In this document: positions 1 through 64,000 of the stretch, piece after piece
Layout: every line of letters starts with the position of its first letter
Numbering within the stretch: position 1 is the stretch's first letter
From: Takakia lepidozioides
Taxonomy: Eukaryota; Plantae; Bryophyta
DNA: 64,000 bases
Direction of reading: 5' to 3'
NCBI GenBank assembly: GCA_030704615.1
Contig: CM060733.1
Span: 65,596,001 to 65,660,000 of the forward strand
Notes under the pieces: generated by a model
What the model was told of the DNA's origin: nothing
Database searches by the model: none
Seen by the model: the letters and a program-made list of their open reading frames with translations, nothing else
Program-made: the position numbers and the translations under genes

Positions 1-2233
1 TTTCTTCCTCTACCTGGGGTATCCTGAGCGGGAGGCTCCTTCTCTGCAAGAGTCCTCAAATTTCGTTCCTGAATGTCGAGGTCGGCTGTTGCGGCAGTGG
101 CTGCAATACGGTCATTCTCTCTCCTCAAAGACACCTCTGGAGCTGGGGTCTCAGAAGAGGGCAATCCAAATACCAACCACAAGAAGAAAGATGGTCTGGG
201 CCCCAGTCATGCAAGATCCCAGTAGTAAACATGGTCTAGTTGCCAGCAGGGACAAGCCACAGGTCCACGAAATCCGGATGTTTGTCAGGCAATTCTCTTC
301 CAGGAGAACAAACTTTATGTACCTGCAGCAACAGAGACAGCCTCATTTTACAATGGAAATATTGTGTGGCAACTTTTCCATCACACCAGGAAGACCCCCT
401 TCAACAGTATGCCACACAACACATTGCAGCCACAGCACAAATAAGTAGTGCAAGAGTGTGCACCTGTAAAGGCATCATTTCCAGGCTTCCTCTCCTTTTT
501 CTTGCTGGTCCAGCTCATTTGTTCGACTGATGCCACCCTCCTTGCTGAACTCTCTAAAGAAACAAGAGTGCCACACTGTGGCTCTCCATTTCCTCATGTA
601 TGCTTCGAAGGACACCTTCGGTGCTATCATACTGATGCCATAGTCAGCCAGCTGAGTATGCAGAACCGATCTGCCCTTTCTTCCAACTGCAAAACAATAC
701 AAATGCAAGAATGAACCCAAAAGCAATCACAGCGAATGTAAGAGGCAATAGAAAGATAAGGACAGGAAAAGAGAAAAGACAGTGACACAGGGAAGGACAT
801 CACACCTGGCTCCAGTAAGTGGCATTGTGAAGCCAGGTGTCCAGCACATTGTCACTGACAGGAATGACACGCTGGGTCTTCTTCTCTTTCTCCGGCCTTG
901 GGAACATGTGGGTATCCCTAACTGTGGGATCGGAGTTCCATATCTGCAGCCACTTCACCTTTTGTTCTGGAGACACAACGGCGGTAGACAACCTGTGCAA
1001 CTTCTCCTGGGCCATTTCTGGCTTGCCTGGCTTGTTATAATGGTTTTTTATCTCCAGGAGAAACTGCGGTCCGAATGATGGGTCGGCAATTCTCAACTGC
1101 TTCACGAAAGCACTCATTATAGTCCTTCTTGTAGCGGTCATCTCTTTCTGGATGCGACTCTCAACCCCCTTTGTTGTCCTTCTCTCCTCAGGGGTAGAGC
1201 TGTAGTATTCCAGTTTGCCACGCTCCCCTGCATCTGCAATGTCTTGCTGCAAGGGAATGCAAGAGAGTTGCATCAGCACAAGGTCAAGGGAAACAAACAG
1301 AAACAAACATGTGGAATATGGAAGACCAGATGAAGGAAGATGTATCTCACTGTGTACATGTACTCCATGAAAGCCTCACGGGTCAACGAGTACCACGTTT
1401 CCGATGTCTTGGAGCTTTGCACTTCTTGTACATCTCCGCTGAAAGGATGGTCTTGAAGTTGGTCAAGGGCATCTGCCCTATCCTTTGTATCCTATACAGT
1501 GTGTGAACCAAACTCGTTTTGACATGCGATGTCTCCGTTCCTCTGCAGAATGATATCTGCAAGTCAGAATGAAATTCAAGGTCTTCAATCAAAGAAGAAC
1601 GGAACCACAAGTGGAACATGTAGAATGAGAAACCAACCTGTTCACATCATTCATTGCCATCAGAAGACCCATCATGTTCCCGTCACAATCCAGCACCATC
1701 GATCGAACAGAGTAATGCCACTCTTCCTTCTGTGAGTGCAGCCTCCCAATGACAGCCATCCATGCAAGCAAGCGGTGGTTCCCATCCCAAACGTGAAACA
1801 TCTTTCCCGAGAATCCCTGGGTGGAAGGTTTCCTGGAGAGAAGAATTTCGAAGGATTCGTTCAGCTGTCTCCAAATGGGGTCCCAGGAGTCCACGATTGA
1901 CTGATCCACGAGGAGCTCATTACCTTTGGAATCCCTAGTAGAAACGTAAAAGACTGCGGATCCATCCAAATACCCATGCACAAACTCGGCCTCCAGCTTG
2001 AGAATGTCCTTGACGAGCGGTGTACGAACGACGGGCATGGAAACCAACCTACACAGGGGAATCTTCAACCTCCCACCCGGGGCAAGCATCCTTTGCACCA
2101 CAAGCTGAGAGTTTACCTTCAGACCCCCCAGCATCTCAGCGGCTTTGCTTTCATAGAACTCATCGTCCACATCAACAATTATCTCCTTCTCCTGACCCGA
2201 AGGGACCTCATCTGCCATAGTTTGCATCTTCTC
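1..2233 (-). pseudogene. Multi-exon gene with an N-terminal ParB/Sulfiredoxin-like domain, probably transposon-borne; degenerate and runs off the left edge
   Basis: Exon 2233-1638 has acceptor ctgcag| and donor |gttggt and encodes VVRTPL...FYV...FHVWDGNHRLLAW (DGxHR, a ParB/Srx signature). Further GT-AG exons lie at ~1542-1351, ~1246-804, ~685-464 and ~322-1, with some stops and frameshifts. Confidence 0.6.
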
Positions 2234-2295
2234 CTGCAGGGTTGTTCATTCAACTTGATATTAGAGAGGCATGAAACGACGGCTGAGGCATGAAA

Positions 2296-4310
2296 AAGTG
2301 GGCTCAAAGAGTGTGCGTTGACGCACACTATTTTAAGCTGCCAGGTAAGTGTACATTGACCCTCACAGACATGTCCTATGTTGCCGAATTCCACAGAAAA
2401 AGACAATGTAAAAGTGGGCTCAAACAGTGTGCGTTGACGCACACTGTTTCACTTGCCATGTAAATGATCATTGAACATCTACTTGTGCCAAGTAAGTGTT
2501 CATTGTAAACTCCAAGATATTTCATCCTCAGAAACGTGCCCTAAATGCCGAATTTAAACAGGAAAAACACTTAAATGTAGAGCTCAAACAGTGTGCGCCA
2601 ACGCACACTGTTTGAGCTGCCACTGAATGGTTATTTCATCCTCAGAAACGTGCCCTAAATGCCGAATTTCAATCGGAAAAAACACTTACATGTTCAACTC
2701 AAACAGTGTGCGCCAACGCACACTGTTTGAGCTGCCACTGAATGGTTATTTCATCATCATAAACCTGCAATGGAAGTCCGAATTTAACACTAAAAAAACA
2801 GTGACATGAACAGCTCACATAGTGTGCGCCAACGCACACTGTTTGAGCTGCCACTGAATGGTTATTTCATCATCATAAACCTGCCCTGGAAGTCCGAATT
2901 TAACACCAAAAAAAACAGTGACATGTACAGCTCAAACAGTGTGCGCCAACGCATACTGTTTGAGCTGCCACCGATTGGTTATTTCATCATCATAAACCTG
3001 CCCTGGAAGTCCGAATTTAACACCAAAAAAACAGTGACATGTACAGCTCAAACAGTGTGCGCCAACGCACACTGTTTGAGCTGCCACTGAATGGTTATTT
3101 CATCATCATAAACCTGCCCTGGAAGTCCGAATTTAACACCAAAAAAATAGTGACATGTACAGCTCAAACAGTGTGCGCCAACGCACACTGTTTGAGCTGC
3201 CACTGAATGGTTATTTCATCCTCAGAAACGTGCCCTAAATGTCGAATTTTAACACCAAAAAAACACTTACATGTTCAGCTCAAACAGTGTGCGCCAACGC
3301 ACACTGTTTGAGCTGCCACTGAATGGTTATTTCATCCTCAGAAACCTGCCCTAAATGCCAAATTTAACACCAAAAAAACAGTGACATGTATAGCTCAAAC
3401 AGTGTGCGCCAACGCACACTGTTTGAGCTGCCACTGAATGGTTATTTTATCCTCAGAAACGTGCCCTAAATGCCGAATTTTAACACCAAAAAAACACTTA
3501 CAGGTTCAGCTCAAACAGTGTGCGCCAACGCACACTGTTTGAGCTGCCACTGAATGGTTATTTCATCATCATAAACCTGCCCTGGAAGTCCGAATTTAAC
3601 ACCAAAAAAACAGTGACATGTACAGCTCAAACAGTGTGCGCCAACGCACACTGTTTGAGCTGCCACTGAATGGTTATTTCATCCTCAGAAACGTGCCCTA
3701 AATGCCGAATTTTAACACCAAAAAAACACTTACATGTTCAGCTCAAACAGTGTGCGCCAACGCACACTGTTTGAGCTGCCACTGAATGGTTATTTCATAC
3801 TCAGAAACTTGCCCTGGAAGTCCGAATTTAACACCAAAAAAACAGTGACATGTACAGCTCAAACAGTGTGCGCCAACGCACACTGTTTGAGCTGCCACTG
3901 AATGGTTATTTCATCCTCAGAAACGTGCCTTAAATGCCGAATTTTAACACCAAAAAAACAGTGACATGTTCAGCTGAAACAGTGTGCGCCAACGCACACT
4001 GTTTGAGCTGCCACTGAATGGTTATTTCATCATCATAAACCTGCCCTGGAAGTCCGAATTTCAATCGGAAAAAACACTTACATGTTCAGCTCAAACAGTG
4101 TGCGCCAACGCACACTGTTTGAGCTGCCACTGAATGGTTATTCCATCATCAGAAACGTGCCCTAAAGGGCGAATTCGACACGGAGAAATCCGTGACATGT
4201 AGAGCTCAACCACTGAAGGGTTCTGTCGTCTTGACATACATATCCTGGAAAACCGATATCCAGACGGAAATAGCAGTGTAATGTTCAGCTCAACTCACAC
4301 TGTTTGAGGT
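2296..4310. repeat. Tandem array of ~116-bp units, each with the 38-bp palindrome AGCTCAAACAGTGTGCG-CCAA-CGCACACTGTTTGAGCT
   Basis: 14 near-complete hairpin units start at ~2581, 2696, 2812, 2929, 3045, 3161, 3277, 3392, 3508, 3624, 3740, 3856, 3972 and 4088. Degenerate units lie at ~2300, 2415, 4203 and 4287. Confidence 0.97.
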
Positions 4311-4469
4311 TGCAATTTGGGTTGTGTTGAACCTGCTGTAGTGCCCAAGTTTGGGCGTTTGGCACCTGAACAATCAAGCAAATTGGCGAGTTTGCGGTGC
4401 TTTCAGCGTGGTGCAGATGTCCTGTGTGGGCTATATTCATATCAGCAACGAAACAGAAATGTGGGTCTT

Positions 4470-4935
4470 AAGAATTTCACCTTTTTCTTGGCTGCTCCAG
4501 AAGACTCCCCAATTGCCGGGGACCCTTTGCGCTTCGGGCTGCTCTCTGCGCCGAGCGTGTACGTGAGCCTCTCCCCCTTCCTCCTTCCCGCAGGCAAACT
4601 CCTCATGAGGCCACCTTCAACATCCTCTTCCATCTCGTCTGTCTCTCCCTCAGATGCGGTGTCCTCTTCATCTGTCCTTGGAACTATGGCGGGCTGCTGT
4701 TCTTCTGCTCATTCCTGCTCCTCCATCGCCACACTTTCCTCTACTCCCTCTTCTACCTCCTTTTCCTCTTCGTCCACTCTTTCCATCCTCATTCTATCTC
4801 TGGCTCTATTCCTGTTTCTAGAGCTCGTGAAGTATAGTGACTTCCTTCTCTTCCTCCTACGCTGGAAACAAGGGCTCCCCACGATGCCTCTAGAGCTCTC
4901 CAGTTTGACATTTGTAACAAGTGCTGCTATGGCAT
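4470..4935 (-). pseudogene. Acidic/basic low-complexity segment, probable first exon of the ParB-like gene (one in-frame stop)
   Basis: The minus strand reads RRRKRRKS...EEEKEVEEGVEE...*AEEQQP...GAAKKK followed by a possible GT donor. The next ParB exon begins at an acceptor (2234). Confidence 0.35.
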
Positions 4936-5738
4936 GTAACCAAAATCAAAATTGGACGTTATCAACCATATTTGGATGCGGGTGTTGTTATTGTGTGCGA
5001 ACGGAATTCATCCATTCCGTCGTCTCCGTATTATCCAAGCAATAAAGCGCAAGAAAAAAGTACATCCGTTGCATGCACTAGCGATATATGTCAGATGTAC
5101 TGCGCCGCCTGCCAATACACCGCGGCCTTCTTGCTTTCTTTCAAATTCGGATGTGCCGTAGAAATCTAATGCTAGTTCATTTTCGAGCAGTTCTTGCAGA
5201 TCCGCAATAATTGTTATGCTTCACATATGCATCCACGTGTGTTGTACTGCCTACCCTGTGGTTTGCAGTTTACCGTTACCATCGCCATGGGGTCATTCGG
5301 CATAAAGGGTTCTGTCGGATACGACCATGTCTGGCACGCATTCGTGCGAGGTATCTTCTGCAGTGTCAGTGTTTGTGTTGTGCTCTTCTGGCACAGCACA
5401 ACCTCATGACATTTGTGGTCTTCCTGTTTACTGCTCTCCAGGGTTGTTGCCGTCTTTTCATAATGGATGGTTTCATGTCGTTTTCAGTGTTTGTTTTCAT
5501 CCATAAACAGCACGGCTTCTTGTAGTATTTGAAAACAATTTTTCTGGTTAGTGCCTCTTGGCGTTGCTGTTTCCGAAGTGAAGGTGCATCTCATCCCTAC
5601 ATCTTTTGCATGCATCACCTGCAACCTTTGGATTGGAGCTAGCCTTGTTGACCTCGGTTTGCTTGTCTTAATTCCCCTTTCGGTAATTGCGGGCTATCAG
5701 TTCGAGGATTCCGCAACTTTCGTTCAGTGAGGGAAAAC

Positions 5739-7610
5739 ATGTCGAGGGAGCGAGATACACTTGCTCGATTCCATTCCAATGCAGGTACTCTTCCACTGAC
5801 TGCCACTGCAGACGACGATGGGTTTGCAGTTGTTCATGAGGATGAGCTGGTTACAGTGTTCCCGCTGGAGTTGGGTTCTCTCCTTGTTCAAAAAGAGGTG
5901 TATGACGAGGATGGCAATTTGGATTCTGGGCACTTGGAGAAACCATTGGTTGGCAAGTGTGGAAGGAAGTGGAGAGTCCTTCCAGGCACATACCGTGTCC
6001 TTGGAAAAGAGAGAAGACAATCAGCAGGATCGGTCGTTACCCCTGGTACTGCAGCATCGGTCGTGCAACAGAAGGGCACAGTTCCTGTGAAACAAGAGGT
6101 GAGCACATCCACTACCTTCGTGATTCTTTTAGACTCGTCCTCGGAGGATGTTTCTGAGATTCCTCCGCCAGTGCAGACTCCGTCATTGGATGATGACGAA
6201 TTGCAAGAGATAACGAGTGTCATTCCAAAATTGAAAGCCCTCGCAGGTGTGCCTGGGTGCAAGAGCGAGCTGCGTTTTGTTGACTGGGAGTCCCTTCCTG
6301 TGCAACGAGTTCAATACGTGCCAGCACAGTTTGATGGGGACATCCTGTTTGAGCTCAACCCTCCCACCTCTTCTACTGGACTGGCTGGGCTTTTACAGGG
6401 CATGGACAAGAAACATGACGGACATCCTTGGTGCAAGACAAAAACGTCGAACATCCATAACGACATTGGCTTGAAATTTTGGAGGTCAGTCTGCGTTGGG
6501 CATTGTAAGTGCCAGAATATTTCTTGCCCTCGCCTGAGAAACAACGCTCAACCAAACGAAAGTGAGTGGGAAGGTGTGCCCCTGAATCCTTTCACCCCAG
6601 GGCTTGCCCCTCCCAGGACCAATACTTTCGTGTGCAGGTTCTGCAAACTTTCCCCATCCTGTGTTTCTGTGTGCCACGCTCGTATGTATCAGGTGGCACA
6701 CCGATGCAAGACAATGACTCGTGCCTGCATTCATATGGGTGCACGCGAGCATCCTGTGTCCAAAGGAAGTTGCAGGGATAGCGTGGACATCGCTAGAAAT
6801 CTGCTTAAGCAGGAGTTCCACAATGCCCCTTGTGCAACACCTTCTGCTATAGCGCTTGCAGCTAGCAAGGCATTCATGGAGAAACACATACTGGGTGAAG
6901 GGGATGCGACAGAACTTATGCTGGATGCAGATTCGCTTAATGCAGTCATGGACCATTTCTCCGTGTTGAGCTCTCCCAATATTCAAAACCAGGTGAATGC
7001 ACTCAGAATGGGCACAGGCACTGCTGGATTCATGGACAACATTATGGACCTGAAACGGAGGAGTCACTATGAATTCATTCAAAACAGTATCTTCCCTGGC
7101 CAGGGCTCGTCCAAGGTGTATTTGTTCAAGATGTCCGCTGTGGGCGAAGGCAGTGGTGTGAGCATTGTCCGCCGTATGCAACCAGGAGGAGATTTGGCTA
7201 AATGTTGGTTAATGTTTGATCACTGCAAACGGGTGAAGGGTTGGACAACCATGGCGTGCCATGTGTATGATCCGGCGTACCAGCGTGTGCTCTCCATAGC
7301 AATTTGTCATATGCAGTCGGAGGACACTGAATCCCAAATGCTCATGTGGAATTCGCTCTTGGCTGTCATGCAGCGCAATGGAATACAAAACACAAATTTT
7401 GCGGGCTTCATGGCTGATAGTGCACAGGCAAATTTCAATGCAGTGCGACGCGTGTTTGGTTCGGGGGATCCTAAGGTCCCAATGGAAAATAGGGAGCGCA
7501 CATGCCTCTTCCATTGGACTCAATCTCTGGCACATCATACAAAGCGCTGCATTCGCCCTGACCTGCAGTTGGAGCACAGAAGGCTCTGTCTCAAGTACAA
7601 GAATGCCACA
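5739..7610 (+). CDS. MULE-related DDE transposase with a Cys/His-rich (GCM/WRKY-like) N-terminal region, 3'-truncated
   Basis: Long ORF with CVGHCKCQNISC, CRFC and CIHMG..HP. Catalytic-like blocks are WLMFDH...TTMACHVYDP, GFMADSAQANFNAVRRVF and CLFHW (the MULE CxxH motif). Homology-like character ends at ~7610, where an opposite-strand gene begins. Confidence 0.65.
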
Positions 7611-8270
7611 ATGTCTCTTTTCATAATAGACCAGCTCTGCAATATCAGGGTCCACATAACATTGCTTCACTACAAACCTGCACATGCATCCCCTCTTGAT
7701 GCCTTCCCCCAATTTTGTTTGTGTGGTCCTTGCTTGTTTTGGCTTTGCTTCAGTGGAAGCGGCTGTGACTCTTGGCTTCCTCCCCTTCTTCTTTGCAGGT
7801 TTTGCTCGGCGTTTATTGTGTGCCATTGTAGGGGTAACATCCAAGAGGGCCGTAGTTCTGTCCTCTGGACCATATGAGCAGTGATACCTACAACCACAAA
7901 CTATATTCCGATACTATCACTCTAAGGGGACTCAGGCACTCTCTGCATTCATGGAAATCATGGAATAGGCATTGCAACACATGAACGGCAGCCCAAGATG
8001 TACCTTGTTATAGTCAAAGCACTGTTGGTGCGAGGAGCTGACAAAGATCCCTCCGGATGGCCTCTTTGGTGATGCCTGTGGAAAGTGCATGGGCCATTTG
8101 TACGGGAGGATTCCCCAGTAATGAAATCAGCAACGCGATTCCATGGAATGTAGGCGACTTGGGCTGAGTCTTGGCTAGGAGGCTTGCCATGCCATTGCAA
8201 ACGCCACTGCAGTACATGATGGTTGAAAGCACCTGCATTTGGCAGTTGCACTTGGTTTCGAAGCAACAAA
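7611..8270 (-). pseudogene. 5' part of a SWIM/MULE-derived protein gene (At1g60560-like family), 3'-truncated
   Basis: Exon ~8260-8002 encodes LQW...VAYIPWNRVADFITGE...CTF. After a GT-AG intron, exon 7887-7611 encodes YHCSYGPED...KRGCMCRFVVKQ...AELVYYEKRH. These motifs match my recollection of that plant family. Confidence 0.6.
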
Positions 8271-8424
8271 ACAAGATGGGACACGATGGATTCAGATTTC
8301 TCGCCAACCAACTTGTCGATTTGCAATTCAAAGAGGAGGCGGTGCTGATACAGGCTGAACGTAAGGTTTCCTGGTGACAGAACCATTTCAGACACGAAGC
8401 TACAGGAGGGTGATTCCATGGAGA

Positions 8425-8560
8425 CTCGCATCTGATTACACATCTCATCCTACTCTCATCCATCTGATTACACATCCATCGTACTCTCATCCATCTGATT
8501 ACACATCCATCATACTCTCATCCATCTGATTGCACATCCCTCCTACTCTCATCCATCCAT
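8425..8560. repeat. ~30-bp minisatellite (CTCTCATCCATCTGATTACACATCC...), ~4 copies
   Basis: Direct repeats visible in the sequence. Confidence 0.85.
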
Positions 8561-8808
8561 ACCTACACACATTGATCCTAAATCTCACAAGTAAACGAAC
8601 AGTCATGTCCATTAAATAATACTAAATTTCAAATTTCAAATTTCAAATTCAAACTTGGGTACGCATGTGTAACCATGCATGTGTTGGCTTCACACTCTCA
8701 CAATGGGCTCATGTTATGTTCATGACCACATCTGACATCTGGGATGGATGCGTGCATGACCTACATGTATTATGTGTTATATAAACGACATTCCATGGGG
8801 TGACGGAT

Positions 8809-8814
8809 GGGGCG

Positions 8815-8852
<38 letters not shown>

Positions 8853-9003
8853 CGAGGGGAGGGGCGGCAGAGCGGGGGGCGGGCCGCGGCGACCGCGAGC
8901 CACGCGGGAGCCGGAGGGGGGGCGGCTGTGGGGGGCGAGGGGGGGGGGGGTGCCACGCAGGCAGGACCGAAGGGCTCGCATTAAACTCCCGGGCCTTTTC
9001 TAG
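8809..9003 (+). other. Poly-G/GC-rich tract followed by an imperfect hairpin and CTAG|T; candidate terminus of the left compound element
   Basis: G-runs at 8816-8852 and 8939-8950. GGGCTCG...CGGGCC stem, then CTAG at 9000-9003 followed by T. Confidence 0.35.
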
Positions 9004-9272
9004 TGTGCGCCATAAACTAAGCCAATAGGCCAGCTTGAGGGATCCAAAAAATACTTTCAAGTGGGTAGTTTCCATGCCTTTTGAAAGAAAGTCTACTGCC
9101 AGTGGAAGATCGGAAAATAAGCCTAGACCAAGCGGACTGATTGAGGATACTACCAGAAATGCAAGTTTGTCGCTGCAATTCTTGACTCAGAACCAACTAC
9201 ATAGTTGATAGTACTGGACACAGTATTAATCTTAGACTTATTGAAATAAGCAAATTATAAGTCCGTGCCGAC

Positions 9273-9426
9273 CAGTGTTGGTATGGTATAGGTATCAGAC
9301 CCGAGTATTAACGCTGGTATCAACCGTGGTATCAGAGACCAGACCAGCCTGGTCTTAAGTTCTACAATACCAAGTCATATACCAGACCAGGTTGGTATCT
9401 GTTTTCGCATACCAGCTACAATACTG
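9273..9426. mobile_element. Small hAT-like MITE
   Basis: CAGTGTTG...CAATACTG termini with repeated GGTAT/ATACC subterminal motifs. No clear TSD. Confidence 0.3.
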
Positions 9427-9494
9427 GAGTACCCCAGTCGTCTTCCTCATTTACTCTAGTATGTGTACTATACTAGTTTATGTGTACATACATG

Positions 9495-9675
9495 GAGGAA
9501 GCTTTCAATGAAAAGCAAACCATACACGGTGATCAGAGCAATTCCTTACAAACAAGGAATTGATTCCATCATGAGGAGATGTGTAGACAAAGAACAAGCC
9601 AAGACGGTGATGCAAGAATTACATGAAGGAATATCAGGAGGACACTTCAGTTCAGACCTGACAGCAAAGAAGATA
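9495..9675 (+). pseudogene. Gypsy integrase zinc-binding fragment
   Basis: RRCVDKEQAKTVMQELHEGISGGHFSSDLTAKKI (the HH half of HHCC). Confidence 0.75.
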
Positions 9676-10192
9676 TACATTATGGTGCCTATTCCGCATT
9701 AGGGTTTTTGGGTTAGGGACAGAATTAGGCACAGAAACCCTATAAATGCACCGTGTCTCTATATCCGCCAATGGCTTAATTCCGTTTTGAAAACATATAA
9801 CTCCTGTGGCCGCGGTTTAAAAACGTAAACCCCCCATGACCGTGGTTTTATTCTCACGTGAGCTCTGCTCACCGCTGTGCTCACGTCCTACCAACCCTCG
9901 TAGCCCGAGGGCGTGAGAATATTGAATCGCGTAAAGCCCGAGTTATAGGACTTTAACTCACGTAAAAACTGCATTGTAGACCGTGAAAAGAAAATTACCT
10001 GCCTATAATCTGAGATTACGGCCCCAAGCCCGTGGGCTCCACGGCGTAACAGGACAAGCGGGATTTTATGCTATTTAAAGCCCACCAAAACTACATGCAT
10101 AATCGGCAAGCAGAATCGGCCAAGCCTGCCGATTATACACAGGCTACCTGGCCCACCTATTCAGCTCCACAATGAGCCTCTAAAACGGCATA

Positions 10193-10920
10193 CCGTAGTG
10201 GGATAGCCGGGTAGGCCTAATAATTATTTTTGGGGCCATTTGGCAGTTAGGCACTTTCGAGAATTTTTTCAAATTAGGCATCTTGGATTTGTAATTTTTC
10301 AAATTAGGCAACTAAAAATAATGATCACAAAATGAAAATACAAAAATTCAACTGCTGCCATGGATGAAAATTGAAAATTGAGTCCATGAATGACGTTTTA
10401 AATGAAAACTCAGCCGCAGCTGCGGGCCCCACTGCCCTAGCAGCTTTCCTCCGCCCTCCTTGTTTTGGAAGATGTCCCTCATATCTATCTTGATCTTAGT
10501 GTAGTTGATAGGATGAGTAGATGTTTGGCAAATCTGCATATTGTAGACGGAAGAGCTTCCTAATCTCAATGATAGTTCAACGTCCAAAGGAGAGCTTGGA
10601 TACGAGGCTAATTATGATGAGATAGTTGAGTCAATGCAAGGACCTATGGAGGTCATCTGGAGCTAGTAATAAGCATCAAATAGTATGAAGTAGAAAAAAG
10701 CTGGATATCATTTTTAGATTTGTTTCCATTTTAAATTTATTTGGTATAATTTAAATTCAAGTTTTTATACCAATAGGAACTTTTAGAGAAATTTCTGAAA
10801 ATTAGGCACTCTTTTGAAAATATATATTTTTAAATTAGGCACTCTTGTAAAAAATAATTTATTTGGATTAGGCACGTTTTATTCGAATTAATTTCTGCCT
10901 AACCGGCTATCCCACTACGG
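10193..10920. mobile_element. Non-autonomous Tc1/mariner-type element
   Basis: 24-bp TIRs CCGTAGTGGGATAGCCGGGTAGGC / GCCTAACCGGCTATCCCACTACGG (one mismatch), TA on both flanks, and repeated internal ATTAGGCA motifs. Confidence 0.85.
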
Positions 10921-11311
10921 TAATCAAACAGAGGTGCTCTTAACCGTTGTTTTAAACAAATTCTGGTGTCTTTGTCCATTGGCTGGAAAGTGAAACACAG
11001 AGGGTTTAAGATGGTGAAGGTCCGACCTGGCAGATGACAGGGCAGCCTCGGGCTGCTCACATTGTGTGCGAGTCCTCTTTCCATCTTCTTCGAGGAGGTG
11101 GAACTATTTTTTGTGTAGAAAGATTTTGAGCAGCCTCTTACCTGCCCCTATTTCTTGTGTTAAATAAAATCTCACTAGCTTGATCTTGAAGGAGTGAAAC
11201 CCATCTGAGTTGAGTTGAGTTGTGAAGAGGTAGATAGATCTTGTACAAGAGCGCACCTCGCAGTGCACCTCCTGCGAGGAAGTGCAAGAGCCCTTCACAC
11301 GGATCGGAGCC

Positions 11312-12444
11312 ATGGTAGCTTCGTTGGCGCAGCCTGCTATGCAGGCCTCGTTCTCAGCAACCTCACTGCGACCGATGGCTCTTTCTCAACGTCCCCTTTC
11401 TGTGTCCGTGTCTTTCCAGGCTCCCCGCCTTCCCTTCCTGTCACTGGAGTCTGGTTCGCCATTTGAGGCCGGGACCTTTTTGGAGAAGTTTGGCAGTTCA
11501 GTGCATATCGAAGGGAGAAGCAGGCCGCATCACCTTCCACATCTATCCAAGGAGGGGACGAGCCAGGGGTGTTCGAACTTGGGATTGGCGGTGGGAATGG
11601 AGCTGGGCTCTATGGGAGAGGGGGAGGTGGTGGTGGAGGTGGGGAAGGGGATGGGTGGGGAAAGTCTCACAACAGCGAAGTAGACCGGGGAGGAGGTTTA
11701 CTGGGCGCATTCTTGCGAGGATGGCAAGCACGGGTTAGGGCAGATCCACAGTTTGCTTTTAAGGTGTTTATGGAGGAGCTGATCGGGGTTGGAGCATGTG
11801 TTCTTGGGGACATGGCCTCGCGCCCCAATTTCGGCCTCAATGAGCTTGACTTTGTCTTCTCCACGATTGTGGTGGGCTCAATTCTGAATTTCACCCTGAT
11901 GTACATGTTAGCTCCTACAGCAGCGGCAGGCTCTGCCTCCCGTCTACCAGGCATATTTGCCAGCTGCCCAGCTGGTCACATGTTCGAGATAGGGGCGTAC
12001 TCCATTCTTGATCGAGCAGGCACATTTGTGTACAAGGGATTGCAGTTTGCAGCTGTCGGGTTTGGGGCGGGGCTTGTTGGCACAGCTCTCTCAAATATGT
12101 TGTTGGCTGTGAGGAAGAAGCTTGATCCCAATTTTGTGCTTCAAAACAAGTCTCCCCCCATGGTGTTGAATGCAGCGACGTGGGCTCTGCACATGGGACT
12201 GAGCAGTAATGCCCGCTACCAGACACTGAACGGGTTGGAATTTTGGCTGGCGGGGAGCTTGCATCCATCAGCGTTCAAAGCCTCGGTGCTTGTCCTCCGC
12301 GCCCTCAACAATGTTGTTGGGGGCACCTCCTTTGTGACCTTAGCGCGCTTGACAGGGTCTCAGAATTCTCAGAAAACCATTCCTCCACATCCCAAGGATG
12401 GCAGGGAGGACTCTCAAGCTTTGCAGTCTGAACCCAGCAGCTAA
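11312..12444 (+). CDS. RER3: RETICULATA-RELATED (RER2/RER3-like, DUF3411) plastid envelope protein; intronless, one frameshift between ~11467 and ~11570
   Basis: Ser/Ala-rich transit peptide from ATG 11312, a Gly-rich linker, then GWQARVRADPQFAFKVFMEELIGVGACVLGDMASRPNFGLNELDFVFST...HMGLSSNARYQTLNG. Confidence 0.88.
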
Positions 12445-13909
12445 GGGCGAGGGGAGGCGGGGAGAGGGTTGTTGGGGGTGGGGCGGTGGGGGGGGGTTTT
12501 TGGGGCTTGGGGTTGGTTGTCTTCCGTCCATTATCACTCTGCCTCAGCTCAGGCCTAAAAGTTTTTGTTCTCTCATGTTTATTCTCTGTTGGAGGCATTG
12601 TTTTTCTGGCAGCAGTCTACTGTGGTTCTCAACCACCACCATGCGTCTTGGCTTTGGTTCTGTTCAGCACATATCTGCCCTTAGCAGCGGGGATTTTTTT
12701 GGGATGTACTGCACACTCGAGGGACGCATGTTACAGTGAAGCCAGATCCTCTTAGGATATGTCACCCACGATGGAATCACCCTGAAGGGTGTTGGGATAC
12801 TCCATAATAAATGAAGATCACTCCTGCCTGTCAATGCAGGGACTACAAATCTTCCATTCTGATGCTTGATGGATTGGTCATATCCTTTCCCCTGTTTTGA
12901 GGGTCAATCTGCCCTCTGATGCTGGATCGGTGTCACTAATGTTGGTAGGGCCTGGGCCGCTCGCAGCTTCTCTTTTTCTCTTTACACGCCTTATATGGGC
13001 TCCCTCACTTTAAGCTCATGATAGATGAGAAAATGGCGGCATCAAGTATGGCAGTCATCTGTGAAGAATAGCAATCTTTGAAGAATCAGACTACATTCAC
13101 ATGCGAGTTGTAACAAGACTTGCCCGGAGACTCTGCTGCAAGTTTCTTGATTTCAGTTTTAAATTTTTCCACTGCACCCATTTGATGATCCAACTGATAG
13201 TAGTAATAGCCAAGGTGAAGGAACAAGTTGAGACAGGGTGCGCACCATGTCAGGTGCACAAGTTTAGCAAACAAGGTGGTAGTGAGGTCACCGGTGGTCA
13301 AGAAAGGCATGGCTAAATATGTAGAGCTCCTTGGAGCTTTTATGTCATGCAATGTAGGACAAGCCCAGTATTCAAGGAGTTGAATGTTTGAAATGCCACT
13401 TTTGAAACATGTGAACAACAGACTACATTCTACAGTCGACCCTGGATAAATATTACATTTGTTTTTGTTATCTCATCATAAATGTTATGATTTTCTTACT
13501 CTATAAAAATATACACTAAAAATGATAAAAAGACTATTATTTGATTGAATACCTACTCTCCTCCGTGTTAAAGCACATCTCTAATTGTTACATTCAATAT
13601 ACACCTCTAAACTAGTTGGATTAAATAAGGAGTAAAATAATGTTTTGGATGAATTTCGACCAGATTCAACCAGCAGTGCTATGATTTTTATGCAAACACT
13701 CCGGGAGAGAAGGAAATAGAAAATTTGCCTGTTTGCCTGACATACTTGCACAGCCGTGCAAGCAGACCTCACATTTCCAGAGTTTACAAAGCCTCATATT
13801 GACAGGTGTACATGAAGAAATTCTTACTGGACAAAACTAGCAACCACTTGCAAGCTTTTTTTTTACTTTGATGTGCTAGAAGATTTCAGCACTTTACCAC
13901 CCAAGGAAA

Positions 13910-14890
13910 GGGAGACAACATCTCTAATTGCACCTTTTTCCTGGTCAACCATTGCCACTTTCCCATCAAGAGACCCATGGCATGACCTGAAATCAACACA
14001 CAGACAGATAGAAGCTCTCTCTCTCCTGTGGACATCTACTTCAAACCAAAATACAAAGCATGACACGCTACACTGATACAAATGGAGAGTCACCTGTTAT
14101 GAGACACAAAACCCAGGTCACCATCCAAGGCATATGTCAACAGGATTAAAAATAGGTACAATCTTGGGCGCCTTTCCAAGGGTCCCAAAAACTTTTTCAG
14201 GCTAGACTAAGACGAAATCCTGAACTCCAACTCGACTACCTCCTAGTGAATGTTACAGTTCCGTGGCCTACAGAGTACCACAAATAACCAATTGCCTAGG
14301 TGCAGTGTACACTGATAAGTTGGTGTGGAATTCTGGGTGACTTCAATGACGATCAGATTAAGTCACTATACAAGCTGCTCAAAGGGAGAGAACATCTCTC
14401 ATTGCACCTTTTTCCTGGTCAACCGTCGCCACTTTCCCATCAAGAGACCCATGGCATGACATAGGCTACCTGAAATCAACAGACTGACACGCAGAAGATA
14501 GAAGCTGTCTCTCCCCTGTGGACATCTACTTTAAACCAAAATACAAAGCATGACACACATCACTGATACAAATGGAGAGTCACCTGTTATGAGACACAAT
14601 ACCCAGGTCACCATCCAAGGCATCTCGTCAATGGGATTAAAAATAGGTACAAACTTGGGCCCCTTTCCAAGGGTCCCAAACACTTCTTCAGGCTAGACTA
14701 AGATGAAATCCTGAACTCCAACTTGACTACCTCCTAGTGAATGTTACAGTTCGGTGGCCAACAGAATACCACAAATAACCAATTGCCTGGGTGAAGTGTA
14801 CACAAGCTGATAAATTGGGTGTGGAATTCTGGCTGACTTTTAATGACGATCTTATTTACTGGCAGATTAAGTTACTATACAGGCTGCTCA
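13910..14890. repeat. Tandem duplication, two ~480-500-bp diverged copies, downstream of the GYF gene
   Basis: 13912-14381 aligns by eye with 14387-14890 (ATTGCACCTTTTTCCTGGTCAACC...CAGATTAAGT). Confidence 0.9.
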
Positions 14891-15078
14891 TCACCATACC
14901 AGCACAATGTTGTGAGAAGACCCTCAGGCAGTAATAACCTGTAAAGGTCCAAAACTTTGTGCAGAGAAGTGAGGGAACCCAGAGTGTGTACCATGGTATA
15001 CAATGAGTATACAACGAAGTGACCACAAGCACCAGCACTCTCACTTTCTCGCTCAGAGTCAGAATAAACTACCTCCTA

Positions 15079-18000
15079 TTAGTCCTCAATATGTTGGATC
15101 TCACCCATCATAATTCGATTGCTGGTGATACTAAACCCAAGTAAGGAAGGGTCTACAACTTTCTTTCCCTTCTTCCCCTTCTTCTTTCCCCCCTTCCCTG
15201 AATTGTTTCCGGCATTCTCTGAGTCACCAGAAGCCTCCTCATCCTTGTAGTCTCTGGCAACCTCAGTAGGTATGCCGGATTTGCTTCTCTCAGACTGTCT
15301 GCCATTGCTCTGCAGAATGCTATCGGTATTGTCATGGGGAGTGTCACTGGAAGCATACACATTCCCTGCAACCGCGGACCATGTCTGCTTCCGATGGACA
15401 AACTCAGTCTTGAAGGCTTGTATCTGAGTTGAGCTCATCCCTGGCAGGGTAAACAGGTACTGGGAAAGGTACTCGCCTGCCTCAGCAACAGAAGAGAGTG
15501 ATATACAGAAATCCACCATTGTCATATCTGCAATGGTTGTAGAAAGTCAACTATCCATTTACAGAGTCCCCCAGCAAGATCCTTATGTGCAAAGTGTACG
15601 AAGATTGAGTATTACAGATGTCCATTTGACATCAGTGATCATAGCATGGAAAGGAAATCTCCATCACAATTAGAACTGCAACACTTATAGCACAACTGAT
15701 TCTCATCAACCAAACTCTAACACATTAGCCCCTCCCCCTCTCCTTCCCGCCCCACCCAACATCTCCACTGCTAATTATATAACATACCACCGCAGTAAAA
15801 CAGCTGATCAGACAAACTTACCATCAGTGCCGCTGAGCTTCTTGATTTGGCCCTCGCACCATTGTCGAAGTGGGTTGTCCTCCACACCCATTGCAGGGCC
15901 TAACTGAGCCCCTGTTGCAACTGACAAATCTGCCATGTGGGCAACCATACAACCACAGCTTCTTTAACATTTCATGTGTAGCTGTAATTGCAGTTCTCTG
16001 CATAAGGCTCTACTATCCAGGAAAGTAAATTTTTCTGAGAGAATTGCGGCGATGGGCCTGTCAGTGACCTTCGAGCAAGCTGGACATACAGCTAAATGAG
16101 ACCAAAATGAGGCATGTCCTTACAGCTGTGTTGAGAGAGAGATAGTAGTTGGTTTCGCTACCTTCAGTAGCATGCTTGTTGGCCTGCTGCTTTTTGAACT
16201 TGACTGAGCTTACTTTCACTGTGGTAGTGGATGTGGCAGCTAGAGAAGGAAATTCTGTGGGGTTAGCTCGCTGGGCTGCAACTGCACCTGCTGTCTGGCG
16301 GAATCCAGCAACTGTTGGTGATGTTGCAGCTGACATTTGTACACCTTGTGCATTTTGTCCTTTACCCATCATTAAAGATGGAAAATCCAACCTGCAAATG
16401 AACAAAAGAAGTGATCAATCAGCGACTACATGCTGCAGTAGCCATCACCTACTACCAATGCGTACTACTTTTACAATAACAGCACAACAATCCTGTTCAG
16501 AACTGTGTAAAATTGCCCAATTCATGTCTGCCTAGCACTTGTTCCAACCCATAACACTCCCTTTATCAAGCCAAAACCACATTTGAGACCAACAGACTAA
16601 GAAAATTTACCGTTCTGACTTCGGGGCTTGCTTCACAACATTCAATCTCACATCTTCCCCATAATCCCAAAAGAGATCATCGTCATCCTCAAATACGCCA
16701 GTCTTTGAGCGAGAGTAGCTATTGGTAGCATTGGAAACTGTTGAAGGAGGTGCTGCTCCTGCAGGTTGTTGGGAGCCCAGGCTAGCCTGGGGAGATGGGG
16801 ACGGAGGCACCGATGGCCGTTGCCATGCGAATGCTCCACCACTTGTGGTCCGAGTCATAATTGTCGTTGGCTTTGGTGGGGCAGGAAGCTGCTGCTGGGC
16901 AGCCAAAGCCTGCAGCATCTGCACCTGTCTCTCTTGTTCCTCTCGAGCCCGTCTCTCAGCCTCCTGGATTTCCTTCAGAGATTTTGTGGCCTTGACTTGC
17001 CGGCTTGGGTCAACCGACCATGCAGGCAGTGGTTGAGGGGTGGGAGGCTCATCTCGCAGGTTCAGAAAATCAGCCAATGAGGGCCCTGGTGGAGGTGCTG
17101 AGAGGGATTCCTTTTCCTTAGAGGCTTCAAGCTGTGCAAGACGTGCCACTGAACTTTTTGTTGTGATAAGTGGGTTCGGAGCTGGGGCTGGCTCTGGGGT
17201 AGACAAGGCGCCCATGGCCTTGCCTGCCGCTACTGAACCTTTTGCCTTAGAAGCGCGTTTCTTGTTTTTCTTTGACTCTTTGGGTTCTACAAAATCACTG
17301 TCATCAAACGCAGGAGTTGGTGGGGCCAGGAGGGCCTGAGTGACTAAGCTCGAGGCAGGCTGAAGGACCTTTTTGCTTGCAACGTTTCCCAGTGCTTCTT
17401 CAGTCACATGATGTAGTAGGCTAGCTTTATCACTTCCAGATGGTGAGGGGCCTGAGTTCGGGGCCCATGAAGTGTTATTCCCCCCTTTACCAATAGATGA
17501 AAGAGCTGGAGAAAACATGGTAATACCTGTCTGTGCACTGAGAGTGGCAGCCCTGCGAGCCTCCTCATCCTGGATCTCTCTCAAGGATTTTGCTTGAGTC
17601 GAGGGAGCTGCCCAAGGACCAAATGCTGTGGAGCTCACAGGAGCACCATGCGGCATCGTGCGGGCTGCTGTTTCAGCAGCAGCCTTTTCTTCAGCTCTTC
17701 GATGCTCAGCCTCCTCCTGCTGGATTTCCATTAGGGATTTGGGCTTAGGTGATGGTGCCGGTTTCCACACAGGTTGCGGCAATGCAGCTGAACTGAGGTG
17801 ATGGTGGGATGAGATCTCACTGGAATGGGGAACAGAAGACCACCCAGCTCCTGGACTCTGCAGGAGTTCTGGTGGTGGTGGTGGTGGTGCTGATGAGCAA
17901 GCAGTCCCCAGAGTGCTGGGTGTTGGCAAAATTGGGACCTGCTCTAGAGACAAATGCCCTGTAGATCCTGCAAGTCTTGCTCCTTGTGTCTGTTGATCCT

Positions 18001-21000
18001 GGCTTCCATACTCATGCGAGTCCCTCCCCCAGAGAGGGTGGCTTCCCAGTGTCTCAGAAACACTACTCATGTCATGGACACTTTCATTGTTTTTCTGAGG
18101 AGGCTCATCCCTCAGCACTTGCCAATTCAGAGATAATGAGGTCCCATTGGCTGCAGACTCCCGCTGCAATAATCGCCTGTCGCTACCCTTCCCCTGAGAA
18201 GAGTCCATCCCTTCCAAGGCAGTGCCTGTAGGGACACCCCAGCTGTGGGCCACCGCGGCTTCAGCCTGTTGGTGCCTCTCATGCACTTGGTGGAGATGGA
18301 AAGCCTCCTTACGATAATGCTCTGCCGTAGTAAAGTTTCCAGCAGACTCTGTAAAACCTGGTAGACTACTCTGGCGTTCAGCTCGGATACGATGCTGTTG
18401 CTCCTGAAGTTGGGCGACCAAGTCTGCGTGCACCCCACTACCCCCTTCCATCCTTGAAAGTGCTGACACTGCCGACAGGCTTCGTTCTAGTCGCAAGTGG
18501 GGGTCGTACATGTTAACAGGTGCACGCGCTTCCATGACTGGCTGCTCCAGGTGCGGTGACTGGTCAAACCTGTAAACTCCTTGGGGATCTGGTTGCAACT
18601 GTCCCTGGGAAGCCTGGTAGGTCAGCTGACTCTGCAAACGTTGTTGTTGTTGTTGTTGTTGTTGCTGTTGCTGTTGTAAAGCTTCAAAGGCTCGCATGGG
18701 GGCAGGGGCTTGTGTCCGAACAAACTGGCCAAACTCATCCACTTCCCAAACACCAGAGATTCGCCTTTCATCTAAACTTGAGCATTGCTGTGAAATTTGC
18801 ACACCAAACTGCTGCACCTGTCATACAGTCTTATGTCAGCCTTCTACAGCCTTCTCCCATGACTTTGTCGGGAGTCATTTCACAGGTAGGGTCTGTAAAA
18901 GTGATAGCTAATTAGTCCTTTGCACCAATTAGAGTGTACATTCGCCCATGTGATGCCAGCAATGGCATACAGAATGCTACAAATATATAAAACCTTATAT
19001 GTCAGTACATTTAACATTCACCTTTTGGGAAACAGATGGTGTGGGTTAATAAATGACGCGCATACCCGTAAAGAAAGATGTGGAGTAAAACTACCAAAGA
19101 TAAATAAACAAGAAACAAGAGTACTTAAGCCCCACTTGTCAAAATAAGCTCGCTGCTAACCACAGGATCATACAACCTCTGCAGCAAAACGTTTGTGAGT
19201 GCCTGAGGAGAGAGCACCTGATGCTGTTGCTGCTGTTGTTGTTCCTCATTTTGCCGCTGTCTGATGAGCTGTTCGAGGGATGCCGGGCCTGAAAGATTGT
19301 GTCTGGCCTGGAAGAGCTGTTCCAGCGAGTGCAAAGTGAGGGGCTGACCAGCTGAATCCAACCGAAGGCCCTCCTGTGGGTGCCGGCCAATCAGGAGTTG
19401 GTCGGCAAGCCCGCTTACCCCAGGGCTCCCACCAGCTGTCTGACGGGGGCGATGTTCAAAATGTGAAAGGGGGGGAATCTGCTGGTGCCTTAGCAGCTGC
19501 TCAATCAAAACTTGAGGAGGTAGTTGTTGTTGTTGCTGCTGCTGCATCCGCAGGAGCTGATCAAGGACAGGACCTGAGGGAGGAATTGGCAAAGGGATGT
19601 GCTGCTGCTGGGGTCCGGCCTGCTGGTGGGACCCTTGGTGGTGAAGAAGGTTTAGGTGAGTTGGGCCAAACCGATGCAAGTGTTGCAGCTCCAACTGCTC
19701 CAGTTGCTGGTGCAGATGGTTTGGGTTAACACCACCGCCATGCTGGGGCAAACCCATATGAGTGAGTGGTAAGTCCAACGACACATTTCGATCAGGCCAG
19801 GGTCGGTCTCCTTGAGATGAATGACTGCGAGGGGACAAACTCTGGTTATTGAAGGGGCCAGCTTGCAACAAAGGTAATAACTCAGGCTGGTGGGTAACTG
19901 TATGAGGCAATGCAGTAGTTGCCGGTGCTGACTGGCCCACCAAAGAAATTGAATCTTCATTGCCTTCTGAACTTAAGGGTGCTAAATCCCCTCTCTCCCG
20001 CCAACTCTGAGAGAAGAGACTGGGCAACAGTTGTTTAGCAGGTTCTGTCGCATCAGATTCCACCCGCGGAAATGCTGACATCCGACGGCGCAGGGAGAAC
20101 GTTCGCTCCAGTCCATCTTCGACCTTCAGCTCGAGAGCACCCTCACTCAGCCCGAACAACCTATCTATTGGAACATCTGTGTCAAAAAGAATGTGCATCA
20201 GTTCATTGTCAACTACAAGAAAAATCGACGTGGATAAAAAATGCTTAAGCCATGATAAAAATTGACCAGCAATGAGATCATGATTTCACAAGTATGATAA
20301 TTACAATGCTCTGAAAGCAGCATTGATACATCAACAGCTTCACCGCACGATGCAATGGACTAAGGTGAGAGGGCAGGATGCTTGCACCAGACTCCCAAAT
20401 TAGCAACATTGTGGTAAAAGGGATTGTTTTAGCAAAAACCGCATCCACGTCAACCATGAATAAACTCTGAATCATACAAGAGGACTGCTTACCTTCCCTA
20501 GAGGGGTCTAGGGAGTTCTTCAAACCAAGCTGGGCATCACTTCCAAAACCAATCTCTGATAAGTCTTTCAACATTGGGTGTGCACTTGGATCAGGGGCCT
20601 TCTCCTTGCACTCTCTACCTCTCTCTCCTTGGTCGAATGATGTGTGTAGGCCAGAATTCAGGGACCCTTCTACTTCTAGTTTTGACTCAAGTGAGTCAGC
20701 AACTTCATCCACATGCTTCAAAGCATCAAAACCTGGGGGCACCCGTGGCTTCGGCTTCAAATGAGGCATCAGATTACCCAGAGGTACAAAGGCTGTCCCT
20801 TCAGGAGCATCCCTCAATCGCACAGGTAAATCAGTGTCAAAGAATCCTGCCTCAAACCAGCCAATAATATCCACTCCCATGAATGGGCCTTGAATCTCGC
20901 CCTGGGGGTCTGTGTAGAGGAGAGAGAGCTCCTCAGGGGGAAATATGTGCAGTGCCATGGGTTGCATTGCCTCATTCCTTTCCAGACCTGCAGAAACCAG

Positions 21001-24000
21001 GCTGTTGCTCTCTGCCTCCATTCCTGTTACAGAGCTTGGCACATCACTTTTGCTGTCTACCAGCGAAACCACTCTCTTTAAGTTCCCACTCTCTGTATCT
21101 ATTACAGTTTTGACATCACTCCCATCATTCTCAGAAGCACATTCTTCTTCAGGGTGCCCTAACTTCCTCAGTCTCTCTTCATGCAGAATTCCACCCCTCT
21201 CGGACCGCCAAATTTGCCCATCCTTTGGTGCAGGCGAGTCTTCCTGCCATACCAATACACCTCCACAAGCTCAGCCATGTGAATCATCCCATCTATAGAC
21301 AGCAAAACAATATTGCACCGAGAGGTGCACAAATCATATATTCTATCTCTATATCCAGCTCAGTTTCTCAAATTTTCCAAGGCTGTGAAATGAACTGTTG
21401 AACAAAAAGGTTAGACACTAAATCACAACAAGAACTTATCAGAGCAGTTTGGCGAAGTCACTTAAAGACCTAGCAATAATCCTAGCCCAGCAAACCAGAG
21501 CCTGAACAAGAGCCACTGCAAAAGCATGAGAACACTATACTACACAAACCAGATCAGTGCGGCGCCAGCTGCTACGATCATCCCTCTCAATGTTGCGCTC
21601 ATGTCTCCAGCTCTTTTCCTCCTTAGGAATACTCAAGGTTTCATCTCCAGGCTTAGGTTTACGCCAAGCACCATCACTGCGGCCCACCGCTTCGCGCCTC
21701 CAGCTATTATCTTCCCTCCCAAATCCCCCAACACCTTCCTCTCCCCCACGTCCCCGTCTCCAACCCCCCTCATCCCTACCACCTGCCACCACAAAAATAT
21801 CAGGAAATGCCAGCCATGCCACATACTAGTATATGCACATGGTATGCATTGTCATACAATGTGAGCCTTGCTTCACAGCTATTAAGACGCCAAAAGAAGT
21901 GTGTGAAGCCTCAACAAAGCTTCCCTAATAACTAACTGACTATATACATTATGCTTAAAATCAGTAAGATTCTTATCACCTCAGGTTAGTCCTGACAAGT
22001 TAACTCCTGAAGGGTACCAATAAGCTTTGGAAAGGCACACACCATCAACCTCCATGGTGCTTTCAGGACGAGCGCGAGACTCCCAAGCATCCCCGCTCTC
22101 AGCATCAGCATACCGTGCCTCAGCCAGCTTATCCAATGCCCCCCCTTCACCACTGGGGATATCCCCAAAACCAGGCTGATTGAAGAAGTCATCCTCTTTG
22201 TGACCATCAAAAATTGACTCTTCTTTCCCCCCTGGTCCAACCAAAGTCAATCATCATTCAGCACAGTATCATCTTTGCGCAACAACATGAAACACAGTGT
22301 GAGAGGCATGATAGGGCCTGTAGGCATGTTGGTCCAGCTCATGGCAGAAATTCAGTTCTTGCCCTACTCAATAGGCCTCTGCCGTGAGGACCCCCACAAA
22401 CAATCAAGAGTGCTGGCTGACTCAAGATCACCAATTTCCTAGCTAGCAACCAAGGTTCATAAGATACTACACACTCAGCACTACTAGAAAATTTTCTGCT
22501 AGGGCAGATAGTGGTGAAGCTGATTAAAGATTGCCAAGAGAGGTGCCAGAAAGTAGAATGGCAATGTCTCCTCCTACCTTCATGACACAAAACTTGAAGA
22601 GTGCTTTGTTGTTCCACTGGCTTACAATAATAATTAACAATGCCCCTAGAATCCTTTAAAAAACATTTGCAAACAAATCAACTTTTCACAATCATGAATA
22701 ATATAGCCTGCTGATAATAACCCAACCCTAGCTTGTATCTCACTTCTGCTGATCCCTTCCACTCTACATGAGGTCTACATAAGTGAGCTAGAATAATTAT
22801 CCTACACACTGATCAAATGCATAGATATGCTTTCAGGTGGTGGAATCTGTGAGCACAAAGAAGCCAGTTTGCTGTCGACAACAAGGTCTTTGAACTGTAT
22901 GGTTGTGTCAACAAAGAGAAATGGACCTCCGGCCAAAAAGTCTAGAAGCATATCCATGGAGATGAAGCATCAGTGAGAAGAAGGCCATAGAAGATACCGG
23001 TACCCCTTCCTCGTCCACGACCTCGGCCAGGGTCCTCACGAGCCCCTCTGATTAAGACGGCCTCCTTGGTTGTTGCATTGTGCACCGCTCCACTGCTAAC
23101 GATCTCTCCCTTCCGAATTCCTTCGAGGATGGCCTGGACACAGCTCCAGACTGAATCTTAAGTCTAAGATTGAAAGTGGGTGAAATGCAGAAGGATATGA
23201 TTCTTAGAGAGTGTACAAGAGGCGAAGAGCAAACAAAAGAGAAAAGAGGCGAAGGAACTATGTTTAGGGAACATCACGTCCTTAACTGTATGCTCAAAGT
23301 CCAAAATAACACAAGACTACCTAAATACCAAATGTGGAACATGGTAGGCATGATGTTGGGAAAACCAAAAGCATATCCTACACATAGAAACATACACTGG
23401 ATGAAAACTTCTTTGATAGAACAAATTTTGCCTTTACCTCTTCCTCTGCACCTGGTGTTACAAAAGCCAGGGGCTCCAAGGGGTCAGCCTGTGCGAGCTG
23501 CGGTACTTCAATAAATCCATCTGCACACTTCACAAATGACGGGAGGATTGCACACTTCCGATGAATGTCAAGGAGCTTTGCTCTTGGATAGTGGAATGCA
23601 CTGTTGTCTTGGAGAGAGCTCACTTTGCTGCTTCCCAATGGACCTCCTGCATTCCATTTGTCAGGAGATGGGGCCCCGATGGGGCTGGTTAATTGTGGCC
23701 CGTGAAGGAGGCCACTGCCTGTGAAATTTGCACGGCCTCGACCAACAGCAAAACCAGCACCAGACCCATCACCCCGGCCTCTTCCTATGCCAAATCCGGG
23801 AGCAAACTTTGGGGGAGTTGTACCTGGGGGAGGGACTTCGCCTCTCCCCCGGGAGGCAAAAGACTGGGGACGCCAGGCTCGGTCACCCCGTGCTGTTGAA
23901 TCCGGTGTACCCTCTTTGTCCCTCTCCCGCTCAGAGTCTCTGGGGGTTGAGGGACGGCGCTGCTGATAACCCCCACCATCTCCCCCTTCTTTCTCTGGTC

Positions 24001-26932
24001 CATCTCCCCATTTGCTTTCCCGAGGCCCGCGGAAATCCTTTTCCTTGTCCTCTGGCCCCCAGCGGCTGCTCCATTTGCTGTCGCGTCGATTATCAAAACT
24101 AGTTTCCCGATTATTGGTATCTGCCCATCGCTCAGATGGAAGTCGTCGGAGTGGAAGGTCCCCAGGCTCTCTCCCTGAAGCAGGGCTGTTGTCAGCCCAC
24201 CTCTCATTCCCACCCCGCCGAGTCTGCGGTGGTGGAGGGGCTTGCTCAACAGAAATCTCTCTCTCACCCTCCTTCCAGCGATCACGCCGGGGGGCTACAT
24301 TGTTATTATTCTCTCTCTCCTCTTCTCTCCAACGCTCTCGCCGACTGCTATCAGCCTCACGTTCCATAGAAAGTGTGCGCCACCAGTCTCTGTTTCGCTT
24401 TCCATCTTGGGGAACTCCATCCCCAGCACTGCGCCAGCGCTCTTTAGTCAGCACTTCACTATTTCCGGGCCCCATGTTTGGGGTGCCTGGTGTACGTGGG
24501 GGTTCCTGCAGTTTGCACCTCCAAGTTAAACCACATACCAAATGTCTCTGGGAATTCTCCAAAAAAGAATACTCTGTCCTACTCAAAAATAACACAGTGC
24601 AGCTGAAGCCAAGAGTCAAATCCCACATTTACGGAAGAACTCTGAGAAGGTTTACGAACCCAGGTGGATATCTCCAAACACAGACAATAACCTCAATTGT
24701 GAGAGACCCCAACAACACATACAATCCCTTGATAGCACTGAAAAGGGGCTAGCGTGAAATCCCTACTGATCCCCTTGCGTGCTCAATTGGACCTGTGAAT
24801 CACCATAAACAATGGAGAAAATATCACAGACACCCATGACTCAAAACTAATACCTCCCCTCCCTGGGGAAGAAACCAAGCAAGAAACACTATCACATACC
24901 CCAGATGCCAATGGTGGTTTACTCTCTCCAGGCTTTGAGAAAAGCCACTGTGGTGAAAGAGGTATACTGTTGTCTGAGTTGGCCAGATCTGCACCCAATC
25001 ACAACAAAAGGCGCAATCATTACAAGCATTGAAACTCTCCTACCGCAGACCTGAAACAAATTTTTTGAATGAGAGCACATTAACATTAAAGAGTGACAGA
25101 GGCATGCCTTTAAGCTCATGGTCGGAAGGGGCAGGCAGCAGCTTCGATGCACTCAATATTCCACTCCCTTCATCTGCATCTCCATGAAGTGTTATTCACA
25201 ATGAAGAGCCAAACACTTCAAACCTGGCTACCATGAAGAGATAAGACATTTCTCCATGTGATAGCCTACTAAACTCCCAGCTCGTATTGGAGAGGTAATC
25301 AAAGATCAAATGACCATCGCGTCAAAAACATAAAGAAGAGCTTTCTGAGGTGAAAACCAAGGCACCAGGACAAACATCATGAAGAGATCAAATAGACTAC
25401 TACAGCAGTTATGAACAAGCCAGACACTCTGCCTTGCATCCATGACCTAAAGAGAAGTCAACCAACCAAATGGGGAGAGAAAAACCTAACCCTATACATG
25501 TTTCAGTAGACGACTAAATTAGACAGTCATTTTATGGAATCTAAGCACACCACAAACTATAAATGCAAGATAATTGATGACACTTGCACCTAACCACGTG
25601 GTGGTGCAGTGAAATGACATGACAATATTCGAAAGGCCCACGACTACACATTCTTATACAGTGTCACATGAGCGCAGAATTCCACTGTAACATGACACTT
25701 GAAACCTTTAAACTTAGAAGTAAATTTACATCCGGCAATACAGGCATGGATTCCATGAAAACGTGATAGGTTCCACCAAAATGCAGTAGTTCCATACATT
25801 GCAGGTCACACAGAACAGCTCAATACTCATACAGAAAGTTAGATTCTGAATAAGTTTGGGCTTGCAAAATTGTAGATGGTGTATATTATCGAACATCTGT
25901 CAACCACTCTGGGAACTTTCTCCTCTGTACCAATCCTACTATATAAGGGAGTATTCAATACATTTACAAATGGACCTGATATAGGACCTGCAGCAAAGCC
26001 TCATAGGAAAGAAACTTAGCCCTAGGTGATAATAAAATGAATAAGAACAAACATTATCAAGACAAGGACACCTGGACTACATAATCTAACTACCAACGAG
26101 GTATACCTGTATGTTTCCCTCTACAACATGACATACACATAACACAAGGCCTGCACAGGACTGACTTCTGCAGTCCCAGGACTGCAGCAGCGTAAATCTT
26201 ATTCAGGTCTCATTATGAAACATACTAGTTACATCAATAGGAAGAAGCAGAAAGAAAGAGCAAGAGAAAAGAGTTCTTTCGATGGCAGAAACAAGGGAAC
26301 AGACTTCACAGGGAAGTAGAGACGAGCCAGATGCAGCATGTGAGTTATGCGGCAAACTGTATGACATTTTAGTCATGTGAACAGTCCCTGTTACTCCCAA
26401 GGGTCGTAGTGCATATGAGGGAATTTTGCTACGCGGGTTTTTCTTCATCAATCCCCAGCAGGTTACCAATGAGAAAGTGCAGAGGAGGCACCAAGCAGTC
26501 GAAACAGTTCACATCTGACCCTGGGTTTAAGATGGAAAGCCAGCGGGCCAACTCAGAGGATGAACAGCTCCCGAGTCAAAAACAGCTAGAACCTCAATGA
26601 TCATAGACATACAGACAGCAATATAGAGACGAAGGGAAGAGAGGGGTATATGAGGTAGATCCACAGAAATACAGCACCATTTGGAAGAGCGTTTTGGAGG
26701 AGAGAACTGAGAGAAAAAAAAAATGAGAAATCATCCGAGGAGACTTCGAAGATATGATACGAACACAGGCCAAAGGAAGAAGATAGAAGATGCTGACAGA
26801 GAGGTAGGAGGTAGAGGATGTGAGAGAAAGGGGGAAGAGGGACAGAGACAAACCGCGCAGCTTCCAAGGTTCGGGGCGAAAAGAAGTTCCACCACCACTC
26901 TCCCTGACAGTCTCAGTCTTGCTGTCAGCCAT
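15079..26932 (-). CDS. EXA1: EXA1/GIGYF-like GYF-domain protein, 12 exons, ~2165 aa
   Basis: Phase-consistent GT-AG exons: 26932-26854, 24988-24900, 24505-23438, 23133-22998, 22231-22043, 21782-21550, 21243-20493, 20176-19218, 18817-16611, 16391-16162, 15929-15822, 15527-15079. Motifs: SDNSIPLSPQWL, YPRAKLL (4EHP-binding-like), GYF domain [28 protein letters not shown], KSLxEIQ repeats, and C-terminal GKKKGKKGKKVVDPSLLGFSITSNRIMMGEIQ. Confidence 0.92.
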
Positions 26933-29900
26933 GGATGATCGCGACAACTGCTAAGCTTCTTCCTTCCCCGACTCGATACGCGCTCCTACTCAAACGAGAC
27001 TGGGGCTAAGGTCTTCTGTACACTGTCCGCCCTCACACCCCCCCAACCCCTTGGACAAGTACCACACTACCGAAGCTACCTATCACACCTCCCCATACAC
27101 AGCCTGTGCCCCGCTCCGATGCACCAACTCCAGCAACAATCAAGCATGAGACGATGCAACGAGATGATACAATGCTGCGACGAGATGCAGACAGAATCTG
27201 GGTGCGGCCAAAAGCTAGGGTTGCAAAGTGGGAAAGATGAAGGCACATGAGGGAGACAAGGGGGAAGAGCGCGTCGGGTTGGCGGCGCCCTGTCCCCTTC
27301 TTCTTTTGGCCGGGACCCCTCTCGGGACCCCTTGTGGATGGTCCCGACCCCACCCGTCCCGCACTCGGTACCATCATACGCCCAAAATGACATGCCATGC
27401 ACTTACTTCACACCTCGATCTCACATCAATATATGAAGTGAGAGGTTTGTTGGCCCTCCAAGGCAGGACTACGCAAAGGGTTCAGCCGCTCTTGCCGCAT
27501 TGCCGCTTTTTCTTTCTTTTCTTTTTCCTTCGATTTACTCTTCCAATTCGATCAAGACAATTGCCACCAGAATATTCTGTTCATATTTCTACAGAATGAC
27601 ATGCCATGGATGAACAGTTTCATGGTCTTTAGGTCTGGAGTTCAACTTCTTGTGCATGCTTATGAGGATATTACCCTGCGTGCCACCGGGTGATTCAGGG
27701 CTCAAATCATGTTACCGCGATATTTATTAATAAACACTGTGTGATCTTCCAGCTTTTCCTATCTATTCATAATTATTAGAGGGTGGGGCTTGCATGAATT
27801 GCATGCATTTGTTTTGTTTTGTTTGTTTTGTTTTGTAGCGTAGTTGAGATCTCCCAAGCCACGGGCCAGCCCCCGTGCTTGGTGCCGTTGGAAAGCCCTC
27901 GATGAGGAGGGGTGCACCGGCTTGATCTCATGATTTTTCGACCCGCGGTCGGGAGATATGGAATTTCAAGTATTTCTGGTCTTTGGAAATTCGTGAAAAT
28001 AGAAAAGTGGGCCTTCCTGGAGCAATGATGTGGGAGATTTGGAATTTCGAGTACTTTTGGTCGATGGAAATTCGCGAAAAATAACAAAGTGGAATTTGGA
28101 TATATCAATATATGAAGCCTCGAAAGGGGAGATTGCAAAAATAGCAAAGCGGGTTTTGGGATTGCACTTAGACTTAAGTGACATTGGACATTGGAGGTCG
28201 CACTTGGGTCTTTACATGGGAGACGCACTTGAATACATAGGAGATTGCACTTGGGCTTAGATTTCAATTCTTCACACATGGGCCAATTGCACAAGCTACC
28301 CTAGATCTCCCAAATAGTGGGGTCTCTGGATACATCTAGGGGATTGCACTTCGACATAGATGACACTGGACACTTGGGCCAACGGCATAGGCTACCCTAG
28401 TCAATATATGAAGGAAGCCAGTTTGTTTGTGTTGTTTTGTTTTGTTTTGTTTTGTAGCGTCGTTGAGATCTCCCAAACCGTGGAACCCCAGCCCCGGTGC
28501 TTGGTGCCGTTGGAACGCCCTCGATGAGGAGGGGTGCACCGGCTTGGTCTCATGATTTTTGGACCCGCGGTGTGGGAGATGTGGAATTCCAAGTACTTTG
28601 GGTCATTGGAAATTCGCAAAAAAATAGCAAAGTGGGCTTTCCTGGAGCAATGATTGGCCTTCATGTGGGAGACACACAGCAGATTGATGCTTGTGTGAAG
28701 GGATTTCTAGAGGATATCTGGAAAACCCGGATTAATTCTTTATATGGAGGTAAGTCTTACTACCAACGTCAGCCCCTGACAGAGGTAGGTTCTATCCCTT
28801 TTGTTCCCGCTCAAACTGGGCGCGGGGTCAATGGCCACAAGGCTACGGCAAACAACGTCGTATGAGTACAATCTATGCGCTACTTTCCAATCGCATGTTT
28901 CACAGATCTCTTGGTGTTAAGAATACAACGGCATATGGTACAATAGAGATCGCACTTGGGCCTCAACATAGGAGACACACTGGGATACATAGGAAATTGC
29001 ACTTGATCTTAGATTTCAATTCTTTACATATGGGCCAACAGCATATACTACACTAAAGATCGCATTTGGGCCTCAACATATGAGACGCACTTGGATACAT
29101 AGGGGATTGCACTTGGGCTTAGATGATACTAGACACTTGGGCCAACGGCACAGGCTACCCTAGTTCATTATAAATACATCAATATATGAATCGAGACATT
29201 TGTTTTGTTTTGTTTTGTAGTGTTGAGATGTCCCAAACCACGGCACCCCAGCGCTGGTGCTTGGTACCGTTGGAAAGCCCTCCATGAGGAGGGGTGCACC
29301 GGCTTAGTCTCACGATGTTTGGACCTGCAGTGTGAGAGATATGGAATTTCAAGTACTTTTGGTCGTTGGAAATACCCGAAAAATAGCAAAGTGGGCTTTC
29401 CTGGGACAATGATTGGAGCCTCGATGGGAGATATATCAATAATGACTAGATATATTACTACTCGATAAATTCATGGAAAAAAATAAACGGGGCCTTGACG
29501 TCGTAGACGTACTTGGATACATAGGAGATTGCACTCGGGCTTAAATGACACTGGTACATGGGAGATGCACTCGGATAAATGAATAAAAGATTGCATTTGG
29601 GCTTAGATAGGCCTTGACATAGGAGACGCACATGGGAAATGCCCTTTGATACATAGGAGACGCACTTGGATACATAAGAGAATTCACTTTGGCTTCGATG
29701 ACACTGGACACACTTGGGCCTCTGCATGGGAGATGCACTTGGATATATGAATAGAAGATTGCACTTGGGCTGAGGTGGGCCTCAACATAAGAGACACACT
29801 GGGTTACATAGGAAATTGCACTTGGTCTTAGATTTCAATTCTTCAGACATGGGCCAAGGACACAAGCTACTTTAGAGGTAGCACTTGGGCCTATAGATGC

Positions 29901-31079
29901 ATAAATGGGTACAATTTTATTTTCGGATCGTTTTTTACCTTTAACCAGGCAGTTTCGGCATTGTATTGCCAAAACATAACAAGTTGTTAGTTAGTTGGGA
30001 ACCGCTGATGAAGCACCTAAGAATTTAGATTAGGTCTGAGACGAGCATCGAGTGGTACTCTGGCGTTAAAACGACAATAGAAGCTGCAAGGACAGCGTTC
30101 CAATTCGGTACAACTAACGGCAACTTGGAACCGTTTGAACCGTACGAGGGTGATTGTAAAGACGGGTTGCGATCTGTCTATTCCCCCTCTTCTCTTATCC
30201 AGTAGGATCACACAGTGAGAGCACTTGGCAATTTAGAGTAGGAATTGTATAGCGATGAAATATTGTAACAACAGCAGGACGCTGCATCGAAACAACATCA
30301 GAACGGACGACTTCGGAGTGGAGCATGGCCAAGCCAACGGTGCAGAAGGGTAGTTGGAGGTGACTTCCAAGCTTTTATGATCGAGTGGCAGGGTCAAGAA
30401 CTCCAGAGGCATCACCATTAGAATGTTTTTTCCAAGGAAGCAGTGAACTTCATATACGACGGATCCACGAGGAACGGCGTTTGGAAAAGGTTTTTTACTC
30501 CGATTGACCTGAGGATTTACAGGCACTTACAAAGCCCTTAATCATAATTTATCACCAATTTTTGTGATTTATGATTAAGGTTAGCAGCGGCACCGAATTA
30601 CAAGGCCTACGGTAGCGGCGACCGATTTGAATGATTTCTATGGATTTCATTGGAGGAAAAGGCTTAAATTCGCCCTATGGGTTGTTTGGGATGATAATCG
30701 TCATCTAGCGGTCAAAGAGGATGAGGAAAAACCCTTTGACCGGTCTTTCGGATGAGTTCCATCCAAATATTAGTTTTTTTTTATTAGTTTTTAAAAAAAA
30801 AAATCTCCCTCTAGTTTATATTAGTTTAAGACTATCCTACAATAGTTTTAGAGCCCCAAAAAGAGTATAGAAGAAGGGCAAGGCTTCCTTGTTTTTTCAC
30901 CTAGTTCATTTGTTTGCTTTGCTATTGCTTTGTTGTAGTGTAGTTTGCTAGAGGGAGCCTAGGTCCTAGAGAGTAGAGCTTGAAGCTCTCTAGTTTAGAA
31001 ATGTGTGTTTTTTAAAGAGCCAAGGCAAGGTGTCTAGCTCATTGTAGGCCTTGAGGCCATTTGCTTTTAGTAAAGGAGA

Positions 31080-31434
31080 TGTCAAGTTAAATAAGCACAG
31101 TGTGAAAACAGCTAGAATAAAACTAGTTATTTGTATTTAACACTTGGATTTAGGTCAAGTGTTAAATCAGGTGTCAAGTTTAGTTTTGACACCTGGTCTG
31201 TCTTATCTTCACGAGAGCGGCAGTCGCGCAGCTCATCTCTCTCGAGTTGAGCCTGCGCGACCGAGCTCCTGCATTCTTCAGATCTGAGTGTATGATGGGA
31301 GTGTAGGTTGTTGTGGGGTGGAGTCCCCATAGCTTGGGGTGCCCCTGGCTCGACTATTATCTTAAAGAGTGATCTTGAGGGATTGCATATTTCTTGTGTT
31401 GAGAGTGCGTGTCCTTTTTCAAGTTTGTTTATCA
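31080..31434 (+). repeat. Terminal repeat A1 (355 bp)
   Basis: Appears identical to 42529-42883; the 102-aa ORF-track translations of both copies are identical. Confidence 0.97.
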
Positions 31435-31450
31435 CTCGAGAGAGATGAGC
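31435..31450 (+). promoter_or_regulatory. Self-priming primer-binding site
   Basis: CTCGAGAGAGATGAGC is the exact reverse complement of 31231-31246 inside repeat A. There is no TGG tRNA-type PBS. Confidence 0.85.
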
Positions 31451-31699
31451 CTATCTAGTTTTCTAGTGCTAAGCTAGATACAATGTTCTTTTAACACTAT
31501 TATAATATATGACTTGGGGCAGGAGCCCATCTAGTCCTGCTGTTGCCATGGGTTTGCGCTTGTTGTTTACACATGGGCGTTAGTGGTGATTAGGGTGTAG
31601 TCATCCCTGTTTGTGGTGGCGGGTGCGCGCAGGGGGCCTTGGCGACTCTGCTGCCTGAGCGCTGGGGCAGGCTGAGCACCCAGTAGGCCAGTCGTGCCC

Positions 31700-32750
31700 A
31701 ACTTGTGTGGTCATCTGTGTTGCAGCTCAAGAAGGGCCATTGGCTGGTAGCCCATTTTGGCTTGCAAGCATATTGCTGGATTCACCGTGCTCTGTAGAGA
31801 CTCGCTGCCAGCGTACAGGGAAAGGTAGTGGAGGAGGCAGGTAGGTCGTGGGCCTTCTCCACTTTGTCCTGAATGGGAATCGCCAAGGCTATCTCCATAA
31901 CGAAGGCGCGGTTGTCTGTTAAGAGCGCAATGCCATCAGTCGCAGGGTGGAGGAGCTCGATTTTGAGAAGTCCAGACCATAGTTTGCTACCGTGCTTAGT
32001 AAAGGCAGTGATCGGTGAACTGGAGGTGTCTATGTGTTGTGAGGGGCCTGGCGTAGCATACTTTTGGGATCAGAGTGGGAGCTGCCGGCATCACTGTTGA
32101 GCGCACTCGGTGCTCGTTTGATACCTAGGTTGTTAGCCAAGAGCACCAGGTGGCGTAGGTGTTGCAGAGCGGAGGATAATCTGGTGGTCTGACGGGTTGG
32201 TTGTCACAGGAGTTTGTGTTGCTGGAGCGCCTGGGGCATGTGTGTCATTGATCGTTGGCAGATTCTGCGCAGAGCGAGTTTGGTAGGCGCGCTCCGTTGC
32301 AAAGAACTGTTCGTCAGAGAGATGCATGTCTCTGATCTCGGCGTACCATCTGTGTAGCCTTCCATTGCCACTTCGTTGGTTGAGTGTTGCTTTCTAGTGG
32401 AATGGGGTTTTGTGGCTCGAGATGGCTGGAGTGCAGAAGGCATGAGGGCAGTTGGACACCTGCCGCGCACTGTTGAAGAGGAGCTCGTGGTGGCAGCGCT
32501 TACAGGCCACCTTGATGTGGGGCATTGCAACTTCCTGCCAGGCAGTACACGGGTAATGCAGCTGAACTCCACATTGAGCCAGCACAACGAGCTGCTGCAC
32601 TTACGCCAGCCCCTTTGCAGCAGCAAGCCTCCAGGCAATCTATTACTGGTCATCTCTCTTCACCCGATTCGTTGGAGGGTAGTCTAATGTCAGGCAGCTG
32701 TGAGAAAGGCCAAGCAAGAGCTGTCCACAAGGTCACCAGATCTTAGGCCA
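31700..32750 (-). pseudogene. Degenerate antisense accessory ORF in the 5' region of the element
   Basis: Broken minus-strand frames: a Cys/His segment (ACKRCHH...NCPHAFC), a Pro/Thr linker, then WSGLLKIELLHPATDGIALLTDNRAFVMEI...KVEKAHDL. Confidence 0.4.
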
Positions 32751-33639
32751 TTTGCTGGAAGGGAAGGGCGCTTTCTGACAGTGTCAACCTCCCAGGCTGG
32801 CGATCCTCAGGTTTTGGAGGATTGAACCTCAAGGTTGTGTTTGTTGCAGAGAGTATGAGAGTGGGAGACTGTGGACTCACCAGGTGACACTTGGTGTATG
32901 AGTGGGATATGAGCTGAAGGGGCCCAGCTCACTACACGACCTGCTTGGTCTATGTTTACAATTCAGGACTTGAGGGCAGCCTGTGCCAACTCCATGGAAA
33001 GGCTTACACAATCAGTGATAGCAGATCTGTTGTTGTCACCTTGAAAAATCAGCACGCATGAAGGGCTGAAAGCGTTCTTGATCAAGCTAGTCAGTTCTGG
33101 TGCTTTCCGGGGTTGCATTGTAAGTGCTCTTGCTTTTGTTGGGAATATTGGTGCAAAGGATTAAGGCTCGGCATAGCTACGGATCTCGACTGGAGGAGAG
33201 CAGGTCACTGGTAACCAAGAGCTGTGGGGGGTGCATTTGTAAACACAACTGAAATCCTAGAAATTACAGGGCACGTGGCTAGGGAACCTAGGATGCCATA
33301 TAGAACTTAGGGAACCGGGAACCAGTTACCAGACATTTTGGGTGTAACTTTAAATTGTTAAACTTGAAAACTTTAAAAAAAAAAAAAAAAAAAACCCTTT
33401 TTAATATAATTTGAATGATTTGGAGCCAAATTCATCATATCTTTGTCAAATGGACTCTGGTTGACCCAGTTTTTGGGGGGATAGCTGCAGAAAGGGGAAA
33501 TCTACCTATCTAAACCTGGTTTCTGCTTTGGGGACTCTGCTAAAAATCTATGGAATTTTTAGAGTGTGAGAGTGCCATGAAGGATCCACAATCCTGTCTC
33601 TAGAACCTGTGCTGGTCTATATGAGAGACAAATTGGTGG

Positions 33640-34401
33640 ATGTACTCCATGCATGGCTGGGGAAATGAGGACGTAATTGAAGGGCAGGTCTCTTCTCTTA
33701 GTCTGTGCACACAAGGGGACACGATTTATGTTTCCCAAGGAACTCAGACTGATTTGAGTGGAGAACAGTTGGACGAGTTGATTGCATACTGGGAGTCAGG
33801 CATTAGCAGTAGACAACAGACTACTGTAGTTGGCATTGAGGGCCTCAATATCGCCTTGGACAGTCAGAACTCTGTTGGAGCCAGCAGTTCTGCAGCTGTA
33901 GGTGAAATACCAAAGTGGGTGAAAGCTAGGCTTGGAACACAGCCAAAGACAGCCCCGGGGACCAAGGTGTTCAGCCACAGGGCCGTGTGTGTATTGGAGC
34001 AGAGGAGCAGGAGCTGCACAAGTTTGTGCAATTAGACAGTGTTGCAGTCGGACACGCTCTGCACAAGGCAACCACGAGCGGGGGTTCATTAGCGAGGACA
34101 AGTTTGTTCTGTTTGAAGGCGATGCAGTCATTCGCAATGAAGATACCCGCAATCGTCTCAAACTTTCGAGTTGAGAGACTATCAGACCCTACCTTTGTTT
34201 TCTTTAGTGTTCAGTGAGCGGGAGATAGCAGAGTGTTGCTTTGTCTCTACCTGGCAGAAAGAGGAGGAGGGTTGGTTAGAGCGAGCTACTGTAGCTTGGG
34301 ACAAGGTTAGTGGCAGGTTTCTGGACATAGATATACCTCCTACACCTTACCATCAAGCAGAGCGAGGCACTTTGAGAGAAGTCTGGAAGTTGATAGCATA
34401 G
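33640..34401 (+). pseudogene. Frameshifted accessory ORF upstream of gag, function unknown
   Basis: Overlapping frames 33640-34035, 33987-, 33932-34174 and 34171-34401 join into a globular-looking ~250-aa protein. Confidence 0.4.
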
Positions 34402-34892
34402 ATCAGGATTAGATCTTGCTTGGGCGGGCTTCTATTCTTCCCCTCCATCTCTGTACTATTTTCATTACCTTGTACTTGTAGTTGCCAAAGCCTCTCTTGG
34501 TGGAGGCCAGTCAGTCCGGGGTTTTGGGCTGGGATATTCTGCAGGATCAGCATTGCAGCTGGATTTTGGTGTGGGGGTGTTGATGTTTTGATTTCTTGTG
34601 TTTGGATCCCCCCCAACACCTGCATGCTTGACTGTGCGCCATGTTGGTTTTGTGTGGGCGCTTGCTTTCATAGGGCGGTCAATCCTAGAGTATGCTGTCG
34701 GTGGTGAGGCTGGAGTGATGACCAGCAAGACCACCGGTGTTTCTTCTATGGTGAGGCTGGGTTGATGACCAGCCAACCATAGGAGTTCTTGCGGTGGATG
34801 CAGGTGCAGGTGCCTGAGCCACTGGGATATGACCCTTAGACTGCAACAGGTGCCCACCCGTGTCACTATTAGATTAGTACTAGAGCCTTATA

Positions 34893-37500
34893 GTGTCACT
34901 GGAGGAGGTGCACATTGTGAGTGTCATTACGGAGTTACCCAAGGGTTTTGAGGGGAGTACGGCTACAGGCAGTAACAGTGAGAGTGGGTTCACAAGACGA
35001 GGTATTCGGTTCAGACCACCTTCACCGCCACCCTCAATTACTGTAGAGTCAGACACAGGCTCGGAGGCTTCATCAACAGGTGTGCACTTTCATTCGCCAT
35101 TGTTGTGGGACGACATGGAGGAGATGTATGGAGCTACCAAGGGGCCTCGTAGGTACTCTGGAGCTGTGGGCACAATCGAGTTGGATGACTTTATCCAGGA
35201 GTTCGACAGCTGGTGTGATTTGCAGCAGATGCGCAATCCACATCTATTCACCCCATTCATGGCGTGGAAGGGACTGTTCCAGCATTTGGAAGGCCCGCCT
35301 ATGGACGATTACCACGAGTTCAGGCGAGGACATGAAGCAGAGATTGAGGAGTGGAGGATGTATTGGTCACCTGACTACATCTCCATTACTCGAGGCATGA
35401 CGCGACCAGTAGCTGCATCAGTACCAATAGCTCCCACTGCCAGCACTAGTAGTGGAGCAGGTAGTGCTGGTACTTCTGCAGGTGGTACCAGTTCAGAAGG
35501 TGCTACTACTCCTCCTGCCAAGCTACAACACATGTGCCTAGATTCAACCCGGTGGTGGAGTTCTTCCAGGAGTTGCGGAGGAACTACCAAGGTGTACGGA
35601 CAGAGAAGCTGCGAAGTTTGCAAGACTTCCAGCGCAAACCCAGTGAGAGCCTGCGAGAGGCGTACACTCGTATGAGGCGCTTGATAAGTGTGACCCAAGG
35701 GGTTACTGAAGCTCAGGCAATCCAGTTTTGGTATGGAATTCTGGACAAGGAGCTCAAGAGAAGGGTGCGAGATGCATGCCCTGTTACAAGCAGCCCAACC
35801 CACATTAGCAGATGTGTTTCTGCTGGCTGAGCGGATTGAGCTCAACATGGTGGAGGAACGAGTTGTTACAATGGATTTGGCAAGGACATGCCTGTACGGG
35901 GCACAGCTGTCAGCCCACAAGCACAAGGGACTGCCCAACAGCGTGGTCAGGGGGGCAAGGTTGCCCAGCCCAAGTTCCATGGAGCTTACAGGGGCCTCAG
36001 GTGCAGAGGCCCGTGGCATCTTTTGCAGGCCAACAGCAACCAGGGGTGATATGTTGGACATGTGGAGGACCCCATGTCAAGAGAGATTGCCCAGAGAGTG
36101 GCAGAAGGCCGGCACAAGCACAGCCTGCACAGTTGCAGTGTGGGCATTGTGGCAAGTATGGGCATGGAGATGCCCAGTGTTATGACTTGCATCCTGAGTT
36201 GCGCCCAGGCCAGTTCCAAGGGAACAATGGTGGCCGGGGGGCGAGGTGGACCAGCCCAGAGAGGACGAGGTGGTCGGGCACGAGGTGCAGGCCAAGGGCA
36301 AGCTCAACATGGCCAAGGACGCGGAGGTCAGGGCGTTGATCAAGGCATGGCCAACCGGCTTCAGCAGCTAGAGCAGAGGCTCGCTGCCATGGCTATAGCT
36401 CAGGCGGGTACGGCTCCCAGGCGGGATGGTCCACCTCCTGCTCCTGAGGGAGGAGATATGGGAGGCATGGGATTTATGTGCGGAGCAGCACTACCACTAG
36501 AGCAGGTGGAGTCTGCTGCAGCCGTGACTCGAGGAGCAGCACGAGTTCCTGAGCCACGAGGTGCAGAGGTGGAATTGGATCCACAGCGTGGGGAGGGAGC
36601 CGTCAGGCAAGGCTTCCTCAGTCATTCACATTGGGCGGAGACTGTGTCGACGCCATCCATGGCACCTAGTTCTCGCCCGACTGTTACCGAGGCGGAGGTT
36701 ACTATGCCATTGGGGAGAGCTACACGTGTGCAGCATTGACTCCTGCTGCCAAGGCTAGTGCGGCCGGTGTGTTGTTGGGGGCAGCCACCTCTGTGTGTCA
36801 AGCCCCACTGTTCTCGGCAACCATGATTGCGACGCCGGGGGTGAGACCAGCTGCAGTGTTCAGACTAGCAGCAACACTCTGAGAGAGGGGAGGTCACTTC
36901 ATCTTCTGCGGAGTTAGTGGAAGGTGTAGTGAGCAGGATCCTCGGATTTGAGGGTCAAGACTTGCCACGGCTGCGCCCTGGCAAGCTGCAGCTGCCAGTT
37001 GACGGAGCTGCCAGCTAGGCCAGCCATTGAGCGCGCCATGGTGACACCTGGAGTTGTCTTGTTAGACAACCAGGGAGGCATTTTCACTTTGAGTGGACCG
37101 GCAGGCAAGAAGTACGGCCACTGCGGGTCTTGTTGACTCAGGAGCTCAGCCACTGATGTTGGGCAGAGCTGCTATTGCAGGTTTGGGCCTCATGGAGGCG
37201 GATATGGAGCCTTGTCCTTTCCAGATACAGACATCTCTGGGAGGATCAGAGCAGGCTCGGGCATGACACGGCATCAGTTGGCTATTAGACTGCAGCCGGA
37301 TCATCCTGTAGATGGCTCAGTGATGCGAGCCAAGGCCATTGTGACAGACGCGGTCTCTTACGATGTCCTCGTTGGTGGGGCAGTGTTTATACCCCATGGG
37401 CTTCACCCTGGATTTCTGGGAGGGTCAGCATCCTACAGGCCTGGATGGCAGTCAGGGGATGGTCGCCGTGCACAGCTCCCTGTGACATTCATTGGGGTTA
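34893..37500 (+). pseudogene. gag: gag (two zinc knuckles) and aspartic protease, frameshifted
   Basis: RYSGAVGTIELDDFIQEFDSW; LQDFQRKPSESLREAYTRM; CWTCGGPHVKRDC and CGHCGKYGHGDAQC; protease DSGAQPLMLG at ~37135 and YDVLVGG at ~37360. Confidence 0.85.
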
Positions 37501-37839
37501 TTGCAGCTGCCCAGCGGGGCAAGATGCCAACACTAGCCGCCTTCACAGCTGCAGTTAGTTGGCCTGGAGAGTTGCTGGAAGGCAATGCCCATGCAGAGGA
37601 TGTGCCACCTCCAGCAGAGCAGGATGACATGCATGGTACGGCGGAGTTGCCTGCCATGGTTTGCTCACACTCCGTTGTGGGGTACGAGCAAGGATTTGCA
37701 GCAAGCTGCTGATGGACGCGTGCAACAAGCTGGGAAGAAGCTTTTGTACCGTCAGGAGAGGAGGAGAGTGCGGTGATTGACCAGGGCCACCTCAGTTGTC
37801 GCCATTGGACACCACACCTCTTGTGTGGCAGCGGCCGGA

Positions 37840-38790
37840 TGAAGGCATTTGCCTTCTGGACTTGTTTGGCGGGATCAGCACCGGATTGGCTGCTGTGCTA
37901 CAGGCAGGTGGTTGCGGGTAAGGCGTACCTGTATGTGGAGAGGGATGAGACTGCACGACGCGTCTCACTGCGCCATGTGGCTCAGTTGGTACAGCAGTAC
38001 CCTGACTTGTGCCTGTGTCTGCAGTTCGTGGATACCAACAAGCCTTGCCAGCAGACATTCCTTGTTGGGGGCGCAAGATTTGGAGCAGGTTGGCTCCATT
38101 GATCTGATAGTGGCAGGTTGGCCCTGCCAAGGGATTCATCAGCCGGGCATGGCAATGGATTGCGAGACTCGAAGACGGGTCTGTTTTGGGAGATGGTGCG
38201 GATTTTGCGCGCTTGCAGCTTCATCAAGCTGTATCTCCAGCATACATCTTGGAGAATGTACCACTGATGGGTGATTCTCGGGCCAGGGTGATGGCCAGTG
38301 TGCATCAAGTCCGGTCGTGGCTTGGGTCAGCAGTGTTGCTGGATGCAGCTGCAGTGGGGTCACGGGCTCATCGTCCACGCTATGGTGGACTAACTTGATG
38401 CCACCAGCACTGCTCAAGCGTGCATTTGATGGGGTGCAGCGGCCAGCACACCTCACGTGGATGGCATTTTGGACACAGGAAGGCAGTCTCAACGTGTGAG
38501 ACACGATGACCGTTCGCCTTTGCAGTGGTCAACAGGGTGGGTCAACACGAGCAGCATTACTACACTGCTCAGCTTCCCAGGATCCCATGCTTTTCGGGAT
38601 GGTGGACCTGGCCTCCTGTGGATGCTCAGTTGCAGCAGTTAGTGGAGCCTAATGCCGACGAGCGAGAGCGGGCTATGGGGTTTTCCACTGGGACCACGGC
38701 GGTGCCTTCCCTTTCTGAGGCATCACGTCGTCAGGTGTTGGGGCAAGCAATGGATCTCAATTGCTTGACCTGGATGTCAGCTTGGCTATG
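37840..38790 (+). pseudogene. C5-cytosine DNA methyltransferase domain (DNMT3-like), frameshifted
   Basis: Motifs in canonical order: I CLLDLFGGISTG (~37850), II YLYVERD, IV IDLIVAGWPCQG (~38100), VI YILENVP (~38243), VIII LLDAAAVGSRAHRPR, IX ERERAMGF, X RRQVLGQAMD (~38730). Confidence 0.92.
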
Positions 38791-39099
38791 GCTGAGCAAC
38801 GTAGAGTGCGGAGTGCACTTCCTTGATGGTCTCTCTGCCTACCGAGACGGTACAGGCAGCGAGTGGGGGCGAGCCGGTGAGGACCACGAGGTGTAGACAT
38901 CCATGGCACATGTGGGAGGTGCTCGAGGTCAGAGGGAGTTGGCAGAGAAGGCAGCTGTGATGAATGAGGAGGTCTCAATGATGGATGATGGGCAGGATGA
39001 GGCCTTGTCATTGACTGAGCAGGAAGGGGGTATGCTCAAGAGGTTGCAGCATAGCAACCACGGACGCGTCCTCTACCTCTAAGCCCACTGGACTTAAGG

Positions 39100-42000
39100 T
39101 TGCAGTTACGGAGGACAATTGGGAGCCTGATTGGACCCATTGTCACGGAGGAGAGAGACGACGTATACGGCGGTTCCTGAGGGCTTACAGGAATTGCTTT
39201 GCCTTCAGTTTGAAGGACTTGGGAGCACTGAAGGGTCAAGAGATCCGTATTGAGTTGGCCACTGACACGCCAATCTTTCGGAGACCCTATAGATACAGTG
39301 ACATGGAGAGGTCTTTGATTCAGATGAGGACTCAAGATCTCTGGGAGGCAGGTTTGGTGGAGCTCTCTGGTGGAGAGTATGCTTCAGCCACAGTGATGCC
39401 AGCTAAGAGGGATGTCTATGGCAATTGGACGGAGAGACGTATGTGCGGTGATTACCGGCCTGTAAATCGTCAGACCAAGTCCGATAGGTATGCCATGCCA
39501 ACACCAGAGGAGATCTTTGATGCCATTGGGCATTCCAAGGTCTTTAGCACGTTGGATTTACGATCCGGATATCACCAGTTGCCGATCAAGGAGGCGGATA
39601 AGCAAAAGACGGCATTCTGGGGGATCAATGAGCACGGGAAGGATTGCCTATACCAGTGGCGGTTCTTACCATTTGGGCTTAAAAACGCTCCCGCTGAGTT
39701 TCAAAGAGTCATGGACAGGATTCTAGCAGGGGTGGAGTTTGCTCGGTGCTACATAGATGACATCATCATCTTTAGTGCTACGGTGGAGGAGCATGAGAGA
39801 CACCTTCAGGGGGTATTTGAGCGCTTGAGGACGCACGGATTGAAGTTACATCCGGGCAAGTGCAAGTTTTTCCACAACCAGATTGAGTATCTGGGTCACA
39901 TGATATATCCTGGAGGATTGGGGGTACAGCAGACTAAGGTAGAGTCCATTGCACAGGTTCCACGCCCCACGGATGTGAGCCGAGTTCGAGCTTTCATGGG
40001 GTTAGCAAACTATTACAGACGGTTTGTTAAGGGATTTAGTGCCATTGCAAAGGCTCTAACCAAGCTGACCAAGGTGGACCAGGAGTGGCAGTGGGAAGAT
40101 GAGCAAGAACAAGCTTTTCAAGAGCTCAAGGCGAGGTTGACCTCGGCGCCCATCTTGAGACGACCTATCAGGGGGCGTCCTTTTCAGCTGCATACAGATT
40201 GGAGCATGCTGGGGCTTGGAGCGGTGCTCACACAGGTGGATGATGAGGGAAGAGAGTTCGTAGTGGCTTATGCTAGCCGCTCGAACAATGCTGCAGAGTC
40301 TAAGTATAGCTCATATGAGGGAGAATGCTTAGCTGCAAGTGTGGGCCGTGGCACACTTCAGGTGCTATTTATACGGCAATCTCTTCACCCTTGTCACGGA
40401 TCACCAACCACTCAAGTGGTTGATGGAGTCAGACAAGCTTACGGGGAAGCTTGCACGGTGGGCACTCATCCTTCAAGAGTATGACTTTCAGGTGGTGCAT
40501 CGACCGGGTTTGGTCAATCGAAATGCAGATAAGTTGAGTCGCAATCCATGCACGAGCCAGCAGGATGACACTGGAGCTCGGTGGCATGGTGAGACGGACG
40601 AGGAGATGGTGCCCGGATGGCATGCATCTGCATTTCTGTGTATCTTGGTAGCGGAAGGCCAGGTTGGACCTACAACAGGGATGACTGCAGATAAGTGTCT
40701 GAGGACCCTGAGGCCAGCAATGAGCAGGGTGGCGCCAAAGATATACATGAGGATTCAGTTGTGTTGGACTACCTCCGCAGTGGAGACACGGCAGCCACTA
40801 TGACTGCCAAGGAGAGGGATCGGATCCTACAACGAGCCAAGAGGTTCAGGTGGGAGGGGACACACCTACTCCGAGTGTGGGAGGATGGTCGAGTGAGGAT
40901 TGTGCCTCACCCAACACAGCGGGCACGGTTAGTGCGGCATGCCCACGAGGAGTTGGGGCATTTTGGGGTGCGACGCACCCATAGCCTACTGCAGGGGCAG
41001 TATTGGTGGCGTGGTATGCACACAGAGGTGCAACAATTTGTGGCTAGGTGCATGGTGTGTGACAGGGTGCGTGCTTCATTCAACGCCCCTACTCCACAAT
41101 TGCACCCTCTTCCGATCATGGGATTGGGCTACAGGTGGAGTCTTGACTTCGCAGGGCCGTTGCCACTGACCATGCGCCACAACAAGTATGTGTTGGTGAT
41201 GGTGGAGCACTTCTCCAAGTGGATTGAATTGGTTCCATTGCCTGATAAGGCTAGTGAGGGGCTGCGTATGCATTCTTGGATTGTGTGCTTAGCCGATTCG
41301 GTGCTCCAGCTGAGGTACTCACGGACCAAGGGAGAGAGTTCTTGGGGGAGTTTCAGGCTTTGTGTGACAAGGCCTTGATAGACCACCGCACCACTTCTCG
41401 GGATCATCCTGAGGCCGATGGCTTGGCAGAGAGAGTTGTTCAGACAGTAAAGAGGGGTTTGCGCAAGTATGGCTTGCAGAAGGGACACCTAGGAGATTGG
41501 GACCTTCAGTTACCCTGGCTAGCCATGGGCTACAGGTTCAGCAAGCAAGCATCACTTGCCTCCTTCTCACCATACTTTCTTCTCTTTGGCCGAGAGCCGG
41601 ATTTGCCTACATCCATTCGCAGAGAAGCTGCTACAGTTCTTAACCTTGACGATCCGGACGTGTGGGCACGTGCATGTGAGCAGCGTGCAGAGTTGTTCAA
41701 GAGAGTCATGCCCATGGCTTTCGAGAACCTTGCCATTGCACAACACCGTGATACGTTGAGGTATGCTACCATACGTGGTGGGGGCTATCGTCCTGGGGTT
41801 CGGAGATTCAACCCTGGTGACTATGTCTATCTGCAGCAGACTGCTCCTACGACCCTGGATGTGACTGCAGGACGTGTTATTTTGAGGGTTCGAGAGGTCT
41901 TGCCCTCAGGCGTCTTGGTCTTGGAGGGTCGGGATGGCATAACTTGGAAGGACCATGTGCGTAATTGTGCGCCATGTCACCTTCCGAATGTCGATGGCAG

Positions 42001-42184
42001 GATTGACCCAAACCTGGCAGTGGTATCTGCAGGTTTGAGGTGCATGTTGTGTGGGTCTGCTAAAGGGGCAGCCACCATGCTGGTATGTGATCGGTGCTCT
42101 AGAGGTTGGCATATGGGATGCTTGACTCCACCTCTTGAGATGGTTCCGGATGGGGATTGGTTATGTCCACATTGCATTGGATAG
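39100..42184 (+). CDS. pol: pol: reverse transcriptase, RNase H, DDE integrase and C-terminal PHD finger (~4 frameshifts)
   Basis: [32 protein letters not shown]; RNase H LHTDWS/TDHQPL/NAD; IN H-H-C-C, SLDFAGP, TDQGREF, GLAER; PHD CMLC...CDRCSRGWHMGCLTPPLEMVPDGDWLCPHC. Confidence 0.96.
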
Positions 42185-42440
42185 GGAGTGGATACAACCA
42201 TGGAGGCTAACAAGAAACGCAAGGCCCAGCTACTAGGAGACCTTGAACACACGAGATCTTGGCTCAAGTTCATAGATTGCAAGACGGCGACTAACGATGG
42301 GGCTACTCTTGTACCCGGCCTCTTGGTTGATAGAGTTTGAGCACGATAAAGACAGTGATAGAGGACTTAGTACGGCTGTGGCTATTACATCTTGTAGCTA
42401 TCTGGAGGTAGAGGGACCTATCCACCAGCTAGGGGGGCGA

Positions 42441-42969
42441 TTGTGCTAGACTACTTTATTGTGCATATATGTGTGGTGTGGTCTGGACAGCGATGTAGTT
42501 GTGTAGCGATATGTATGCGCACGACAGCTGTCAAGTTAAATAAGCACAGTGTGAAAACAGCTAGAATAAAACTAGTTATTTGTATTTAACACTTGGATTT
42601 AGGTCAAGTGTTAAATCAGGTGTCAAGTTTAGTTTTGACACCTGGTCTGTCTTATCTTCACGAGAGCGGCAGTCGCGCAGCTCATCTCTCTCGAGTTGAG
42701 CCTGCGCGACCGAGCTCCTGCATTCTTCAGATCTGAGTGTATGATGGGAGTGTAGGTTGTTGTGGGGTGGAGTCCCCATAGCTTGGGGTGCCCCTGGCTC
42801 GACTATTATCTTAAAGAGTGATCTTGAGGGATTGCATATTTCTTGTGTTGAGAGTGCGTGTCCTTTTTCAAGTTTGTTTATCATTGTGCTAGACTACTTT
42901 ATTGTGCATATATGTGTGGTGTGGTCTGGACAGCGATGTAGTTGTGTAGCGATATGTATGCGCACGACA
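42441..42969 (+). repeat. 3' repeat block B1 (42441-42526) - GC - A2 (42529-42883) - B2 (42884-42969)
   Basis: The 86-bp B (TTGTGCTAGAC...CGCACGACA) occurs twice, flanking a second copy of A. Confidence 0.97.
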
Positions 42970-45629
42970 GAGAAGTTTGTGAAGCATCAAAGTGAGGAGA
43001 TTGCCTTGGAGACGAGTAGGAGAGCTGGAGATGGACTACCGTTGATGAGTACCAAGGTGGACTGTGTGGAGTGTCACACTACCAAGCTATAGAACATCCC
43101 AAGCCTTCATTATCCCTTTAGGTGACTTACCACTTCCCTTGAGATTTCATGCATTATGCATTGCACACCAAGCTAGGAGCTTAAGTGATATTGGTTATAT
43201 ATGTGTTGAAGGAATAAAAAAACTAACCCTTTCAAGTAGAAAGGAGTCTATGTGCATTTCCAGTTGGAGTGCTATACTTTACGTGGAAGGGGAAGGTCCC
43301 CAAGTGTTTACCTCGAAGGGTTTGAGGTCCTTACACCAAAAGAATGGTGTAAGTTTTTTTTGTTTTTTTTTTTTGTTCAATTATATGCATACCCAGAGCT
43401 TGGAAAGCTCTGGAAGTGACTAACCAGCAGCCAGGGTGGCTGATTTTTAGGCCTTAGGCCAACTAATATCCAAAGGATAAACCAAGGCAAGAGACCTTGG
43501 GGGGAAGGAGGGTTTTTGTTTGTTTTTTTGGATTTAGGAAGCTTTTCTGGTCGTTGCCCAGCAGCAGAGCGGGCCGTTGGGCCAGAAGAAGACGCGCCAT
43601 AGCCATTTGCAAAGGAGGGAGTATAGCCAAGAGCCGTGGAAGGCCACGCGCCTCGGCGCACACTAGCCGCGGGCCCCCACGTTGACTGTGCCGTACTTTT
43701 CAGCCATTAAATCAGCACGAGGCACTTGAATAGGGGTGGGGGGGTGTCCCCCTAGGACCCCGCGGGGTCCCTGAGTACGGCGGACCGCTGGATAAACGCA
43801 CGGACCCCACGACCGACTGCTGGTCCGTCACGCGGACCCCTCCGCGCTGCCCCACGCCGCGCCATGTGGCGGGCAGGGCTTTGTCCGCTGGGTGCTGCGG
43901 AAGCGCCTGCTGAAGGGGGTATTTCCTACCTTGTACTATTATGTTTTTTTGATACCCCTCTTAGGGGCCTCTTAGGGGAATTGTGGGTCTTTTTACGATC
44001 GGATGGAATGATAAATTCCGTAACTCGGGTATGTTAGAGCTTTAAGGGAGAGGGATTGTATGAGCCATAGCTCAGTCCGGGGAGTTTAGGAGCCTCCGAG
44101 CTACACACCGAGACAGCGTGAGAGAAAATTTGGACAAGAAATACACTAGCCTTGAATCTAGGCTACAGTGAGGAATAGTGTCAAGCATAGAGGTAGGGGA
44201 TGACGGATTCCGGGCATAGAAAGGGTCTCCACTAGCCTTAAGTCAAGGGAGTGGAGGGCACGTGGGGAAAAACAGCCCGGCCCCACCACACTTAGCATGT
44301 TTTGAGCCAGCCGATGAATTATTGAGTGACGGATGGGCGGCGGGCCCCGGATTGCGTTCATCCGTAGTCGTGGATTGCGACGGCTATTCCCCGCATTGGG
44401 AGCCATTCCTCGGCGTTCCCATCCTCAGGGTTGGTTCCCAGGCTGTTCCCTGGGTCCCCCAGAGGTAATTTCAGGATCATTGGAGCCTAGGAAGGATTCT
44501 CTACCTTAGAGGTATTTTTTCTGATTTACTTATTTTTTATTATTTGCTGGCCATTTGTGCATTATTAATCATGGTAGTCCTAGGGACTTGAGAGTATATT
44601 CACCCTTTTAACACCATAATTGGGAAGGGAATTGGGCATTGGGAAGGGATTTCCCCCTCTTCCTCCCTACACTCGGTAGATGCTTTGTGAAGAGACCAGG
44701 TAAAGTATTCCGACTGTTTGCGTCTCGGGGGTTTAGGCTTGTAGGATTTTTAGTAAATAAAGAAGACTTGGAAGGCAATTGCAAGACTAAAATACATAAA
44801 AAGACTATAGGAACTAGAAACGCAACCTTGCCCTGTGAAGTAGAAATTGTATTCTCTTTGCCGGTAGAATTAGAATTGTTTTATTATCGCCGCCACTAGC
44901 ACTGTCGTGGATCCCCTGCACTAACCGCAGTCAGGTGGACGGTTCTTGAGCCCAATCCATTCCGTTACACACCTCGACCCCTCCTAGCAAGTACGCCATC
45001 ACCCTGACCGCGTCGGTCCAGGGTTCGTCAGGGCCTCGACGTAGGATACCCACTTTGATACATAAGGGATTACACTTGGACTTAGATGACATTGGACACT
45101 TGGGCCAACGGCATAGGCTACCCTAGTTACAATTTAAAATAACAAACTTAGATATAGTATGCACGGTGGCGATCCCGTGGTGGTTCCAGATGTGATAGCA
45201 GAACTACTTGAATTGCAGACAACGAATCGAGTCATAGCACATGGAGTAAACAACATGCCTCCACATGGCGCTAATGAGAAGGGTGAGAATGGGGTGCTAA
45301 ATAAAAAATGTGTACATACATGGAGCTTGCTTAGACATTAGACTTAATAGTAATATGAAACTGCACACTTCACCGTTTACATGTAAGTAGGGTGTGCAAA
45401 TATGAGGAATCAATCACTACAACTTGCACACAACAATTCAATGGTCTTCACAAGCTGGTGAGGCTAGGATCGAGCATTGTTGTGACCAGTGATTTTAAAA
45501 AGCTGTGACTCGGAGCGATTGGAGCACGGAGAATTCCTATTCTGAGAGCTGATTGAGATCCCGACTTGATTTGTCGATGACAAATCAAGTATGATTACAG
45601 CCTACTGTGTTTTGCTTGACATAGTAACT

Positions 45630-46300
45630 CACCGCAACTCGCTGACCTGTGTCCATGGCTGCTTACATGCATGGGTTCATACCTGGATGTGTCGCCTCCC
45701 CTGCAACAAACAGTCTTCCAATAAGGGGCTCAGCAAGTGTACTCCTAGCACCATCTGCTTTAATAGAAGGATTTGTGTAACCCCCTCTCACATACATTTC
45801 GTTTGCCCAACTGAATATGCAACCTCCTTGGAAGTAGACAAATGTTGGATGCGATGCATCATTCTGAGGGTCTGTATCCACCTTTGAAAAGCCACTCCTG
45901 ATGAAGAACCTGTGTGGCATCCCCAGTGAAATGGAAACCTTATCTAGCAACGTTCTCTGGCTATGCTTTCAGCATACACACTGTCAGGTTTTTTGCATTC
46001 ACATCCGTCACTGTAGGTGGATTGGCTTTCCCAAATATCCCATCCAGCTGAGAAAGTGCTCACCGAAAAATCTCTTCTTCTGTCAGTTGTGACATGGCAA
46101 CAACAACTTGCCCAGCAATGACTGCCACGATGACGAATTTGCCCAAGGTAGATGGTCAACTGGAAACAGCAGCGACAGCAATTGATAGAACAAGGACTGC
46201 TAATGAAGGCACATTCTTCAACACATTTTGGTCTGTTTCTCCCTGTTATTAGAATCGGCCCTAAATTTTTATGGTGAATTTTGCAAGTTAGCTTGTTGGT
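45630..46300 (-). pseudogene. Flavin-containing amine oxidase C-terminal remnant
   Basis: SWANEMYVRGGYT...RSTLAEPLIGRLFVAGEATHPGMNPCM*AAMDTGQRVA matches the WxxxxxxRGxY...FAGEAT...A..G.R end of amine oxidases, with an in-frame stop. Confidence 0.7.
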
Positions 46301-47959
46301 GGATCTATGGTGGTTTTGGAGTGATTTTGACATGTGACTGCCAATGTGGCAACAAGAAAGTATCAAAAAACAGATAACAGAGACGAGGAGAAGCTCTGGA
46401 ATGAACACGTCCCTGAATTTGTATGTTGAATTCTGTAATTTAGCTCGTTGGGTGGATCTGTGGTGGTTTGGAGTGCCTTTGATAAATACTCCCAGTATGG
46501 CAGCACGAAAGTATCCAAAAGCATATAACAGAGATGAGGAGAAGCTTTGGAATGAACACTTTTCCGACCCCAGTCAATAGTGGGACCATGGAGACAAAAA
46601 TGTGAATGCCTGTTGGATTACAGAGAGAAGCAGATGCATTTCAGATTTGAAACTAGTGTAGGGTTGGGGTGTTTTCTGGAAGAACTCCACACCGTCAGTG
46701 TCAGCTGCTAGCAGCAAGGCAAGGATGTATGGATGATTTGTACACAGGCAAGGATAGCTGAAGGTGAATGTCTACATTGGTTTCAATCTCTGCCCGCTTA
46801 GCTGCACTGTGGTGGTTTTCACAGACCGATCCGACATTACGTGACTACAAACACAAGCAGCACACACAATAGGTCCTTTTGGGCTGTTAGTACCATGATT
46901 TGGTATTCTTCCTGATGTTTACAAGGTTCTTGGGAGAGTCAGCTCGGTCTTACGAGCCCGTGTTTCAATCTCTGTCTGCTTAGCTGCACCATTCGACATT
47001 ACCTGACTACAAACACAAGTAGCACACACAAGAGGTCATTGTGGGTTAATGGTCTCCCTGGGTCATGTCACAAGGTCAAGGACTATGTGGTGAGGGCACC
47101 TTCTTCTTCAACCTATCAGCCAATAACAAAACAACAAGGGTCATAGCCCGTAGGGTACATGACACGCGCTGTCATGATTATCCTAGAGACGCCCTTCTTG
47201 AACAAACATGATCTGTGGAAAATCCATAAGAGGTGCCTTCACAGGCTTTGGAGACCAACAGGGTACTTGTAAACCTGCCAAAATTCTGCAACATCTCTTC
47301 TGCAGTAACCATACTCTCTTGTAATTTGCTGCAGATTATTCCTTCACAGAAGTTAAATCGTCGTGGACTTCTCAAGGGAACGATCTCGTTCCGTCCCTCC
47401 TATGTAGTCCAGGGATCGAATCCCGCAGCATCATCAATTATATAAAGACAAGCCAAGAAACCATTGCATGTTTTTAACAGGTTTTTTTTATTAAAAAATA
47501 ATTTTTAAAAAAAGAAACCTATATACTATCCCAGTTTTCTCATAAAACTTAACAAGTAATCTCAGTATAAGGATTATTGAGAGAGGGAAGATATTCATGT
47601 CATGTCAAGACATAGACAAGACTTGATAAAAGTCATTGTCAAGAAAAATGACATAGCAGCCTCATTACAAGGCATTGTCAAACATCTCCTTACATGTACA
47701 ATCCAAAAAAAGATCCTTATTACAAGGTATCCTCCTTTCATCATGTTAACACTTTCCCTCCATAAATATGTCATCTTAAATAAAAGAGACTGGATTTCAA
47801 AGTTCTTGAAATCATAGGGTGGGAGGGTGGGGTCTTTAAGGAAAACAAACACATAGCATGAGCCTGTAGGGTTCTGAAGAAGGTATGCATATTTGCATAT
47901 AGTCAATCAATCAGAGTCTGAACCACTTTATTTAAAACATGCTGAGTTTTAAACAAGAG

Positions 47960-48660
47960 CTGTAAGTGTCCCACACAAGCCGCCATAATCTTTGCCATCA
48001 TTGCCATGTTTATTAACAAGCTGAAAGCCAGTTAGACCATGGCCTAAAAATTAATGTGAGTGTCCCACACAAGTCACCATCTTCTCAGTCATCATTGAAG
48101 GGTTTCAACAAGGTCTAAGAACTGATGTGTGTGTCCCACACAAGCCATCATATTCAGCACCTGTATGTTAAACCTCACAGGCTGGAGACAAAGCAAAAAA
48201 AACTACAAACTGATTTGTGTGTCCCACACGAACCACCATGGTCTTTGCTATCATTGCCAGGTTTATTAACAAGCTGAAGCCCAGTAAGCCAGGGCCTAAA
48301 AACTGATGTGTGTGACCTTCACAAGTCATCATATTCTCAGCCATCATTGCAGGGTTAAACACTGTCCGGGAAGGTACCCAAAGGACTGCAACAAACTATA
48401 ACTTGCAGCACCTATATGTTTACCCTAACAGATCGGAGGCAAAGCAAATCAGGGCCTAAAAACTGATGTATGTGTCCCACACAAACCACCATAACTCAGC
48501 CACCATTGCAGGGTTTAAACAATGCACGGGAAGGTACCCAAAGTGCTGCCGCAAACAATACATTGTAGCGCCTTTATGCTTAACCTGACAGGTTGGGGGC
48601 AAGGCGAGGCACGGCAAGGCAAAGCAAGGCAAGGCAGTCTCAGCCATCATTGCAAAACAG
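47960..48660. repeat. Degenerate tandem repeats (TGTGTCCCACACAAGCC...CATCATTGC core)
   Basis: About six diverged units visible. Confidence 0.7.
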
Positions 48661-51421
48661 GGGCCCTCCACCAATCTGGAAAGGATTACCCACCACAAGT
48701 AGCACTATACTGTCCTTCACAAATCAAACACAGAGGTAGGATCATGAAAAACATAGAGTAGTTTAGTTTTTCAGATTTCAGGATGAATCCACAGTCAGCC
48801 ACCATCTTCACTCCTCTGTAATCCTCATGGTACCCTGCAGCACTTAGCAATCAGCATATTAAGCAGAAGCCCTCACCTGTGCCCGTCCCAAAAACCACCA
48901 CAAAATTAATTGTGTGTTAGTGAGGATGCACGAGGTGAATGGCAGGCTTCCACGCTTGCTATCGAGGTCAAATACACATCATACTAAGTACAGAGAACAC
49001 CATAAAGTACCGGGAGATCAACAAACAGAAAAGAGAACCTTTTAAACTGTTTGGGGGATGGTAGCCATTGCTCCATAACCCAGTTGTTATGGGAAAGCCT
49101 CTACCATCACCACAGCACACACACCTAACAGCAGCAAGGTCTTGCAAATCACTATTGAGCAAGAAAGAGAGCTGTGTCAAGCATGCTAGGGTTTATATAA
49201 AGGGAAGAGATATCATGCTGAAACAAATGCTTAACGAAGGGGAAAATACGCGTTCACCTCTACCTCACTTCTAGGGCATAGATAGAGGTGGCTACATACA
49301 TCAAACAATGAAATTTGGAAACTCACCTTATTTTGTAAAAATTGAACGGTAGTTCTCAGAATTCGTCGCTAGTACTGCGGAGCAACGTGAAGCCCTAGTT
49401 ACTGTTTAACATTATATTGATGTCAAGAATCGTGGACTAGCCTAGTGGTATGGAGTTGGTCGTGGTGTGAAGGTGGTCTCGAGCTCAAATCTGCATAGCG
49501 GTATATACATATTTTGGAAGTTTTCGAAAAATTCAAGACACCATGTGATTTGAACCCACGATGATGTTCATATCTATGATAAACCTTACCACTACGCTAC
49601 CCTCCTAAACATGCTAGTCCTTTGCTGTAGACTTATATTTAAGGTGTTGCTTATCCCCCCATGTATGTATAATGTTGTACATGGGGGGATTAAAAATACC
49701 CCCCTCCTGTGCACGCACGTGGCTGGTACAGGTTGGTTGGGGTGCACCCCCCAGGCATGATACCCATGTGATTTTACTATGAACACTTGAATTCCAGCCC
49801 TTGAAATGACTTACCAATTATGGCTCTTCAGCATAGGTTTGTTTTTTAGGCTTAGAGACCAGCATGATACCCATGTGGTTGTATTTGAGAACACCTGGAT
49901 TCCAGCTCATTGGCACCAAACAAAGGCTGACCTGCTACATAGTATTATACCAGCTGCTTATATAATAAACTCTTGCAATTGTATGAATGCATGGTGTGGA
50001 TGAGAGCCCACCATCCCACCCTGACCGGTGATTTTAATTTTGATTCCTGCAGATGTTGAATCATTATGGTAACCTACTCTTTGGTTTTTGCAAAATACTG
50101 ACATACACACCATGTGGTGTATGAAGGAAATTCTGGATGTTCCAGTTTGATGATTGATGGATGGTGCCACTGTAAAGTGGCTGACATGTCTCTTCTTTTA
50201 TTGACAAAGACCTAGGTAGTGGTCTTGTCTATGTCTTGACAAATATATCTTCCCTCTCTCTCCCTCTGTCCCATCAAGTTGTGGAGAGAGATGGAGAGAG
50301 GGAGAGAGAGGGACAGTTGAGTGAATAAATAAATAAAAAAGAAGGTGGGGGGGGGGGAGTGACTGAGTAGCTGCCGCTGCCTCTCTCCCTCTCTCTCCCT
50401 CTGTTACCTGGGTCTATGGAATTGTTATCCCGACTTCCATATTTTGGGTGCCTAAAATCTGGGTTGTAGGGAAAACCGGATGAATTTCATCCTGGTTTCA
50501 TCCGTTTTACCTTTGCACGTATCTGATTTTTCATTTATTGCCTACGATTTTTCAGTATAGCCTACCTTGATTGCATCCAGCCTATACCATAGCTGTGATT
50601 TGTTGAACCTTAGTGTAATTTCCCGATTTTTCTCATCCTACCTTGATGGAAATTGGAATCTGTCCGCCAGGTTCAAGGCTACGCTGGATGAAATTCATCC
50701 GGACAATGGATGACTGTTGTGGCAAGACAAGGTAAGGTCCCTGCGCAACCCTATATTTGCCTCTTGCATTGAAGGATCGCGCAATGGTGGCATGGAGGAG
50801 GAGAAGGTGCTCGAGCTGCAGTTACGTTGAGTTGCCGCTCCTTGGGTTGTTTAAAGACTCTATGAATGCCGCCTCTATGGATTCAATAAGGAGACGACGG
50901 TTCTTTTGAGGTGAGTGAAGGCACTCTTGCTCTTCTGTTTGGTTTCCTACTGCACAAGGGAACAGGGGCAATGATGGCCGATGTACTGCTTGCCTCTTTG
51001 GAGATTCCCTAGGAGCCCTTCCCCCTGGATCATTGATGAATGGCGGCGCTCCCATCCGAAATAAGGAAGTATCCGAAATCCGGTTGTTTATCCGTTGCTC
51101 ATCCTTCTTCTTTTTTTAAAATTAAAGGGAAACACAGGTGTACAACAGCTCACAAATCAGGCCCCTTGATATCATCTGGGTGGCACTCAGTTTACTAACC
51201 AACTTAGGTACTGACTGTTGGCCATCCTTTAGTTTCTCAACATTTAGCTTTATTATCTTGATAAAAAATGATTGTCTTGATAAAAATGCCTCAATACAGC
51301 AGCGACCTAGCTCCTTTCTAACCCCTCTGACCATTTGTTTATATGGGCAATTGATGTAGATTTCAAAGTAGTTTGGATTCTTGATTTAATGTCCCGGTAG
51401 CTATATAAACTATTCTAAGTG

Positions 51422-52850
51422 TCAAATTGTCGTACAAGGAAGAACAAGCTCATGTGAAATGTGATGGGACATACAGCTTGTTGTTAGGCGCTGGGAAAAT
51501 TTAAGGAGAACGTTCTGCTGCTCAGATGGATCCCACCTGGTAGCTGCAGCATAGATATTTGATAGCAACACATAAGTCGCGGCATCCTGTTCATCCGATG
51601 GGAGGATAGATGTTGCCGCACATTCAGCCATCTCTACATTGCCATGGATTCTGCAGGCACCAAGCAAGGCCTTCCACACCACAACATCTGGATTGATGGC
51701 ATTTTATTAATCGGGTCCACTGCTCAACCAGTTGTCTGGCACGTCCAAGAAGGTCCACCATGCAGCCAAAGTGCACTTATTGTCAGAGTGACACCATGAT
51801 CTTGACTTAGGGAATCCCAATAGCGTCTTTTTTCATCCAGTAGGCCAGTGTGGCTGCATGCAGAGAGAACACATATAAAGGTGATATTGTCCAACTTGAA
51901 GCCTTCCCTCTGCATTATTCCAAATAGCCAAATAGTTGCAGGGCCTCCATATGACAACCATGCTGGGCATATCCAGCAATCATCATGGTCCAAGACACCA
52001 CATCTCGTTCAGTCATATTGTCGACCGCTCCCTTCGCATCCTCGATGCACCACATTTCGCATACATGTCCACCAGGGTTGTGTTTAGAATCACATTTGGT
52101 ACAGTACCAGCTTTGATGATGTTACCATCATGGACCTCTTTGCCCTTTTCTAGGGCTGCCAAGCTCGCACACACATTGCAAATGCACAAGAACATGATGT
52201 GATTTGGCTTAATCCATTTCCCGCATCATTTGCTCATAGGTCTCCATAGCCTCCATCCCACACTCATGATGTTGTCATGGCACTCCAAGACACCACATTT
52301 CGTTTAGCCATATTGTCGAACACTCCCTTCGCGTCTTCAATGCACCCACATTTGGCATACATATCCACCAGGGCACTGTGAGCAAATGATGGGGGAAGGG
52401 GTGAAGCCCGACCACATCAGGTTTGTGCGTTTGCAGTGTGTGTGCAAGCCTGGCAGCCCTGGAAAAGGGCAGAGGGTTTATGGTTGCATTGCCAAAGCTG
52501 GAATTCTACCAGATGTGGTTCTGAATAATACCCTCGTGGACATGTATGCCAAATGTGGGTGCATCGAGGATGTGGAGGGAGTGTTCGACCATATGGCCAA
52601 ACGAGTGTGGTAGGCTCGGAGTGCCATGATCGCAGGATATGCACAGCAGGGGCGCGGGATGGAGGCTATGGAGCCCTACAAGCAAATGATGTGGGAAGGG
52701 GTGAAGCCCTGTTGTCAAGCTGGAATTGTACCAGATGTCATTCCAAACAGGTATCCAAAGCCTCCTCCCGGGCCCCTGCTGTGCATACCCTGCAAGCATC
52801 ATGTTCCACGACACCACATCATGTTCGGCCATAGTGTCGAACCCTCCCCT
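51422..52850. pseudogene. PLS-class PPR (E-domain) pseudogene pieces in alternating orientation: - 51422-52380, + 52386-52750, - 52750-52850
   Basis: VWKALLGACRIHGNVEMAE...TYVLLSNIYA; ITFICVLSACSHTGL; [10 protein letters not shown] on both strands; DVVSWNMMLAGYAQQG; many frameshifts. Confidence 0.9.
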
Positions 52851-55839
52851 CATCCTCAGAGTCATCATCATCCATTTTCTCTCTCCTGAGCATTCCCAAT
52901 TGCTCAATTCTGTTTGCAGTTTCAAATGCCTCCCCCACTGTATTATGGGGTAACATATCCACTTTCTTCTGCAACTCTGGTCTTAGTCCACTCACAAACC
53001 AAGTCTTCTGTAAACCTGGTGCTGGTACAGCAGCCAGCTTTTTCATCATCAATTCCATCTTTTCCATATACTCCTCAACAGTTTCATGCTTCTTTTGCTT
53101 TAACTCTTGTAAACTTCCATACACTTCATCCTCAGTTTTACTTGTCCTGAACCTATTTCGGAATGCTATATTCAAGCCATTCCAGGTTAGGAAATGATTA
53201 TCAGGGAATCTTGCATACCATTCACTTGCTTTCTTGATAAGTGAACAAGGAAACAATCTCATCTTGGCATCATCGCCATTCTCATTGTTCACTATACACA
53301 TGTGTTTAAATTGGCTAATGTGTACATCGGGATCCCCTTTTCCTGAATATATTGGAAAATGTGGTTTTGCCTGTGTTGGTTGTAACGCCATCTGTGGCCC
53401 TACCTTCTGCCTACTGACAGGTGCTGGCACCCTTGCTAGTGCTGGTCCTCGTGGACCTGTTGTAGTTGTGGTGGTTCTTCCACCAAGTGGTGGCCCCTGA
53501 GCACTCCTTGCTACTGGCCCCACGATATTCACAGTATTCCCAGCTCCAGTTGCACTACTTCCCACACTCCCTGTCCCCCCAGAGCCAGATCCAGGCAGCC
53601 CGCCTGATCCCCCTGAGCCGACACCTTCGTTGGCCTGTGATCCAAGTGCTTCACTTGTTCCAGGTCCAACGGGTTGGGATGTCCTGGTTGTAGTCTCAAC
53701 CTCAGTTGTTGGGTCTACTTTTTCATACTCTTCCTCTTCCAATTTCTTCTCTCTGTTTTCATCCTCCAAGTTCTGCCCTTGGGTTTCTTCTTCACTCATG
53801 TAACTCAACTGCAATGGTGTTGGAGAGTCTGAACTCTCCGTTGGCTCTGCCACATCCTCTCCTCCTTCTTCACCTTCCGCTTCAGAAACTGGAGTTCCTG
53901 CTTTTGGTGTTCCATGCCAACACTTATCAAAGATTTCTGTCAAATCTTTTATCTAGGGATGTACCTCAGATCTTTCACCTCGTGATTGATCTTCTTCTCG
54001 TACCAATTCCCTTAATCTTTCTTGCAAAGAAAAAGAAGGAGTGGCATCCCGCTCTAGTTCTTCCGGTATGGGTGATGTACTCCCTGATCTTAATGGTGTG
54101 AGAGGTCCAGATGATTCCCCTATGTCTATTCCTCTCTCCCAAAGATATGGATAATTAGCTTTCAGATAGCTTTATCTTTTTGCTGAATATCTCTGGAGTC
54201 TAGCTTCTCTTTCATCACTCATGTCCCATGTCTTTCATTTCTTTTAATGTGGCAATAACCAAAACTCTCTTCTGTAATATCTCTCGTATATGCCTGGGTT
54301 TCTTTCAAGCTTCAATGCACCCTTGGCTATACTAGAAGTCTCCGTTACCATATAACCATATGGCAAACAAGTCTGGAAAGCTGTTCTTGGTGTGAGTTTG
54401 ATCCACAAAATATCTTTTGGAATCCAATTCTTTACCAGTACAAGCTCTTCATGCATATGAGTATAAACATTCACCTTCATTTCCTCCCAGCCTTCAAACT
54501 CTACTCGCTTAATGGATAGCAATGCTATCACATAAACCAGTGTTGGTAACCAACGTGCTCTTCCTCTACAAGCCACCTGATAAATCTTTATCACTCCTTT
54601 CTCCAGACCCCACTCGGGGTCAGCATCATGCACTCTCTTAAGAATGTTTTCTTTACAACCGTCTGGCAATTCCAAGAACCTCTGAAAAAATCGTTTGGAC
54701 AATCTTTCCTTCTCAGTTTCACAAGGAATTTGATTCACATCAAATTCTTTAATTCTCCAACCACCATGATCCCACCCGATGCATGTCACATCTGGTTGTT
54801 CATGACCTAGTTCCCCAGTATGGTCGCCAAATGTCGAGCGGCTTTTACTCACCCATCCCTTCGCTATCCGAGGTGGGAACTCCAGGATAGAAGAGTTGGA
54901 AATCTCTAAGCACTCAGCCCGCTCAGAACAATCAGTCATGACCTACAGCTAGTGTATCATGGGGGTGTTTCCTATTTGTACTCCTTCTCGCATTCATGTT
55001 AGCGAGTTACCTTACTATCTGCAATTAAGTATCAGTTTGCCTCAGAAATCTATCAAGTTCCATCCATTCATTCCACAGCTTCACTCAGGTCTCTCTACAC
55101 AGTGTGAGTATGAAGTATGTATCAGATTAATATCTATCAAGTATCAGGCTGAAGCCATGGAGTCTCTAATCTACTCTACATTACAATTCTACAGCTTGCA
55201 TTCATCAAGTAACAACAGATCGTCACTTCTCCTACTCCGTGCTCTTCATCTTTCCACTCAGAGATATGCTCTCCCCTCTATTTCCCAAGCCCTGATGCCA
55301 GAAGTCCCCCACCAAGAAGTGATTTCTCCACCCCCCCCGCTCTTCGCTTTTTCTACCTACAAGCTGTTCTAACCGCTTTCCTAACTAACCGTCATCCCTG
55401 TAGTACACGTTCTTTTTTCAGATGTCGTTCCCCCACCGTCGTTCCCTGCCAATGATAACTGTTCCCCAGCTGTGCCGAGCTGTAACTGGCTGTATCGGGC
55501 TGTGTCGGGCTGTGTAAGGCTGTGCGAAGCTGTGGCGGCTGTATCGGGCTATGACTGGCCGTGTTGGGTTGTGTCGACTATGCGAAGCTGTGACGGCTGT
55601 TTCTGACTGTGTCGGCTGTGTCGAATGTGTCGGACTGTGACAGGCTGTGTTGGCTGTGTTGACTGTGACTGGCTGTGTTGGACTGTGACGGGCTGTGAGG
55701 GCTATGTCGGGCTGTGTATCTCCTCCCTAAAGCCTGTTGTTGTCACCCCTAAGGCTCCTGTTGGTCTCAGTCTGTGTAAAAATTAAGGGTACCCCACAGA
55801 TCCCGTAAAAGTGTCTAAGTCCCAAGCAGCCCTCTAACA
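52851..55839 (-). mobile_element. Inverted 5' half of a non-chromoviral gypsy element: 5' LTR (55839-54832), tRNA-type PBS (~54829-54811), gag
   Basis: The minus-strand LTR starts TGTTAGAGGGCTGC and ends CA, followed by TTTGGCGACCATACTGGGGA. gag reads FPIYSGKGDPDVHISQF...LFPCSL...KQKKHETVEEY...FVSGLRP. GCTGTG microrepeats lie at 55470-55720. Confidence 0.85.
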
Positions 55840-56117
55840 GACTTGATGAGGAGCAGGAAGCTACCCTGTTCGCTGTACACCCAGAGTGGGAGCAAGTTGC
55901 AGAGATGCAGCTGGAAGGCCTAAGTTGTTTAAAAGGTATCTGTTGTGGTGTAGTGACAGCAACACCAATTGAAGGTGAAACAAGCAGTTACCCACCACAT
56001 TTCTATGAAGAAAGAGAGGGAGAAATGGAAATCCTAGAGGAACCAGCCACTGTGAGTTTACAGGATGAAGTGGTGACTGGTTGGACAATCACAGGTGATG
56101 AGTAGGTGAGAGAAGTG

Positions 56118-56438
56118 ACTTGCGCTCCGGCTATCATCAAATTCGGGTGGCGGAAGGAGATGAGGAGAAGACCGCGTGCAGGACAAGGTACGGTTCATAT
56201 GAGTTCTTGGTGATGCCTTTTGGGCTCACCAATACACCAGCGACATTTAGCACGCTGATGAACAGCCTTTTCCAGGAGTGGTTGGATGACTTTGTGATCG
56301 TGTACATCGACGACATCTTGGTGTACTCGAAAACAAAGGAAGAGCACCTGGAGCACCTGAAAAGGGTGTTCCAAAAATTGCAAGAAGGGAAGCTGTATGC
56401 CAAAGCTTCAAAGTGCGAATTCGGGGTCACAAAAGTGG
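56118..56438 (+). pseudogene. Inserted RT fragment from a different (chromovirus-like) gypsy lineage
   Basis: [39 protein letters not shown]...YIDD...KCEF interrupts VREV|GTEEEPR of the surrounding pol. Confidence 0.85.
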
Positions 56439-59400
56439 AACTGAAGAGGAACCGAGGATGGTGAAGGTAGGGGCTGATTTGGAGCCAGAATTCTTTGAGG
56501 AAACTAAGAGTTTGTTCATCAAATACAGAGATGTATTTGCTTGGAGCTATGAGGATCTAAAAGGGATACCACCTGAGATCTGTCAACATAAGATTGAACT
56601 GGAACCACGGTCAGTACCAATCAAGCAGGCAAGGTACAGAATGAATCCCAACTATGCACAGAAGGTTGGAGAAGAGATCAAGAAGTTGGCTGAGGCTAAG
56701 TTTATATACCCGATAGAGTATACAACTTGGTTGTCACCCATTGTGATAGTTCCCAAGAAGAATGGTAAACTGAGAGTTTGTGTGAACTATAAGAAGTTGA
56801 ATGCTTGCACGAAGAAAGATCATTTCCCTTTGCCATTCACAGAAGCGGTATTGGACATTGTGGCAGGCCATGAGATGTACTCATTCATGGATGGCTTCAG
56901 TGGTTATAATCAAGTGCAAGTGGCAGAAGAAGACCAGGGAAAGACATCTTTCATCACAGACTGGGGTGCTTATGCATACAAAGTCATGTCTTTTGGACTT
57001 TGTAATGCACCAGCAACCTTTCAGAGAGTGATAAGTGAATCTTTTCATGAGTATCTGGATGATTTCATGCAGGAGTTCTTGGATGATTTCAGTGTGTACA
57101 GCTCTAAGAATGAGCACTTGCATAAATTGGAGTTATGTTTGGCCAGATGCAGGATGAGAGGTCTGGGCCTGAATCCAGAGAAGTGTACTTTCTGTGTGAA
57201 CTCAGGGGTGCTTTTGGGACACATTGTGTGTAAGAAGGGACTTCTTGTGGATCCCAGGAAGACAGAGGCCATTAAAGCCTCTCCACCACCAGTAAATGTT
57301 AAGAGTCTAAGGAGATTCCTTGGACAAACCAGTTATTACAGAAGATTTGTCAAAAGGTATGCACAGATAGCAGCACCATTGAGCAAGCTTCTGAAGAAAG
57401 ATGCAGTGTTTGCATGGACAGCTGAATGTCAACAGCTTTTTGAGGAACTTACATTGTCAGTAACAACTACACATGTGCTGATTAACCCTCACTGGCATAT
57501 AGTATTTCATGTTCACTGTGATGCCTCGGGAGAAGCGTTGGGAGCGGTGTTAGCCCAAAATGTTACAGGAAATATAGATTCACCTGTGTACTATGCTAGC
57601 AGGTTGATGAATAGTGCTGAAAGGAACTATAGCACAACTGAAAGAGAAGCACTGACAATGATTTATGCGGTCAAGAAATTCAGGCATTACCTATTGGGAA
57701 GAAAGTTTATGTTTTATGTGGATCACCAGGCTCTGATATATCTGGTGAACAAACCTTTGATAAGTGGAAGGATAACAAGGTGGTTAATAATCTTGCACGA
57801 GTTTGAGTTCAAAGTTGTTTACAAGCCTCGCCGTTTGCATCTTGTGGCAGATCATTTGTCACACCTAACAACAGGAGAGCCCGCCACAGGAGTAGACGAC
57901 CAATTACCTGATGCGAGTTTATTTGCAATGGAGGTATAGGGAAGTGCAGATGAATGGTTAGATTGGCAGTGGCCAATCAGATACTACCTTACTCATGGTC
58001 AGTGCCCACCTAGTTATGGTAAGGAGCAGAGGAAGATAATCGCTATCAAGGCTTTACCTTATACTATGGAAGGGGGCAGAATGTATAAGCTAGGACATGA
58101 TGGAGTACTTAAACGATGATTGTACCACCATGAAGTAAATAAAGTTTTGGAGGAAGTTCATAAAGGAGTGGCTGGAGGTCATTTTGGAGAAGAGACTACC
58201 AGTAGGAAGATACTACTTGCAGGTTACTGGTGGCCTACTTTATTCAAAGATGTACACAAGTATTGTCAGAGTTGTGATGAATGTCAGAGGCTAGGACCTT
58301 TGCAAAGATTTGGGAAGATGGCTTTGCATCCTACGATGCCTACTGAACCATTTCAGAAATGGGGATTAGACTTTGTTGGACCAATTAGCCCACCAGCCAA
58401 GAATACACAGAACAAGTACATAATTACAGCGATTGATTATACTACGAAGTGGGTGGAAGCTAAAGCTCTGAGGGACAACACAGCCAAGTCCACAGCAAAG
58501 TTCCTGTATGAGAATATACTTACACGATTTGGCTGTCCCTTGGAATTTATCAGTGACCAGGGAAGTCACTTCATTAATGAGACCATTGAACTATTGACTA
58601 AATAGTTCATGATTGTGCATAGGAAGAGTGCAACATATTACCCACATGGTCATGGGCAGGCAGAGGCTACCAACAAAATACTATGTACTATCTTGGCTAA
58701 GATAGTCAATGCAAACAGAACGGATTGGGTTACAAAGCTGCTGACAGCTTTGTGGTCATACAGGACTTCAGATAAAGTCACCACTAAGTATACATCATTC
58801 CAATTAGTTTATGGTATGGAAGCTTTACTTCCAGTGGAATTCTTGTTACCTACCATGAGAACTGAATGGGGAAAGAGAATGGAATTGGAAGATTCAATTA
58901 AGGTCAGGAAACATGAATTATACCATGTGGAAGAAGTACGTGCTGCTGATAACATGACCAGAATTCAGATGAAGTGGAAGGAACAGTTTGATGAAGGCAA
59001 ATTAAAGACTTTTAAGACGGGAGATTTGGTTCTCTGGTTGCAAAAGAAGGGGAAGATTAAAGCTTCTAAGCTTAAATCACCATGGAAATGACCTTATGTC
59101 ATACAAAAGATGTATGATAACAACACCGTCATGTTACAAACCATTAACAAAGAGATGCTGGGAAGAATCAATGCCAATAAGTTGAAGGGGTATAGTGGTA
59201 TCCATGACAAACCATTGCAGCACGATTTGCATGTTGAAACGCAAAAGCAGACACGGGCTGCGCCAGTGATACCAACGGAGTATGAAGCACTTGTCGTTAA
59301 GCCGAGCGTGTATGACCAAGGCGGGAAGTACAAGCGTGACACAGCCTATCACAGCCCACCACAGTGCCACACAGCCTGTCACAGCCCAACACAGCCCATA

Positions 59401-59968
59401 CAGATTACACAATCCATGGGGTCAGTGACAGGTGGACGCAAATTAACGTTTAAAAAATGGCCATCGAGTGAAGAGGAAGTTTGGAAGTCAAACTTGGAGA
59501 ATATGCCACGCGGAGAGGGGAAGTCGGGGGCCTATTTTGAAACAGACACGTGGCCACTAAGGCGTGGCACACAACACTGCATCAATTGCAAAAAAAAAAT
59601 CTCATCATGCAAACGGACAAATCGGGCCGTCAAAGTACCTACCCGGTACAACAGCTAATACTAAATGTGGGCCCATTAATGCATTCAGTGTAAGGGTAAC
59701 GGAACCCTTTCCGAGTACAGAATAGGGAAACCTATGCCACATGTGCTATCCTACTGGACATTCCAGGTGGGAATGTCCATGGAGGGGGGTGGAATTAAGA
59801 AATTACCTAAGCAGTCCACAGCCAATCAGGAGTGCGAATTACATGCAGGTGGTTCCCTCCAAGAAACAAGAACAGGAAATAGGAAGTGTTATGAGTGGAA
59901 GAGTCGGGGTGGCTCTGAATAGCCAAGGTCTCGACGGTAGGGGCAATCAAAGCACTAGTTTTGTAGCT

Positions 59969-62900
59969 ATGGCAGATGTAACGGATTACACACTCGCTTT
60001 ACTTCTCACGCAGTGGCGCAAGGATGGAAGCATTGAGAGTACATTTTCTCTCACTCGATACTTGCAAGCCCCACAGGCTTACACGCACTTACTTGTTCCA
60101 TTCTGTGCCAACCATACCTTCATGCTCTGTGCCCTGCAAGCTTTCCTTCAGCTATTTCAAACAAAGCCTTTTTGTTTGTCTAGAATGAAGAGAGTGAGGG
60201 GAATGGAGGATATCAGGGTGAAGAGCACCATGATTCTGCAGAAGCAAACAATTGCAGCACCGCAGACAGTACAGCTGCTAAGGGAGTTGCGATTGGAGGG
60301 GCTGCTACGCAAGGACTGGTCCTTGCATCATCGGCAGTTTATGATTCAATTTCTTCAGAACTTTGAGCCTCGGACGGGAGTTACTCAGGTGAGGGGAGTA
60401 GATATAGAAATTACTCCCCAGTACCTGCAGCAATTGTTTGATTTGCCATCAGGACATGTGGATGTGGATGAGCACAGGGCAAGATTGCAGATATGGAATT
60501 TGTTCCAAGAAGGGAGTTTCTTTAAAACTCAAGGTTACGCTTGTACCAAAGCCGAGTACCCAGGGCTTAGGGAAGTTGGCCAAATATTGAACGTTCTGTT
60601 TGCCATGAAACAGAACCAACAATATTTGAGCAGGTCATTCACAGAGGAGATCCTGAAAGCTTTGAGGGGAGAGGATGTTGCTTGGGCGGAGTTAATATAC
60701 AATGGACTGGTGGCGAGATGAAGAGGTTACAAGGCACTACTGCTAAGTCTCCGATCATTGTGTCTGGTCCAATTATTGCCCAAATCATTCTTGATTCTTG
60801 CATACTTGATACTCGGGAACGTAAGGAGATGGGAGTGTTTGAGGCAGAAACCACTGCAATTGAAGAGCAGGGCTCTTCACATAGTGAGGGTGGACTGGCA
60901 GGGCAACACCAGTCTAAGAGAGAGAGGCGGGGTATGACTGTAGTGACGGATCCACTGGCTTCACGGAAACCGCACGATGATGTTTCCCAAGCTCTTGTGT
61001 AGGATGGGGCACAGCAGCACAGAAGGTTGTTATTATTGGAAACGGAGGTACCAGGGGAAGAATATCAGGACACTGCAGCACCTGTGGAGGATGAGGTGGT
61101 TCAAGAAGAGAATCTGGTGGGGCAATGGCCTGAATGGTTGGTGAGGCATCACACTATGGAGGATCAGGGAGAACAGCAGCAAGTTCACCATGATGACCCT
61201 CAGCAGGCCATGCTTATGAGTTCCATAAGCAGAACACTTAATTTGTTGGGCACTTATGTGAAATCCCATGTTCCATCTACCCAATTGGCAACTTTGAGGG
61301 AGGAATTCAGGAAGGAGTTTGAGGCTCGAATTGCACTGAGTGTGCTAACAAGGTCGATGAGGAGGTCAATCTCAAGTTACAGCAAGAGTTAGAGGACACA
61401 AAGGCTGCTTTGCAGTTGGCCAAGGGACATTTGATTGAAGCAGGCCTCGCGCAGGACCAGTTGCATGAAGCACATAAGCAACAGTTATACCAAATGCAGG
61501 TGAAGCATGAGGGCAAGTTGCAAGAAATGAATGTACTACATACAGAGTTGCAGGCAGTACATGAGAAGATGACCATACAATGTGCTACACTCACAACTAC
61601 TCTTGAGCAAACTGCATTAGAAGTTAACAGACAAGGGGAGAGATATATGAAGGCAGAAGCAGAGATAATCGAGCAAACGAAACTCATTGTTGATATGAAG
61701 AATACAATCTGTCGCAATGAGAATACTTTCAAACAATACAGACAGGTTGAGGCTGACCAGGAGCGGTACATCCTGGAGTTGCAACAAACAGTCGTGGTCA
61801 ATAGAAATGAACTTTTTGTGGCTAACAAGGCTTGGAAGGAAGCCAATAATCTGGCTGCTGCCTATGCGAGTCTGGTTGAACCTCATGCGAAACGCATGGA
61901 GGCTTTACAACAGCAGTTAGATGTGTACAGACTCACGAAGGAGCAGACTCTCAGGGGTGCCACACACGACTTGGTGGATAACCACCTTATGCAGTTCTGG
62001 TTAACACAAAGGCCAGTGGAAGGTAAAGCACCACGGAAGCTCACCCAGGGCGAAATGAATGAGCTCAGACTGTAGGTGCAGAACATTGCCACAACTACTA
62101 TAGACAATGTCTATAGTAGGATAGCGGAGCTACAGGAAGATGTAGAAGGCCTGCAGACTCAGGTGGATGACCTGAGTTCAAATATTGACAAGAGAGTCTT
62201 TGTACCTGAGGAGCAGCTGGTGACTACTTATATACATGCCATGACTCTAATTTTTCAGTCTTCTTCGCAAGGGGTGCATGAGATGCCAGTGGTAGAAGGG
62301 CCAGTGGTACCAATACCACAATAAGTGACTGTGCAGGTAGCTGACCATGTTGTTACTACAGCCACACCACAGCCTGAGGTATGGGGGGATGCTGCTTTTA
62401 ACCCACCTAAGACTCCTGCTGCACGGGAGTACAGTCGGGCTATGATTATGCCCTTCAACCAAATTCCCATTGTGTTGGATTTGGCTTCGAAGGAATTTAG
62501 TCCTCCGCAGTCGTTGGCACATTACTACCAGATCATGCGCATTTGGCTGCCAGTGACAACTAGGACTAAGGTTCTTCCGAACAATCGACCCATTGAGGAT
62601 CATCACTTTGCGAGGTACTGGTCTGAAGCAGGTACCATGTTGAAGGAATTAATTGCCTTCCAAGTTGTACATGGGTACATTTATACCAAGACCAAGGAGG
62701 TATCAAGTATTGTCATGGGCTGTGGATTATACTATGCTGTTTGTTTTCTGGCACGTTATCACATTGAGCAACAGAGGATGCAATCCCGATTTCTAAGTTA
62801 TTCCAGTGGGGATCATTGGGTCTTACCTTCAGTGCCACCTCATATGTACCTATATGATACAAAAGTTATGATGTAGAAGGATTCCCAACTTCGTTCATGG

Positions 62901-63257
62901 TTTCATTCGGCTTGGAACAATTTGACAACACAGAAATTCGGCCCTGAAGATATTTTCTTTAAGGGACATGAGGCATGGAAATACTTGCACTGTTCCAAAG
63001 TCATTGGCACACCTCTTACCTATACAGATAAGGAGTTCAGGACGTTCACTAATTTTGCTTGCCAGCGCTTACAACAAGTTGTACAATTTAAACTTCTAGA
63101 TATGGTCGGACAACATTGTATGCCACACAAGATTCCACTTAAAGTTCGGCCGTTAAAACACCTAAGGGGAGACGAGGATTCTGATACTACTGTTTCTTCA
63201 GCGGACTCTTTTGACATGGCAGAGGACCATGCACTTCAGATGGTAGAGAAGAAATGA
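59969..63257 (+). pseudogene. Degenerate extra ORF 3' of integrase (plant-transposon-type domain plus coiled coil)
   Basis: FMIQFLQNF...VRGVDIEITPQYLQQLFDLPSG, then a long heptad/Glu-Gln-rich segment at 61300-62200. Broken by stops and frameshifts. Confidence 0.6.
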
Positions 63258-63764
63258 CGGGGATCTCCTATGCCTGAGAGGTTACCTCGTTATCAGCCAA
63301 AGGAGGGTCAGACATTTCCAGGTAGTGCTCAGTCATCTCCGTCAACCAGTGACAGAACTCGGGCTTGCACACGGAGTCCTTCACGAGACTCTCATCGTCA
63401 GAAGGGTGCTCGCTCACAAAGGTTTGCTAATCCCAAACAGTAAACCATGAGGACACGGCTTTTTGAGAGGGGGAGGGGTAAATGTTAGAGGGCTGCTTGG
63501 GACTTAGACGCTTTTACGGAATCTGTGGGGTACCCTTAATTTTGCAGGGCATCTGGCAACGAAATGCCATATGAAAGACAAATATTGTGATATTTCTCAT
63601 ATGAGCAACCATAATACCAGCCATTGTATTTACAATCAACGAGACAAGGGAAAATAAAATAATATATATATAGACGCGTTGCCAAAGCAAGCGTAACTTA
63701 TGGTGTCACTTGACTCCATAGGGCTACTGCCTTCCGGTGGGAAGGTGGACACCGCAATGACTTC

Positions 63765-63830
63765 CAACAGGGTGGATTGAACCCACAACCACTCGTGAGA
63801 GGGTGTGTGCCCTTACCACTAGGCTACATG
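63765..63830 (-). mobile_element. tRNA-derived (SINE-like) head with Pol III A and B boxes
   Basis: The minus strand reads TGTAGCCTAGTGGTAAGG...GGGTTCAATCC. Confidence 0.5.
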
Positions 63831-64000
63831 CTGATTCAGGGGACAAGAAGAGTGAGTACACACGAGAGGTGGGGTTACACAAGTCCAAGTTCGACAAGGA
63901 GGAACGGAAGGGCTACGACGATATAATACTTGAAATTGTTATCAAATGCCACGGGATGACCATCCACCATGGGATAAGGAACATCAACCCAAAAACAAAG

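Follow-up and report, generated by a model that had tools for sequence, protein, structure and literature searches.

Retrotransposons that carry the class of enzyme that silences them have posed a question since 2018, one limited to algae with few tools. The closest published description is that of KnitGypsy-Dnmt3, from one alga, Klebsormidium nitens (PMC5890265). It combines the Gypsy domain set (protease, reverse transcriptase (RT), RNase H, and DDE integrase, in that order) with an unrearranged, intronless DNMT3-type domain that lies in the Pol ORF and keeps its key residues. The DNMT is under purifying selection, and the repeats take the DIRS-like order A-coding-B-A-B. According to an opinion paper, land plants, such as tracheophytes, lack such elements (PMC6338049).

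The element considered here resembles KnitGypsy-Dnmt3 in domain set and order, type of methyltransferase, selection, and repeats, a likeness drawn from the published description (PMC5890265) and not from Klebsormidium sequence; protein database searches with the element gave no match labelled Klebsormidium. It comes from Takakia lepidozioides, within a stretch of 64,000 nt (the window). A sequence-only reading had assigned the window to a land plant, and the tree of a RETICULATA-like gene (11467-12444) agrees, making a seed-free land plant likely: the gene is placed apart from ferns and seed plants (98/89) and, with weak support (81/65), next to the moss clade, in a tree without labelled hornwort or alga.

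Anatomy of the element

The element (31080-42969) is a recently inserted Ty3/Gypsy retrotransposon, a young copy of its family, and its anatomy can be read with little doubt. It begins with TG, ends with CA, and is flanked by copies of GAGA (31076-31079 and 42970-42973), a 4-bp target-site duplication. All features given here are on the plus strand, except that none is assigned to the leader or to the palindrome. The repeat order is A-body-B-A-B: A1 (31080-31434; 355 nt, TG..CA); B1 (42441-42526; 86 nt); A2 (42529-42883); and B2 (42884-42969), whose last letters, GACA, are the element's right end. A1 equals A2 and B1 equals B2, without differences.

A1 is followed by a primer-binding site (31435-31450) and a long leader (31451-34850) that contains a poly(A) run near 33376-33395 and returned no homolog in a search. 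The domains then follow in order: gag, with a zinc-knuckle-like C-terminus (35115-36240); aspartic protease (36996-37490; DSG at 37135), matched by Pfam in intact relatives; DNMT3-type C5 methyltransferase (37832-38776); RT (YIDD at 39750) and RNase H (39297-40485); integrase, with an H2C2 finger and a D-D-E core (40794-41743); and a PHD finger, together with the ORF2 stop (42041-42184). Gag and protease lie in broken frames; RT, RNase H, H2C2, and rve of the window copy all match Pfam. The gag N-terminus is 78% identical to a Marchantia ORF1. Indeed, the closest named relatives of the element are from Marchantia and Calypogeia, and the RT tree places proteins of Coleochaete, Closterium, and Hariotina within its clade. 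Four features go beyond the sequence-only reading: a stop of readthrough type, the split repeats, a self-priming site, and the internal end junction.

The methyltransferase

The C5 methyltransferase motifs noticed earlier are collinear, sense, and between protease and RT: I (37853-37873), II (37926-37946), IV (38113-38133), VI with ENV (38243-38263), VIII (38360-38380), IX (38660-38683), and X (38738-38755). Motif IV, AGWPCQG, retains the catalytic Cys. In the window copy the motifs are spread over three frames, the domain having 11 frame breaks and no stops, and single window fragments gave no match to PF00145; intact relatives do match it. When the breaks are bridged by X, the translation of protease and methyltransferase together (36763-38776) shares 55% identity with a Marchantia protein across 662 positions; the methyltransferase itself shares 48% with a complete, intact polyprotein. 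The proposed likeness to DNMT3 is borne out in the intact relatives, for which DNMT3A/B is the best match by sequence; the model of one (pLDDT 92) has DNMT3A as its best fold (TM 0.75).

The methyltransferase is family-wide, being present in 40 of the 45 related loci whose flanks are long enough (among the best 80 of 122 loci, most in one subfamily). Judged from sequence, it is under purifying selection rather than evolving neutrally, with dN/dS about 0.1: two intact pairs give 0.08 and 0.12. The window copy against relatives gives 0.08-0.31, with dS near saturation, as it is for most distant pairs; pairs among decayed copies give 0.44-0.87. Moreover, methyltransferase distances track RT distances (rho 0.54; 0 of 5000 permutations).

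There is roughly an even chance that this enzyme methylates the element's new DNA copy. Somewhat less probable is its retention for another job: it might bind or modify DNA or RNA inside the particle, methylate DNA of the host or of foreign origin, or slow down the element itself. The Klebsormidium DNMT3 domain produced no DNA methylation in yeast, and the paper describing it does not settle what the domain does (PMC5890265). Likewise, CpG loss in the element (observed/expected 0.40-0.60) is no greater than elsewhere in the window (0.28-0.69), and the domain occupies two different places within the clade. However, the catalytic motifs are retained under purifying selection, and de novo methylation of CG is documented for related DNMT3 domains carried by DIRS elements (PMC5890265).

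A conserved stop between ORF1 and ORF2

The methyltransferase had been taken as part of a polyprotein running from protease into RT. This is true of ORF1 alone, since a conserved stop (TAG CAA CCA, 39052-39060) lies between methyltransferase and RT. By sequence, then, the methyltransferase closes ORF1 (gag-PR-DNMT), and the stop parts it from RT-RH-IN-PHD. An intact protease-methyltransferase-RT frame, anticipated earlier, is not what the closest relatives have: two intact loci (L086 and L147) each contain two ORFs in the same frame with one TAG between, and a third (L090) has the same junction. Neither L086 nor L147 has another ORF above 170 aa beyond gag-frame pieces. For the window copy, a 525-letter contig piece from another study covers 490 window letters across the junction, with two substitutions and the TAG unchanged; because of this difference in length, the methyltransferase end and RT come into one frame.

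Among the best 80 of 122 loci, 30 of 39 have an in-frame TAR-CAR 231-264 nt ahead of RT (background 5%); in 5 it is out of frame, and 4 lack it. The in-frame stop is present in all seven methyltransferase groups (less than 80% identity between groups), and positions +4/+5 after it are pyrimidines in 30 of 30 in-frame loci. The window context matches the TMV consensus UAG-CAR-YYA exactly. Such an exact CAR YYA occurs in 8 of the 30, and CAR YYC in 22; CAA CCC, the form in the largest subfamily, departs from the consensus at its sixth base (22/30 loci). In the databases, 27 of 46 matches are PR-DNMT proteins, including Marchantia Mp4g09160 and a Calypogeia protein, that end 59-183 residues past the domain without RT (the search covered proteins up to 2000 residues, longer fused ones being outside its reach). 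No stop was found at this junction in more distant relatives, nor in P0018 and P0116 of the same 22-row clade.

The stop is quite probably read through to yield RT-RNase H-integrase-PHD. Alternatively, ORF2 could be made by re-initiation at a nearby AUG, from an internal promoter, or by splicing, with the methyltransferase still at Gag level. This is unlikely, although an AUG occurs at codon 3 or 4 past the stop in 23 of 30 loci (three codons past it in the largest subfamily, which would therefore allow re-initiation), the gag-pol junction of Candida Tca2 contained a minor promoter and showed no readthrough in yeast (PMC2194720), and no conserved RNA structure was found behind the stop (z -0.4 to -2.1, five sequences). 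Against it, the stop is exactly in frame, with CAR-YY retained across the seven groups; CAR YYA by itself is enough for readthrough in plants (PMC2754532); and L086 and L147 lack an AUG ahead of RT, their first one past the stop being codon 117, inside an RT that starts at codon 84.

In-frame stops between two ORFs are likewise described for TMV (PMC2754532), MuLV, SIRE1, and Tca2 (PMC2194720), but the stop here comes after protease and a methyltransferase, so both would fall on the abundant side. Placed at the end of ORF1, the methyltransferase would be produced at the level of Gag and separately from the PHD finger, and with readthrough of the stop it would therefore be abundant in the particle.

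The PHD finger

The earlier claim of a C4HC3 PHD finger at the integrase C-terminus stands: residues encoded at 42041-42175 match PF00628 (E 6.6e-11), in frame with the C-terminal half of the integrase. Pfam searches of the window and intact relatives found no chromodomain there, only the PHD finger. That it replaces a chromodomain is nevertheless unsupported, because the clade is separate from plant Ty3 rows in the RT tree (65 rows apart from 16 other Ty3 rows, with no labelled Tcn1, Tf1, or Chlamyvir). The best solved-structure matches include PHD1 of KDM5B and KDM5A, ATXR5, and CHD4, which read unmodified H3; the cage tryptophan two before the zinc His is present in none of 57 PHDs. The finger is thus predicted, with some preference over other readings, to bind H3; it would read the unmethylated H3K4 tail and steer insertion. 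The suggested reader-plus-methyltransferase logic of DNMT3 fares less well: reader and writer are on different ORFs, and the analogy is therefore loose.

Split repeats and element ends

At the junction of B1 and A2 lies the palindrome GACA-GC-TGTC (42523-42532): the element's right end, a 2-nt spacer, and its left end, head to tail. In one subfamily all 21 loci that contain the junction have a 2-nt spacer. A purine tract directly before B1 (42431-42440), the predicted plus-strand primer, also precedes B in relatives. The primer-binding site is the exact 16-nt reverse complement of a site in A1 (31231-31246) at the predicted RNA 5' end; in 3000 random 30-mers the longest such pairing was 9 nt. 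Self-priming pairs have different sequences in three subfamilies, and the fold has a z of -6.6. Pairing is below 9 nt in 3 of 11 large-subfamily loci, and absent in L139. Of 8 loci that have both ends, 6 show an exact 4-bp target duplication, as does the window copy. Among 43 loci of one subfamily, distinct insertions comprise 11 A..B-A-B, 20 A..B (a 5' end being visible in only 6), two fold-back, and one unresolved.

Circles of LTR DNA are generally regarded as dead ends, and Tf1 exemplifies self-priming. In the proposed mechanism the working LTR would be B-GC-A, with an RNA that begins inside A and acts as its own primer in the manner of Tf1; the purine tract would prime the plus strand, giving [B-GC-A]-body-[B-GC-A]. 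Integrase would use the internal GACA/GC/TGTC instead of DNA ends. Cutting of both repeats, or of a 1-LTR circle, would yield A-body-B, and a 2-LTR circle cut once, inside the LTR, would yield A-body-B-A-B and so account for the repeats of the window copy. A third type of end would form when the plus strand folds back on its own primer site. That integrase cuts at the palindrome inside the terminal repeat is likely, and the conserved stop and rearranged ends together suggest that copies are made and inserted by a route not described before. However, recombination between B1 and B2 once the element has inserted could produce the A..B form too.

Copying of the PAT/Ngaro kind, in which the internal B-A junction is only a template for rebuilding the ends, integrase joins the DNA as usual, and A..B copies are later B1 x B2 deletions, is improbable. 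A-body-B-A-B is indeed the order of DIRS-class elements (PMC5890265), and a deletion between the close direct repeats B1 and B2 would retain the target duplication. However, the purine tract precedes B1 and the self-priming site follows A1, as expected if B-GC-A is one LTR; A..B copies stand at 20 against 11 A..B-A-B; fold-back copies end exactly at the inverted start of A; and the first base of B2 differs from that of B1 in several copies, as at an end-joined junction.

Frame breaks in the window copy

The frame breaks look like assembly errors: those in ORF1 consist chiefly of lost bases, accompanied by 0-1 stops, unlike decayed relatives, in most of which stops outnumber breaks; and at many break sites the window differs in length from contigs of as many as four studies. 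A one-off captured or decaying methyltransferase fragment is very improbable: the uneven spread of breaks (31-32 in ORF1, about 3 in ORF2) speaks for it, but the kind of break, the other contigs, the identical repeats, and the family-wide presence of the domain all oppose it.

Overall reading

As a whole, the preferred reading (probability about 0.6) is a recent Ty3/Gypsy element with a leaky ORF1 stop, a particle-abundant methyltransferase marking new DNA, and an integrase cutting an internal palindrome. More tentatively, a large Ty3 clade of the green lineage, still living in bryophytes, Marchantia among them, might combine an integrase site inside the LTR, integration of circular DNA by a DDE integrase, self-priming, and a tobamovirus-type leaky stop that places DNMT3 at capsid level, delivering pre-methylated copies to PHD-chosen sites.

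With its multi-copy ORF1 proteins (1278-1281 residues), Marchantia offers a genetic model in which the question can be tested. From the stop follow predictions of the amount and timing of the methyltransferase, and the end structures would explain DIRS-like repeats in an element with a DDE integrase. Such ends are likely overlooked by LTR finders, and element-borne methyltransferase genes can be miscounted as host enzymes.

Comparison with known elements

PAT/Ngaro-type DIRS elements, including SymbioDIRS-Dnmt3, share A-body-B-A-B, an internal copy of the end-to-end junction, and a DNMT3 domain, but use a tyrosine recombinase (PMC5890265); the present element has a D-D-E integrase (rve, H2C2) and a 4-bp duplication. 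The self-priming Tcn1 clade of the Tf1/Sushi group also has a primer site complementary to its own LTR rather than to a tRNA, together with ordinary LTRs and chromodomains in place of split repeats and PHD (PMC6317226); the accessible part of that survey has no occurrence of methyltransferase or PHD. Gypsy-7a_cRei of Chlamydomonas carries PHD as an accessory domain of a green-lineage Gypsy, proposed to guide insertion, with no methyltransferase among its listed domains (PMC9940879). REM1 of Chlamydomonas, another PHD-bearing Gypsy, has its module in reverse frame (PMC2774666). EpiLTRs and DAM-LTRs are Ty3 elements that also join methyltransferases to a chromatin reader; theirs are a chromodomain, DAM, and a DNMT4-related enzyme, and the preprint calls them distinct from Gypsy-DNMT3 (bioRxiv 10.64898/2026.05.21.726589).

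The layout gag-PR-MTase-RT-RH-IN-PHD, not known to the sequence-only reading as characterised in embryophytes, has, together with these split repeats, largely been published as KnitGypsy-Dnmt3. In the available text of PMC5890265, PHD and Marchantia have no occurrences, and mention of readthrough, self-priming, or target duplications was not found. The element is a variant of KnitGypsy-Dnmt3 and not a strict member, with other members of the clade fused: unlike the algal DNMT in its Pol ORF (PMC5890265), its DNMT ends ORF1 before the stop, in a land plant, with a PHD finger on the integrase.

The element and its methyltransferase

The element occupies window positions 31080 to 42969 on the forward strand, begins with TG, ends with CA, and has a copy of GAGA on either side. 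Pfam identifies gag, reverse transcriptase (RT), RNase H, H2C2, rve, and PHD finger domains on this strand. The stretch from 37137 to 38893, where the methyltransferase lies, gave no Pfam match when its single-frame pieces were searched. Aligned to natural proteins, with X placed at every frame break, this stretch encodes a protease and, behind it, an entire C5 methyltransferase; across 662 aligned positions it shares 55% identity with Marchantia MARPO_0091s0058. The methyltransferase motifs lie in collinear order: I, II, IV (with the catalytic cysteine), VI, VIII, IX, and X. For the methyltransferase of intact relatives, the 29 best matches by sequence among solved structures are DNMT3A, DNMT3B, or DNMT3C; the model of one intact relative (pLDDT 92) has DNMT3A as its best structural match (TM 0.75). 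These domains, motifs, and matches bear out the sequence-only reading of a retrotransposon with a DNMT3-like methyltransferase and an integrase-PHD fusion. An Rfam scan of 30500 to 43500 returned no families, and no tRNA genes were found.

In the window copy, ORF1 (gag, protease, and methyltransferase) carries 31 or 32 frame breaks, mostly lost bases, with at most one stop; the methyltransferase has 11 breaks (10 of them base losses) and no stops; and the region from RT to PHD has about three breaks. Stops outnumber frame breaks in most of the decayed relatives. A1 and A2 are identical across 355 nt, as are B1 and B2. At many of the breaks, contigs drawn from up to four studies are longer or shorter than the window (in one of the two comparisons, as read from 12 of 30 rows); these contigs mix many copies, and their depth does not equal copy number and has no bearing on expression. 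The sequencing runs that contain the element carry a single organism label and come from four studies, with no RNA run among those listed. The breaks, which cluster in ORF1, are read as probable long-read assembly errors in a young, possibly intact copy.

A stop codon ahead of RT

The expectation that protease, methyltransferase, and RT share one open frame was not borne out in the closest relatives, where an in-frame stop separates RT. In the related locus L086, a single TAG closes a gag-PR-DNMT frame of 1369 residues, and an RT-RH-IN-PHD frame of 1047 residues follows in phase; this junction recurs in two further loci, L147 and L090. The motif TAR-CAR, 231 to 264 nt upstream of RT, is in frame in 30 of 39 loci, off frame in five, and absent from four, compared with 5% of random windows. 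The window's copy is off frame because of a frame break directly behind it. All 30 in-frame loci continue after the stop with CAR YY, the sixth base being A in eight and C in 22. At 39052 the window reads TAG CAA CCA, an exact match to the TMV consensus CAR YYA, which is enough for readthrough in plants (PMC2754532). A contig piece from another study spans 38711 to 39200 with two substitutions, neither in the TAG, and its net length joins the frames of the methyltransferase end and RT.

Database proteins show similar ends. In a search with the methyltransferase domain that left out proteins longer than 2000 residues, 27 of 46 matches stop 59 to 183 residues past the domain, without RT. Among the proteins that end in this way are a Marchantia cluster (18 proteins, several of 1278 to 1281 residues) and a Calypogeia cluster (11 proteins); such ends suggest that the elements of both liverworts carry the stop.

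Two observations complicate this picture: the large subfamily, to which most loci belong, has an AUG three codons past the stop, and in several relatives the two frames are joined with no stop between them. L086 and L147 have no AUG ahead of RT. No conserved RNA structure was found behind the stop. The best reading of these sequences is predicted readthrough. If so, protease and methyltransferase would be as abundant as Gag, and only a fraction of that output would continue into RT, integrase, and PHD.

The simplest reading of the methyltransferase is that it putatively marks new DNA before or at insertion, as suggested earlier for algal elements, and its predicted abundance in the particle strengthens this reading. 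CpG and CHG depletion gave no signal in the element, and there is no extra CpG loss. The Klebsormidium domain was inactive in yeast, a result that its authors regard as inconclusive (PMC5890265).

The canonical C4HC3 PHD finger proposed for the integrase is confirmed by Pfam (E 6.6e-11). Its nearest solved structures are CHD4, PHF12, KDM5B and KDM5A PHD1, and ATXR5. Among 57 distinct PHDs of the family, the residue two before the zinc histidine is G in 54, A in two, P in one, and W in none. Set against known PHD structures, this pattern points to the reading of unmethylated H3K4 as the predicted function of the family PHD.

Split repeats and integration

The terminal repeats are split, in the order A1-body-B1-A2-B2. 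At the B1/A2 junction the element's two ends meet, right end first, across a two-base spacer and form the palindrome GACA-GC-TGTC. All 21 junction-bearing loci of the large subfamily keep the 2-nt spacer, and the same junction is also present in L086, L090, L147, and a further locus, L148. A purine tract lies directly ahead of B1. The 16 nt past A1 can pair without mismatch to A1 positions 152 to 167; the chance maximum was 9 nt in 3000 trials, and the fold of this predicted self-priming pair has a z of −6.6. Pairing of 9 to 23 nt (G-U allowed) occurs at a similar position in eight of 11 large-subfamily loci, and of 12 to 13 nt in L147, the sequences differing among subfamilies; none was found in the locus L139.

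Among the distinct insertions represented by 43 large-subfamily loci, 11 end in B-A-B, 20 end at B1, two end in the inverted first half of A, and one is unresolved. Target duplications are 4 bp, and are exact in six of eight loci. In three loci (L074:1285-1798, L077:3363-3878, and L079:1414-1929) the right end consists of B-A plus the inverted first 180 nt of A, terminating in GACA; these ends are likely fold-back products of self-priming.

A single arrangement would account for the repeat order, the junction palindrome, the purine tract, the self-pairing, and the three end types: the working LTR would be B-GC-A, the element would be self-primed, and integrase would cut at the palindrome inside the LTR. 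Cutting of both repeats, or of a 1-LTR circle, would yield A..B; a 2-LTR circle would yield A..B-A-B; and a plus strand folded back onto the primer site would yield the inverted-A type. A competing account, in which the element is copied in the PAT/Ngaro manner and B1 and B2 later recombine with loss of the sequence between them, is compatible with the sequence evidence taken alone.

Relatives and selection

An RT search returned 64 database proteins. The RT tree places 65 of its 81 rows in a single clade (SH-aLRT 100), separate from other Ty3 sequences, with members from Marchantia, Coleochaete, Closterium, and the chlorophyte Hariotina; the window groups with Marchantia and two metagenome loci. 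Loci were sampled with an integrase-PHD query, not the methyltransferase. Among the best 80 of 122 metagenome loci plus two genome loci, 45 have enough flanking sequence, and the methyltransferase is present in 40 of them; interruption, truncation, or internal deletion accounts for the remaining five. The loci are not an independent sample, since clustering of the 32 full domains at 80% identity gives seven groups, one of them with 24 members. In the two measurable intact pairs, dN/dS is 0.08 and 0.12 for the methyltransferase, 0.04 to 0.05 for RT, and 0.02 to 0.05 for integrase; among decayed copies of one subfamily, the methyltransferase value is 0.44 to 0.87. The presence of the methyltransferase across the family argues against a one-off capture, and the intact-pair ratios indicate purifying selection. 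Methyltransferase and RT distances are concordant in 24 elements (rho 0.54; 0 of 5000 permutations). Five loci (L071, L072, L124, L076, and L119) have internal deletions with intact ends, some retaining PR-DNMT without RT-RH and others lacking gag to RT.

A profile search gave 385 clusters at 50% identity with E below 1e-30. Among the best 150 of these, the commonest complete layout is RT-RH-DNMT-IN-PHD (27); as gag-PR-DNMT is also present, members of the clade carry the domain in one of two places. The RT-RH-DNMT-IN-PHD sister group is one clade in both the RT and methyltransferase trees. Its proteins P0268, P0269, P0272, P0276, P0279, P0284, P0363, and P0382 (with Hariotina reticulata) have the DNMT between RNase H and integrase. 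A viral collection yielded 66 loci, all at 42% identity or less, which were left out of the comparisons. Prokaryote genomes yielded five, two being this element in a cyanobacterial bin: L147 and L148 are copies of the eukaryotic retrotransposon on contigs assigned to an "uncultured Synechococcales cyanobacterium" genome, where binning contamination has likely placed them.

Window ORF1 (35115 to 38950) is 61 to 62% identical to the liverwort proteins P0261 and P0306, with the gag N-terminus and RT at 78%; the window's RETICULATA host gene reaches 68 to 70% identity with its liverwort counterparts. The element may have moved horizontally or may evolve slowly.

Leader and surroundings

The leader (31451 to 34850) has no match in Pfam, the 82 loci, or stored proteins, and 33625 to 34032 has no Atlas match. 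Far fewer contigs fall on 31451 to 33500 than on the element body, and this part may be an insertion peculiar to a few copies. Near 32 to 33 kb the leader is G+C-rich and has short reading frames on the minus strand; a poly(A) run lies around 33376 to 33395. Degenerate related repeats flank the element (27840 to 29900 and 44900 to 45130), with low CHG content at 28 to 30 kb; an older repeat may have been its insertion site.

Host sequences comprise a RETICULATA-related gene (11467 to 12444, plus strand), a GYF-domain protein gene of several exons (15079 to 24628, minus), and an amine-oxidase-like exon (45663 to 45968, minus). Named matches to the RETICULATA-like gene come from land plants only, all at 80% or less; in a 48-row tree whose labelled rows included neither hornworts nor algae, it is placed apart from ferns and seed plants and next to a moss clade, the latter position being weakly supported. 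Another Ty3 element, unrelated to the first, lies within 52819 to 62000 (RT-RH at 56290 to 57936, integrase pieces to about 59100, more ORFs behind), with an oppositely oriented gag at 52819 to 53952. About 16 tandem units of 116 bp, each with an internal palindrome (2290 to 4290), lie between two DNA-transposon-like ORFs, at 800 to 2245 (minus) and 5652 to 7877 (plus; no Pfam match).

Comparison with known elements

Specialists should find two features surprising, the stop in its readthrough context and the proposed integration site inside the LTR, both testable in Marchantia. Full-text literature searches, judged by title and start of abstract, found no land-plant account of the family, the readthrough stop, or the end mechanism. 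Passages retrieved by term from PMC6317226, PMC3350952, PMC10952607, PMC6453930, and PMC2774666 contain no land-plant family, stop, or end mechanism, and six Marchantia gene identifiers returned no papers. An opinion paper holds that land plants, such as tracheophytes, lack methylase-bearing transposons (PMC6338049).

Elements of this kind are already known: Gypsy-DNMT3 of streptophytes is described in PMC5890265, and is named again in bioRxiv 10.64898/2026.05.21.726589 and PMC12344493. PMC9940879 and PMC8557442 describe PHDs in Chlamydomonas Gypsy elements. For KnitGypsy-Dnmt3, the Klebsormidium nitens element, the legend to Fig. 4 of PMC5890265 states the same A-coding-B-A-B repeat order. 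The K. nitens DNMT lies in the RT frame, whereas in the closest relatives of the window element a stop lies between DNMT and RT; because of this difference, the element is filed as a variant, not a strict member, of KnitGypsy-Dnmt3.

Follow-up and report, generated by a model that had tools for sequence, protein, structure and literature searches.

The left repeat of a retrotransposon in the moss Takakia lepidozioides is followed directly by a segment complementary to a stretch inside the repeat itself, which raises the question of whether the RNA of this element primes its own reverse transcription. A second question comes with it, namely how an element that starts with one repeat (A) and ends with another (B) is copied and integrated. 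Both were addressed in the window (the whole stretch of 64,000 nucleotides that was analysed) and in related elements from a metagenome scan, of which the best 80 of 254 loci were kept. A preliminary description had proposed that transcription starts near 31231, that the transcript primes itself in the manner of Tf1 and that a hairpin acts as a structural switch. We are fairly confident that the best overall explanation is a self-priming, split-repeat element whose joined cDNA is cut internally, the separate parts of this reading being held with the unequal strengths given below.

Identity and kinship of the element

The window contains a gypsy-type retrotransposon of 11.9 kb, and the stretch under study is its left repeat. 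All coding regions are broken by frame changes and are arranged in the order gag, protease, C5 methyltransferase, reverse transcriptase/RNase H, integrase and PHD finger:

34884..36185, + strand, gag region in several frames, a broken copy (Retrotrans_gag, E 1.8e-4, under the curated cut-off)
37129..37419, + strand, protease-like region (tblastn to Marchantia protein P0006, E 1e-11)
37844..38800, + strand, frameshifted domain of a C5 cytosine methyltransferase (tblastn to P0006, E 7e-50, and to P0013, E 6e-17)
39015..40605, + strand, reverse transcriptase and RNase H (Pfam E 1e-32 and 1e-25), frame change near 40337
40695..42184, + strand, DDE integrase (H2C2 and core; rve and H2C2 matches), frame change near 41260
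~42041-42175, + strand, PHD finger, C-terminal in the integrase (E 6.6e-11)

This domain order, the DDE integrase and a short target duplication are those of Ty3/gypsy elements; in place of two complete LTRs, the ends are A on the left and B on the right. An aspartyl protease is present in one relative (L040), and the C5 methyltransferase (PF00145) recurs in the relatives of the element, lying in pol ahead of the reverse transcriptase. Pfam gave no chromodomain match in the integrase frames, which carry a PHD finger instead. The second D and the E of the integrase are 34 residues apart, as in 64 of the 67 proteins that match the pattern, and an acidic loop precedes the E; to tie loop and spacing to a changed recognition of ends would be speculative. 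Neither the 49 frames of the window and 29 frames of three relatives upstream of the reverse transcriptase nor the pol frames gave a match to a tyrosine recombinase, with the reservation that short or decayed frames might escape detection.

The closest homologues are Marchantia proteins that combine methyltransferase and reverse transcriptase (69-76% identity), followed by proteins of Closterium, Klebsormidium and chlorophytes. An RT-RNase H tree of 57 rows was built from 46 of 120 proteins (picked by label and length), the loci and the window rows, and held no Tf1 or Tcn1 sequences. It groups the window element with the Marchantia proteins and family 1 (support 100/98), nested in a 42-row clade with Klebsormidium and green algae (support 95/96). 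This clade includes three Klebsormidium proteins, possibly from the named element KnitGypsy-Dnmt3. Judged from these comparisons, the place of the element is in the PHD/methyltransferase gypsy clade of green plants.

The surroundings are rich in repeats. A degenerate repeat family flanks the element (27800-29900 and 45031-45138) and the stretch bordering A1 on the left is likewise repeated in run X1, so that the element was likely inserted into another repeat. A tandem array of ~116-bp units, each with a ~40-bp near-perfect palindrome, occupies 2290-4300. A second, unrelated gypsy-type element extends over 52800-63550, with reverse transcriptase/RNase H and integrase on the + strand (56290-58605) and gag on the - strand (52819-53952). 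It contains a 61-bp inverted repeat (55779-55839/63483-63543), long inverted repeats lie at 51940-52860, and the region 52800-63550 probably consists of nested insertions. Host-like genes are represented by a RETICULATA-related frame (11467-12444, + strand) and a GYF-domain frame (20278-21270, - strand).

A putative self-primer and its binding site

The features of the left repeat and of the segment behind it are as follows:

31080..31434, + strand, repeat A1, left end, 355 bp, begins TGTCA; promoter, predicted start and R/U5-like part
31136..31166, + strand, perfect 11-bp stem upstream of the predicted start
31168..31195, + strand, perfect 10-bp stem upstream of the predicted start, with the terminal word of the element, TGTCAAG, repeated in the left arm
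31204..31209, + strand, putative TATA-like word TATCTT, non-canonical, where relatives have TATAAA/TATAAT
31223..31261, + strand, hairpin overlapping the primer, left arm mostly upstream of the predicted start
31231..31246, + strand, predicted self-primer, core 31235-31246, predicted start ~A31235
31435..31450, + strand, putative primer binding site (PBS), directly behind A1, complement of 31231-31246; first letters not TGG

The complementarity on which the preliminary description was built is exact at 16 of 16 positions, and an added pair (31434/31247) extends it to 17 nt. By comparison, among 2,000 positions drawn at random from the interior of the element, the longest perfect complement to A1 is 9 nt, and the 116-bp satellite and the region 50.3-52.8 kb are the only other places in the whole window with perfect inverted repeats of at least 16 nt at a spacing of 60-320 nt. 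The complementary stretch follows the left copy A1 alone and, as had been stated, there is no PBS behind the 3' copy A2. A tRNA scan found none in the window or in 43 loci, and an Rfam scan of 30900-31700 returned no family near threshold; two weak Rfam matches were rejected with scores far under threshold. The segment 31231-31520 folds with a z-score of -5.7. A hairpin behind the PBS (~31452-31480) was rejected, being not above shuffles (z -0.7).

Variation was followed in run X1, which is possibly the window's own source and in which host copies are visible through short contigs only. No variant of at least 8% of depth occurs in 31435-31446 or 31231-31246, and positions 31447, 31449 and 31450 vary at 11%, 39% and 35%. 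Since depth over the primer is ~50 times that over the PBS, minor compensating variants would be hidden, and that the primer does not vary says little against compensation. In the same run, the first 290 bp of A (31080-31370) reach a summed contig depth of ~5-6e5, against 4e2-3e3 for internal parts; summed contig depth is no copy number, and many short or non-autonomous copies may account for the excess.

Recurrence of the pairing in related families

Left repeats A were recognised at 19 loci (among the best 80 of 254), in two families, and a third family is represented by the single locus L003, where A and the PBS lie downstream of B (the order reads B-A-PBS), possibly owing to a collapsed assembly. 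The repeats A of family 1, family 2 and the window give no mutual blastn alignment. In all four families, the bases directly behind A complement a stretch within A, and the four primers differ in sequence. The complementarity, whose conservation in other copies had been proposed as a check, is thus found at the same place with different letters in three other families.

Pairing was scored at 13 homologous positions per copy, without the duplicate loci L063 and L077 in family 2. All 12 aligned 5' copies of family 2 (10 distinct insertions) keep 10-13 Watson-Crick pairs. Two of the five family 1 copies (L013 and L014) keep 12 pairs and L020 keeps 8 plus 3 G-U, and pairing is lost in L028 (decayed PBS) and L029 (primer deleted), for which we infer decay after insertion. 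The single locus of family 3 pairs at 14 of 14 positions. Changes between L014 and L013 affect both sides of the duplex and leave it paired; L074 and L078 display one pairing-preserving change. When the RNA is folded from its predicted start, the primer:PBS pair probability is 0.77-0.98 in all four families, the window included. A de novo search for primer and PBS upstream of pol in 17 loci without a recognised A1 (74 kb) yielded three 12-nt repeats, none in the expected context, and no relative of the element was found among viral contigs.

Predicted start of the RNA

In plants, the RNA polymerase II start is expected at about position 33 from the TATA word. Families 1-3 possess a clear TATA word, with the 3' end of the primer 42, 45 and 41 nt from its first T. 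In the window, this distance is 43 nt from the first T of TATCTT, a word without any variant of at least 8% in run X1, so that all four families fall within 41-45 nt. Taking the start as the pyrimidine-A step at TATA positions 30-33 gives primers of 12-13 nt and, in the window, a start at A31235. The duplex of family 2 begins exactly at position 33 counted from the TATA word; the pairing of the window and of families 1 and 3 reaches a few letters upstream of the predicted start, for which reason the 5' boundary of the primer was chosen from the spacing. In families 1, 2 and 3, telomere-like boxes with the word TAGGGTT are found upstream of the TATA word (e.g. in repeat A of L013 and L052).

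A start in this region, as proposed, fits the TATA spacing. Its exact position is better placed near 31235 than at 31231, since the outer PBS letters 31447, 31449 and 31450 vary and primers of 12-13 nt follow from the spacing in relatives; the RNA 5' end is probably at ~31235. Because the pairing recurs directly behind A in three families with different repeats and at a fixed distance from the TATA word, it is likely that 31435-31450 is the PBS of a self-priming, Tf1-like gypsy-type retrotransposon. Self-priming is therefore well supported by the comparison, and the place of the pairing would fit a TATA-defined start; the likeness to Tf1 concerns the mode of priming and is no claim of membership in the Tf1 group.

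Hairpins in repeat A

The two upstream stems and the hairpin at 31223-31261 are present as earlier given, with folding z-scores of -6.7 for the two stems and -4.2 for the hairpin (31215-31270). Both stems are located 5' of the predicted start, and so do not belong to a priming structure at the 5' end of the RNA. Equally strong upstream stems were not found in the two relatives folded (families 1 and 2; z -0.3 to -2.3), and the stems were rejected as a conserved structure, those of relatives being weaker and different. Folds of repeat B were weak or not above shuffles. The arms of the two upstream stems contain the terminal word TGTCAA on either strand (31080-31195), and these words could be repeated protein-binding sites.

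A masking-type stem, with its left arm upstream of the predicted start and its right arm overlapping or following the primer, is found in three of the four families. Its energy amounts to -27 kcal/mol locally in the window, -18 in L003 and -12 in L013, compared with -2 in family 2, where it is absent; in family 1, the stem is 12 bp long in L028. In families 1 and 3, the left arm of the hairpin copies the start of the PBS. In read-through RNA, the primer:PBS probability falls to 0.02 in family 1 and 0.23 in family 3, and it also falls in family 2 (0.19) although this family is devoid of such a hairpin. In window RNA that begins with the first base of A and includes the PBS, folding still favours the long-range duplex (0.78), and with A alone the primer letters are partly paired (0.58). 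The two pairings presented as competitors do exist, but the competition is unbalanced in the window family, where the duplex prevails. Likewise, the alternative hairpin at the primer recurs in two of the three other families but is absent from family 2, so it is not required. In these folding models, masking of the spare primer copy by the hairpin is a tentative proposal; a hairpin switch may be viewed as a recurring design with a plausible use, not a universal one.

Ends and junctions

The element has the layout A-internal-B-GC-A-B, with the following features besides A1:

31076..31079, + strand, left target-site duplication GAGA, the same four letters as at 42970-42973
42431..42440, + strand, polypurine tract directly before B1, in the same place in relatives
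42441..42526, + strand, repeat B1, 86 bp, ends CACGACA
42523..42532, no strand, palindrome GACA-GC-TGTC where B1 meets A2: right end and left end abutted across a 2-bp spacer; predicted integrase cut site
42529..42883, + strand, repeat A2, no mismatch to A1; second copy of primer and hairpins
42884..42969, + strand, repeat B2, right end, blunt joint with the end of A2
42970..42973, + strand, right target-site duplication GAGA, matching the left one

The B/A junction CACGACA-GC-TGTCA is kept with one or two changes at most in all 12 listed junctions, and this conservation spans four families whose A sequences do not align. The junction palindrome may resemble a TALE-homeodomain site. The A2/B2 joint is blunt in six of nine cases, holds extra letters in two and has a truncated B2 in one, with most of B gone. 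In this last case (L052:13688-13716), B2 is cut to its last 27-29 bases and is flanked by exact target duplications, consistent with an aberrant joining of the ends prior to insertion.

Ends were counted in the window and in families 1-2 (loci among the best 80 of 254), with same-flank loci merged by hand. Among 32 distinct 3' ends, 10 run from B into A and 22 stop after one B; the latter may have been produced directly, by B1/B2 recombination or by collapse of the assembly. B precedes A1 in none of the 16 distinct 5' ends. The 4-bp duplication is exact in eight of 12 elements with both ends, retains three of four letters in two and is absent in two, and target duplications flank the start of A and the end of the last B in both forms (single-B and B-A-B). 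A one-off aberrant insertion of an ordinary element with a B+A LTR was rejected, because relatives have the same ends and duplications.

Proposed replication and integration cycle

These features can be assembled into a cycle in which the RNA would start at ~31235 and its first 12-13 nt would fold onto 31435-31446. An RNase H cut, as in Tf1, would free the primer for minus-strand DNA, which would jump to A2, and plus-strand DNA would begin at the purine tract that precedes B1. Given a primer located in A and a purine tract ahead of B, a standard cycle would make B-GC-A the unit copied by the reverse transcriptase and B-A-internal-B-A the linear cDNA. The ends of this cDNA (start of B, end of A) would differ from those of the element and correspond to sequences found joined at A2/B2. 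The ends of the element would be the two halves of the palindrome within B-GC-A, minus the 2-bp GC spacer: the integrase would cut end-joined or circular cDNA at the palindrome, drop GC and insert the product with a 4-bp duplication. As B2 could not be copied from the RNA by that cycle, it would have to come from the other cDNA end, in agreement with the imprecise joint. The hairpin 31223-31261 would form only with upstream sequence, i.e. in A2 RNA and in plus-strand strong-stop DNA, where it would keep the spare copy of the primer away from the PBS; of all the steps, this one is the weakest.

Integration through an internal integrase cut of end-joined or circular cDNA is, on this reading of the junctions, slightly favoured. 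From a simple symmetric 2-LTR circle one would expect A-B-A-internal-B copies as well; none of the 16 5' ends is of this kind, so that such a circle would need an added bias such as a one-sided end jump or faster loss. The complete proposal is that a gypsy lineage reaching from green algae to land plants combines priming by its own RNA, a hairpin-masked spare primer and an integrase that ignores the cDNA termini and cuts a permanent internal palindrome after end-joining; we give this full combination an even chance.

Alternative explanations

The same pairing could be a long-range RNA structure involved in packaging, dimer formation or translation control, or could act on DNA in the second strand transfer, with priming taking place elsewhere or from another RNA. 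The palindromic 3' ends of the primer in two families (CTCGAG in the window and TTCTAGAA in family 2) could support dimers, and the pairing runs upstream of the predicted start in three families. Against such a function, the complement follows A without a gap in each of the four families, which is the place required of a PBS, its partner begins at the TATA-predicted RNA 5' end and no alternative PBS candidate lies behind A; we consider it unlikely. Priming by a host tRNA or tRNA fragment at 31435-31450, the internal complement being incidental, is what the majority of plant LTR elements would suggest, since most use tRNA primers according to the part of PMC6317226 that was available. In none of the four families does the PBS start with TGG, which would pair with the CCA end of a tRNA, no Rfam family comes near threshold in 30900-31700, and each of four different PBS matches its own repeat where chance gives at most 9 nt, all of which makes a tRNA primer highly improbable.

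Self-priming could also be right and the ends ordinary, if A-internal-B-A-B arose through later rearrangement, tandem insertion or assembly error. Indeed, short-read contigs can loop through repeats, as the B-A-PBS order of L003 illustrates, and two thirds of the 3' ends are without A2-B2. Yet target duplications border the start of A and the last end of B in both forms, B never begins a 5' end, and the conserved terminal words are at the internal junction and not at the cDNA ends. Moreover, Klebsormidium elements are depicted with this same layout (PMC5890265, legends of Fig. 1e and 4c). Ordinary ends consequently appear about as improbable as a non-priming role of the pairing.

Comparison with known systems

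In Tf1, the 11 bases at the RNA's start pair with the PBS, and the primer is released by RNase H (PMC7175516, available section), compared with the 12-13 nt predicted here. As in Tf1/sushi and plant Tcn1 elements, within what the available sections describe, the putative PBS is directly behind the left repeat, complements the predicted first RNA bases, and hence LTR sequence rather than a tRNA 3' end, and has no tRNA match in the window and the 43 loci scanned. Self-priming has been predicted for 12% of 13,566 plant elements, mainly Tcn1 and TAR, and for most plant Tcn1 elements (PMC6317226, in part), and one Selaginella Tcn1 element displays neither priming mode (PMC2864245, in part). Tcn1 and most chromoviruses have a chromodomain after the integrase, whereas the window element has a PHD finger. 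Unlike Tf1 and Tcn1, it also harbours a C5 methyltransferase in pol, split repeats and ends derived from an internal palindrome. Self-priming would thus be extended to a non-chromodomain clade, which raises the question of whether it arose again.

A close described system is KnitGypsy-Dnmt3 of Klebsormidium nitens (de Mendoza et al. 2018), with gypsy domains, a cytosine methyltransferase in pol and DIRS-like A-coding-B-A-B repeats; its description, in the sections available, is silent on priming, junction palindrome, target duplications and replication of the layout (PMC5890265). Such elements are named once in the accessible part of a 2026 preprint (10.64898/2026.05.21.726589). Gypsy-7a_cRei of Chlamydomonas, which is active, is likewise a green-lineage gypsy element with a PHD finger, placed before the integrase, and has two LTRs, the left one without its last 8 bp; the available part of its description leaves split layout and priming unstated (10.1101/2022.06.16.496473). 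The cycle proposed above offers a concrete and testable scheme for a gypsy lineage whose odd repeats were noted in Klebsormidium without an explanation in the sections at hand, and close relatives (69-76% identity) in the laboratory model Marchantia polymorpha make tests feasible. Regarding annotation, programs that call A1/A2 as an LTR pair would miss the true ends.

DIRS elements of the PAT/Ngaro type encode a tyrosine recombinase, and a circular intermediate is the usual model for them. They share with the window element the A...B-A-B split direct repeats (e.g. SymbioDIRS-Dnmt3 in the available part of PMC5890265). An internal B/A junction that matches the joined ends is also common to both. 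The window element differs from them by its DDE integrase, 4-bp duplication, PBS and purine tract, and by the lack of any recombinase match in 78 frames. Self-priming and split layout are each known; for their combination and the internal-cut route, no precedent was found in the literature searched, nor any work on priming or integration of this clade, the search lying outside Repbase Reports, theses, subscription journals and bioRxiv supplements, where an earlier description is possible.

In the IS3 family, circle junctions of abutted ends are opened by a DDE enzyme. Similarly, the foamy virus integrase, also a DDE enzyme, cleaves abutted ends at the palindromic junction of 2-LTR circles (PMC1180852, in part). 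In both systems, the junction is remade from the DNA ends in each cycle, whereas here it is a permanent piece of the repeat, and a different joint arises from the cDNA ends. If the internal cut holds, the element would provide a natural example of abutted ends being opened at their junction by an LTR-type integrase and, if the cycle is true, of integration through a circle, a route long proposed and debated for retroviruses.
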